Assembly (NCBI GenBank): GCA_973895155.1
Contig: OZ316892.1
Span: forward strand, 11,720,238 to 11,784,237
Source of the DNA: Marsupella aquatica
Lineage: Eukaryota > Plantae > Marchantiophyta
Reading direction: 5' to 3'
DNA: 64,000 bases
The notes beneath the pieces were generated by a model. It was not told the DNA's origin. It was given only the letters and a program-made list of their open reading frames with translations, and made no database searches. Positions within the stretch are counted from its first letter, which is position 1. Each line of letters starts with the position of its first letter. Of the stretch, positions 1 through 64,000 are shown one piece after another. A program made the translations under genes and the position numbers.

Positions 1-437
1 AGGTCTTCAAAAATCTCTTGAACCATTCTTGGGACATCCATCCCACCGTCCTCAGTGACTGCCTCTCCATCTCCATCTTGGTCATCCACGTTCTCATGTT
101 GGACCCCAGGACCATCCTCTGCACAGTCTATGTCCTGCTCTACGTAGTCTCTACGCCTAGCTGTATTAGAATCCACAAAGTCAGCTCTCCACTCTTCATC
201 AGAGGAGTCTTCTTCTGCTGGTACATTCCAAACCCTCCATCGAGGGTGCCTTTCATGCCGCAGCAGGTGAAGGTGCACAGTGTTCAAACTCAACGACTTG
301 AATCCTTGGCACTGTGTGCATGGGCATCTCATCCTCCTACTCCTACCTTGGGCGGCCCGGGCTTGTTCACGCATCCACAATTTAGAATCATGATGCCTAA
401 TCCTAAATGGGTTGTGAAGAGGCAACCTTGGAGCCAT
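1..437 (-). CDS. N-terminus of a CACTA/En-Spm (TnpD/Tnp2-type) transposase; runs off the left edge of the window
   Basis: Manual minus-strand translation from ATG at 437 stays open to base 1; it is absent from the ORF track because it has no stop. Translation: MAPRLPLHNPF...RMRCPCTQCQGFKSLSLNTVHLHLLRHERHPRWRVW, then an acidic tract, then MDVPRMVQEIFED. CPCxxC...VxxHL...W followed by an acidic linker matches the transposase-associated domain that begins plant CACTA transposases. The DDE core is outside the window. Confidence 0.72.
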   Translation of the reverse strand, partial: MAPRLPLHNPFRIRHHDSKLWMREQARAAQGRSRRMRCPCTQCQGFKSLSLNTVHLHLLRHERHPRWRVWNVPAEEDSSDEEWRADFVDSNTARRRDYVEQDIDCAEDGPGVQHENVDDQDGDGEAVTEDGGMDVPRMVQEIFED

Positions 438-763
438 CACTATACACACGCACTCAGCACCCTGTCATTTTATTATGCAAGTGAAAAATACACTTCCTGT
501 TAAGGATTTCACCCCCGACTGTACTTGCCAAAATACGTAACGTTCCAAAAAAACAAAAAAACAAAAAATATAGGTGCCTGAGTCATGTACCTATTCTCAA
601 GTGAATGAGACAAAATTCCTAAATGTTTGAGGGTGTCAACTCCTCCGCTGTCCTCACATGTACTGCCTCTGCACGTACATCCATGACCATATCAGAGTCC
701 AATCATGTATAGTCATAGACACAGGTGCCAGGTGCGAAACCGGTGTGAGATGTCCTCATCTTA

Positions 764-1297
764 CTACCACATCAAATACGGATACCAATCCTGTTGTCGA
801 TGCCACTCAGCCCTGAGGTACTCAGGCATGTACATTAAGTCATCAAGGTCTAAACCCTGCTCATGCCATGGTGGTCCTCGATCCGTGCCTACAAGCAGTG
901 GCAGTAGTGCCCTCCATGGTGCACATGTTGCTACCAAGTCCCTCCACTGGGTACTAATTAGTCTATATTTGCAGATATCTTGTGCGCCAGACACCACAAG
1001 AACCCTCGGCCAGACATGTGTAAGAACTATATCATTTGCCAAATCAGGCAACAAGGAACCACCTACAGCATCGTGCTTGTCTAACTCATCTGCTGAAAAG
1101 TAAATGTCCTCTTCCGACTGTGCATCCTCATTCACCACAGCATTCACAACACATCCAAGGTCTGCAGGCATTATCTCGGATGGAGCTACACTCTGTCTGG
1201 TTACCAATCCACACAAGTAAGCCCAAGCAGTAGCCATGCACGATGCAACCCGTAGGAGGACCCTACATAGGGCCTGACGGTCTGGAAGAGGCAGCAT
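764..1297 (-). CDS. Small F-box-like protein (transposon cargo)
   Basis: LLPDLANDIVLTHVWPRV...ICKYRLISTQWRDLV resembles the plant F-box consensus (LPxLPxDI...LxRV...RxVSxxWRxLV). First ATG at 1297 (ORF track starts at TTG 1333). No kelch or LRR substrate domain is visible. Confidence 0.55.
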   Translation of the reverse strand: MLPLPDRQALCRVLLRVASCMATAWAYLCGLVTRQSVAPSEIMPADLGCVVNAVVNEDAQSEEDIYFSADELDKHDAVGGSLLPDLANDIVLTHVWPRVLVVSGAQDICKYRLISTQWRDLVATCAPWRALLPLLVGTDRGPPWHEQGLDLDDLMYMPEYLRAEWHRQQDWYPYLMW

Positions 1298-1557
1298 ACC
1301 CACCAAAGTCTTCAGCCAAACAGAGCCCAGCAAGTAGATTCACAGTCACACCCCACGCAGCAGGAAACAACAATCACTTCAACTGCGACCAACCATGACA
1401 AGATGAGTTAGTTCAAGGATCACATTTATTACAAAATTGTGATTTATACAAAAATATGAGGGACTCCTACTCCTCACTCTCTCCCACCTTTGCTAAGCAT
1501 ACATCTCCGCTGAATCTTGGAGGGCCAGGCCTCAAAAATATCAAAGTCCCAAGCATT

Positions 1558-2322
1558 CTATCGCTTCCCTCTAGCTGCTGATTCCAGAAGCCAATCAGGG
1601 GAAAGCACCCAAAGATTGTTGTTCATGACAAAATCACGCACTATTGTCTTAAAGAATTTTCTGCATATTTTCATGTATGACAGACCTACAACATGAGTGG
1701 AGGTTTCTGTTAGACTCTCCTCCACTGTCCCACCTAGCTCAACAACTATAGACTTGTACAATCTGCACTTAGTCTCCCCAATTCCTTCTTCTGCAAATAC
1801 CACACTGAACCCCTTCATAATGGTATTTCTCTCCTTGCCATGCTCATTCAATATAGCATCTGCACGCATAGGATGGTGTCCTATGTTGACAATAGGTCCA
1901 TATTGGACAGAAGCAAAGTTGGGTTTCTCTGTCGCTGCTTCATAGGCTTCCTTTTCAGCCAAAGCCTCTGCAGTGGCCTCCTCACTCTCCCACAACTCAT
2001 ATTGCTCAATACTCTGTACACACCTATGTTTAACAGAATCGGTCAGCCAAGAGACTTCAACTACTTTTAGACCTTGGTTGGTAATGGCAGAATCAATGAA
2101 GGACCATGACCACTTGTTCATCACATCCAGCCATGTCCCCGCAACAACATGTGTAGTCTGTGGAGTGATGTCCTTGACTTCAGTCCCATGGAACTCTGAG
2201 AATCGTTTTTGTACGATTGGCCAACTCACTTGGGTGAACCCATAGTGGCCAGGAATCAAAATGGCTTTGATTCCAGCCAACAGAGGCGGGTGGTCAACCT
2301 TTGTATGTTTCCTAGAGGCCAT
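1558..2322 (-). CDS. Tandem BRCT-domain protein, PolX/Pol lambda-like BRCT (transposon cargo); stop at 1558-1560 probably premature
   Basis: Two BRCT signatures: TTHVV...KVVEVSWLTDSV...QYEL and IVVELGGTV...STHVV...VLSPDWLLES. Reading through the TAG gives NAWDFDIF, the expected BRCT C-terminal strand. ATG at 2322. Confidence 0.75.
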   Translation of the reverse strand: MASRKHTKVDHPPLLAGIKAILIPGHYGFTQVSWPIVQKRFSEFHGTEVKDITPQTTHVVAGTWLDVMNKWSWSFIDSAITNQGLKVVEVSWLTDSVKHRCVQSIEQYELWESEEATAEALAEKEAYEAATEKPNFASVQYGPIVNIGHHPMRADAILNEHGKERNTIMKGFSVVFAEEGIGETKCRLYKSIVVELGGTVEESLTETSTHVVGLSYMKICRKFFKTIVRDFVMNNNLWVLSPDWLLESAARGKR

Positions 2323-2920
2323 GTACACACGGGCCACCTAATCACTGCAGACCGGAAGATAATGCGTTCACCTGATAATCGGAGGGCCCTTAAAATGCTG
2401 CGTTTATAACTTGGTCCAGTCCAGTCGTCTGGTGAGTCTCTGCTCCGATTCCAAACGGGAGAAATATTGGGACAAACGTACTAGACACCTGCAAGCATGC
2501 ACCTCATAGTTTGAATATGTGCCTTCACAATATTGAAGGTGACAAGTGCAATTGTTTTGTGATGCCACATACAGATGTTGTAAATGGGCAGACATTCAAT
2601 GAGAATACAAAATGTTGGTACACTTTAAGGGAATTCTCGCAAATTAAATAGCCTTGTAACTTATATGCTCATAATGAGAAGTCCTGATTTAATTTAAGCA
2701 GTGTCATGTAAGTCGTGATCAAAATGATTGCAGAGTTAAAAAAGTTCCTAGAAGGCTTAAGGGGAGTTTTTGAAGGCATGTACCCAGGAACAAGTAATGA
2801 ACTTAGGGTACTTGTTGCCTAAGCATCCTCTCCTACAGAGGTCCTTCTTCTCAAAATTGGAATGTCTGCAATCTCCAAGGTATCCACATCAGGTGCACTA
2901 TGCATGTACATTATTCAGGT

Positions 2921-3601
2921 TCAAAGCCAAGAAATGTGATCTCTCATGGGAGTGTGCAAAGTAGGATCTATGGCATGGCGATGACAATAGAAGATCCATC
3001 GATCAACACCATGTGCAGAGTGATCATAGATGTGTCTGTCACAAGCATAGCCTTCTGCTTGACGCTCCTTCAAACAATGAAAGTGCCACATGGTGGGACA
3101 CCTAACACAGTGGACTATGTCCACCTAGAAATCTTCATCGTGCTGACCACATGCCTTGCACTTATGAAGTGGGCAAGCTGTGGCAAGATCGGGCAAACAT
3201 GAAAAACAAAAGAACCTCACACAATATCTGTCAGGGCATTTCCTAACAAGTGGTGGAGCATCAACAGAGCCCTCATAAGACCCCAACTTCCCACACTGTG
3301 CACACTTAGCCTGCTTCTCCAAACAATCAGTGCACATCCAGCCTCCCTGGTGTGCTGACGGGAGGCCCACCCCTGGACAGTTGTTTTCTACAGCAAGGTC
3401 AGACTCCGGGTTGAGGTGGAAATGCCTCATGCAAGGGCCCTCACATATGGCTAAGCCACCACCATCGTCACAAATGGCACAACAATGAGCTGCCTTCTGG
3501 AAAATCTGACTTGCGGAGAAGTTACTACCATCTGGCCCAACTACACCTGTGTTGCTCACCTCTGTCCCCCGCTTCTTGGCTCAGATTTTAGGGCATGCCA
3601 T
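2921..3601 (-). pseudogene. Stand-alone EDM2-type (NSD-like) tandem PHD finger cassette with two in-frame stops (transposon cargo)
   Basis: ORFs 3125..3559 and 2921..3124 are one frame split by TAG at 3125-3127. An upstream ATG at 3601 is split off by TGA at 3581-3583. Motif order CAICDDGG-L-CEGPCMRHFH...C..C..KQAKCAQCGKLGS...CPLHKC..C...HCVRCPTMWHFHCL...IFYCHRHAID..LHTPMRDHI follows the PHD region of plant EDM2. Confidence 0.78.
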
Positions 3602-4270
3602 GCCTACGCATGAGACAGATAGTACAATTTAGCAGAGTGCACAGACAATACAATTTAGTGCAGTGTACAAAAAGTACAGTGTAGCATATAGACTAGAGTG
3701 GCAATTGCTACTGCAATGAAATGTTCACACACATGTGCAGAGTAGACATACTTTTTGGTTTGTTGAGCCCACACTAAAAACTGATCCCCTCGTACAATAG
3801 CTCCACCTACACCTCAATTTTGTGGCTATGATTCACCAAAGGAGATCTGCAACAAGATTTAATGCATTTGAATCACATATAACAGTCGTGACATGTAAAA
3901 CAGGCATTTTTTGAACAGGATTGGTATCAAGCACTGTGATCAGGGTTGTAATTTATACATCCTAAATAGGCTATGATAGTGAATGAGACAAATAAGTTAG
4001 GCAGAAATCACTTTTTCTAGGTTATCACATGGCCCATTAATTCCAGTCTTTGAAAGGAGACTTTTAAGTGAGCTTGCTAGCCTCTTAAATTAGGATATTG
4101 TACTTAGTGCAGCCATAATAGGATAAGTTATGTACTGTTGACCCTAAACCCTGGACCCAAAATTGGTCATAATTCAAAATCTTAAGTAAATATCCTCTCT
4201 GTTCAAGTCAAAGTGTTAAGTTATAGGTCAATGGTCTCTGGTTTGTGCATGCGGGGTGACAAGTGGTCCT

Positions 4271-4720
4271 CTAGAGCGTGTGATCCAAACATGTGTAGAC
4301 ACCAAAGTGACCGGTGGTGGGGTCTGGGAGGGCAGGACAAGTGACATCGCCAGGCACACTGCAGGATGGCGAGTGGTTCCAGATGATACATTGTGCTCTG
4401 TGAAAAAACCGACATCCAAGAGAACGGTCATCCAACTCTAGGCCAGAAGCCCTACAGGCAGGACAGTCATATTGGCAACTGTGCACACACCCTTGGGCCC
4501 TAATTTGTGGCGGGTCATGTACTAGAGACAGAAATACCAAGGATGTTGGAAAGGGTGGAGAAGCAGGTACAGGCCGGCTGTAGTTGTTCCTGGCAACAAT
4601 TGGGTACTCAAAGTACCATGTAGACTGGGCTGGAAGGATCCCAAGTCTGACATACTCAAGGCGCAACATCTCTGCCTTGCGTGCAAGCCGCACATGTTCA
4701 GCGTTGCGGGTCCTCACCAT
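4271..4720 (-). CDS. Unknown Cys/His-rich protein (transposon cargo); TAG at 4271-4273 possibly premature
   Basis: 149-aa ATG ORF co-oriented with the other cargo ORFs. It contains CVHSCQYDCPAC and further Cys/His residues. Read-through adds RTTCHPACTNQRP. Confidence 0.4.
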   Translation of the reverse strand: MVRTRNAEHVRLARKAEMLRLEYVRLGILPAQSTWYFEYPIVARNNYSRPVPASPPFPTSLVFLSLVHDPPQIRAQGCVHSCQYDCPACRASGLELDDRSLGCRFFHRAQCIIWNHSPSCSVPGDVTCPALPDPTTGHFGVYTCLDHTL

Positions 4721-7700
4721 AAGTGTTGCTTTTGTGGAGATGTTGTGTGTTCACGTCCTCTGATAAGCACCTTCGATCAGCAAGGTGAGCAGGAGCTGTA
4801 CTTGCCTCACCAACAGCAACCAACCTTAAATTATCAGTTCCCACTCACTGTGTCATTCCATTGGTTCCAGCTCGGGGTCACAGTGTAAACATAGCATGAA
4901 ACACTCCTAATCAACTTGCTTACAAACTACAATATCCAGAAAGAGTGAAAGTCTCACCCTCTAGTGAGCAGCAGAGAGGTAGTTCAGTAGATGTGTTGAT
5001 GTGCAGTTAAACCTCCACTATTGCTTACTTCTGGTGTATGCTGCTCAGAAGAAGACATATTAGTAGCAGCAAATTGCAAATAATGGCCATAAGCAAACCG
5101 TGAGAGTTTGCAGAATGCTACGACAAATCCATCACAGCAGTGCTCCACAGGAATGAAACCAAGCAAAATTTGGTGACCTCGGCCAATGACAAGGCCAATG
5201 TAGTGAACAATCCTTGACCGATCAGGATATGGATTGGAATTACAATTAGTCAGCTCTTCTTCTTTGTTTTCTAACTCTGGGGGAAATGAGCATGACCAGG
5301 GAATTCTCTGAGAAATAGAAGTGCACAGGGAAAATGAAATTGGCTCATTCAGCTGCGCAAGACCGGCCATTGCAGCATACTTGGACAGTTGTTCCGCAAT
5401 ACATAAAATACCCTAACTTACATGCAATCGATACAATCTGCTTCTGTTGGCTGTCCTACAGCTCACGACAGTGCCGTTGGGATAGGGTAAGTGAATATTG
5501 CCATAGTTGAAGCACATTGAGCTTGCAGCAAGAAGTGAAGGAGCATGGCCAAAAGCAGAAAAGACAGACAGGTTTTACAAGAAGAAACTAACAACCGCCA
5601 ATCTGCTCAAATCCGCTGCATAGATCAAACCCTCCAAACTACACAGCCCTCCTTTGAAAACAATCCAATGTGCTTTGGCTGGTGGATGACAAGGACTGGG
5701 AGAAGAGGAAACGTCTACACAATCAATCCAAATGACGGGACACAGAGACCAGGCACAAAGAGGATTTGTGCTTAGACAAAAACCACAAATTGTAGCATGG
5801 GCGCCATAGCATTGGGCGGCAATGGGAAGAATTACATCAAATGAGTGGACAGAGAATGAACAGTCCGGTTATAGGCAAACAGCGACTGATGCCCTGATGC
5901 AATGAAACACGCATTGACATAGCGGAGGGACATAAAAACTACATAAGCCAACTTACTGACCTTTTAAGGCCCACAATTTCAAGGGGAGGGACAAAGACAG
6001 CAGTAACAGACGCAGAGACAAAGCTGTACTCTGTCAATTGAGTAGGCAAGTGGGTGGGTGAAGATCAACAACCAATGTAGCAGCGCAACCAGAGTAGCAA
6101 CAAAGAAGCAGGTTGCCCTCAGTCTCCTATTTTTCAAGCAGCTCATGCTCGCGGTCAATCTCCTATTCTGCAAGCAGCTCACGCTCGTCCCTCTTGTTCT
6201 GCAAGCAGGTCATTCTTGTCGGCGATGGTGCAAGCTGTCCTCCTAAACTCTGACACTCAAAATGAAAAGACCAAGCACCTCCAATCTGTTTGATCCCTTC
6301 CGCAAGTAGCCGAGCGGCAGACGATAATGTAGGGATCAAGAACCAAGTGCCAGGCGGACATTGCACAAAATGAGGACCGGGGGCAGAGACAAAATCTACC
6401 GAAATCTACCAAAATCTACTTCTTGGGGTCCAGCCCACGGATGGACATCATGCAAGGTGGTCAAAAATGGTAAGTGCAATTGTTGGAGAGCTGTACTCGC
6501 GATTACTAACGGTGCATCCACAAAACGCGTCATCAAGTTGTCAGTGCGGCCACAACAATTTTGACAGTCTCAGGATCACAGGTCCACAAACAAGTTGCAA
6601 ATGAAGACACACAACGTCCAGGAGGGAAAGTCCGCAACACTAACCCTTTGTAAAGCCCCCGAGCTTACCTTCTAGCTGCCGACGCAAAGAGAAAACCTAC
6701 TCGGACATTGAAGCAACCCTAAACTCAAAGTCTCACCTTAGCGCAACAACTCCTGGATTGGATTCAGCTAGCTCAGGCTGAATCCCACAAAAGGACAGAG
6801 GACAACATCGAAAAGCAATGTAGCCATGATGTCTTACCAGCAACGGGATCTTTAAACTTAAGGCGGTGCACTCGGCTTAAATGGCAGCAGGTAAAGGTAT
6901 TTTCTTCAACAACTATAGTGGTAATGTTACCCGTGCTTTTGTTCTCTGTCGTGGTGCTGCAGCAACTCCCTCCGTAGCCCAAGCCTAAGGTGCAAATCAC
7001 CAGCTCGCTGCTCTTGCTACTTGCTAGTGCCCTTCACTGAAACGCAAAACAACACAAAGACGTAAGATGACTGACTGGAAGACAATCCCGACAACCTCAT
7101 ATGACAGACTGCTTTTCTAGTGTGAAGAAATACATGATTACAAGCAACACCACGCCTCATCCAAGCAGGGATGTACATGAATACAACAACAAAAATTTGC
7201 ATACAACGATGGCCCGGTCACTTGAGGCTTTCGAGCCCTCACAATGTCAGATGGTACCAGGATCTACAAGGGATGCTAAATGGCTTCTCTCAAATCATGG
7301 AGTCTTGAATAACTCATATCCAGCGACAAACAAACTCAACAAATTCTGAATTCCTACCGAATCCAATCAAAATTGGCAATTTCAGCAGCTTCGACTGCCA
7401 AGACAAATCATAACGAATTTCATTGTGTTGGGGTTTTCCATAACTCTTCAGCCATAGGGAGAATGTGCTGAACCTAATGTACCATTCAATCAGGCAAGCT
7501 GTATGCTATGGAGGTATGACATTGCTCAAAATAGGATGGACCAGAGGAGATGTAGCTACTACGCAGCCAGCTGAGAACAGAGCGGAGCGAATCTACTTGA
7601 GCTCTGCTACTTGTTGTTTGGTTTTTGGGCATGAGTGTAAGGAGTGGGTGCGCAAGCCAGGGCCTATAGTAACCTTCAGCCTGTAGAGGCAATGAAAGTA

Positions 7701-7906
7701 TTCAACAGACAACCCAACAAAACAATGTGGAACTAAAGTTGCTGGAAAAGGGATGAAAGAAGCGCACTTTCAGCTGCATGGCCGGGACTAACCTTTGGCT
7801 GATGACATTGATAACCAATGGCAGCACTGTCAACTGCTTCCTCCTAACAAACAACCGGCTCCCAATTTTGCAACTGCTCTTTAAGCTCCACGACCTCCTT
7901 CACAAC

Positions 7907-8138
7907 TCCAATGTCCACCTTCCACAGCAGCAACGATTGCCTCCCTGCTCAGCCTCCTTTCAATGCCTCCGCAAGCTTTAAGGACCCACTGCAGTCCACC
8001 TTCCGCAGTGGTCGCCTTCCACAGCGCCTTCACAACTCCAATGTCCACCTTCCGCAGCAACAAACGATTGCCGCCCTGCTCACGCCTCCTTTGAATGCCT
8101 CCGCGACCTTAAGGACCCACTACAGTTAAACTTCCGCA
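7907..8138. repeat. ~120-bp tandem duplication (2 copies)
   Basis: ccttcacaactccaatgtccaccttcc...gattgcc...aatgcctccgc...taaggacccact occurs twice in tandem. Confidence 0.8.
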
Positions 8139-8957
8139 ACAATCACCTCACCTTACAATAGACCTTGGCACCGCAACACCTTCCCAGATCACAGCTCCTC
8201 CCCTCAGCTAAACCCTCAGCGCCTCAGTCCCCAGATCATAGCTCCTCCCGAACTGCAACTCACTGAAAACCTAAGCACTAAGGAGTGCCCTCGACATTGT
8301 TGCCGTTGCGCTGCACATTGCCCTGTCGCACGACCATTCTCCTGTTAGAATGGAATGACCTAAGCACTCAGGACTACCCTGGACATTGCCGTTGCGCTCC
8401 ACATTGCCTTGTTGCACATCGTTTCTTGGTAGAAATGGAGAAATCTAGACCTCCGACACAATCTACAAATCCTTTTGCAAGCAACTGGCCCTCTCCTCAA
8501 CAGCTCGCGATGGTAGCACAACCTTCTTGAAACAAATGGCAACACCAAGTCGCTCTGGGTGCAGCCACAACACATCGGCAGTGCGGGTCAGGAGAATTGT
8601 GCAACAATGAGAGGCCCTTCTCTCAAAAATCCCCGAAGAATGAAGCCCTCACAACTAGCTCCGATCGAAGGTTGCAGCAGCCACAACCTTCTTAGCCCTA
8701 CAGCCAAAACCTAAATCCAACGTAAAACCCCGAACCTTGGACCCCTCACGTTTTGCGTCCAATGACGATGGCCCAAACACTCCAAAGTCACTCCCAAAGA
8801 CCAGTTTAGTGCCTCTTTACTAGATTAGGGGACTTAAGTCATTAAGGGGAGCCACTCAACCTTACCGTTTGAGTGAGCCGTTGAGTGTCACCCAAAGTGA
8901 GACACCACTACATTGAAGTGTTACTGCATGGCCATCTTGGGTATTTCAGCAAATTTT

Positions 8958-9315
8958 TCTTGGCTTGGAAAAGTTCAATAAAGCCGGATGTTGGTGAAGT
9001 AGAGCCGACTGTGAATTGAAAATCATGCTAGCCCAAAAATCTTGGGTATGCGTGCACCCGGTTCTTGGCTTGGCAAACTTGAATAGAACGGGATGTTGGT
9101 GACCCCCACCCCCTTGAGACCTAACCGGCCCACCCTTGACATATAAACCCTACTAAACCCCCTTTAGTGGTGACCACCCACACCCTTCACATATAACCGG
9201 CCCACCCTTGAGACGTAAACCCCCCCTAAACCCACTATGGAGTATATGAGACATTAGGGCATTTAGACATGTAGTGAGTTTGTACGTGTTCAATATAGCG
9301 GACGTAAACCCCCCA
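8958..9315. repeat. Cluster of short direct repeats (putative transposon subterminal repeats)
   Basis: ttcttggcttgg...ggatgttggtga x2; tggtgacc...taaccggcccacccttga...taaaccc x2; gacgtaaacccccc x2. Confidence 0.7.
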
Positions 9316-9562
9316 TATGCCCATTATCAAATTGAGGCCCACAACTAAACCCTACAACACTCATGTGCGAGAGTGTTCACCCTTTCACAAAGTAGGGTAC
9401 GTGGAAACTTTTCATAGTCTTATCCTAAACCAAAAAGCACTCACAGTCTTTTGTAGTGTTCATGTGAACCGGTGCAATGGTTCCGAGTCATTTGAAGTTG
9501 TAAAAAAGGACTTAGTGGCCTTAGTCCTATAAGGTTTGGTCTAAATTGCCCCGGTTTTAACA

Positions 9563-11623
9563 ATCTTCCACCACGAAGCAGCCAATCACCTTCCCACCTT
9601 GCATGTAATATATACGCATAGTATTAAAGTTGGGTCACCTTCTTAGAACCATTTCGTCCACCCCTAGCTCCTGGTTCAACAGCCACAATGACCCCATCTT
9701 GGAATTCATGCCCCGCCAATGGAATGTCATAAGACCATCCATCCTGTCCGTGAGGAAAGAGTAAAACATAATGGAGTGGGGCATAGGACCTATGCCACTC
9801 GGAAATCCATTGTAGGCCACCATTCCTCTTCCTTAGGATTATATCCCTCCCACATGTTTCAATATCCTCATCTCCAACCATTATCACGCCAATTTCATCT
9901 GCCGTTGGTTTATTGTAGCGCCTGGGGTCTATATCCCGCTCCGCTACAATACGTAGCGATACGTCTGGCACCTCAGTGTCGTCAATACGGCTCCCTGCAT
10001 TTTTGAAGACCCTCACATACGGATTGTACATATGGAGCATCTCTTGCAAGGAAGCCAACACCGCATGATCCAATTGTGGCATCCTATTCATCCTGGAACC
10101 CAAGAAAAAACCATAAGACACAATATTGCAAAGATCATGTAACATCAAAGGAATATCAAATAAGTTGCACATGTTAATTACCTGTTCCCCAACTCATTCT
10201 CTATGTCATGAATATAGAGTTGAGCAAACTTTGGCCCTGCTCCATCAGGAGGCAAGAGGCTACCGGCACGATGATACAATGCTCCTTGGATACGAAAGGA
10301 GTATGGGCCACGATTGCCACCCCTTTCGTCAATTTTAACACCTAGGGAGGTAAATGCTAGGGCATTGTTGTAGCCTCGAATATTCTTTCGGAATGCTATT
10401 GCTGCGGCATTGGTACCAATCAGCAAGCCTCGAAGCGGCTCAGGGGGAGCACCAAGTGGGGGCAATCTCACTTTCCCGTCGGCGCAACACATGGTGAAGC
10501 ACGGGTTGCGTTGTGTTCCTGACTTGCACTCTTCCATCCAATGAAGCGCTTTACATTGTCGGCACTCGATGTTCATTTGCCCCAAAAGATGTTGACCCAT
10601 TGTAGGGTCCAAAGGTTGCCTTGCCTTTGGCAACCGTTGGATCTCTTCCAATCTTTGACGCTCCCGCAATACGTCATTTGGATTGAGTTGAGCTGGGGTA
10701 ATTGGTGCCAGGTTTGTGCCTCCCGTTTCCTCTTGGAGGTTATGGTCTATCTCGTCATCCTCATATTCATTTGGCAAATCCAAGGTGCCTTGAACAAATG
10801 TGTCAAATTGACCTCCTCCGTCATCCAGGATAGGATTTTCCCCCTCATGCAATGCACCATCAATGAGCCAATCTTCATCAAAGATGTTAGGGTCAGACCG
10901 TTCATTGTTTGGCATGGACTCACAGGGCAGGGAGACGGCCAAAGAGGCAACCCCATCTTGTAGAGCGCCATCAATGAGCCAATCCTCGTCAAAGACATGT
11001 AGATGTTCTGACACAGTGTTGGTTATGGGCTCACACGGTGGGGGAATGGCAAATTCCTCCGGATGTTGGTCAACCCTACATGCGTCCAAGGCACCATCAA
11101 TGAGCCAACCTTCATCGAACATGGGAGGGTCGGATGAACCATTCACAGGCGTCACTGCATGAGTGGAAACTACACTTGGGGTTCCCTCACGATTGTTATT
11201 GACAATGACGGATCTGGCCGATGCCTGTTGAGTAGCCCTTGCTTGACGGCGAAGCTCCCTTCCACTATTTGCGCGGCCAGATGCTATAGTTGGTCCTAAA
11301 ATGGCCCCCTCAAGGGAGGCCACCACTTTTGTTGGAATTCTCTGTGGTGCCCTTGCTTTGCGGTGCAATTGTCGGCCACTAACTCTAGGGGAAGGTGGCA
11401 CACTTGATTCTGGTATCAAAAGTGCCATACTTGGTGTAATGCTTGCCATTGTTATCGGAGATCCCACGCTTGGTGTGGAGGATGGTTGCGGCATCGTACA
11501 AACTTCAGCCCCCTCTTGCAGATGTCGCTCGGCATATCGTTGGCGACGCCTTGCATTTATGGCTGCCCTATTTTGGGCATGCCGTTCGCGATTAGCTTCC
11601 AATATTTTGCTTGGTGTTCTCAT
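9563..11623 (-). pseudogene. Helitron RepHel N-terminal region, two exons (intron 10093-10181), premature TAA at 9624-9626, truncated
   Basis: CRQCKALHW..E, CCADGKVRLP, FRKNIRGYNNALAFTSLG, FRIQGALYHRAGSLLP, PKFAQLYIHD, NPYVRVF, RRYNKPT, YAPLHYVLLFPHGQDGW and VTQL*YYAY...GGRL are all conserved Helitron motifs. A GT-AG intron joins the two ORFs in frame. Confidence 0.9.
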
Positions 11624-14214
11624 GGTCCAGAAACTCTCAAAACCCCTTCATCATCTGCATCCAACCCACACAACATATGAGAATTTTGGATGCACTTGCA
11701 TTGAAGCTCGACAAACCCCTAAGTAAATGCTATGTTGAACGCCGGTTGGGCCACACCTTTGCAAGAGACCCGAGACATGTGAGGAGATCCAATATCCGTC
11801 GATGATACTGCTTACCACAATCCCTCGTCTCACCCCCCCAACCTTGCTGGCGATCATCTTGCTTCCACGATGTCTCTTGCCCCTATGGTACCCCGGGTGG
11901 TACCCCCTGGTATTCATTACGCCAAAAGGTCACCCATCCCTGTGTCCGTCACCCATGGGACGTGGAAAATTCTCCATTCCATTGCATTTGTCCCCCCAAA
12001 CATATTCCATCCTTGTTTGAGGGTTGCCCATTGCCATTGCCGTCACTCATGGACCATCGCTCCCATCAGATCCCATCATCGTTCTCATCAGTTCCCACCA
12101 TTGCCAACAATATGCATCTCATTCCCTCAAAAACATTAGTCCCCTTAAATATACTTCTGGGGTCCTGCCACCCCCGGACCACATTTTGCGGTGAAATTTT
12201 GGCCCCCAATCCCCAAAAGTCTAGGCGCTGAGTTAATGGAATGCCAAGGCGAGCAAGCGTGGCAGGCAGGGTGACGGATTGGCTTGGCCGTGCGACAGAG
12301 TATGGGGTTGACATTGATCCAGGCATGGGCGAGGGCGTCATCATTCATTTGGCCGTGACATGGAATGGGCTCACCTTGGTTACCAAAGGGTCTAGGCGCG
12401 GGCGAGTGGCAACCATGCACTGGCCGTAGCCTGACCACTCATGTGTGGCAGGGGTGACATTGGGAGAGGCAGCCATGGCCGTAGAGTCCAGGCACAGGCA
12501 GGGGCAACCTCAGGAGAGTCAGCCAATGCAGGGTGCATGGCGAGGCACCAGCGCTCACCTCGGGGATGTTGGCGGAGGGATGGCCAGGGCTGAGGGTAGA
12601 GCAAGGGCAAGGAGAGCCGGTGAGCCAGCCCAAAGCGCGCATGGATTGGGGCTACAACCGTCTTAGCGCGAGCTCGCCTGGACCGAGGAGCATTGGAGGC
12701 ACGCCAACGATGGTGGCAGGGTGGTCCAGGCGCGGCCAGGCAGCCGTGAGCCAAGGGGAGGCAGAGAGCACGCCTGGACCAAGGGGCCGTGGCAAGGCAA
12801 GCGAGTGAGCATGAGGGCAAGCATGGCCGCGCCTGGACTGGTTCCAGGGCGTGGCAGCTGTGCCTGGGCAAGGGAGGGGGAGGTGCTAGTGAGCCAGGGG
12901 CATGGCAATGCATCCAAGGGAGGTGCTAGTGAGCCAGGGGCATGGCAATGCATCCAAGGGAGGTGCAGGGACAGGCTGTGCTCGCCATGACGCGACTGGA
13001 CTGGAGTGATGGAGGCAGCCTCAGTCGTGGCAGGGTGCGACCGAGGGGCCTCAACCGTGGGGGCCAGGGCACGCCTGGACTGACAAAGAAAGTTCCAAGG
13101 CAGGGTGCCGGTTCCAATGTAGCAAGGGCGAGGGGTGGCCGGGGCTTGGAGGGGCTGGCAGTGGCGGAGGGCGGGTTTAGGGAGCAAGAGGGGATGGCGA
13201 GGGGGCGAGCACAGTGGTGAGCGGGGCGCGGCGGGCCAACCCAGGCACGGGGTGTGCCAGGGTGAGAGCGAGGCTGCGCTCGAACAGGGAGGGAGGGCAT
13301 GAGGCGCGGCGGGCCAATCCAGAGTCGGGCCCTGAGGTTTCGTGCTGCACCCCAGGTTTCGTGTTGAGGAGGGAAGGCGCCAAGGAGGGGAAGAAAGTGG
13401 AGGGAGCGGGAAGCGAGGTGGCGAGGAGGGAGTGGGGAGTGGGGAGCGAGGAGGGAGCCGGCAGCCACTAGCGAGGTGGCGAGGAGGGAGCGAGAGGGGA
13501 TGGTCAATGGCAGGGGCCGAGGGGGGGCGCAAAGGGGAGGGCCGATGGTCCCTCCATGCGGGAGTACTCCATGGGCCGTGGAGGGGAGGAGGAGCGGAGG
13601 CGGGGAGGAGGGCCGTGGGAGGGAGGAGCGGAGCGCCATGGCGGGGAGGAGGGCCATGGCGGGGAGGGAGGAGGGCGAGCCAAAGAGGAGGGAGGAGGGT
13701 GTGCCATGGGGTGAGGGGTGTGCATGGGAGGGGAGTGCATCGATGGTAGGCCCTGACAACAGCCAATGGCAAGGGAGGGCAGCCCAAGCAGCGTCGCAGG
13801 CTAGCCACGGAGAGAGGCAGGAGGGACATGTGAGGCAGGCAGAACGGCAGGGTTACGCTGTCAGGATTTTTACTCCTTGCCTGGACTGGAGCGAGGGGAG
13901 AGTTGGGCGCTCAAGGGGGGTCAGGGGAAGCAAGGCAGGAGGGCAACCCAGGCAAGCGCAAGCCCTGCAGGGCAGGGCATACCAAGTCGTGGCACAGCCA
14001 GGCAGGTCGTTGCCAGAGGGAAAGCAAACTACGGTCGTGATACGACGACGGACAAACGTACCTCGTCTGGCGGCAAGACAGGGGACAAACAAACCTATCA
14101 ACGGCCCTTAAAAAATGTGAAATAATCCAACGGCCATGGATGACTCCCGCCCTCTGCTCATTTCGTAAACGAACGAAAGCCAAAAAAGGCGGCATCGGTT
14201 ATTATAGTGTTAGA
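9563..14214 (-). mobile_element. Helitron, 5' part only (truncated before the Rep and helicase core)
   Basis: The minus-strand 5' end reads A|TCTAACACTATAATAA, i.e. host A plus the TC start typical of Helitrons. An internal RepHel N-terminal ORF is present. No CTRR 3' end or hairpin was found in the window. Confidence 0.8.
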
Positions 14215-14413
14215 TCACTAGCTTGATTTCTACACTAGCCTATTATTTGTTCCATAAACATAGACAACCAGACCTAATTAATATATACGCTAACCCTTTT
14301 TTTATTTATTTTTTATTTTTATTTTAAAGGGAAATATGTTAAACGTCACAAAAAGGGAAGAGTTGGCCCCAATAGCTGGAAGAGCCGGCCCACAATAGTT
14401 GAACCTAATATTT

Positions 14414-14755
14414 TGTTAGGTATTGCTCTTAGTCTTGAGACTTATGAACTAATCACAATTAAGCTAACTCAAGTTAGGACTTAACTAATATTAACGGTAG
14501 TGCTGTTGTGAATGTTAGGGTTGATGTCAGCCCCTGATGAAACTTAGTCTCATTGTTATGGAGCTAGTTGAGAGATAGGGAGAGCTTGCGCTGTGAATGT
14601 TTGGTATGGCCGGTCGGTCTAGAGAACAGTAAAACTCTTGTGTGTTCCCGTGGACGTAACCTCATGTGGAGGTGAACCACGTATCTCTCTATGTCGACTC
14701 TTGTGCGTTAGATGGTTCATGGGCTTGCCGTTGCGATAGTCGTCTATGCTCAACA
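14414..14755 (+). mobile_element. Solo LTR (342 bp) of a copia family related to the neighbouring element
   Basis: TGTT...AACA ends; flanks TATTT/TATCT form a 5-bp TSD with one mismatch. Internal ttcccgtggacgta...gaggtgaaccacgta is the reverse complement of a motif in the 324-bp LTRs. Confidence 0.7.
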
Positions 14756-14928
14756 TATCTATCAGTCTCTACTCATTCAAGTGAACTACCTCAAAGTCAT
14801 ACCTCTCTAGGCACCTTTGAACAAAATCTTATAAAACACTGGTAGTGGTCAGTTGGCCTAGAACCGAGAGGTCCCGGGTTCAATCCCCCTCCACATGCAA
14901 GGGTTGTGTGTGAGGGTGAGGTGTAGTG

Positions 14929-15252
14929 TGTGGGAAGAAATCAGATCAGGAAATACACTCCAAACATACACGTGCTCAATAGTTACGTGGTTTGCCTCAA
15001 GGTTGGCTACGTCCACGGGAAGACCAAGCTTTATTAACGGTTATGTGTCTACTCAAGCATCACCATAGCTCCTATCTCTTCAAGCTCTCATCTCTTGCTG
15101 TATCATTGTGTTCTCTCTTGAGAACTCTCTTGTGTGTTCTCTCACCACATAGAAGTTGAAGAGATAAGGACCAATCTCTTCAACTAGGGTTTACTCTAAC
15201 CCCAGTTAATATACTAATCATAGTTCAACCCAAGACTGAGTTAACCTCTACA
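14929..15252 (-). repeat. 3' LTR of copia element
   Basis: Direct repeat of 20652-20975 with about 6 substitutions by eye. Polypurine tract TCAAGGGGGAGTT (minus strand) is adjacent at 15253-15265. Confidence 0.95.
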
Positions 15253-15446
15253 AACTCCCCCTTGACTCACGTCTTGGGAGGGTTCATAACATTGTCTTTT
15301 CCTTACAAGTTCCTCCGCGGGAAGATCAAGACAGTAGGGCCAAAAGACCCTCCCCCTAATGCAAGGGTTAACTAGAACTAAGCCGTAGCCGATAAGCCAT
15401 CGGATGGAGTACTCATATAGAGACATTTTCTTGGTTAACTCTATAT

Positions 15447-18400
15447 TTACAATATTTGTAAATAATTATAATGCCTTGAAAAACTATTGGAGTCTAACAT
15501 TTTGGTAAAAGCATCCGTTGGATTAAGCTTTCCATCAATCTTGACAAGCTCAAACTCATCATCCGATAATGCCTGTCGGATGAAATGATAGCGGACATCA
15601 ATGTGCTTTACCCTGCCATCCATCACTTGATTCTTGGCAGTGTAAATTGCACTTTGACTGTCACAATGAAGATAGACACAATCTTGTGATAAGCCCATCT
15701 CCGTGACAAGCTTTTTCAACCAAATGGTCTCTGATGCTACTTCTGCTGCCGCTACATACTCAACATCCATAGTAGACTTTGCAACACATTTTTTGGAGAG
15801 TAGACTTCCAACTAATGCATCCACCAGCAAGTGTAAATACATATCCAGTTGTCGATCTCCTCTTATCCAGATCACCTGCATAGTCTGCATCCACATAACC
15901 TTGAAGCACTTTCATATTGTTTGAACTTGTATCAAACAATAAACCCTTCTTAGTGGAACCTCTGATGTAGCACAAAATCCATTTCACTGCTTCCCAATGA
16001 ACTTTTCCTGGATTTGCCATGTATCTGCTTACCTTGCTAACGGCATAAGCTATGTCTGGTCGGGTGCATACCATGAGATACATTAAACTACCCACAACAC
16101 TTTCATAAGGAATGTTGGACATCAAACTTTTTTCTGTCGCATCCGATGGATAAAATGCTGCAGAAATATTGAAATGCCTTGCCAAAGGAACACTCACAGC
16201 CTTAGCATCTGCCATGTTGAATTTTGAGAGTACCTTCTCTGCATATCTTTTCTGCGTCAGCCAAAGTTTGGCTTTGTTAACATCCCTGACAATTTCCATG
16301 CCTAGGATCCTCTTGGTTGTGCCCAAATCCTTCATCTTAAACTCATAACTGAGTTGGGCCTTAAGCTTATCAACTTTGCCCCTATCCTGTGCTGCAATGA
16401 GCATGTCATCCACATAAAGTACAAGGATGACAAGCTTAAAACCTGTGTTGTTCACACGCCTGATGTAAACACATGGATCGTACACGCTTCGCACAAATCC
16501 AAGCGATTTCAAAAATTCATCAAAACGCTTGTTCCACTGCCTTGGGCTCTACTTTAATCCATACAAGGATTTTAGCAACCTGCATACCAAATTTTCCTTG
16601 CCTTTTTGCACAAAACTCTCTGGTTGCCTCATGTAAATCACCTCATCCAACGATCCATATAAGAATATCGTGACAACATCCATTTGATCTAAAACCAGAT
16701 CAAATAAAACTACAAGAGCACATAGCAAACGTATTATTGAATACTTTGCTACGGGTGAAAAAACCTCATTGTAGTCTATACCTTTCTGTTGAGTAAAACC
16801 CTTGGCTACCAATCGAGCCTTAAATATCTTCTCAGCATCCTCCGTGGGTCCATCTTTCTTCCTATACACCCACTTGCTGTCAATAGCCTGCTTATCACTA
16901 GGTAGACTTGTGAGTTTCCAAGTCTTGTTATCATGAAGTGATTTCATTTCCATGCGCATCGCCACCTGTCACTGTTGCTTCTCCGTAGAAGCTAGGACCT
17001 CTCGAAATGAGGATGGATCTCCATCTTCTGTCACCAATGCATCAATAGATTCTTCCTCCAAATCCACATGATCAAAAGGAAGCCAAGTTCCATACCTTTC
17101 CTGGGCTTGACGTTTACGAGTTCCTCTTCGCACTAAAGACTCTGGCTGATCTGATTGTAGTGTGCTTTGCCTTACAGTAGTGTCAACATATTCTTCATTT
17201 GATACATTCTCTCCTCTTAAATCCTCTAGAGGAGGAGATTGCACTTTGTTAGTAGTAGGGAATTGATCTATCTCCCTCTCCTTCAATGATTTGTCTTCAT
17301 TGAAGGATACATCCCGACTAACAAGTAACTTGCAATCAACTGGATCCCACAATCAATATCCTTTAACGTCACGTTGATAACCAAGAAAAATACATTTCTA
17401 GGCTCGAGGATCTAGCTTAGTCCTATTGTTGCTAGGAACATGTGCATATGCTTCACAACCAAAAACCCTAAGCTTTGAATAATCAGCAGGTCGATTGTGC
17501 CATAGCTCAAAGGGGGTTTTGTAAGTAATTGCCCGACTAGGAGAGAGATTTACTAGATAAGCAGCTATGTTGACAGCTTCTGCCCAAAAGATTTGTGGCA
17601 ATTTAGAGTGGCTCAACATGCTCCTTGCTCGCTCCAACAATGTGCGGTTGAGTCGCTCAGCAACACCATTTTGCTTAGGAGTGTACACAGTTGTGAGATG
17701 GTGAGTAATTCCCTTATTTGCATAATACGTGTTGAACTCGCCAGAGGTGTATTCACCACCATTATCTGATCGTAGATATCTCACATTCTTTGCAGTCTAT
17801 GTCTCAACTTGAGCTACCCATTGTTTGAAGATGGAAAGCACTTCAAACTTATGGACAATGAAATAAATCCAAACAAACCTTGAGTAATCATCGATAAATG
17901 ATACATAGTATTGTTTGCCTGAATGTGAGGAAACCGGAGCAGGACCCCACACATCGGAATGAATATACTCAAGTGCAACTTTAGAATGATGAATGGCAGT
18001 CAGAAATGGAGTTCTTATTTTCTTGCCGACAATGCAATGAGCACAAAAACTCAACTTGCATGCTTGCAATCCTGGTAGGAGATGTCGCTTGTGTAGGATT
18101 TCCAAACTTTTTTCACTCATGTGACCAAGCCGAGCATACCATAAATTGATTTTCTCCTCCTGAGATGTGACCAAATTGACTTCGGCAAGAGGTGTGGTGC
18201 CTTCCAAGACATAGATGTTTCTTTTCCTCTTGCCAATAAGAACTTCAGTTGATCCATGCGTGACTGTTAATACCCCATCAGTTGCACTCCATTGATAACC
18301 CTTCGCATCCAAGTAGCCAAGAGAAATCAAATTCTTACACATTTCTGGAATGTGTCTGACATTTGATAGAGTACAGTACTTGCCACCGGGTAGTTGAATC

Positions 18401-19482
18401 ATTACGGATCCAATCCCTAAAACTTTGCAAGAATGATTATTTCCCATCAAAACAGATCCGTTGATAGGAGTGTAGGATGAGAAAAGTTCACGCATATAGC
18501 ACATGTGATACGAGCAAGCGGAATCCAAGATCCATTGACAATCCTCAACTTGGGAAGTGGTACACAATGCAAATCCTTCACTATCCTCTTCTCGAACAAC
18601 CAGTTGGGCTGAAGAACCGACAATTTCCTTGAATGTGTCTTTGACGCGACAATCCTTCTTCATGTGGCCCACTTTGTCACACTTCCAACACTTTATTTCA
18701 CGAGTAGACTTGGATGGTGATTTGGATTGAGATCTAGATCTGGATCTAAACCTCCTCCTACCAAAAGATCGGTCGTGGAACCTTCCTCGCTCCATGGGAA
18801 GTGGGTTAAACCTTTTGTTTTCATGAGATGGCTCCCTTGATTTGCCTCTTTCTACCAACAGTGCTGTTGATGATGAGGTTGAGGTAGGATGAGCTGAAGA
18901 AACCAGCTTAGACTGCATGTCATCGGTCAACAGGGCACTCACCACATCATTGTAGGATATAGTTGTCTTATCACGGAATAGAAGAACTTGAGACAAAGAT
19001 TGGTACGAAGGTGGTAGTGAACTCAAGAGTTGTAAGGCTTTCTTTTCTTCGCTCAAATGCTCCCCCAAATTCTCTAGGTCAACCACAAGATCATTGAACT
19101 GATCGATATGATCTTGAATCTTGACTCCATCAGCCATTTTGAATTGCATGAGCTTCAGGCTTGCATACATTCGGTTTGACATCTCCTTCTTGTAGTACTT
19201 ATTGCGCAATGCTTGAAACAAGCCTGTCACCGTTTGTGTTGCTTTTTCCTCGAACTGCTTCTTCACATTGTTTTTCAGGTACATGCCAACAATACTTACC
19301 GCTTGATCTTGGAGATCATGCCAATCATCATCTTCCATCTCCTTGGGTTGAGATCTTAGTACCTTGCCTAGGCCCATCGCCCTAAGTGCATCCCTCACGT
19401 TACGTTCCCACATTGTATAGTCCATCCGACCATCAAAATTTTCCACCTCAAACCTTTGACCTTCAATCATAGTAGTCGCCAT
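15447..19482 (-). pseudogene. Copia gag-pol polyprotein with several nonsense mutations and a frameshift
   Basis: Gag with zinc knuckle CWKCDKVGHMKKDC; protease WILDSACSYHM; integrase HSDVWGP, LRSDNGGEY, NGVAERLNRTL; RT KARLVAKG, QMDV, LYVDDML; RNase H YVDADYAGD, CDSQSAI, KHIDVRYHF. Stops at ~17797, 17398, 17353, 16969 and 16549; frameshift near 15790. Confidence 0.95.
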
Positions 19483-20637
19483 CGCTGAAATGCCAAATGT
19501 AGTGTGGAGTCGTCTTCCGACAAGAATTAAACGTTGAATGCTCAGATGTGGGGTGTGAAAATAAGGCCAAAAATGAAAGTTGGTGAATTTTAAAACTGAT
19601 CACTCCTATGTGTAGCCCACAAGGTAACGCTCCAAATTTTGAAAACGGTTTGTCAAATGGACTCTCGAGTGCCGAGAATTTTTACTCCGACCGGAGGGGG
19701 TAAAAGATGAAATAATTACCCCTCGAGGGAATCTCTTATGCCAAAGATTCCACTAGTATACTTTTTCAGAATTGAACGCACCAATACTTGCCTAGCTTCC
19801 CCAAGTACGCCTCTCCAAAAGTTGAAGTTGATCCGATTTTATTTGCCGCTCGGAATCTTTGACCTTCGGTGAAAATTTAAGCCTCTGGAAAAGAATCTTT
19901 TTGGGAAATTCCGTCCGCCCTTGTACAGCCCCTGTGGGGGACTTCACAGGGGGCACTTCCCCCTGCCCGAGCCCTATCGAGCCCTAAAAGGCCTCCTCAA
20001 AGTTTTCGACCTCCTTGCGCATCCGCAGAAGTCGCAACTACTCGCGACAGAAAGTACCTCTCGGCGGATTCACTCAAATTCTCGTCTCAGCTTTTGACGA
20101 AATCCAATTCTGATTTCAGATTCAGAAACTAGACTTCGAGGGCATCAAGATTGATATAAAGAACTCGCAAAACGGTGGAGTAATGAGGGAGAAACAATTC
20201 GGTGAAAGTGATTGATATTAAGTTATCCGCCATAGCCAAAATTTCGAGCTCAAAAAACGAGAATTGAAATTAAGATTGTTTCTCAACCGTTTGACAAAAT
20301 TCAACGATGTTGATATCGAAACGTCTAGAAAGACAAGGCGCTCAAGCGTATCTCAATTTCAAGTCCTGATAGAACAATCAAAAAGACTGATCTGAGAAAT
20401 TGACCTTATCTCTTGCCAGATAACGTAAATTGAAAACTGTCACTTACAATTGTTTCCGTTTCTGACCTCAAGCCTTCATTGCTTCACTGAAATGAGCCCC
20501 TGGTTGTGTGCTCCACACTTGTGAGAAGATTGAGTTCGATCTTCTTTCAATAGCTCCGCTTCGAAGAGAAAATCATCCGTTGTTCGCTTTGCTTGAAGCA
20601 AGTTCTATGGAGTTCTTAATCGACTGAAAAAACCTGA

Positions 20638-20649
20638 GCTCTGATACCA
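20638..20649 (-). promoter_or_regulatory. Primer-binding site for initiator tRNA-Met
   Basis: Minus strand reads TGGTATCAGAGC immediately inside the 5' LTR. Confidence 0.95.
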
Positions 20650-20651
20650 AT

Positions 20652-20975
20652 TGTGGGGAGAAATCAGATCAGGAAATACACTCCAAACATACACGTGCTC
20701 AGTAGTTACGTGGTTCACCTCAAGGTTGGCTACGTCCACGGGAAGACCAAGCTTTATTAACGGTTATGTGTCTACTCAAGCATCACCATAGCTCCCATCT
20801 CTTCAAGCTCTCATCTCTTGCTGTATCATTGTGTTCTCTCTTGAGAACTCTCTTGTGTGTTCTCTCACCACATAGAAGTTGAAGAGATAAAGACCAATCT
20901 CTTCAACTAGGGTTTACTCTAACCCCAGTTAATATACTAATCATAGTTCAACCCAAGACTGAGTTAACCTCTACA
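20652..20975 (-). repeat. 5' LTR of copia element
   Basis: 324-bp direct repeat of 14929-15252, adjacent to the PBS. Confidence 0.95.
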
Positions 20976-23900
20976 TAGTGGTGGGAATCCTGGTTTCTCT
21001 TCAGCCCGGCTAGTCCGTTTTGGGGCTCTGGTCCAACTCTCTCTCCCTCCTAGTACTGGGTATGACCCCCCTTGTGGGCTACCCTACAGAGGTGCATGCT
21101 CCAAAGTTGATCGTCTATCCTCTGTTGGATGGGTTAACTTTAGGTATTCAAGGCAAAAAATTAAAATTAAAAAAATAAATAAATAAATAAATATATATAT
21201 ATATATAAATCTTATAAAGTGCCAATCATAGGCTAGAGTTGGGGCCTAGGTTTCTAGATGGACATAAATCTTATTTATAAAGTGCCAATTACAAGTTAGA
21301 GTTGGCGGTTTCTAGAGTGAAGCCTCTAGATGTAACTCCACGGCTCATCATGTGGATGGAAAACTCACGACTCTATGACAATAACTACCCTCCCTAGTGA
21401 TGAAAAACTTGCAAGACATTGATTGTTATATCATTCTACACCAATTAGGGATACTTTATTTAAGCAACTATAAAAAATGTGAAAATGTACTAATCTTACT
21501 AGTAAAGCGGGATGGAGAGATATTCCCTGGGCTACACTTTAGGGGGATGTCTATAGACCATAACTCTCAATAAGAACAAAATTAAAAGTGGTCAGAGTCA
21601 ACAAAAAATAGGAGAAGGTAAAGATGAATGAAAATAGAATAGTACTGTTTGTTTTGCATGATCTCTATGTCCGGAGGCTTGAACACGTAATCAGGCTTTA
21701 TTTAACCAACTGTATGAAGAAGTACTAATTAAGAACCAAAAGCCTCGATGGACCACAACATTGTCCCTGCCCATCCCCATAGACTGCATAGAGCTGTTGT
21801 TGCTTTCAACCGAAAAAATGGAACTGGTCGTAGATTGCAAGTTGAGGACTCTGATTACCTTGGGGAGAAAGTAGTCAAGAAGTCATGGTGATCCTGAGTC
21901 GTGACATGACTTCATGATGTCTTTGAGGTTCAAGGTAGTCAAGTTGTCTAGAAAACCGGTTCAGTAATGTAATTGAATCCAACTGCAAACTATAATTAAG
22001 GATACAATATATAAGACACATTTCAGTCAAAAGTGTAAACAGTGTTATCCGAGTCAATTTAAATGTTTTGAGTAAGTCCATCCAAACTTTGACCGTCCAT
22101 CTAGGCTTCATAGACAAAGTGGAGATCCATCAAAGCTTTAGTTTTCACTAATTAAAATTAAAAAGGATCACAAAATATATAATGGTTACAGACCCTATGA
22201 GAGGTCCCCTCCAAAATTCTTGGCACCAGAGCGTGTCACGTCAACAACAAGTGCAACAAACAAGACTCATCAATTTTGTGAATCAAACTTACAGTTTTCA
22301 TTTGTGTTTGTGTCAATTTGGGTGTAAATTTTGGGACGCCATGCCGTAAAAAGAAATGTAAAAAAGTAAAAATGCAAAGATCAAGACGGGTAAAATTATC
22401 ACTATGTAACCGTTTTAGTTACGTATCCAATTTTAAAAATTAATTCAAAGATTGAAAAACAAATTCATATAATAAGCAATGCCTATTAACTAACTTGATA
22501 ACTTCATTGATAAAGGGTAATTGGCACCTTGAGTAAGATTCCGGCCTATTGCAAATAAGGCAAACTGCTAGCTATGGTCCAAATTGAACTCAATGAACTG
22601 ATCAAATCCGTGGCAAGTCCATTTGAAATCAGGTCAATGTCTGATCAAATGAATTGTATCAAATGGACTTGCCACTGTTGCATGTAGCACAAAGGTCTAA
22701 TTTTGACAACTGCTTGTGATAACCACACTATCAACTTTGGCCTGCAAAGCAAAGTGTGGCAGTTGAAGGAATGCCAAACTGCTCAGGCCATCGTTGAATG
22801 GGTCCACAATGATTTTGTGAGAAAATGTAATCGAAACAATGCAAAGTGTAAAATCTGTCCTACTTGTCCAACACAACATGACTACCAGCTTCCGTTCCTA
22901 ATCAGACTTCTCTATTCTCTAAGCTTAAGCTTTGCCCTTCTCCATTTGGTGAATAGTTGCGTTGATGTCATGAGGCTATTAACCTCTAATTCTAAACTTG
23001 TCAAAGTCGGACTGCAGTGAAATCTCCAGAATTTTCAATTATTTGAAAGTACATTGACAAATCTTCTACAAATTAACAAGACTCAGCTACTAGAGAGCTT
23101 AGGGTTCGTTGTTGAGAAAAGCAGTCTTCTTAATTGATCTTGAGAAAGTAGTTTTCTCAACTCAAATTGAGTGCCCAGGACACTTTAGAGGTCAAATATA
23201 GTGCCATCCAATGCCCAATCAACTAACTAATAAAATTTGTGCCTTGGGTTTTTTAATGTTCTAAAATTAGCTAAAATATCTCATATATCTTAAGTGTCTT
23301 AATGCCTGCTAGCAGAGCATTTTGAACCATATTAGCCTCTCAAAACTCAAGCTAAAAGCCCTCATTTTAATGTCATTATGAAGACTATTGCAAAATGACA
23401 TTTGGATGAGGTAATTTAAATCCTATATTTTCACTAAAATTAGTAAAACTATCTCAGCATAATAATACATACATTATTTTTACTCAAACAAGGCCTAAAA
23501 AATGTAGCTAGGGGGTCCACGAACTACTGTAATTAAACTAAAGAAAGGAGCAAACTTGAAAGTGAAGTCAAGAAGGACCTCCATCTTGGACATAGTGCTC
23601 CCTTGGATCACATCTCAGTGTCCATGAGAATTTTAGGCTTATAAGCTGATAATTATGAGTCTTAAGATAATTATGAGTTTTTCACCTACAAAGACAACTA
23701 GAGAAGGAGGAGACTTAAAAAAGCACAAGCCCCAATACTTCATAATTATGAGTTTTTCATATGATAAAAAATCCACACTTATTTTGATGTATGTATAGCC
23801 TACCTACTACTCTAACCACATACTCAAAACTAAAATTAGTTTGTGGACCCTTATCTCAGTCTGAACATGGGGTTGTACATTACCAATGGAGTCCGGAACA

Positions 23901-24699
23901 TGGCAGGTGATCTATTCTCCGTACAACCTTGGCTCACAATGCACACCTCGAAGGAAACATAACTGGTTTCCTTTGTAATCAAATTGATGCAAAGTTTTAT
24001 TGAGTTCCAATATTTTGTCTTTATTTCATTAGATTTTTGTTACAATTGACTCAAGTTTCAAATTCCACTATGAGTTTGTATTCCTGTATTTTGACAATAT
24101 TCACGATGATCAATGTCCCTCTTTGGTAAAGCTTGTTGAGTCTAGAGTGACTTCATAGGCAAAGTGCTTTCAGAATACTTTGCTTGCCTAGTACCAAATG
24201 CAGAGTTGGTTAGGGTTGCCATAATTTTGGCAATTATTTTAATTAATGCAAATATTCAACTATTTATTATTACTTATTTTATGTTTTTACAATAAGAAAA
24301 AAAAGGTAACTAAAATTATTATGTCAAATGATATTATATTCTGTTTTACGGATGACGCCCTAAATTTTACTCGAAATTTATCACAAACACAAAAGTAAGA
24401 GTTATTTACTATTTTAATTTGGAAACAAAGATGTTCTCGTTTGCACCTCCAATGGGGTGTGTAAAGAAAATTGCATTTATGAACATCAATTTATTACAGT
24501 TAAACTCGATTTTTGCAAAAAAGTGGTCCATGGGAGCATCATTTTGAGCAAATCTCGCTATTTGTGGTCAACGGTGAGTAAGTTCCGTTTCGTGTCCTTT
24601 TAGAGGGTTAAACGTCAGTGGGGCCATATTGATCAACGAAAGGTCTTCGTTGTGACTACTGGTCCGAAAACCATAATCATCGTCGTCTCGTGAAGTTTT

Positions 24700-25145
24700 T
24701 CCTTTCGTTTTCTGTGCTCCGGTAGCTTCCGTCATAGCCACGTTTTTATTAGGTATGTCGGTAGAATCCTTTCGCTGATGGCTGATCGGGTCAAGTCGTT
24801 CCTCTTGTAATTCGTGCCTCTTTGCTTTCTTCGAATTCTCTTTTTGCTTCTCGTGAAGTTTCTCCATTCATTTTCTGTGCTCCCGTAGCTTCCGTCATAG
24901 CCACGTTTTTATTAGGTGTGTCGGTAGAATCGATTGGCTGATCGCGTCAAGTCGTTCCTCGAGTAGTTTGTCCCTCTCCGCTTTCTTCGAATGATCTTGT
25001 GCTTCTAATGAAGGTTCTCCATTCATTTTCTGTCCTCCGGTAGCTTTCCTCATTGCCACGGTTTAGGTCTGTCGGTAGAAACGATTGGCTGGTTGCGTCA
25101 AGTCGTTCCTCAAGTAGTTCGTGCCTTTTTGCTTTCTTCGAATTG
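24700..25145. repeat. ~155-160-bp degenerate tandem repeat (3 copies) upstream of ESS2
   Basis: ttttctgtgctcc.gtagcttcc...gccacgttt...gtcggtagaa...gtcaagtcgttcctc...gctttcttcgaat recurs at ~24708, ~24871 and ~25026. Confidence 0.85.
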
Positions 25146-25325
25146 TCGTGCGGACTGGTCCTTACAATTCTTCTGGTTTCCCTCTTCTCGTCAAGGTTCT
25201 TGCTCTGTATCGTTGTGCACTCGAAGGGACGACATATTGGAGGATCGTTTCTCGGTGCTTCCCTCACTTCAGATTTCGCGGTTGTTGATTACATTCAGAT
25301 TGGTGGATTTGGGAGTCGGCAAAGT

Positions 25326-26972
25326 ATGTTGGCGTCGCCGGGGCATTCGCCCCGTCATATCTTGCTCCCACCGTCTCCTTCCCCAAGCATACGGAGTCTG
25401 GACACCGACATCAGCTATGGAGGCAGGTCTCTGGCATTAGCTTCGACGTCGGGGAAACATGCATCGCGCCCTCCACTCCCGAAGAAGCGGAAGACTGGAC
25501 TCGTTGCCATCGATGAGGATACGTACGTTGCTGCCGTGGAGAAAATTATCGAGAGGGATTTCTTCCCGGACATCCCAAAGCTCCATAACCGATTGGAGTG
25601 GCTGGAAGCGGTGAGGACAGGAGATCCTGCTGCCATTCGGGAGGCCCAAATAAACATTGTTCGCAGGAGGCGGGTGAAAGAACGTGAGAAAGGGTTAGAT
25701 GGAGTTGCACGTCTAGCAAGTGAGTTTTCAACACCCAGCTCAACCCTAAGTCCTTCGATATCATCCATCAGGTCGTCACCTGCCCCGTCTCAGATCTTTA
25801 CAGAAGCAGGTCCTCACCCTCTTGTGGAAGAAGCTGTGACGGATGGAACATCTCCTATCGATACGTCAGTCTCACTGGATAAGTTCCTGAGCCGCTACAC
25901 GAGTGAAGACAACGCAAGTTTTTCAATTGCACTCGAGAGGGCGAACAAGCAGAAGAGAGAAAAGTACCGTTTTCTGAACGAGAAGGAGGTCGTTTCCTCG
26001 AACTTGAGAATCGGCAACGAGGTGGCCCGTTCGACAGACGGATTTGGTACTTCGGGTCAACCTGAAGCTACTTTAGAAACTTGGCCATACAAGGCGAAGA
26101 ATTTGCTCATGTATAGTTCTGCGGACAGGGATGATGCCCCGTTGACACAGCTAGAGAAGGAAGAGAAAGTGGAAGGACAGCCGAAGGAAATTGTGAAGAT
26201 CAACACGCGCTTCCATGGGAAGATGTTCGATGGAAAGGTTAGAGAGGAAGATACGGTTGCTATCTTGTACACACCAGTTCCTGGGTCCACTCCTGCTGCC
26301 TGGCCGTTCGCGGAACGGGATGCGGCGAGAGCCAGGAAAAGGTATGACCTGGAAGATCTTCGAAAGAGCCCGCAGACCTTTGTCGAGGAGGATGCTGCAG
26401 CACTAAAGAACTCCAAAGGTGTTTCAGGGTATAGCTTTGTGGCTACACCTTCCCTCACCCCCGGAATTGAAGAGTCACCTTTCATGACCTGGGGTGATAT
26501 CGAGGGGACCCCGCTAAGGCTTGAAACGGAGGAAACTCCAGTAGGCATCGGTGGCAGCGGTGATGGACCTCAATTCAAGATTCCAGCACCTCCGTCCAGG
26601 GATGCTCGGGCGCACCGTTTGTCAAGGGATGCTTCTCGCAATATGAGAGAGAAATTGAGGGTGCAGCAGGGGTATCACACGCCATCACCTATAAGAGGCT
26701 CTGCAAGTCCAGGGATGAAGACTTTTTCTGCTGCCGCTCAAAAGTTTGTTAGCAAGGCCATGGCGAAATCTAGCTCTGCCGTGGATGCAAGATTAAGAGC
26801 AAGCTACAGGGCCACAACACCTTCTGGCACTCCCCGTATGGCCCGTAGCGTTCGGTCTCGGGAAGGGAGTGTAAGTTCGAGGGAAGGTAGCTTGGCATTG
26901 CGGTCTCCCTCGGTCTCTACGGAGGTTACCAATCCTTTGCACTCTCCCACACCATCTTCAGTTCAGGTGTAG
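25326..26972 (+). CDS. ESS2: Splicing factor ESS-2/DGCR14 homolog (intronless)
   Basis: MLASPGHSPRH start; DEDTYVAAVEKIIERDFFPDIPKL; SLDKFLSRYTSEDNASF; WPYKAKNLLMY; GYSFVATPS; SPFMTWGDIEGTPLRL; FKIPAPPSRD. The ORF-track extension from 25053 lies in repeat/UTR. Confidence 0.93.
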   Translation: MLASPGHSPRHILLPPSPSPSIRSLDTDISYGGRSLALASTSGKHASRPPLPKKRKTGLVAIDEDTYVAAVEKIIERDFFPDIPKLHNRLEWLEAVRTGDPAAIREAQINIVRRRRVKEREKGLDGVARLASEFSTPSSTLSPSISSIRSSPAPSQIFTEAGPHPLVEEAVTDGTSPIDTSVSLDKFLSRYTSEDNASFSIALERANKQKREKYRFLNEKEVVSSNLRIGNEVARSTDGFGTSGQPEATLETWPYKAKNLLMYSSADRDDAPLTQLEKEEKVEGQPKEIVKINTRFHGKMFDGKVREEDTVAILYTPVPGSTPAAWPFAERDAARARKRYDLEDLRKSPQTFVEEDAAALKNSKGVSGYSFVATPSLTPGIEESPFMTWGDIEGTPLRLETEETPVGIGGSGDGPQFKIPAPPSRDARAHRLSRDASRNMREKLRVQQGYHTPSPIRGSASPGMKTFSAAAQKFVSKAMAKSSSAVDARLRASYRATTPSGTPRMARSVRSREGSVSSREGSLALRSPSVSTEVTNPLHSPTPSSVQV

Positions 26973-29581
26973 TTGTACCACCTCTGGTTCTATCTCTCCT
27001 TCTTTAGGATTGCGAAGAAGGGGTTTATTGGCACTGAGAGTGAGTCATTGTCCTTTGGATTATTTTATTTTTTGATCATTTCTCAGAATGATCGTTTCGA
27101 GAAATGTACATTTACTTCGAGTGACGGACTTTGTACATGCTCTCAAAATGTGGCAGTACGATGCTCCCACTCCCATTAAGCAGGCTCCTACGAGTTGTTG
27201 GAGAGCGCGTCATCTTTTTATGCAGTAGAGTTTTGAAGCTATGGGGCAAGGAACCCTGTCTGTCGATCTCTTTGTTCCTATGGCTATTTTTTATTGAAGT
27301 TTGGAAATTTGATGTGCTCCTCGTGCGATGACGATGCAACATATATCTTATGCTGTTTACATTCGTCTTACCACTCAAGCGGGAGTCAAGCTAGGTGCAT
27401 GAAAAACATGCACGGTATGGTGAAGAAATTTGAACGGTTGCCATCAACTAGCCTTGGTATATTGCACACTGTTGTATCCTAGATGTAGAACGCCAAGACC
27501 CTTACGTCCCGTCGCATGTTGACACGCAAGTCCGGTGATATCTGGAAGCGTGTGCAATTCGAAGCCCAATGTCCCGCCTGGTGGATCAAGATCTGCTCAG
27601 CAATGGTAGGTAATTTGTTTGCAGGAGAACCACGATTTAGCTGCATGCAATTCTCAGTGTCTGGAGCCAGTAACCTTGTGCATGGCATGGAATTCTTAAC
27701 ATTCGCTTTTCCTCTGACCTAAGCTAAAAGTCAGGTTTGACTCAGTTTTGAAGGATGATTCTAGTGAGACAGACATTCCAAATATTGCTCCATCGAAGTT
27801 AGATGGATAATGTTTTCTGTGTGAAGGGTTTAGGGTTTAGGGTTTACCCCTAAACTGCTCCAGAAGGGTTTGAAGAACAATTTATTGGATTGGAAAGTGT
27901 TATCAATTGATTTATAGAGGACATGCCATAGGAAGGTTTGGACTAGGTTAGGAACTTGGAGGGGAGCCAAGTGCATGCTGCATTATGCATGAACTATTTT
28001 GGGTGGCTCGTGTTTTTGCATCGCCGTGAAGTCTTTTCCGGTCAAAATCTAGAAAGTTCTGAAAACTACAGAGGAGGGTCTTCCACGTGCATGCCTACCG
28101 GTCCTTGGTGTTGCTTTATGGCTGACTGATAATGGTTGAAGGCCCACTTTGTTTCTTCACTTAGATCCTGCAACCGCAAGGACTGCTATCACTTGCGAGT
28201 AGCCTGGCATTTTGCTTCAACAATATTTTCTACTGGTAGAGAAGGGAAGGACGGATACCGTATAGGTGCTATCAAATGTACACTGGTCCACTAGTCTACT
28301 ACCGCACATTGGCTCGATTTTTGCCATGTTGAACGTGCCACTTCTGTAATGAGCATTTGAGCGTATGATAAAAAATTACTACTCTGTCGCCGGATCTTTG
28401 GGAATGCTCTCTTTGTAGCAGTCATTGTTCTGAAGTGTTGGATCTCACCTCTTGATCCTTGGTGTTCCCTCTATTAACCTGGAGATTTGGTCCACATGTT
28501 GACTCTACTGCTCTTCATGGGATTGTCATGGTTTTAATGGGATTCAAGTGTGTTACATCTAGTGGAGGACCCCGCTCTTTCAGCTGACAGGGCCCTCGCT
28601 TGCGCCTTTTGTCAACTGACTGGTCTGTATCCTTTGAAAGCCTGCAAATGCATTATGGACCCCATAAAAAATGGGTTCCCTAGATATTAGAAACGAGATT
28701 ATTGTATCATTGGTAAATTGCCTGTATGTGTGTTTGCTCATGATCATGCTCCCCAGTTTCTTTTATCGGTGCTCTGTGATGTTCCCTGTTTGCATCTCAC
28801 GTGATCAAAGTAATTTGCTGCAATCGGGAAGAGATGAGGCAACGGAACAAATTTCGCAGGTGTTCTGTCAACAACGAAGTCCTGTTAGGCAATGCACATT
28901 GTACAGTGTGGACAAATTGGCTGTGAATAGACGAGTTCCAATTTCTTCCATCCAGTAATTCATTGTCGTCCCCTTGGTGTAATGCTGGCGACAATTTCAA
29001 ATTTGACTTCACAACTTTTCCGTATAACTGCAGTGAAAGTACACTAGCTACTCAGCTTAGTATCATGGTCAATCAAAACGATGAGAGATTTAAGGATATT
29101 CCGTCCAACTGAGAGTGTTTGGGTTTTAGACTTCAAGGATTTTTCCTAAAAAGAGTATCTGCAGCGACCATGGAAACTTGAGTGTACGGCCTCGACAGCA
29201 CTACAACCAGTGTTTTGTTTTGCATTTCAGCAAGTGACACTTTATGGCGATTTGACAAGCCATTAATTCGCTAAATTGTACAGATGAGCCGTAGATATAT
29301 ATACTGTCACATCTAAATTGTGGATTGTGGGTAATAAGTCACTAAAACTTTTGAAACAAACGCTTCCTTTGCCTCTAGAGTTTACGGAATACTTTGATGG
29401 CCCCAGCTTCTTTGTTATGCATCCGTAGTGTTCACTTCATCTCGCAAGGTTCACTTGAGATCATTATTCTGACCTTGCTCTTGTTTAAAAATCGACTCTT
29501 GCGTATTTTATAGTTCGCGGCTCTCCACTCCTCTCGTCTCTGCGCTGCGCTGCACCTCAGCCTTATCACGCCTCACTTACG

Positions 29582-31570
29582 ATGGTGAGTATTGCGCTCT
29601 TAATCGACAATCAGAAGGTTCCCATTTTTTCGTGAATTCCTTCGTCGGTGCCTTCGTTTGATTTGTTCATGGTCACTCTCCGGACCACAGCGTTGTCCGG
29701 GTCTGTTCTTTGCTTGAACCTTTCTGGAACGACATTCGCACCAACGTTCTTTTTTCTGGATCGGACCGCAGCACTAGACTTTGCTGCTCTGTTGCGCTGA
29801 TTAGACCGCTTGTTTTGATCTACTCGACTTTGATCTCGTTCCACCCTGTGCTTGTCGAGAATATAACGTAAGACAACTTGTCAAAGATTAATAAGGCAGA
29901 AAAAAGTGAGCGGGAGGGACCCTATAACGCCTTCGTGTGGATTTTTTACGGCTATCTCAGGCTGAGAGGTATGAAGAGCTTAAAAGACAGTACTATCCTA
30001 AGTAGCTTCAATGATTCGAACGAAGTTTGTCGAATGATTGGTTGGAGGTGATTGTTTTGAGTTGAGGCTATAACTTAGCGTTGTGGATCTATCCAACCCC
30101 CAGATGCGTTAGATCTATTTCGATTCTTCAATTCTTCAATCCTGAACATCTGCGTCCAGCTCGTCGGACTCTAGCTGTACAGAAATCAACATTTGACATC
30201 GAGAAAACTAGCTTCGTTCTTATTTGACAAGTGAACTCGTCTTTTCATTTTCTGAGAGCGTAAACTACTAAAATGCAATCCCTGTCACTGGGTATGTACA
30301 TGAATGCAAACACCGAGACTACAGTGTACCGAGCACAACCTTTATTTCTTGTTTTTGTTTTTGTTTTTGCTGTTTTGAGTCTGCTTTCTAATACATAGGT
30401 GTTCTCGCATTCCGTGATTTGTCTGATCAGAGATTTTGCTTATATATGCTCGATCTAAGGGAGAAGTGCTGATCTCCGTAAGACAGGATTCCTGAATTTT
30501 GAGGTTGTTCCTTAAGGAAACGAAGGCATTTAGGTCCCAAAGCAGGATGATAGGTTGAATTTCATCACAGATACAGCCGTTCATAATTCTCATCTTGACC
30601 ATTTCTTTGTGATAAAGCGGTCCTTCATTTTCAATTCCCGAATTTCATCTGAAGTTGTTTGGCGGTGTTCGTGAGTACAGAAACTGTGGATATCATCGAT
30701 GAGGCAATCAATTACTTCAGGGCTAACGTCCTCTTCAGGAAATTTGAGGTGAAGAGCGCAGCCGATAAGCTACTGATCTACTTGACTCTGTACATAAACA
30801 TGGCTTTGAAACGGATGGAGGGTTGTAAAACTGAGGCTGACGGAATTAAAGCAATTATCAGCCTCGGACTCTAAAAATTCCTATCCCCGGAGAAGCAGGG
30901 TTTCCCCTGGGAGGCCTACTGACACCACCTAAGTCAAGAGTAGAAGCAGGTGAGGAGAGCAGGGTGCTTTCAATAACATGCAAAATAGAAACGTTGACAA
31001 TGCGTCCAATGCTAATGTATTATGAACCTCAGGGTTTATGTATCATTTGTGCACATATTAGTCGCTTTAAAATCAACACATTTAAAATCATTACGTGCGC
31101 TTCGTCTCTTCTAAGTTGGGTTGTCGAGAGTGCTACTTGTTTCTTATACAGAACCTGAGAAAAGGGGATGCTGGTGAAAATTTTCAGCAGATTTTTAAAC
31201 TTTTTGCGGCTGTAAGGTGCTGGTCATAACTGCCAAGAGAAACATGTCGAGGGTAGGCCGCTTGTTGCTGTAGATTTGGAGCTGTTGAGTAGTGGTATTA
31301 ATTAGTCTAGTTAGTCCGGCGTTGTAGGAAACGCAGTTTGCGCGGGGTCCGTGTTTCCTATATAGCTTACAGTCTTGAGAGTTTGGGAAAGTACTGTACT
31401 GAGCTTTACTGTTTACATTGTGCAGAGTTGTTCAGGAGCTACTTGCAGCAAGCTAGGGAGGAAACCAGTGGGAGGCTTATAAACGTGTTTATAAACCAAA
31501 TGGGTGGCCTAACAAATGGTGGCTTACATTCGCAAAGAGGAAGTTTATGAACATTATGTTGCCTCTGTAA
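29582..31570 (+). pseudogene. ARPC3: Arp2/3 complex subunit 3 (p21-Arc), apparently disrupted
   Basis: Candidate ATG|GTGAGT micro-exon at 29582. Exon 30681-30949 encodes DIIDEAINYFRANVLFRKFEVKSAADKLLIYLTLYI...LGL*, then -1 frame IPIPGEAGFPLGG. Last exon from ~31426 encodes LFRSYLQQAREETSGRL, then shifted frame VYKPNGWPNKWWLTFAKRKFMN. The exon for YHSSF...KGPAP was not found. Confidence 0.8.
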
Positions 31571-31928
31571 GAAAACATGGCGTTCCAAGCTTCACATGAT
31601 ATGACGTGACTGCAAACAAGAGCATACTGTGATCCTTTAGCCATATTTCAGAATAGATGGACAGTTGCATCTGAAGCCGTGGAGCAGGAACTTTTAGCCA
31701 TACTGTATCATCAGCAATATGGTACCAAAGAAGATTATAAAGCCACATATTTACTATGGCAGACGGCTGGGTATTCAAGAAATTGTGTGGGAGAAGGCAC
31801 CATGCTGTCATAACTTTGGAGGTAGACTAGTACAGTTTATGCGTCCTCTTCAGCTTTGAGGCAAGATGGCCATAGTTAGTTTCTCAGGCAGATAACTAAA
31901 GTTTGTTTACACTAGATAATCTCGTTAA

Positions 31929-32126
31929 GGTAGTCTGGGTGGTTTTTAGTATTTTGGGGCTTTAGGATGATGACAAGTTAGCATATTTCACTTTCATTAT
32001 TTTCCATTAAACTATGTCATATTTTTATACTGTTTACATACGATCTCCATTACATGGGTCAGTGATAGAATGTAGTATGGTGCCTTCCCAAAGTTGATTA
32101 ATCAGTGTTGAACCACCTAGACTACC
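31929..32126. mobile_element. 198-bp MITE with 16-bp TIR and TTAA target-site duplication
   Basis: TTAA|GGTAGTCTGGGTGGTT ... AACCACCTAGACTACC|TTAA (15/16 inverted match). Confidence 0.75.
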
Positions 32127-33816
32127 TTAACGTGAAGCTAAGGGCACCTGCTCGTCTCTTTATGCGTGTATTTGGTCTCCCGCATATGTCTCCCCACGTA
32201 CGTGGGTCGACCATATACGGTCGACCAAAATACCTCATAAAGAGACACCCGGCGACCTTAACTATATACGTAATCGTAGACCCGAGAAGGGTCAGGGGAA
32301 AAAGGGCCCCGCCTTGTTAATTCAAAACACAAGAGTTAGGGACAACCACGGCCATTTAGTTTGCGAATTAGACTGTTGTCTGCTCAATTGGTCAGTAGGG
32401 TGAAACTTCGTAATGAGTGCGATCTGGTTGAAGCTCTCACAATGTTTCTAAAGCCAATGATGTAAACTAAACGCAAGCAACTAAAGTGATCAGGTTGAAG
32501 CTGTCTTAGCATGTAATATGTGTTGTGGTGCAACTAGGATAACAAGTGAACCAAAACTACTACTGTCTTGTAGAACGAACACTAGTCGATGAAATCGGAG
32601 CCTTGTCACTCTCCAAATGTGAAGGCAATCTGTATAATGTAGGGGATTTCGTTTCTGCTCCTGGTTCAGAACAAGCTTTCCTTCAAACCCTCCCCTACCT
32701 GTAGTTGTCACTTTGATAGCCAAACTCATCGCTGGAAAAAACTGTGGAATTAAACCTGCACAATTTCGTAAAGAGACCGGAGTATCCACTCATTCACTCG
32801 TTCTAAGTACGAAGTTCTACGCACTTAAGAAATGATCTCGACTACGGTTTGAGGTATAGGAAGCTGTGAATGAAAGTGCGATCAATTGATTTCTGTTTCT
32901 TCATACGACTGTACGTTACAAAATCGGAGGCCGGAAATTAAGAGACGTTATTATTACGTGGACAAAGAAAGGTTGGCATGAATGTACTAACGGTGCTTGA
33001 ACAGGTCAGGGTGGTTGCTACCTTTCTGACCTAATTTTCCTGACGAATTTGACCATCCTATCGACACCAGTTCGGTTAGTTTCTTGTGAGCTTTTCCACA
33101 CAAAAATTCAGCACATGCAGGCAATTTCATCGAGATACTCTGCCTATGCATTCAAGAGGTATAGAGGACTAAACAGAGAAGTTAGTATATTTATTCATGC
33201 ATCTATGCTGTTCACCCTAATCAGTGTTGTGCAAGAATTAGGAATTAGGGTTTAAAGATAGTACAATGTGATACCGACATTAGTGCAGACGGTGATATCT
33301 GAGATTCTCATAAGAAATTGCTCTTTCCACTACTGCCAGTATGTTACTCCTACGATACTGATTAGAGCTACTCAGAAAAGTGAGATATAAACCCTTTTAT
33401 ATCTCAATATTCTATAATTAAAAGTGAGACTCTTTTAATTATAGAATTATTCAGAAGAGAAAAAACTTAAAGCAAGTTCCACGATGACCTGGCTATATCA
33501 CAGATTTCATCATCTATAAGGGGTCCCTCTTTCGCAGCCCAGGAATTCGTTAGGAAAGACTCCACGACAATAACCATTCAGCTTCACACAATTGTAACTA
33601 TGTGTTTCAGTCAAATTAACAAAGACAGTGCAGGTGATATTCCAAATGCTGTATTCCCACAAGACAGTTTCCTTACAAGTACGATTCTCAACATCCAATT
33701 TGGTGACATTACTTCCTTCAAATTGCCTAAAAACGTCCACCAATTCACCAGATAACCTTGTACAGCCTCTGAATGTACATACTTTAAGATGATTCTTGAT
33801 CTCCAGAATCTTGAAA

Positions 33817-36800
33817 CTATGGAGGACCACGTCCAAGAGGTGGAACGTTCATAGCTAATCCTAAAGGTAACCCAGAGTTCACTCCATGTCCGCGCATGTC
33901 CATCCCGTTCGAGATATCTCCACCCTGCATCAGCCATGAATATGTCGAAACAAGATAATCAGAAGAATGGTGCAAGTGCTATGCATCAGATGTACATTCA
34001 TGTCTTGTTTACATAGACCACATATATTTGATTTCTGTTTCAAGTTTTGAACCCAGTCACAGAAATTTTCTGTTTGTTTGGGCAGGTAAATTCCTTACCT
34101 TACTTTTGGTGCAGAATATCGAATACCGTATAATTGGCAAGATATTTTACATGCGAATTGCAGGTTCAGCAAGCGAAACCGAAAAGGAAGGTAGCATACA
34201 TATGATTTCCAGTGTCCACAATCCTGAGGTTTCTAGGTAGGCCGTACCTGAAAGGTACTAGGCTCAGCCGCGGAGTTTCCAAACTGTGCAGAGACACTTT
34301 GAGTATTCACCCTTGAAGGCCTTGGTCCTGCTCCAAAACCTGCTGTACCCATGGAAGCCATGGATGGTAGTCCACTGGGGGGCGATGGGCCCATAATTTG
34401 CCTCATGGGTGGCAAAGGAGTAGGGGGTGGCTGGCCCTGAACGTAAGGACCAGAAGTTTGTACAGGTGGTTGCCCTGGGATGCCTGGAACATTTTGCTGC
34501 ATAATGTGTTGTGGTACATTTTGGTGTTGCTGAGGGAAAGCAGGTAAAGGGGGTGGAGGAGGCAAACTCTGTTGCGGTGGTTGTAATTGTTGCATATGTT
34601 GAGGTGGCTGAAGATTTGTCTGTTGTTGTAAACTCAAAAGAGTCCCACCTGGATATGGATTACTAGGGGGTGGAAAATGATCTCTGGAACTTGTGCTACT
34701 CTGCATAACTCCAAACACTGGCTGTAGAGCTGGTGCTACAACAGCAGGATCTACAGGCGCTTGAGGCATGGGCAGTGCCAAGCCCACGCCAGGAATTGTA
34801 CCCTCAACCCGAACAGGTCCTCCAGCAGCAAATGCTCCTGGAGTCACAGGGCCATCACCTGCTATGTTCAAAGACTGACCCCGACCACCAGAAGGAGCTA
34901 ACTGCTCACCTGAATTTCCTGCTGAATAAAACCAATTCTGTTCAGTACACGACCAACTTCACCAAGAGCAGTTGCACCTCGTTATCCAGAGACAATAAGC
35001 ACAAGTGAAACCTATTACACAGAAGAATGTCATAGCATCACTTCGCAACCGATTTAAAAACACCTACCTTGAGAATGAGGTACACTCTGTCTGCAATCCC
35101 GAAGTGAATCGCCAGGACGGTTGCGGCACCAAAATTTGGTAGTGTGATCGTTGCTTCCACTGCAATGAAAAACAAATGGTTAAGACAATATATTCGCAAG
35201 ACTGATGTTTCAAAATTTGGAATACCAATATGTTACCATAAGCCATGCAATACCCCACCAGTAGCCTCCGTATACTTCGAATTAGTTTTGAAGTACGAAT
35301 GCCAGATGTCTTGGCTTGCGGTTGGTACAATTCAACACAGCCTAAGACACTTGATCCGTACAGTAGAGGCGTTCAGACACATTTGTTCAGGTCCTTTAGT
35401 GCCATAGTGCAGCCTCATAAGCATTATTTAATTATACTGTCATGGATGGCATCACGTCCAAGCCCATACTTCTTCGTTGTGTCATACTCCTGAAACCCCA
35501 AAACTGCTAACCCCAAATCTAGAACAGAGAAGAAAAATTAAGAATCACCATACCTGCATAAAATATGCCCCATTGGATGCCATGCCAAGTCCCACACACT
35601 ACTCTCGTGTGCGTTAGCAACCTCTGCTTGTGGAACCTCATGCCTGAAGTTTTGGAGCATTTCAACATTGAATGTCAATAAGTCAATAGAACCAGAATCA
35701 AACTGGATGCTCATAAAAGAACATTGATGCGAAATATTTAAGAGGTGGCTCCGCATCAACTAACTCTAAGTCGCACAAATAATCTAAGCCTAATAGTATT
35801 CCCAGTGCACTGTTCATCTATCGTGAACCCAAGAAGTCTACGCTCGGTTTTCCCTGAACCTCAAAATTGCAACCACGTCTGATCAGCAATAGCAAGACAA
35901 AAATAAAATCTAAGCATAGTCACAAGACTTAGCGAAGTACCCAACAAGCCAGTGAATGATGCTCCCATCACAGCTGCCACTGACAAAGAGCTCTTCGTGG
36001 AATGGATGCCAAGCTAAGGCTGTAAACACAAACGAGAGTGAGGAAATTGGCAAGAATTCCACAAAGCAACAAATACCAACCTGTATGTCTCATGCAAAGT
36101 GTATATCTATAGAGAAGCAAAAACGCTATGGGCAATTGCAAGGCCAAAGAAGATTAGGATGATAATCATAGGCACATGGAAATGCTGAAAACAGACATGT
36201 TACTTCCTTGCGATGCCCTCTGTACGACTCCAGCTCTTTCAAGGTTCGAATATCATACAGCTGAACCATAGCAAGTACATTCAAAAACATTATCAGACGT
36301 AAATCTTTCAACACTAGAAGGAATAAAGGGTGCAAGTTAATTAATGCATGCTGCGGCATCTTTAAACATGAGGAAATATAAATTGCAAGCCTTTATGACC
36401 CTAGAGGATGCACACCTTGATAGTCTGATCTCGAGAAGCAGTAATAACCCAATTGCCATTACTATTCCACTTCACCGAGAGGACTGTGTTCTTGTGTCCA
36501 TGCCTACACATAGAATTAGTTTCATATGTAAGTCAAAGCTGACCAGGATAACGCAGTAAGCACCCACATTGCGTAAAATGGGTATCCAAACGTATCTTGT
36601 AACTGAAATAGACGACAGATACTCACAACGTGCTCAGCTCACGGCCGGTTTTGGCATCCCATAGCTTCACCAGATTGTCCTTCGCACCTGCAAATAAAAA
36701 CAAAATGGGAGTCAGTTCTCGCGCCTGTTGGCATCCTGCTTGCCTTTCATGACAAGGACTTTGACTCTTCTGACGAAGCGGCATTACCAAATGGTTAACT

Positions 36801-39800
36801 GTCACTATCAGGTCACGTGTTCGATCTCTCCAGCCTTAACGCCCAGAGACATAATTACTCCTTATCTGAAGTTGCCCGTTAACCAAGGGTCAAATTTTAC
36901 TTCATAGTAAGATACGCAAGGGCTTCTGTGTTCCGGTTTAATAAAATCTGACAAGGTTAGGGATCTGAGCCTTGCATGAATGCAAATTCCAACACCTTCC
37001 TTCAAAACATGCAAACTGCGAAACAAATTTGGTAACAGGTGCCTGGCATCGGGAGGTCCCATAGAGGCAGTACGTCGAATGTAACAAGCAGTAGCGTTAC
37101 GTTGTGTGCTTACCGGAGACAAGCAGAGACTTCTGTGGATGCCAGTCAACGCTCTTGACATCCCAGCCATGGCCTGCCTGATTGAAAAAGCACATCCAGA
37201 ACCCTAGTCAATGCCCGTCTGCATCTCGTGAACATTCTCCCTGTAAAAAGGTCCCTCTAAACCTTGCAGAACTCTCTAGATTTAAGAAATGTTTTTAGAG
37301 TGGTGACAATAATTCCATAGCCTCAAACATGCGAATTGAGAGCTATGATTCACATAGGCAACCTAGGATTTCAACCTCAATTCTAGTCCACTTCTCAGAG
37401 TACCATCATATAAATGCACTTCTTGTGAGTGGGCAATTCAAATTAAGAAAGAAAAATTCTTGCAGAGCCGTATCCAATTGATAATACCAGCTAGAGATCG
37501 TTCCTCTTGGCATCGAGCAAAATCCCAGACTTTGACAGTTGTGTCATCCGAGCATGAAACAAACTTTAGGTCTGTGCTTGAAAAGCTGCATCACAACCGC
37601 AATTTGTTTCACTGTGGGGCCTGACTTGCAATGATATGATACTGCGTGAATCTTCTACCAGAATGTGCCTGCTTATCTCTCTTTACAATACAAACTACCG
37701 CCCTTACAGAGATTTGCTGAGGTTGCTGCGCGCAAGGCTCAACTCTACACAGCTGACTGTTTCAATTGCACCCTACCCGTCAGAACTATTCCGGCAAGTT
37801 CTTCCAATAAGAAGGACCTCAATAAAGAATGAACTGGCTGGACTATCAACCCTCAAAAAGGCGAACTACAAGCTCACATGTATCGTTCTAACATTAATGA
37901 CCAACATATTCGAGAACATTCTAATCTCGATCATTGAGAAGAAGTGTGACTGTAGGACTGCCCCATATATATACCGTGATGTCAAAGAACGTGGCATACT
38001 TAAAGTCGAGAGTTCATCTGAAATATATAGTTAACATTAAAATCTATCATATGCTCTTCCAGAAGATATAGCTTTGAACAGACCTTAAGTCTCGCACAGC
38101 CTCCTTATGAGCTGTCTTGTTTGCCTTGACGTTATTCATATTTGTTTGCCAGTACCTATACAAGGAGACCCGTGTTAGCCAAAAAAAGAAACAGAGAGCT
38201 CATCCATCTACGTGCAGTAAGTTCTTCACCACAATCCAAATGATCAAGCTACTCACTTAATGCAACCACCGTCATCTCCGGTCACCATCCAATTTTCATT
38301 GTGGCTCCACACCATAGATCGAACTGCTAGATCATGCGCCTGTAACTCAGATAATCAGGATAAAGACACCTTTCTTATCATTATCATTTACAAATCTAAT
38401 GCACAGACGGGAAGAACAGTTCTCGAACTCTAAACAGCACAGTGTAGCGCACAAAACTACCAAAACGTCTTACCTCCTGTGAAATCTTCGGTACGTTAAG
38501 CTTTTCAGTAAATGTGTACCAGCCAGCTAATAGCCTAGTCAGTGGGGAATCAAAAAGTACAAAATGTCACCACCACAAAGGAATATCAGAAATAGGAAGA
38601 TCTCAAGAAGAAATCAAACCTGCAAGATCATTTCAAAGTTGAATGAGAGACCATTCCATAATGTGAACTCCCCGCTCTGTGAGCCAGTAATAAGTCGTCG
38701 ACCAGTAGGTGTCCACTGTCATGGAAAACAGAAAACAAGCCCAACAATAAGGAACGTCGAAAAATTGACTTGTCTAGCTGAACATTCTAAATTGGGTGTG
38801 CACGTTACGACCATAACTGAAAAGACTTACCAAAACCCTGTTTATGGAGCAGCGAACTTTGTTGGTGGAGGGATGTACAAACTTGGTTGCAAAGCTAGTT
38901 GAAGGATTGTCAGGATAAGCAACTGTAGGTAGTAACTAGACATCAACATACCGAGTACCCGGTTAGACGTGCAAACTTCACATGAACGACAAAGTATACA
39001 TCAGACAATTCTGCAATTAAACATTTAAAGCCGAAAAGCGCAAAAAGCTCAAAGCAATTCAACCCAGCAATGCCCGCAGAGAGAAAAGTACACACTTCCG
39101 GAGCGGCCGTTGGTGTTGGCTGCAAAATGTGGGCATCACGGACATCCCGTTGCCACATCCGTAGCTGCCAGACCATGCAATTAGTACAACGTAAGAAGAC
39201 GAGATTGACCAACATACCCAGGAATAAAACATAATATTGCTGCCATACAATTCAGACGCTACGCGTGTAGTCTTCTAGCATAATCTACAAACTGCTCTCG
39301 AGCATACTGTCAGCCAGCCTTAATTGCCACAGAAAGATCCGTCCACCAGAACCAGGAAAATTCCACAATCCACATAAATTGGAAAAGAACAATGATGACG
39401 GAGCGGGCACAGAGGCATTTGAAGAACTGACCTGAAGATACCGAACCACAGTAGAGCTGTAGTCCACTGTTCTTCGGTGGACAGGTTTACGCATTCGCTT
39501 TCCTGGAAGAACACGCCCAGCTCCTACTCAGTTGTGATGCCACTACGAAACGGTATCAATAATGTGTGTGGGAGGAGATTTCAAGGTGTGCCTACCTAAA
39601 CCAAAGAATTCTGAACCACTTCCTATTACTGACAGAATTTCAAACGGAAATAATTCGGGTGAAATACGATAATCATGTGTACATCTTTTCCACAGCAAAA
39701 AACATGATTTAAGAGACCACCCACCGGTCCAGACGTTGCAAAAGAGTTACTTCATAGAATTCGTGACAATCCATATGCAAATTTGAGCCGGTGAGCAAAG

Positions 39801-40026
39801 AGTAATAGCACAGCCCTCATGAGTCTAATCTAAGGAATATTGAGGAAGCAAGGCAGCAGGAGTTACCATCGAAAATTTGGTTGGGGCGAGACCCAAAGTC
39901 GCCAGCCTGACCGGCATTGTTCCCAGAGCCTGGCCGGTTGCTGTAATCCTGATTTTGACTCTGACCAGACTGTTGAACCTGGCTTGGTCCTCCACCGCCT
40001 CCATACATTTTCTCCATGACCATCAA
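33817..40026 (-). CDS. FY: FY / WDR33 / Pfs2 polyadenylation factor (WD40 repeats plus Pro/Gln-rich tail), about 17 coding exons
   Basis: GT-AG exons assemble in frame: [124 protein letters not shown]. Last exon ends VPPLGRGPP* at 33817. Confidence 0.95.
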
Positions 40027-41183
40027 AAACGCAGCCTACTCATACCGCCTGCATGCTCATTATCGACCGATTGAACCCATATTACTTTCAACACTTTAAG
40101 ATAAGGAATATCTCCCCCAATGGAAAAACGGACTCGTGGATGCCACAGAAATTGCAATCATTGTGAAACTGCCAAATCGTCATGACTTGAACACGTCTTA
40201 TGTTATGTTCCATTGAATCCACATTACTACAGGGCAGTTTAACAAAGAGCTGTGGGGCAAATCATACCAATGCACAGGATCTCGGGCAGTCCTCCTGTCG
40301 TTGGCTCCACAGCGAGTTTAAAGAATGTGGGAACAGGACCTAACCCATGAGCTGAATCAATCACCCACAGCTTAGACCCAGGTTCGAGCTCCAATCTCTG
40401 GCCCACAGCTCACCGCAAAGAGGGTCGGCAACCTACAACAAGCACCAAAATCACACCTAATTCCGTCAATGTTGGAATTGAAAGATCAAATTCGGGCGCT
40501 CAGGACAGGAATGAGTGTCAACAAGAGGGCCATGACCTCTGAATTGCTATAAACCCTAATTGATCAACCATCATAAACCCCGACCCACACCCGCCCAAAC
40601 CCCCGTTTTCGTTTTCAAGTTCAAAAGAATACGTTCTTTGCCATCGTGATCGGAAGAATAGAAACACGATCGCATCTACTCCATGCAATGCTTTCAAATC
40701 TTAGTGATCACTCTGGCTCGACACACACGGCGCCATAGAAAGAGAGTTCCCAAATTCATCACACAAATGGAGGGCGCCAATTTTTTACAGAAGGTCAATC
40801 ACTCACCGCCCTCGCGAGCTGCGAGGCCGTCAACTTCCTAGCTCGTCGCGTCCACAGCCATCATCATCAGCTCTTCTCCTGAATGCTGAATGCGTCACTA
40901 TGTTTCTCGTTTCCAGAAGAGAATGGTCCCAAGATGAAATTCATCTCTTCCTGCGTGTTTGCCCAGTAATTTGAAGTTCGGGAATCTGCTGCTTCATCAA
41001 TGAGTAGTACGCCATGTCACAGTACAGGTCTGAGGACTACAGTAAGTCTTGCAAAATACACACTAATAATATACACTAGCCTGATTATTACCCAATGTAA
41101 GTAAAGTAGAGATGAGGAGAACAGAAAACCTACCTGAAAAATGCACCCTCACTTTCAATTATTATGCACTCTTTTTTTTTGTG

Positions 41184-41234
41184 CTTGTCAGGCTCATAAT
41201 CTGAATGTTGTGGGTCCGAATCCTACACCTGCCA
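41184..41234 (+). pseudogene. 3' two-thirds of a tRNA-Met(CAU), organelle-like; D-arm missing
   Basis: Anticodon arm TCAGG-CTCATAA-TCTGA; T-arm GTGGG-TCCGAAT-CCTAC; then ACCTGCCA. No 5' acceptor strand or D-arm. Confidence 0.6.
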
Positions 41235-43749
41235 AAAACGGGTGGGAAAAAAACAATGGGCGAGAAGGGAGCTACCCACAAAACAGGAGGTCCGGTTCTA
41301 GATATAGCTTTTTTTTATTTCCGGAGGAGGGGCTTTAGTCCATAATTTTATTTTTTAATATTGCACCCTTACTTTCAATTATTATTCCTCTTCTTCTTTT
41401 TTGTGCACCCCTCACTTTCACTTATTATGCCTCATTATGCCCTCCGTTAGAATCATGGTCCAGAGGCTTCACTATAGGCAGTACGCCAGAGAGTAAGCCA
41501 AGGGGTACACGAGCTTTTCATTATGGCTTTATTAATTAGACATAAGGTGCTTGTGCAGAATTTGAATATCTAATCTTTAAAATCCTACATTGCAATACCA
41601 TACATGATGTTTCTAGATTTCATTTTTAGCTTTAAAAACAATGTCAGCATTGACATATCAGTGTTTTAAATTAATATGCTTGGAATATTCAGAAAACTTG
41701 TAGTAAATTGTAGGCAGACTCCCTACGTGAATTGTAGGTAGAAAAGTTATTATAAATTGTAGACACTACCTACAATTCTGTTGCAGGGACTCAAATTTTC
41801 AATAATTCCTTAGTTTTGGCGCAACCTGATGGTCTCAATGGTACAGTAGTTATGGTCTGACTAGCTCATTACACAAAATGTACCAAGTAAAAGAAGGGAA
41901 TACAGGGTATGGATAGGGACAACGAGGGCATGGGTATTCAATAAATGAGAAAACACTTTTGGGGTATGTGACTCTTGACATTGGATCCTGCTTCTTCTAT
42001 ATGTCATGATCACATTAGAGAGTCTCTTAGTTCATTATAGTGGAACTCTGCATTGCAAAGAAAATGTTGAGAGGAGGCATCTTAAGAATCATTGATCCAA
42101 GGGTGTTGGTAAAGGGAAGCTGAACATTTGAGACCAATTGCCCTATTCTCCTTTTTTTCCCTCTCATTTGTTCTTATGTCTTCTTATTTTCGTCTCCCTC
42201 TTTCCACTGGCAAAGGGTTGCGAGGGTGCAAGGGTGCAAGGGAACACAAAGGTGCACGGCACTGTGGAGAGGAGGAAGATTTTTTCTTCCACCACACCCC
42301 CGCCCCGGCACCCCCTTTTTCCCCTTTTTTTCCCATGTCCCCCATCTCCTCTTTCCCCCTCACCCCACCTCCCTTCCCCCCTTTCTCTACTTCCCCTCCC
42401 CACAGGAGGGTAGTGGTCACAATGCCACTAAGCGGACAGAGGGCAAGCCTGCAAAGTGGGTTTTTAGAGAATCCATTATCACACAAAACATCTCAGAAAC
42501 AAAACTAGGATTTGTTCCCACTCATCTTCCTTCTCATGAACAAACAATGGAGAACAGGACGGATTGAGTATTGTAGTGTGTTTGTATGTTCAAAGAAAGT
42601 TTAAATCAGGCCCCACAGCAATGAAACTAGGATCTGGCAATTTTATGAAGTAATCTGTGCCCCGTATTTGATGCTCAATGACTATGATTGATTTCATCAC
42701 TAGCAACGATGCAAGGTGCCCTCGTCTTCGACAAGAGCTGAAGACATGCACGGAAAGGTGTGTTTTGTCTGATCACCAGTATCTGTTTTGACCAGACATT
42801 TTTGTCAATTACATTACCAGACATTTTTGTCAATTACATTTTGAAGTGTTCAAGCTAAAGCTATCCTACAGAGATCTCTAGCCATTGGTACTGAGCCTGT
42901 CCACAAAGGATTGCACACTTAGAGACCATCTATGTCCCACTTGCAAATTTAGTTACTACACGCTGCAATAGATGTAGACCATTAGCTCCTCAAAGTATCA
43001 TTGCACTAGTAGCTTGTTGTTCCCTTTCTATTCTTTTTCCTCTTTCTAGATTTTCTGGGTTTGCATCTGCCCTTTGCTTCGTGTTTTTTGTTTGTCCACT
43101 TTGGAACCCTTTTGCTTTTGTTTTCATTGTACTTCATTTGGCCATGTTGTGCCCACTCTTTACCCACAGACAATAAAAACAACCTTTGTTAAGTTAGCAG
43201 GATAAGGGGAAGTTTTGTGGGTCAGTGAGGAAAAATGACTACACAATAAAACAAAGCGGAGGATATTTAGCAAGCAGTCCACTGGGCTTTGCTTGTCTCT
43301 CTCTCTCCTCTCGATTGTATACACCAAGGAATTTACAATTCACAAAGCTGATGCACAGATGAGAGCTCTGGTTGTTATTAAGATAATAATTAAAAATAAA
43401 CCAGCATTTCGAACTCTTGTTATTCAATGCACGTCATTGCAGTTCACATGCCGGCTTGGAACTAACAACTAAACTACATGAACATCCTTTGACCACCGGC
43501 AATAATTTGTCGCAGGTAAAAGAAATAGCTATATCCCACAATCCCGCCCGGGGTAAAGCCTATATTACAAATTAATTATGGAAGTTGCATCTGGCAAATC
43601 AATCGACGGATCATCACTATCCATGGATCACGATGTAAGGTACTGTTATTGTTTTGGTATAAGAATGTAGATGCTGATCAGAAGTGTGAATTGGATAATT
43701 CACGTACGCTTCTTCTTCGCAGATAAACTCAAACGCTCGAGATAGAGCT

Positions 43750-46700
43750 TCAGGTGTGCGTGAAGAAATCGTCAATTTCGAACTCATCGAGACGCGGGAC
43801 TTGATTCTCGAGCTCCCCAGTCCAGTCTGATTCACCACCCACATGCTCATGCTTGTGATGTCGGTCGTCAGCTGAGAATTGCTGCCTTTGAGGGGAAGAA
43901 AGCTCACGTTGCTGGCTGTGATACTCGGCTGAGAAGGTCTGCATGTGCGGAGAATGCTCATACTGCTGGCTGTGATACTCTGGTACCATGTCCTCCTCCT
44001 GCTCTCTTTGTGAGTCCATCCACTCTTGCTCTTCTTTCAGAGCCATGGCGCGAGCTTCAGCTTCAAGTTCCGCTTGCGCAGTCTCAGCGTCCACCTCGGT
44101 GAATTGAAACTTCACCCTTTCGGCCATCACACACATCGGGCACACCGCAGTTTTCTGCAGACGTGATTCTAGTACTCTTTGTTGGAGAGTAGCCACTTCA
44201 GTGGCATGCCTTCTACGAAGCTTCTCCATGTCTCGCCTCAGAACCCCACTATCCTGCTCCGCCATCGCCGCAGTGTCCTGTTCGGGCATATTTTTGGTTA
44301 GTTAGAATGTAGTATGGTCGACTGATTTCGTCAGAGAAACCTTGAGAGAATTCCGATTATTTTTTCTCTAGTGACGATGTTGGGAACGTTTTAAATGCAC
44401 CCAATATGTCTGGACGAATAGAAGTGGTTTCCAGAAGTCTACAGCAAGAGAGTCAAACAAACATAATGTGCGACGAATCCTCCGAACCTTTCACTATTGT
44501 TTATGGATAACGAATGGGCCTTTTTAATACCAGTACCACTGTCGCATAGATGTGGCGCAAGGAAATTACCTGAGCTATAATTACCGATTCTTCTGCTTCT
44601 CTCAAGCGCACCAATAGCTCTCCAGCAGCTTGCACGGCATCTGCAGTATCTTGAAGTTGAGCTTTCAAGCTTTCTATCTCTTCCTTTGATCTCTGCCTCC
44701 CTTCCTCAATCTCCGATTTCAGAGCAGCAATCTGCAAAGATTGGGCGTCCAGCCATCTCGATTCGACTGAGGTGACACCTGCCTTCTTGGCCATCTTCTT
44801 CACATCCGCGCTCCTGCACAAACCCAACGCGTATGCTGATGATTACACACACAAGAGCAGAACTACTGATGCCTACAAATTGAATTGCTTTGTATTTCAA
44901 ATTTCCATCATTATCTACGGAGTAGTCTTTCGACACGGGTTGTATGGTCGTCTCCCAGCTTTGACACATACCCTTCTTTGATTTTCCTCTGCTTGGCGAG
45001 TAACAAAATGTGCTTCTCTTGAAGTTCTGCATATTGCTCCAAGAGCCTCGCATGGCCAGTCATAGCCATTTGAAGGGCATCCTGCATTTCGTCGGAGCAC
45101 CTCTTTTCACAATCGAGTTCCTGCTTCCTCCTTTCGCCTTGCCTTTTGTATGACTCAGCCTCCTCCCGCAACTCCTCCAAGACAGCCATCCAGTCTCTTT
45201 CTCGTTCCTCCCAATCCATTTCCATTTCTCTCTTCTCGTCTTCCCAGCAAAGTCCAGGACTGCTCTCTTCTTCGACTAAAGCATCTTCCCGAGGTGGCAT
45301 GGCATTGACAGCTGCTTCTGTGGCCACCATCGAAAGATCTGAACTTGGATGGGCTGACACGCCGTCCAGCCCTTCCAGTGGAATTGAGAGCAACGCAAGA
45401 GAAGAGGAAGGGCTCGGGCCGTCAGTTCCTAAATCAGCAAGTTTTGATGCTTGTACAGAAATGCGTGCCAGAGACAACCGGCGCTGTCTGGCTGTCGAAG
45501 GGTTACTTGGTTGGTGCTCCAGAAGGGTCTGGACCTGGTTCCGAAGCAATTGAACTTCCTCTAACAAAATGTCTCGCTCTCCAAAGTCAAAGAAATTACG
45601 GTAGTGGCTCAACTCATCGAGTAGACGCTGTTGCTCTACACTGGACTGAGTAACTTCAGGATGATTATCAAACTTCTCTTGCAGCATCTGAAAATGCAGA
45701 ACGTCACAATTTTAGGAATTCCGGCCTCAAGTATTAGGCAGCCTGCTTGCATGCAAATTTCTCTTTCACGTGGTTAGTACACAGAACGGAATTGCAGGGG
45801 ATACGCAATCCACTCACCTTGTGTTCGAGGAGCAGCGATGACCATTCTTCATTAAGATAAGCGTCAACTGGAATGACATTGTCCATGAGGGATTCAAGCC
45901 GAGCTATTTTCTCTTCTCGGCTTTGATGCAAGATAGCATTACATTCACGCTCATGCTTATATTGACGGACCTGCGACGAAGAAAATTATTTTAACCTGCA
46001 AGTTATAATCCAATGGCTCCACAGAGTAATCATTGTCGACGAAATCTGAACCACACTAGAATGCTTAATCTCTAATACTACCGGCGGTCTTGGATTTAGT
46101 ACCAGACGGTTCAGTTGTTCAATCTCAGCGGCTTGCTTGCTCATCGCCTCTTCCGCGACACGTTCCCTCCTCATCGCGCCTGCAAGCAAAGCCTCCACGA
46201 CCTGCAGTGGGAGGAAAGATTGGCTTAGGTGTTATCATGACAGACCAATATGTCTGAATGCATGTAAGTCTTCGAGAAATTTCTAGTGTCACCGAAAAAC
46301 GACCAGGTACAATTTTTCGTAGGGGGTGTTCAACGTTGATACCTCCGGTACACGCTGGGGCGTACTGGCATGACCGGCCGCGATCGGCGAGCTCTTCGGG
46401 CAATCCAGCGTGACTAATTGCCAATTTGAGGTGTCGTACTTGTTCACTGAGATACGCACTGGTGTGTGATGATTGCTGGGTGGAAGATCGTCTCGTGCAC
46501 ATTGATCTGGCCCGTCCTCGAGACTTCTGGACGACGGTCGATTCTCTTCTTCAGGCTGCTGAACAACATTCTCTCGAGCGATAATTCGCGTGTCAGGCTC
46601 TTGGGCCACACCTAGCGCAAAATTTGGTATCGAGGAAAATTCCAGTTGGGTCCGTACGTCCTTCGGTACATTTCCCGGAGCTTCTGGGTAACAAGTCTCC

Positions 46701-49700
46701 CGAGCATCCGGAAGTGGACGACTGGGGGACGATGTAGAACAAGATAACTCTGTCGGAATGCGGTCGTTTCCAAGTTCACAGCCAAGATAAGCGTCTACTG
46801 CAGGCTGCAATCCAAGTTTAGCAATCGGTGATGTACTTGTAGTCACCAGCACAGTAGGGGAGGTCTGTACCCCTTTGTCAAACTTGTCAACCATCCTCGG
46901 CAATTGAAAATCATTAGCCTGCATTGAAGATCGCAATCCCACAGTGGACCTACGAACAGAAATTATAGAACTCCTCTGATGACTATCAAGGATTTGCAAT
47001 CCGCGTTGAAGGCAAGCGGCCAACTTCTCTGTTGGCCTGGCTGTGCAGCTAATGCTGGTACGCATACTACATTGTCTTCCTGGGTCATTATTTAGTTGAA
47101 GAGATTGGGAGGTACTAGTCCCATCGTAAAACCTTTCTTGAGTCGAATGAAAGATCTCCTCACACGTAGACTTTGATGGGGCAAAACTGCTCGCAACACG
47201 TCCGGGTCCCAGGGGTGAGCCCGATGAGTTTCGCTTTGACGCTGCTTTCAACCTTGGGGAGACACTCTGAGGTGGCGAATGCAACGCTCTTGGAGCTATC
47301 AACTCGGAAATCTTCGTCGCCTCTGGGGTTTCAACCATCTTTGGAGACTCAGTTATCTCCAGACCCATAATGACAGTGTCGTCGTCACTGTTGGGCAATG
47401 ATTCATGTCGAGACTGATTGAGATCAGCCTTGTGTAACACTTCATCATCTGCAAAATCAGTCGCTCCCGATATCTGAGTGGTGACACTGGAATTCTCTCC
47501 TTGCAAGTTCTTCTCATCGATCGCAGGGAGTCGGGAAAACCCCTGCTGGGACCTATGCTTAGATGCGAGTACCGACTGCGTAATCTCTCTTTCAGCGTCT
47601 TCGTCGTTTCCTTCGATTTCCATGTCCTGATCTGGCTCTTCCAAATCTGCAGCTGATAAAGTCATCGGATGACTCAAACTCAATCGAAGAAGGTTGTAAC
47701 TTCTTCGGGCATTCCAGCTATTAGAGTAGCCACCGGCAGCTCCGTCTGCGTTTTTATTTCCTTTCATCCTCATAAGTTCATCCTGTAACAAAAAAACTCG
47801 TTCGCGTAAACCAAGCTAGCTCCATTACAGGGACCGACCGAGAACACCAATTAAAATGTGGCAGGTGTATACTGTCGCCCTGATTCTGCCATTAGTGAGT
47901 TCTGCACCGTAAGTGATTCAAGGCCGTAACTACTCGAAATCAACGCTCAGCCGTAGAAGAAGTTTCTAAACAAGAGACTTCAATAACTCACCTTTAGCTG
48001 GCGAATCTGCTCACGGAGAAGGCCTACATCGTTGGAAGTCTCTTCATTTACAACAGCTTTGTTCTGTATTGCTTTCGCTCTTTGGGCAAATCTGAGGGTA
48101 CTCAATGTTTCGCTTCTGCAACTGTCATCCACCTTTCCTTTTCAGGAACTCCTCGTCCAGAATTGACATCCAAAGCGAAATTGATCTATGAACTCATGTG
48201 CAGCTAACCCGCAACAAATTTTCTACGCTACTGCTCCTCGCACGAACGTTTAGCAAAACTTCTCAATTATCTCCAAGCATGTGTTTCTCGTACCTGCTCG
48301 CAGGAGATATTGCGCATATCATTGCCAGCTTGGCGTTACCACCCAGAGACTCTTGCAATAAAAAAGTAAGGCGAGAATCACGGTATGGAATGTGCCTCGG
48401 CTTGCTCGTTTGGGCAACTTCTGCCAAAATGTTGATAACATTCCTGTCATAGAGTAGAAATGGGATTAAATGCTGATGCCAATTTTACTTTAACAAGTAC
48501 TCCTTTCGCTTCATAAAATCCTTCTCGGAGAAGACATGAATTGCAGTAACGGGTTCACGTACCCAAGTTGTGACAGGGACTTGTTGATGTTGCCAGCCTC
48601 CTTCAGCCTTTCACCAGCTGCACCACTTTGCTTTTGCCGTTCTGAGCCCGCGAGATCAACCAAATTCATGCGACTGATTCGCACACTATTCCCACCTTCG
48701 GCCAAGTTCTGACAACATTGTCCGAATCAGATGTAAGACTTAAGGCTTACTCTCTCTCCCGAGACCAGCGTATTGCACATGAAAACTCGACACGTTTGCT
48801 ACACACCTTGAATCGAGACTCGATCACACAGGTAAATACACTGTGTGACCTTGAACTTTCGCTATTCATGATGGTTGCGCCAGTTCTCCTGTTCGTCAAG
48901 CCCTGCAAATTCAATTCAATACGGAAACGTGTGTTAGCGCAATTTCTAGAGCATGCAGAAAGAAAGCAGAAGATCCACCGGTAAGTCGCATAGGAAGAGG
49001 AACGATATTCGTATAGACGAATCTCCCTATTGGAAAGGAGAGCTCAGGGTGACTAGTGTGAAAAGCGTTAATTCCTCCAAAAGACCTACTTGAGGACAAT
49101 GCCACTCGCTTATCGAAGAGAGATCCACGAGAGGACAAATCAAGATGTAATCAATTGGATACCGGGCAGTCTCATGAGGAAATCATTACGAAGGAAATCA
49201 CTACTAATTAAGTCACTGCAGGAGCAAATGAAGGCAGAATAGGGTAGGGAAGGTCAACCTTGAGTAAAAGCCGAGTGACATCGTCAACGTTGGACACGAA
49301 TTCCTCGCTAAGGTTGTCAACGTATACACCAGTCTTCGTGTCTTCTCTAATCTACACATACTCGAACACCAACTCTTGACCGCTATAAAATTTGGCATGG
49401 ATATATCAAGGTCTCATATCAAACAACATGAATTTTCTTGTACTCTATGCCATATTGAAGACAAACTTCAGATAAGATGACCGTCAAATGACCCGTTTAG
49501 AGACTGATGATATGCCGCAAGAAAGTGAGTACCGGCTACAAGTGTCACAAAACAGGAAGATTCGGTCGAGCATGCACAACATACCTGAAGGTTTCTCTGA
49601 GTGGGGTCCAATAAATCCGTGATTTGCTCGTTGTATATCTGTCGACATGCATACAGTGGTTTCAGTTGACCAAGATGACCCCTGATCTATTTGTTAAAAT

Positions 49701-51373
49701 GCTCAGGAGCTCAAAATCAACAAAAAAGTAACGATGTAACAAAGTTTCGTACTTCAAGAAAGGAGCACCGGCATTGGTATCGGAGCCCTTTGTCAACGTG
49801 AATTTCCTCCTCCTGAGATGCAGTATTTGAAGTATTAGTAGAAGTTCAACACAATGGGTTGTCATGTGAATCATTCATTTCTCACTGTGAACGTCTAGGA
49901 TGGATACGAATCCTGATAAGAGATCCATTACTCGAAAGGACTTTCCACTGGAAAGATCAACTCGCACAGAAAGGCACACTCCAAATGCTTACCTGCTGCA
50001 TGCGAGAAAATAATCTCTCGATGACTCTGGGAGTAAGACCTCTTTGATCGCTAGGAAGTGAGCTTGAGTCCGGATCGGTCGCTATGCCCATCATTGTGTG
50101 CGTTTTCCCGCTCCCGGTCTGCCTCAACATTTATGCATATATTAGGAACTTCTGGATATCGTCGAATTATAGATTAATAGGGCAGTTCGCCCACAGACAC
50201 CAGGGGTTCCCTCGAACAGTTATCGAACATGCAGCAAACTCATCCTCCGAAAGCAGCATTACCTGACCGTATGCAAAGATTGAACTGTTGAATCCCGCAA
50301 GACAGTTCTCCACCATGGGCGAGCCTACCATTTCAAATATGTCTTGCTGCAGGTCATGAGGAATTAATGTTATAACCGTGATGCGGAACTCAGGAGCTGG
50401 AGAGGCTCGGAATCCCAAGATAACAGTTTGAAAACAGTGATAATATCAACTAGGACAGGATCCTGTGGAGAAACTATTAACGCCTTGCCGGCACCAGCTT
50501 GCAACACTTGGAAGGTTTGAACAAGGCATAGGCTGCGCCATAATTACTTGGGAGGCTCCTTCGCCTGCAATTGCATCGAAGGTAAACTGCTGATCGCCTA
50601 ACGTAACAGCATCCGACGATATCTTCTGGACAATTTTAGTAGCTCCCTCCTGCTCTTCCTTCTCGTTCCCTGGTCGCATTCTTATAATCACCTGTCGACA
50701 GAAGATGAACCTTAATAGGGAGCGTTGCATGGGATTACTTACCTTTTTGTCCAGGCACAAAGTTACAAAACTCCGATTCTCTTAGAAATGGCTGAACAGA
50801 AAACTCTGCACATGATCAATTTCGAGAAAGACTAACGTATCGAAATAGATTTCGGATGTTGGATGAGAGGCGAACCTTTACACCTGAGTCAGGGCCACTG
50901 GTATCCGCTGCGGGCGCGACTCCGACAGTCTCTGAAGAGTTAGAGCCGCTGACATCCCAGTGCAGCTTCCTCTTTGTGGTCATGAGGTTGTCTTGGCCCT
51001 GAGATACAGGTGACTCGAGTTTCGGTCCGACAGGTGAGGACTTTCCAGATGGAGGTCGGGGAAGCAAGGCCGGACTTCCAGGCAGAGGTGCCGCACCGCC
51101 ATTGCGTCCCTTCTTTGATGATCTAGTTTGTGCCGGGGAGGCAGTGTCTTGAGTCGGAGTATTGGCCTTGACGTATGCTGCCGTGGCCGCAGTGTGGTTA
51201 TTATCTGGAGGCACATTCTCGCCATTCGCCCGAGACCTATTACGACTAGGAGTGGATGGAAGAGACTTCTGTTGCCGAAACGGTCCCAGATAGAATGGTT
51301 CACGGTCTCTTCCTGGCTGCTCCGCCGGCAACGAGTTGCTGCGTAGCGAGCGTGACCTGCCGAGCGACTTCAT
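43750..51373 (-). CDS. Kinesin-12 (PAKRP1/KIN12A-like) phragmoplast kinesin, multi-exon
   Basis: DSGVKV.IRMRP; FTFD; [20 protein letters not shown] (P-loop); [12 protein letters not shown]; SSRSHSVF; [12 protein letters not shown]; [10 protein letters not shown]; [22 protein letters not shown]. Tail motifs [34 protein letters not shown] and [21 protein letters not shown] are typical of plant kinesin-12. Confidence 0.93.
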
Positions 51374-51959
51374 TTACAACGACAAGATGAACAGAGGAGC
51401 AGTCTGTTCTATCTGCTTCACCACGCGCCAACGACGGCACATCCAATCTTTGATACCTGCTCCTCGTCACAATGTGACCTTTAGCGTCCTCCTTATTCCT
51501 GAGTGCAGTGAGGTCTCTCCCTAAAAACTGTGTTGTCCGTCCTTCCGTAGGGCCCTTGTTCACAGGGAGAAATCGCACGAGACTTGGAAATAAAGGGCGA
51601 GATTCTCAATTCTCACTTGCTTGTGAGACCATGATAACCGGGAGTCCCGATTGCAGCAGCGACGTTCAAGTGAACTGCAGGAGCCATCATCGCAGAAATC
51701 TAAGAACGTCAAATTCAAAGATAACTCAAGGCTCGAAATGCCAGTGCATAGACAGAGTGTTTGTAAAGGTAAGATTTATGTACTGAGCTCCGAAAAAATG
51801 CTTTGAACCAAATGTAGTAGCCAAGGATAACGAGACAGAATGGGAGTACAGCTAACATTTCTTTTGAGGGAGCTTGAGAAACTGCTTCGACCAGTTGCGA
51901 ACGACTTGAACGAGACAGAGTGCTAACTACGAAATGCTTCAACCTACTGTAGTTGCGAA

Positions 51960-52720
51960 CAAATTGACGAATCAAACGAGCGCTCCCAAAGACCGAGTCA
52001 GAGAACGAGAGAGCACAACGCTACTGAGGAACGATGAATTTAGAAGAATGTTATGGGCTTCCTCCTCCTCTACGTCCACGGCGAGAAGGATCGATCGACC
52101 ACAATGCCAGGAATGTCGAGCGAGCGAATTGGAAAAATCAAACGAGCGCTCCCAAAGACTGATGAGTGAGAGAAGGCGAAAGCAAAAAGAAAGGTAACGG
52201 TACTGCACCAGCGCTACCGAAGGACGACGAAATGCAGAAGAATGCCATGGGCCTCCTCCTCCTCCTCCACGTCTCAGTCGTCTCCTTGATGGCGGATCGC
52301 AGTCCCAGGAATGTCGAACGGGCGAATTCACGAATCCAACGAGTGCTCCCAAAGATTTGCTTAGTGAGCTCAGCAGAGTGAGCAACGACAGGTAAAGGTC
52401 CACCACCGCTACTAATGGACGACGAAGTTCAGATGAATGTCGTGGGCCTCCACCTCCTCCTCCTCCTCCTTCTCCTCTAAGTTCACCTTTTACAAGGATC
52501 GGTCGGACCACAACGCCAGCAATATCAAGCGAGCGAATTCGCGAATCCAACGAGCGCTCCCAAAGACTGAAGACTGAGAGAAGCTACGAAGTTCAGAAGA
52601 ATGTCCCGGGGACTCCTCCTCCTCTAAATTCACTTTTACAAGGTTCGGTCGGACCACAATTCCACGAATGTCGAGCGAGCAAATGGTCGAAAATCCACCG
52701 AGCGCTCCCCAAGACTGATG
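51960..52720. repeat. ~150-210-bp degenerate tandem repeat (4-5 copies) in the kinesin 5' leader region
   Basis: cgagcgctcccaaagac(t)ga...acgaa.t.cagaagaatg...ctcctcctcct...gaatgtcgagcgagc.aat recurs at ~51975, 52140, 52338, 52549 and 52697. Confidence 0.85.
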
Positions 52721-52817
52721 AGTGACAAAAGCTGTGTGCGAGAGGGACACACAGAGAGAGAGAGCGAGAGTGAGAGAGAGAGCAGAGAACGAGAGCTCAC
52801 GCTGGTGCTGCCGCTGC

Positions 52818-52828
52818 ACCAACGGCTA
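52818..52828 (+). promoter_or_regulatory. Possible MSA (mitosis-specific activator) element upstream of kinesin-12
   Basis: ACCAACGGCTA matches YCYAACGGYYA except position 1. It lies just upstream of a (GA)n tract likely near the TSS of a mitotic gene. Confidence 0.35.
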
Positions 52829-53895
52829 CTACTGCCACCGCGCTCTGTTTCTGCAGCCGGAGCTCCGCTTCGTCTCCTTGTGGCGGACGTGCAGTAAAGT
52901 GCAGTAAAGTGCAGTATAGAGCGAGCATCAATTTGAATTCCGGCATTGTGAACGTTGTCACGAGAAACTAAAAAAACAAAAAGGAAAAAGCACGCAAACT
53001 ATGAACAGACATGCCCGGAAGGATGCAGAGGCTTGACTGGGTGCTCGGATGGTCTCCTTCAAACTCAGAATAACACAATACATGTGAAACTAACGCTTGG
53101 ATGGACCCCCTCGTGAGCCGTGCGACCCGGACGGACCATAATACTAGTGACGAGAAAAGCATGAATTGTATCACTACTGTGAACGTGAAAAACTAAAAGA
53201 CAAACACGAAAAATCTCGGACCCAGAGGTTTGACAAGGTGCTCGGATGGACTCAAAGAAACTATGGATATCACAATAGGCATGAAGTAATGCTTGGACGG
53301 ACCCCTCCCGTGAACTACAAACCTGGATGGACCAGGAAAGTATTGACCACAAAATTGTGTCATTGTCAGGAAAAACTGAAGAAAAAAAGGCAGGGCTGAT
53401 TCAGAGGCTCATGAAGCAGGTTTGCCACGTGTGCTTACAATGTTTCATTAAATACTTTCCTTCTAGACATATCTTCAGCTATTCTTGATTAGTCTATAGT
53501 TGCAAGCTCTAATGCACACTTTTTCCCTCCACAAATATCTCTATTTTAGTTCAGCCTATGTGAGAACCAGAGTTTATATCTTGCAAGCCTTTATGGCCTC
53601 ATTGGCTGAACTATGTTCAGCTATGAGATGGGGAAACCAAGATACTTTTGTTTGCAATACAATGGACTGCAATACTGGACTTCTATACAATTTCTCTTGT
53701 TCTAAAGAGACCAAAACAAAATCCAATGTATTGTGTACAGTATTTGTATTCATGCCAAATCATGATGACAGAACATAGATGAGGGGAACATTTAATGATT
53801 TGTCTTTCCTGTTTATTTCATTCTTTTGTTCTTATTCATTTTGTTTGTTTGAAGCTAAGTATATTTAATACTTGCTCTTTTAAGTTCAGCCTAAT

Positions 53896-54514
53896 ATGAC
53901 CAAACCCCCTTTCCCGGTTCGACCTTGCCCGTCAAACTGGTTGAAAAATTCAGGCAAAACGACAACCGGCACCCGGGTTCGGGAGCAGTCTGGGCCAGGA
54001 CAAGTTTGGGCAGCGTTCGGGCAGGGTCCGGGCCAGGGTCAGGGGGGTGGGGGAGCCGGTCCCCAGGTGGGGCGGTCCAGTGGGGGTTCGGGGGAGCCAG
54101 TCCGGGTGTGGGGGGAGGCCGGGTTTGGGAAAGGTCCAAGCAGTGTCCGGGGGAGTCCGGGAATTGTTTGGGGGGGGGTTCCGGGGGGAGGTTGGGAAGG
54201 GTTTCGGGAGAGGTCCGGGCCGGGGTCGGGGGGGAGGGGGAGGGGGAGCTGGTTCGGGGGGGTTCGGGGGAGCCGTCCGGGTGGGGGGGGAGCCAGGTTT
54301 GGCGGAGCCGGTTTGGGAGAGATCCGTGAAGTGTCCGGGGGAGTCCGGGAATTGTTCGGAGGGAGTTCGGGAAGGGTCCGGGGGGGTCCGGGGAAGTTCG
54401 GGAGAATCTTGGCGAATATGCGTCAAATGGTTTTGGGGCCGTCATTTGACGGTTTTACGTACCCGACAAGGCGTCAAGTTGCCCGTCAGGTTAAACCGGG
54501 CCCCCTTTGGTCAT
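53896..54514. mobile_element. G-rich non-autonomous element with imperfect terminal inverted repeats
   Basis: ATGACCAAA...CCCGGTT at the left end and AACCGGG...TTTGGTCAT at the right end; TTGCCCGTCA near both ends. GC-rich, G-skewed interior in AT-rich flanks; no clean TSD. Confidence 0.55.
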
Positions 54515-55852
54515 GGGCCTGGTTTAATGGGGTTGTCCAAGAGATATCTCAACGTAACACTTTTGTCCATCAACACATGGCCGCAAATTTTGTGTAAAGA
54601 AACTTGTTTGCTCTACTTAGCTGCAGTATACACTTACTTATGGTCATGGAATATAATCATTCCTTGTGCTAAAAAATATGGAGTATGAATTTAGTAGTCC
54701 ATGTTCATAACTTTTTCTATTGGTAACCTTAACCTAATAGTTGAGCTACATCAAGTTTTGAGGATTGAGACCCTCTAAATAATAGCTACGTCCCTTGACT
54801 ATGCATCCAAGAACTGAACTATGGCAAAACTTGAGAGCTTGGATGGATTGCTGTTGCTCAAGCTCTCTGCCCCACAATGCAACTTTTCTGGCAGATCCAT
54901 GTGTGCGAACTACTAGTGGGGGTTTGACACGCCCACTCCCAATGGATGTAGCCAGGTTCCATGGCAGACCTAGATTCCCTCTAGTGCTCTCATGTAGAGT
55001 AGGCTAACCCATACTTGGCCTAGAGTCCTTGTAAACCCCATTTCTCCTTCATAAGCAGCTTGTTAAGGGGGCCCATTTGGAGCCAACTACGGCCATCTCT
55101 CCTCAATAAAGGGTCCAGATTTGATCAGAGATGAAAGCAAAGCTGTAGGGACAAAAGTCAAATAATTTGCCCGGTAGAGCTCAAGGGTCACAATTGCACA
55201 TGCTGAGAACCACCATCTTCTCCCCAACATAGATCCATGGCATTGTATCCAAATAGTGGGCCATGCGGTGCCCTATTCTAATAGTGCACCATGGGTGTTT
55301 TGTTCCAGTTTTGACCTCTGTTTTCTTTTTGGTACTTGTGGAGTTGTGTTCAAATATTGACATAGAGTTCAAATATGGGCACTGGGAGATTAGGGTGTAA
55401 GCAGTGATTGGGTTCAAGCCTCTTCTACTTCCCAACAATATCTCCTCACTGATACGAATGTATAGCTAATTCAAACACTAAATTTACACAAGGGGAGAAA
55501 TCAAATTTGTCATAGATAACCCTACCACACAAACAATAAGTAAAGAGTATACTATTATCACTTGGTTAAACATCTAGTTGAAACATATTCATGAGATGAA
55601 AAAGTTCACCATGTGAGCTGTGTAGAGTTACTAACTCTTTTAGTAGTTTGCTCCAAATAGTCAACTTAACATAGTAATGTCCTAAACTGGGCTTGATCAT
55701 CAGAATAGGACTACATTGAAAGTTCTGGAATGAAAGTAATCATCAGTTTTGGACAGGCTCACTCCCTCATTGTTGACTCAAAGTAAATGAGAAGTAGACC
55801 AATTTTACCCTCATTGATGACTCCAACTGAATGAGAATTTGACCTGTTGTAG

Positions 55853-56270
55853 TCTTCTTGATGCTATATTCCAGTGATTCTTCCCATAGGATTGTAGTAG
55901 ATCAAAGTGTCACATCTAAACACCGGGATCAACTCAAACACAACACCAGGGCGCTCATGTTTGTTTTCATCTTGCTGCTCTCTTCCAATGATTCTTCCCA
56001 TAAGATAGTGTCACATTTAAACACAACTTCCAACTCAAACACAACACCAGGGCGTTCTTGTTTGTATTGGTCTTGCTCCTATCTTCCAATGATTCTTCCC
56101 ATAAGATGGTGTCACATCGAAACACAAAGTCCTACTCGAACACACCACCGGGGCATTCATGTTGGTATTCTTCTTGCTGCTATCGTCCAATGATTCTTCC
56201 CATAAGATGTATTAAATCAGTGTCACATTTAAACACAACATCCCACTCAAACACAGCACCAGGGCGTTCA
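55853..56270. repeat. ~100-115-bp tandem repeat (4 copies)
   Basis: tcttgct...ccaatgattcttcccataagat...gtgtcacat.taaacac...actcaaacacaacaccagggcg recurs four times. Confidence 0.85.
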
Positions 56271-57467
56271 AGTTGAAACGACTTTTCGCTCAAGGGACCA
56301 AAGAAAATCAATCATGGAAAACATCACCGTGGCATTGTGTGCAGGGGAAGAGGGTAGTGATAAGGATCACGTCCAGTAGTAGTGACAGCACGTTCCAATT
56401 GAGGTACTAGTGGTAAGGATCCCGTCGAGTAGTCGGTGGAGCTTGCAAGGAGGCAATAATTGCTGTATTGCAAAAGCAAAATCGACCAAGGTTGCTTTTG
56501 GCTCCATGGAGTAGAAGGTAAATTTCTGGTAGCCATAATTCATTTTCACGACAACGATGAGGAACCCAATGGTGAATTGCCAGAAGTTCCTATCACCAAA
56601 CAGTTGATTGATGTTAAACTCCACGAGTGCAATCTAGATGGAAATCCAGGAAACAAGTGAAGGGCAATCGGACATCTTTCTGATTTCATACTAAGACTCT
56701 GTCCGTATTTCTTTCCTGTTACGATACAAGAGGGATCCCAGGAACAATCCATGGAATTTCGAAGGTTTGTGGGCAACTCGAAAAAACACAACGAGATAAC
56801 AGAAAGCTAAATCACTCCAAAATGTCGTACAAAGTAAAGGTGCCTTCAGCTAATAGGCCTGCGAAATGTGCAACAAAATTTGGGCGTGTGGGCTTTCGCG
56901 GAGTGTCAGTCGAGGGCAAGAATCTGCTCCATCTGACACTTATTTGCAGCTCTCGACCATGAAATTTGCGAATGCGCAGTAAACTAACTTGAGTAAGAAT
57001 TCGCGTGGAGCTTGAAGGAGCACGAATTTGCAACACATTCACATATTTGCAGCTGTCGAGCTTTACATTTGCGACCGCCCGGTAATAATTTTCATGGAGC
57101 AGTGCTGCTCGGAGGAACAGTGTATGCAAATGCCTTCCATGCTATGTCAATATACCGACTTCATTACGTGTGGCTATATTTTACAACTCAGACACCTATC
57201 ACAAAAGATAGGGGAGATTTGAGCAGAAACCAAAGCTTGAAGTACGAGCAACTTGCAAACGAGCGCAGTGGGCACGGAACGAAGAGAGCAAAACGAGGCA
57301 GCTGCGAAGAAGATTTTAAAACGCAGCATCTGCATACGAATCGCATAGACGGTAAGCCACTAAAATACTGCTCCAGTACTCGTCAAGCGTATCGCCAATG
57401 AACACGTGTTCTACTCAACTTGCCTTGACTGAGAAATTCCGGATATTGATTCCATAGAACTGGATGT

Positions 57468-60400
57468 TCAACAAAAGTTTCTCGTATGATGCTCAAAAAT
57501 GGAATGTTTAAGAAGATCCGTAGCCGAGGGGCGAAGACTGGCCATAGGATTCATCATCTCCTGCATCACAGGCAGGTGAGACCACTTTTAGGTCAGGTGG
57601 TGTGTACAAAAGCAGGCAGGGCATCAATATACCAACAATGTTCATTCTACAATAGTTTCTTCTTCAAGTGAAGCTTCAGGAATGAAAGTAAAGCTTTCCA
57701 AAGTGTGCTTATAAAAACTTCAAGTTTGGGTTTTAAATCCACCTTCAGAAGAAGCTGAAAAGGTTGTGAGAAACCGGGCAACTCAGCCAACTTCCCTTGC
57801 CGTAATGCCTGAAATTGCACTCCAGATGAAGGAAGTGGTAGCCCTCTTGCTAGTTCATACATCGTGGCACCAAGGGCAAAAATGTCAGCCTTGTGAAGCT
57901 GACTATGATCATCATTTAAAATCTCTAGTGGAGTATACCTTGAATCCCCCTCTTCTATTTGCAATGTGCCATCTATTCGACTAGCCCGGCCAAAATCACC
58001 AAGCTTGTAGACCCCGTTTATGACATAGATATTGTCCGGCTTGATATCCAAATGCACAAGCCCTCGCAGGCAAATCAGGGCTAGTGCTTGAGTTATCTGT
58101 ACAGAAAACAGGGGTAAGCACAACGAAATCCCTGAGAGCTGGAAATTTTGCCAGCTTGGTAACTCCATTGCTGCTTCTAAAGCACGTGCAGAGTATTGCC
58201 AGGGAAAAACCATATATAAATTCACAAAGATGTTACCTGCCATAGGACATCAACCAATGGCTTCTCTGATGATAAGTCTCCTGCAGCTTTCATTTCAGTG
58301 AGATTACAGAAACATAACTCCGTCTGAATGTAAAGATAGTCATCCTCAAACCATGCTGAATGGTACCTAACAACATGTGGATGTGATCCTGCATTATATA
58401 ATCAGATGATACCATTTAGTACCTTGCCAACATCCATAACGAAAAAGGTAAGATTGAAGCGTTGTGGCACCTTCAAGCACCTCAATCCTCTTGAGATCAA
58501 TTCGCTGAGCCAAGTGACACGAAGTGGCTGAATCCACTTCATGTAGCAGGGTCAAATCGACAATCGCATTGAGGTACAAGGAACTGATAAAAGTCTAGAA
58601 AAGATAAACTTAGGCAACCTATCCAACAAGAGAGAACATTACTATACGGGTTAATAAGGATCAGTCACCTATGGTTGCCAATGCCTGAACCTCCACCAAT
58701 GCCTGTTTCCTGCAGAGACCATATAAATTCTATGAGATAAAGTTCCCCTAAACAGTTTGTTTAACAGCTGCCAGCAAATACAGCTGAATCTGAGAAACTA
58801 GAACAGGCTTGACACCTTTGAAGTCTACAGTATCAGTTTATCACCAAGAAACTGGACAACCTTCAAAAGCAACGAAGTTGAATGTCATCCTATACTGGCG
58901 TACTGCTTGGATGCTATCCTTTCTGCTACCGAAGCCAAACATTGGATTTATAGATCCACCGTCAAGGATTCTACTCGGCAACATCTCTCAGAAAGCAGTG
59001 AAGAGAATGGCGATGAAGGAACCTCTCACTCTCTAAGATCAACTGATGATGCGTGCGTTTGACAGCATACAAGCAGCCGTCAGTTCGATTAAGGACTTTG
59101 TAAACTCGACTAAAACAACCCCGTCCAATCTCCTGCGTCAGTGACAGTCACCTAGATATGATGTGCAGTCAACTTTTTTAAAAATGCAGAAAATGCAAAA
59201 CAACGCTAATCGTCCGATCATATAGAGCCAAGTTCATTCCAATCCACCAACAAGGCCACCCTCTGACATGATAAGTCTTAATGCATTAGAAAATTCTCTA
59301 CGCATTAGAAAATTTGTCGAAGGGCATTTGCGCGGAATGTAAAGGAAGGGTTTCTTTTATCGACGTTATTAATAGAAAACCTTTATTTCCTCAAAGTCCT
59401 CTCGATAGCGCGAGAAATGTCCACCACTCGCAGACGGCTGACGGCCTGAAAGCAGAGTTTGGAACATACAATTAGAATATTTCTGCTCGACGTAGTATCG
59501 GCTTCAACTAGACAAAGAGTTTGTTTAAAGTACAGAACTGCTTCGAAGAGAATTCCCTTTTACGACATTGGTGACTTGTTCTTGGAACTGTCAACAAGTT
59601 AGATTTTGAAATGTAGGTATGAACATCTCAACAAATTGAAATGATGGCAGCGAGATAGTCTCTGTTAAGATTGGGGTGCAGTCACCTTGCGGTTTTGGTC
59701 TTCTTTCTCTTGCACAACCGACGTCTGGATCCCTAGCAAGAAAGGGATTTTGTATACAATGCGGGTTCTGCACGAAATTCCACACGGTTGAGTCTTAGTT
59801 TTGTATTGGGTTTAATGCACAGAATTTCCAACCCATTCACAATCAATACATAACAGAATTTCCTCCCGGTGAGCGTTATACCTCTGAGGCTGATGGGGGC
59901 ACTTTTAGCCTGTTGTCGGCCAATGTGTCCGACAGAAGGGTACCAACGTCTGAACCATTCCGATAAACGACAAGGATGTAAATTTGGAGGTGGAGAGTTC
60001 TGTCATCGTAGGTACATAGATAGAGAGAATCGAAAACATACGGAAGCGTACGGAAACGACAGGGGTGGCAGAATATTCAGCCACCCCTGTCAGGGAATTA
60101 CCCGGTCTCCGTCGTTTACTTCGGAGTATTGTCAAACTCAAAGGCGATCGAGGCACGAGACAATGTTCCTGCAGAATCGGGAAAATAAACCCTTATGAGA
60201 CAGGGCGCATCGGTACCGAACAATAATCTCGGGCTGTTAGCATTGTTCGCTTGGACAGAATCTCAGTGAAATGGAAAGGGATTCCCACCCGATCCCACTT
60301 GGTCCATACAACCTACAGAAGTACAACGACCTGCATCCGCCAGCCCCTTCTCCACACTAGATCGATGGGATGTCTTCAGTGCGCTCAATTCTTTCTTGAC

Positions 60401-61529
60401 AGCTTCGTGCGCTGTGACTAATTCATCAGCTCGGACGACAGAGCGTATACAATCTCCCGTCAAAAGTCATGAGGCGACAGAAGATCAAATTCACGAGCTA
60501 AGCTGTCTCTTCGGCCAAACAATCCTCTGACTAAGAGCGTAGGAGTTAAGAAAAGCGATAGTTTTTACCTTCTTGCCCTCAAAATCAACTGAAAACTGCT
60601 GCTCAATTGGAGTGATGAAATCCGGCGTGCTGCAACCAACGCAATGCAGCTCGTCATTAACAATGCCCGCAACCGGACAAGAAGACGCTTTAACTCAGAA
60701 GTTAATCAGCGATGACCTCACCAGAAAAAATCCTGACTGCAAGCGCAATCCTGTGCTTCGGAATCAGCCTCCGCGTTCATCCTCCTGTCATCCGTCTCGT
60801 TCGGGCACACAACTGACCCTGTCATCCAAAATGCAGTGCGAGCAGGATGTCAGCAGATTTCAAGCCCTTCAAATTGACTGCAGAATCTGCTTTGCGAGTA
60901 AAGAATTGCAGTGCGAACTGCGCTATCTGATGACACGATCTACAGTTCTACTTACAATTCCGTACTACAAGGACGGAATCCTTGGAGAGAGTCACTCTGC
61001 ACAACGAGCTCGAGACGTCTGAGATTGAGATGGTGATAATGACTACTATCAAAACACACGAAAACATTTCTGCACAGAAATACCAAACAAGCCCTCTCCA
61101 GAAAAAGCCTCGCTTTTAAAATTTAAGCTTAGCCCACTAGCTTGATGGAAACAACATCACAATGACTGTAGCTGAAAACTAGACAGACGTTTCATCGACA
61201 ACTCATTTTTCGGGGGAATCTCATTCACGGGAAAATTACATGACCCGAATTCATGAGTGGCTGTGACCGGGCGATAGACCAGTTCCGAAGATCCGCATTA
61301 TGAATTGGACGCGAGGACAACAGGGCCCGGTTGGGACGACGCGATACCGTAATGACCTCGTACCTATATCAGTGGCAGAGTGGAGTACGAAAACAGCACG
61401 CGAATCGTCTTCTTCCAACGGCCGGACCACCCAGTCGGAGTGTTGCGAACGAGGAGGAGCGGCAGAGGACGCGAGCCGGACTTGGCTGAGCTGTTCGCTG
61501 AGATACAAGCCCTCTCGGGTTCCCTCCAT
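57468..61529 (-). CDS. WEE1: WEE1 cell-cycle kinase, multi-exon
   Basis: N-terminal SQDFFC|TPDFITP; SRYREDFEEIKEIGRGCFSRVYKVLNRTDGCLYAVKR; RKQALVEVQALA; HVVRYHSAWFE; HLDIKPDNI; YKLGDFG; EEGDSRY (WEE1 EGD motif); ADIFALG. Last exon ends ...TRNFC* at 57468. Start codon is tentative. Confidence 0.93.
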
Positions 61530-64000
61530 TCTTTCCCTTCACCAGAAAACAGAGCACCCGCCCTTCCTCTTTTCGAGCCACCTGAGAAATCATGCAACAC
61601 ATCAGCATTTTACGTAAGCCGACAAAGATATGGAACAACACAAGACCACCGCGGAAGCAGAAGAGAGATTTTCAGACAAGGAGAAATCCTCCTTGATTGA
61701 AAATGGACGACGAAAGCGATTCAAAAAGACAGCAAGGCGAATGAATGTATAAGAAGAGGAGTCTCAGATGGAGGAGCGCTCCTTTCAAGAGAACGATGGT
61801 CAGACGGGATCAAAGAAACCGTGCCGAATCCGCAAAACAACAAATTAACTATAGGTGTTGTTGCTCAAGGGCAAGCATTGCAATGCAATGCAATGCAATC
61901 CAATCCAATCCAATGCAGGACTTCACCGGAAAAAAAAAACTCCCCGAGAAGACAAGGCAAAACGCTGTTCCTACGGCCGAAGGAGGAGCATTGCAACAAC
62001 TGCGTGGAGATCAGGTGCCTGCCTTGCTCGATCAATGCAGGAGCAGTCAATCACACGAGTTTTGATCGCCCCCACAAAGCGAGCGGACGAGAGGAGGATG
62101 TCGATGGCGACGACGTTTTACCGCGCAAAGCGAGAAATTTCGCACGACATTTCTGTCGAGGAAGAAATATGCGGAAAACGAATTCAAATCAAAACCCAAC
62201 GGGCCCAGATTTACCGGGGCATTCAGGATAGCGTGTTCGGTACTTTTAGGTACAGGCACTGTGTTTTACCCAAGGTTGCCGGTCGTCATTCCCGCCCTCT
62301 AGCAGGCACTGTTTTTTACTCAAGGTTGCCGTTCATCGTTCCCCTCCCTCTAGACATAGAGCAGGTGAGAAATTTGATGAACTAAATAAGACGTGTCTAT
62401 ATGGAGCTTCTATAAGTGTATTCGGTGGATTACTGTAGGGACTCTTGGGTTCTTCCCAAAAATACACTTTTTGTGATAATTATGTTAAGAGCATCCCCAC
62501 CCGTCCCAGGAATGGCCAAGCATAATGCCCTCTGTAAAGCAGTGTTTTGATCCCCGCCCTACCCCGTTACTTTCGAACCCTGGCTCCCGGCCCGCCAGAA
62601 GCACACTCCCTCATGCCAGAACTGGCAGGTTTGGGCATATGCTACCATTGCCTGCCCTTGCTTTGCTAAACATTGCTAATGGCATAGATTGTCCCATCAA
62701 GAGACACATGGAGGGCGGCAACAACCAGGAATTGGAATCCCCTTGTTTTTCAACTGCAGATATTATTTGCAAAAGAGCAATGAAGGTGGGTCTTCATTCC
62801 AGGCGCTCTCTACCAAAGATGAGATGTCCGCCACTCCAACAATGCTCGTACCTGGTTGGGGATAGCTTGACTCATTGGAATTCTCAAAGTGCACAACCCA
62901 GGCACTAGACAACAAGTGCAATTCCGTCCATAGGTACATACATGCATTCATCCATTGTTGCAGCATGTAAAGTGCCGTGTACAATTTCATAGAATAGTTT
63001 CAAGCACTTATCCTATTGAATCTTGCAATATGAGGGCCCATGGTACAAGGAGTCCAATGTGTGTGATCTGACAACACATGTAGGGAAGTGCATAAGTGAT
63101 TTCCTTTTAGTTATATTATTATAGCTTTTAATTATTTTGCCACTAAAGATGTTCTAATTCACAATAGTGCCACTATTTTTCTGTATTTGTAAAAATGTCA
63201 TGGTTTTGTACACGGATTGACAAGTTTACCAGGGTAACTAGGGGAACTATATACAAAAACAGTGACATTATTGTAAATACAAAAAAATAGCGGTAATATT
63301 GTAAATTCAAACATCTTTAGTGACAATGTACTTAAAAACTGTATATTATAATAAGGTAGTACAATGTGTTGCAAATGTGGGGAAGTGTATAAATGATTTC
63401 TCATGCACTTATAACATAGTTCATACGCGCAGATTACTGCTCAGGGCATCTGGGATTTTCCGGGGAGCCTGCACTTACACCCTAATCCCCAAACCCTAAA
63501 TTGGCCTCTACTGTAGCCGTGTTGGAGGTGAGAAAACTGATAAACTGCGCTATTCTTGGCTGAAGGAAGTCTCAAAGTTTCTGAATTCACAACACTTAGC
63601 TCCCAAGTTATGTTTATGCTGATCATTAACTGTTGGCAGTGAACTGTGTGAGAGCCATGGCAGTTGGCAAGGTGTACAATCTAGGTAACAAATAAACAAA
63701 AAGCTCGTGAAAAAATCATGACCAAGCATTATGGCCAAAAACAATCAACTGTAATGTGAGGCTTTGAGACCTCCTAGTAGTGTGAGTGTACTACATAAGG
63801 TGTGTGTCGGGGTCCGGGGGGGTAGGTAGTACTGTAGTGGTGGGGTCTTTGAGTCAAAAATACATAGAGATGATGAGATGGGTGCAGGATAATGCTCTGA
63901 TCAATTTTGTGACCGAATGCTGTTTTGTTACTGACCTTGTAAGCAGGCTGGTAAGACAAACAAATGGAAACTACACCACATTGTGTCACGCAAAGACCCA

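Follow-up and report, generated by a model that had tools for sequence, protein, structure and literature searches.

A highly repeated CACTA-type element with four small conserved genes, candidate counter-silencing accessories, ahead of its likely transposase

The left end of the window, the 64,000-nucleotide stretch of Marsupella aquatica DNA analysed here, is best explained, with a probability that we put at about one half, as a mutated member of a CACTA-type transposon family that is highly repeated and has a cargo of four small conserved genes without introns, likely to be counter-silencing accessories. These cargo genes are located between the 5′ end of the element and its likely transposase. 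All five open reading frames of the array are on the minus strand: an orphan Cys/His ORF (4720-4271, 149 aa), an NSD/EDM2-type PHD ORF (3601-2921, 226 codons with stops at codons 7 and 159), a double BRCT ORF (2322-1474, 282 codons with a stop at codon 255), an F-box ORF (1297-764, 177 aa) and a CACTA transposase-associated ORF open for 145 aa to the window edge (437 to <1). Recomputed coordinates put the five at the starts, on the strand and in the order given in a preliminary description of this DNA. That description also had them closely packed; the co-orientation holds, but with gaps of 669, 595, 176 and 326 nt the packing is only moderate. It was right in calling the four cargo ORFs intronless, since 27 of 29 collected homolog proteins align to the window, each as a single unbroken tblastn piece (the exceptions are the repeat artefact P0021 and P0026, which is the C-terminal piece of a remote F-box homolog). 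Its domain names fared unevenly against profile models, with BRCT over the Pfam cut-off and Transpos_assoc, PHD and F-box below it in the window ORFs, and its extent of 1..4761 takes in the array and falls short of the element, which reaches 9557. AG acceptor-like sites, read by eye, precede several start codons, as would be the case if the genes had introns in their 5′ UTRs or used alternative terminal exons.

The element and its copies

The ORF at the left edge (1..437, minus strand) has a transposase-associated domain followed by an acidic linker and is likely the N-terminus of a CACTA transposase, as had been proposed, of the TnpD kind, with a catalytic core that would lie left of the window. 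The match to Pfam PF13963 (Transpos_assoc; E 2.7e-5, 24.7 bits) is under the cut-off of 27.7, and position and orientation are right, this domain standing at the start of CACTA ORF1 in the elements described in PMC8978399. Of ten listed sequencing runs four (X1, X2, X3 and X5) were compared, near-identical relatives of which one may be the source of the window DNA; among the others X6, X7 and X8 have small shares (0.11, 0.10 and 0.05), X6 and X8 being from further organisms. An X1 contig spans 1-715 with 2 differences from the window, and an X5 contig extends 611 nt past the left edge.

At the other end, 17 X2 contigs among the matches listed depart from the window behind 9557, and the first 9 letters of their consensus beyond it read CACTAGTAG on the minus strand, its start the same as that of a published CACTA TIR (PMC8978399). 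The flanks beyond this terminus are diverse between the contigs (overall agreement 0.59). Among the matches listed the terminus occurs in this one run, 4.8 kb from the array and across a lower-copy segment, and the window copy itself, which adjoins a truncated Helitron-like ORF, is without the outermost ~9 bases of the CACTA end. Ownership of the cargo by that neighbouring Helitron was rejected because the CACTA terminus intervenes and the depths differ. A CACTAC at 9458 was dropped as the terminus, the contigs putting the end at 9557.

Inward of the end, the subterminal region (8901..9557, minus strand) has a few short direct repeats at 8934-9327 and one inverted pair with no dense motif array, and X1 depth climbs again in the bin containing the 9557 end. 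Next come a variable segment of lower copy number, in which short stretches are duplicated in tandem (6401..8900, edges approximate, minus strand; X1 bin depth 257-536) and a 5′ internal region common to the abundant family (4721..6400, right edge approximate, minus strand), X1 bin depth being 1166-1656 up to 6461 and then 536 and 257. Joints in other copies skip 5814-7079, 5914-7112 and 8328-8676. No domain match came from a six-frame Pfam scan of 4721..6400 and no Pfam match from the variable segment. A fifth cargo gene in 4760-9557 (an ORF at 4984-5412, or a stretch of ankyrin-like look at 7850-8700) was discarded as a candidate, neither place having Pfam support.

Contigs from all four runs cover the array. 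In X1 those of 1-715, 1038-1447 and 1719-2139 have depths of 1817, 1772 and 1768 vs 15.6 for a flank at 14186-14578, so that the array is ~115-fold deeper, a rough ratio and not a copy number. Array and spacers have thus been amplified together in a dispersed multi-copy family, whose sister copies show a CACTA terminus and hardly differ from each other (0-4 differences in stretches of 410-715 nt). No contig bridges two array ORFs among the matches listed (the best 32 of 20,693 pieces); the grounds for conserved gene order, which is seen among near-identical copies only, are that depth is equal, that contigs cover the spacers and that a single joint links 3803 to 4578.

The verdict of decay in the preliminary description fits the window copy, with its three stops, and not the family, nearly all sister copies being free of two of them. 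At the BRCT stop (1558-1560) the sense allele at 1560 has ~100% of the depth, and PHD codon 159 is sense in 97-100%, in each case in all four runs; PHD codon 7 is absent from the allele rows listed (the best 40 of 1201). X2 and X5 contigs have a 43-nt deletion (1089-1131) that removes the N-terminal third of the F-box ORF; the F-box itself is kept, in a frame of 115 aa that begins with Met. Of 15 transitions with T or A in the window and C or G in the sisters, 11 are in CHG context vs a background of 18% (p 5e-6), both private stops (PHD codon 159 and BRCT codon 255) among them, and the element is therefore a target of CHG methylation. CpG observed/expected is 0.24-0.42 for the cargo and 0.37 for the transposase vs 0.78 and 0.85 for the window's host exons, a depletion that suggests long residence of the cargo in methylated DNA.

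Four cargo families and their constraint

The PHD ORF (2921..3601) is, by its profile matches, a stand-alone triple PHD cassette of NSD/EDM2 type. Three NSD-type PHD Pfam models match in order, at E 1.6e-5 to 5e-3 and each below cut-off; its homolog P0004 is over the PHD-1st_NSD cut-off, and in the PDB the profile matches NSD2 (E 3.8e-9) and also NSD3. Relative to NSD2 the second finger is shortened, with a Cys in place of a His. The earlier term 'EDM2-type' is borne out as to NSD/EDM2 PHD type; the choice of EDM2 over NSD is one of motif likeness and not of a computed match. Four homologs (81, 74, 53 and 40% identity) have the same terminal motif, and they and the window ORF (217-245 aa) stop a short way past the third finger, without the C-terminal methyltransferase-like (ELP) domain. 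A PHD-only gene with the same end motif across 40% identity is not a random fragment. Invariant cysteines number 20 of 23, and retention of Cys, His and Trp (35/43 at 53% identity, 32/42 at 40%) is higher than in any of 400 neutral simulations (which reach 0.70 and 0.60).

The BRCT ORF (1474..2322) matches Pfam BRCT twice (E 1.2e-13, over cut-off) with a linker of ~53 residues. The homologs P0001 and P0006 are 60% identical and have open frames; 135 of 200 domain positions are identical vs 20 of 52 in the linker (p 1.4e-4). PDB matches of the profile to DNA ligase IV (E 0.005), BRCA1 and TdT are weak, and the predicted structure, which would have to show the packed fold and phosphate pocket of phosphopeptide-binding BRCA1/MDC1-type pairs, is poor (pLDDT 33). 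An origin of the BRCT domains from a polymerase lambda-like Pol X protein is a lead, its sole support being the TdT match at E 0.06.

The F-box ORF (764..1297) has a variable N-terminus, an acidic patch, an F-box at residues 81-128 and a conserved 40-residue tail, with no kelch, LRR or WD40 part and no known substrate domain. Its own Pfam F-box match is at E 0.1 (0.048 for the C-terminal 98 aa), and to judge from its relatives the F-box identity holds at family level. Twelve clusters of homologs (100-190 aa) are 34-55% identical in the matched stretch; eight are at E<=0.1 and one, P0012, is over both Pfam F-box cut-offs. In all twelve, 19-32 of 47-48 core residues are identical, as are 22-29 of 42 in the tail of the seven closest; the N-terminus is poorly conserved. 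The ten best named Atlas matches are all in the F-box clan. The search, run without a length limit, gave only short relatives and one repeat artefact (P0021, rejected as a homolog), several of the relatives deriving from metagenome assemblies, including JGI contigs; the contig of P0014 is 5.5 kb long, and P0025 and P0027 lie on 3.6 kb. The conserved tail is a candidate substrate-binding part.

The orphan ORF (4271..4720) is conserved in its N-terminal half and has a cluster of Cys and His for which zinc binding is possible. Two homologs are 54% and 53% identical over 97%, with Cys, His and Trp retention not significantly above that of other residues (p 0.11 and 0.19). There is no credible Pfam match and no Atlas match; the predicted structure is poor (pLDDT 44) and the fold search gave no fold match (best Z 4.0).

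Each cargo ORF has open-frame, same-sized, stand-alone homologs at 30-81% identity, the open frames being partly ascertained, since the word searches used for PHD, BRCT and the orphan admitted near-full-length proteins only. Of 27 homolog entries looked up none has a functional name, three being called 'hypothetical protein'. The homolog comparisons show three of the four ORFs (PHD, BRCT and F-box) to be under what reads as domain-focused constraint, unlike random Pack-CACTA fragments; the orphan shows no significant ligand constraint. Conservative substitutions were not enriched over neutral simulation in any cargo ORF, and fold searches of predicted structures gave nothing at E<=0.001, the best Z being 4.0. 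No diverged homolog was placed in a transposon by metagenome context scans with PHD and BRCT alignments, or by context scans of prokaryote genomes and viral contigs, which are insensitive. A phage-like contig, L001, was rejected as an 11-residue chance match without a DNA or homolog match.

What the cargo may do

The cargo genes are probably maintained by selection on the element; that counter-silencing is their main job has somewhat less than even odds. The most likely step is that the PHD cassette would bind H3 tails in heterochromatin as the fingers of host EDM2/NSD do and, being without an effector domain, may be a decoy or adaptor enabling transcription of the element through H3K9me2/CHG chromatin; EDM2 is a binder of H3K9me2 that favours transcripts of full length and has effects on more than 2,000 TEs (PMC7529245). 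Next in order, the F-box protein may dock on SKP1, its tail delivering to SCF a factor of the host's silencing or defence, or alternatively might titrate SCF. The BRCT pair, third in order, could recruit end-joining factors, or hold them, where the element excises and integrates. Least likely of the four, the orphan would be a zinc-dependent specificity factor in the role of flowering-plant TnpA or VANC.

Pack-type hitchhiking is a rather doubtful alternative, and the best of the others: small genes of lineage-specific host families would have been captured and spread by a recent burst, their constraint dating from earlier life as host genes and the benefit to the element being none, or camouflage only. 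The constraint could indeed predate capture, should the diverged homologs prove to be genes of the host, and sister copies are so nearly identical that selection is not required to explain their open frames. CACTA elements are known to pick up pieces of genes on the upstream side of the transposase-associated domain (PMC8978399, PMC6379663); in the F-box family at least 12 clusters are under 50% identity, and the 5′ region has the patchiness of Pack elements. Against this, all four cargo ORFs are whole, intronless and co-oriented with homologs that share their ends, the homolog entries lack functional names, the PHD-only gene keeps its end motif across 40% identity, and the CpG depletion of the cargo is like that of the transposase and unlike that of host exons.

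Selected accessories could instead serve transposition itself, an unlikely reading in which both would be partners of the transpososome, the PHD cassette guiding integration according to chromatin state and the BRCT pair dealing with the repair of breaks. Captured readers (an MBD in Copia, chromodomains, PHD fingers) have been proposed to direct integration (PMC6673714), and the nearest solved BRCT relatives, all weak matches, are DNA ligase IV, BRCA1 and TdT. Here the readers are separate proteins and not transposase fusions as in known cases, an F-box suits degradation of host proteins better than targeting, and the weak PDB matches give the BRCT domains no subtype. Very improbable is a ready-made block from a virus or other mobile element that the CACTA element later acquired: large DNA viruses typically have small genes, densely set, co-oriented and free of introns, with F-box and BRCT domains among them, the array has that architecture, one IMG/VR stretch encodes a relative of the F-box homolog P0014 (no locus returned) and several F-box homologs come from metagenome assemblies, but the other four viral scans with cargo queries gave no relative (weak negatives, since the scans are insensitive) and the PHD type belongs to eukaryotic chromatin machinery.

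Of the selected toolkit first proposed, the multi-copy CACTA element and the old, constrained stand-alone families stand, with gene order seen among near-identical copies. None of the three observations that would have told against it (a 437 ORF that is no transposase, a single-copy array without element termini, cargo evolving neutrally across copies) turned up. A tentative extension of the counter-silencing reading is a CACTA lineage of non-flowering plants with a virus-like four-gene counter-host toolkit, jointly an H3K9me reader or decoy, an SCF adaptor, an end-joining adaptor and a novel zinc protein, whose order is kept across deeply diverged families. If true, the toolkit would stand in for TnpA/VANC, an independent anti-silencing system from the host's EDM2-type anti-silencing reader. 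Few plant systems are known in which a transposon has proteins dedicated to anti-silencing; the examples, VANC and TnpA, have been reported from flowering plants alone, as PMC13547354 and bioRxiv 10.64898/2026.08.24.746577 state for TnpA-like proteins. The present CACTA family, amplified recently and with accessory genes that can be studied one by one, offers four testable candidates in other land plants that bear on transposon escape from H3K9me2/CHG silencing and on the handling of break repair, and it defines four unannotated protein families, one without a known fold; should the genes be hitchhikers, it would show strikingly how a CACTA element can multiply entire genes.

Relation to known systems

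No CACTA element with such a four-gene cargo was found in the literature searched, and 'new system', as the preliminary description had it, overstates the case because other transposons are already known to carry accessory genes related to chromatin. Like plant En/Spm (CACTA) elements such as Jozin of Chenopodium, the family has a CACTAGTAG terminus, present in sister copies, and a likely transposase-associated domain opening ORF1, with additions 5′ of that domain (PMC8978399). Known additions are either short fragments, such as 80 bp of AP2 or parts of neprosin, or domains of ORF2 (Peptidase_C48, Transposase_24) (PMC8978399), whereas here four whole ORFs are added, and ORF2/TnpA would be off the window. 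Pack-CACTA elements likewise have CACTA ends around host-derived coding sequence, commonly with one end lost, but are non-autonomous and carry fragments, in contrast to a likely transposase start open for 145 codons and whole ORFs without a named donor (PMC6379663, PMC13317346).

VANDAL elements with VANC, repurposed from the host chromatin regulator MAIN, are also plant DNA transposons with a dedicated accessory gene (PMC13547354, PMC10398659). They are Mutator-like, eudicot-specific and of demonstrated activity (PMC13547354), unlike the present element, known from sequence alone, whose domain and terminus are CACTA-type and in which no ORF or frame has a VANC/plant-mobile-domain or MuDR Pfam match. 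TET-encoding EnSpm/Plavaka and SET-encoding HarbingerS/MuDR elements are DNA transposons with separate chromatin-related genes, but these are enzymes, in fungi and oomycetes, and the main text on them names no PHD, BRCT or F-box (PMC12730594); here the modules are for non-catalytic interaction, in a plant. CopiaMBD elements, too, co-opt a host epigenome reader, though as retrotransposons with one domain, fused to the pol frame (PMC6673714). The cassette shares the triple-PHD type of host EDM2/NSD (PMC7529245, PMC3632883, PMC3776765) and differs from both in being a 226-aa protein without a methyltransferase-like or SET domain.

Structure of the array and its copies

Five minus-strand ORFs, as the preliminary description had it, are confirmed in the window sequence at their proposed starts: the orphan Cys/His ORF at 4720, the PHD ORF at 3601, the BRCT ORF at 2322, the F-box ORF at 1297 and the likely CACTA transposase N-terminus at 437, with gaps of 669, 595, 176 and 326 nt between them. 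Pfam finds two BRCT domains (E 1.2e-13), a series of three PHD fingers of NSD type in the expected order, and a weak F-box. In the 437 ORF it finds a transposase-associated domain (E 2.7e-5, under the cut-off), and the Pfam scan of the Cys/His ORF gave no match. Cargo homologs that align do so as a single unbroken piece on the window. By eye, AG acceptor-like sites lie from a few to 25 nt 5′ of several starts (4720, 3601, 2322 and 437), a hint of 5′ UTR introns or of one common leader that splicing joins to different ORFs.

Ten public runs from six studies are listed, none recorded as RNA, and eight hold part of 1-9600. Contigs were compared over 1-14900 for four (X1, X2, X3 and X5; organisms A, B and C, three studies), one of them possibly the window's own source. 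Depth is high over 1-4970 in all four, and the window array belongs to a family with many copies. X1 contigs with 0-4 differences from the window have depths of 1817 (1-715), 1772 (1038-1447) and 1768 (1719-2139), and a perfectly matching flank contig (14186-14578) has 15.6; as contig depth is not copy number, the ~115-fold excess gives an order of magnitude only. None of the 32 pieces listed out of 20,693 reaches from one ORF into the next; that the ORFs are linked in other copies is supported by equal depth, by contigs across ORF-spacer borders and by a joint from 3803 to 4578.

That the copy is decayed, also proposed earlier, holds for the window copy, where stops interrupt the PHD ORF at codons 7 and 159 and the BRCT ORF at codon 255, but not for its sisters: the BRCT stop position is sense in ~100% and PHD codon 159 in 97-100% of depth in all four runs. 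PHD codon 7 lies outside the 40 window-versus-contig differences listed of 1201. Of the 15 listed differences in 1-9557 at which the others have C or G against T or A in the window, 11 have CHG context (18% in the background, p 5e-6), the BRCT stop and PHD codon 159 among them. Deamination of methylated C thus degraded the window copy, and the frames were kept in the family. The cargo ORFs have CpG observed/expected ratios of 0.24-0.42 and the transposase start has 0.37, against 0.78-0.85 in two host coding regions; the depletion points to long residence of the cargo in methylated DNA.

The element end and its surroundings

At least 17 X2 contigs (among 24 listed of 1857 loose ends) exit the window behind 9557. 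Their minus-strand consensus has CACTAGTAG as its first nine letters and then diverges (agreement 0.59), the pattern that a single terminus inserted at many sites would give. According to passages of PMC8978399, a published CACTA TIR has the same start, and the transposase-associated domain comes first in CACTA ORF1. The window copy is without the terminal bases CACTAGTAG and adjoins a cut Helitron-like frame (9558-11647, minus strand; one frameshift, one stop) that breaks off exactly at the CACTA end and is multi-copy by depth. From its motifs we take this frame to be the N-terminal part of a RepHel protein; the Pfam scan gave no match to it. Depth is high to ~6400, lower in 6400-8900 and up again at the end; most copies of the family therefore probably have this terminus, whereas the central part of the 5′ arm differs among them. 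The catalytic core, the opposite terminus and the TSD would fall outside the window. Within the 5′ arm, 7850-8700 (minus strand) resembles degraded coding sequence, contains a tandem duplication of 131 nt and has no match in the Pfam scan; it is presumably ankyrin-like, and possibly a fifth cargo.

A short, extremely abundant repeat occupies ~14414-14755, with 149, 213 and 88 contigs ending at 14755 in three runs, and an X2 contig joining 9529 to 14414 shows that a further copy of the element also has it close to its CACTA terminus. At ~14926-20959 is a Ty1/copia element with 98% identical LTRs, gag-pol Pfam matches, interrupted frames and an apparent 5-bp TSD, and at 22296-24398 inverted repeats of 60 nt (72%) flank 2 kb of AT-rich DNA, possibly an old TIR element. 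Host genes within 25044-60000 include Es2, ARPC3 and one with a Pkinase domain (Pfam), which we take to be a Wee1-like kinase; judging from motifs, a kinesin-12 and a polyadenylation factor like FY/WDR33 are presumably there as well. Gene density and protein likeness suggest that the host is a non-seed land plant with a gene-dense genome.

Constraint and possible roles of the cargo

Judged by sequence comparison, each cargo gene belongs to an old family. BRCT homologs form one cluster (two members, 294 aa, 60% identity); four PHD homologs (217-245 aa; 81, 74, 53 and 40% identity) all have the same end motif; two orphan homologs are 54% and 53% identical over 97%; and for the F-box ORF 1.84 billion representatives yielded 13 matches, of which one is an artefact and 12 are short relatives (100-190 aa). 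The word searches behind the BRCT, PHD and orphan homologs take in near-full-length proteins only. A functional name is carried by none of the 27 entries examined in homolog clusters (6 plus 21, the latter covering 10 of the 13 F-box matches). Scans of metagenomes, viral contigs and prokaryote genomes located none of the diverged homologs in genomic context.

In the PHD family 20 of 23 cysteines are invariant, and retention of C, H and W (35/43 at 53% identity, 32/42 at 40%) is above all 400 neutral simulations. The BRCT domains keep 135/200 residues versus 20/52 in the linker (p 1.4e-4), and the F-box family conserves the F-box and tail with a drifting N-terminus. Other observations count against constraint. 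The orphan keeps C, H and W no better than could arise by chance (p 0.11, 0.19), and no cargo ORF is enriched in conservative substitutions. X2 and X5 contigs have a 43-nt deletion (1089-1131) within the F-box ORF that shortens it to a Met-started frame of 115 aa with F-box and tail, matching the many short F-box homologs. Loose ends of X1 contigs at 1706 and 1907 resemble, by eye, diverged BRCT variants, one like the stored homolog P0001, which suggests further subfamilies in the same organism.

The PHD cassette matches NSD2 (E 3.8e-9) and is of NSD/EDM2 type without an effector domain; the likeness of EDM2 to NSD1 is noted in part of PMC3776765. Host EDM2, going by portions of PMC7529245 and PMC3632883, binds H3K9me2, helps transcription run to full length across heterochromatin and affects >2,000 TEs. 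A bare PHD cassette could act as decoy or adaptor, and the short F-box protein with its conserved tail might recruit a host protein to SCF, or else titrate the complex. To selected accessories of this counter-silencing type we give a probability of about one half. Host genes that simply hitchhiked in the element are a rather unlikely source for the array, and a viral gene block is a very improbable one. The BRCT pair, with weak matches to LigIV, BRCA1 and TdT and a poor predicted structure, may engage end-joining factors; that the set serves targeting and repair instead we consider improbable. Searches with the orphan gave no fold assignment.

Relation to known elements

The array is real, and its family shows a CACTA-type terminus and dispersed multiple copies, with a below-cut-off transposase-associated domain in the place and orientation usual for CACTA elements. 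No earlier description of a CACTA/EnSpm element with BRCT and PHD cargo was found among the papers listed from a mostly non-subscription literature. The main texts of PMC12730594, PMC13547354 and bioRxiv 10.64898/2026.08.24.746577 mention neither PHD nor BRCT nor F-box, and the part of PMC11982613 consulted has nothing bearing on the element; other accessory domains are mentioned in sections of a survey of 962 Spm proteins (bioRxiv 10.64898/2026.08.24.746577). In the sections seen of that survey and of PMC13547354, reports of TnpA-like proteins are limited to flowering plants, so that elements of other plants could well use some other set of accessories. VANDAL elements with VANC likewise have a separate chromatin-related gene, and TET-EnSpm such genes, but the window element is a member of neither, and from Pack-CACTA it appears to differ in its whole, constrained ORFs and its likely transposase start.
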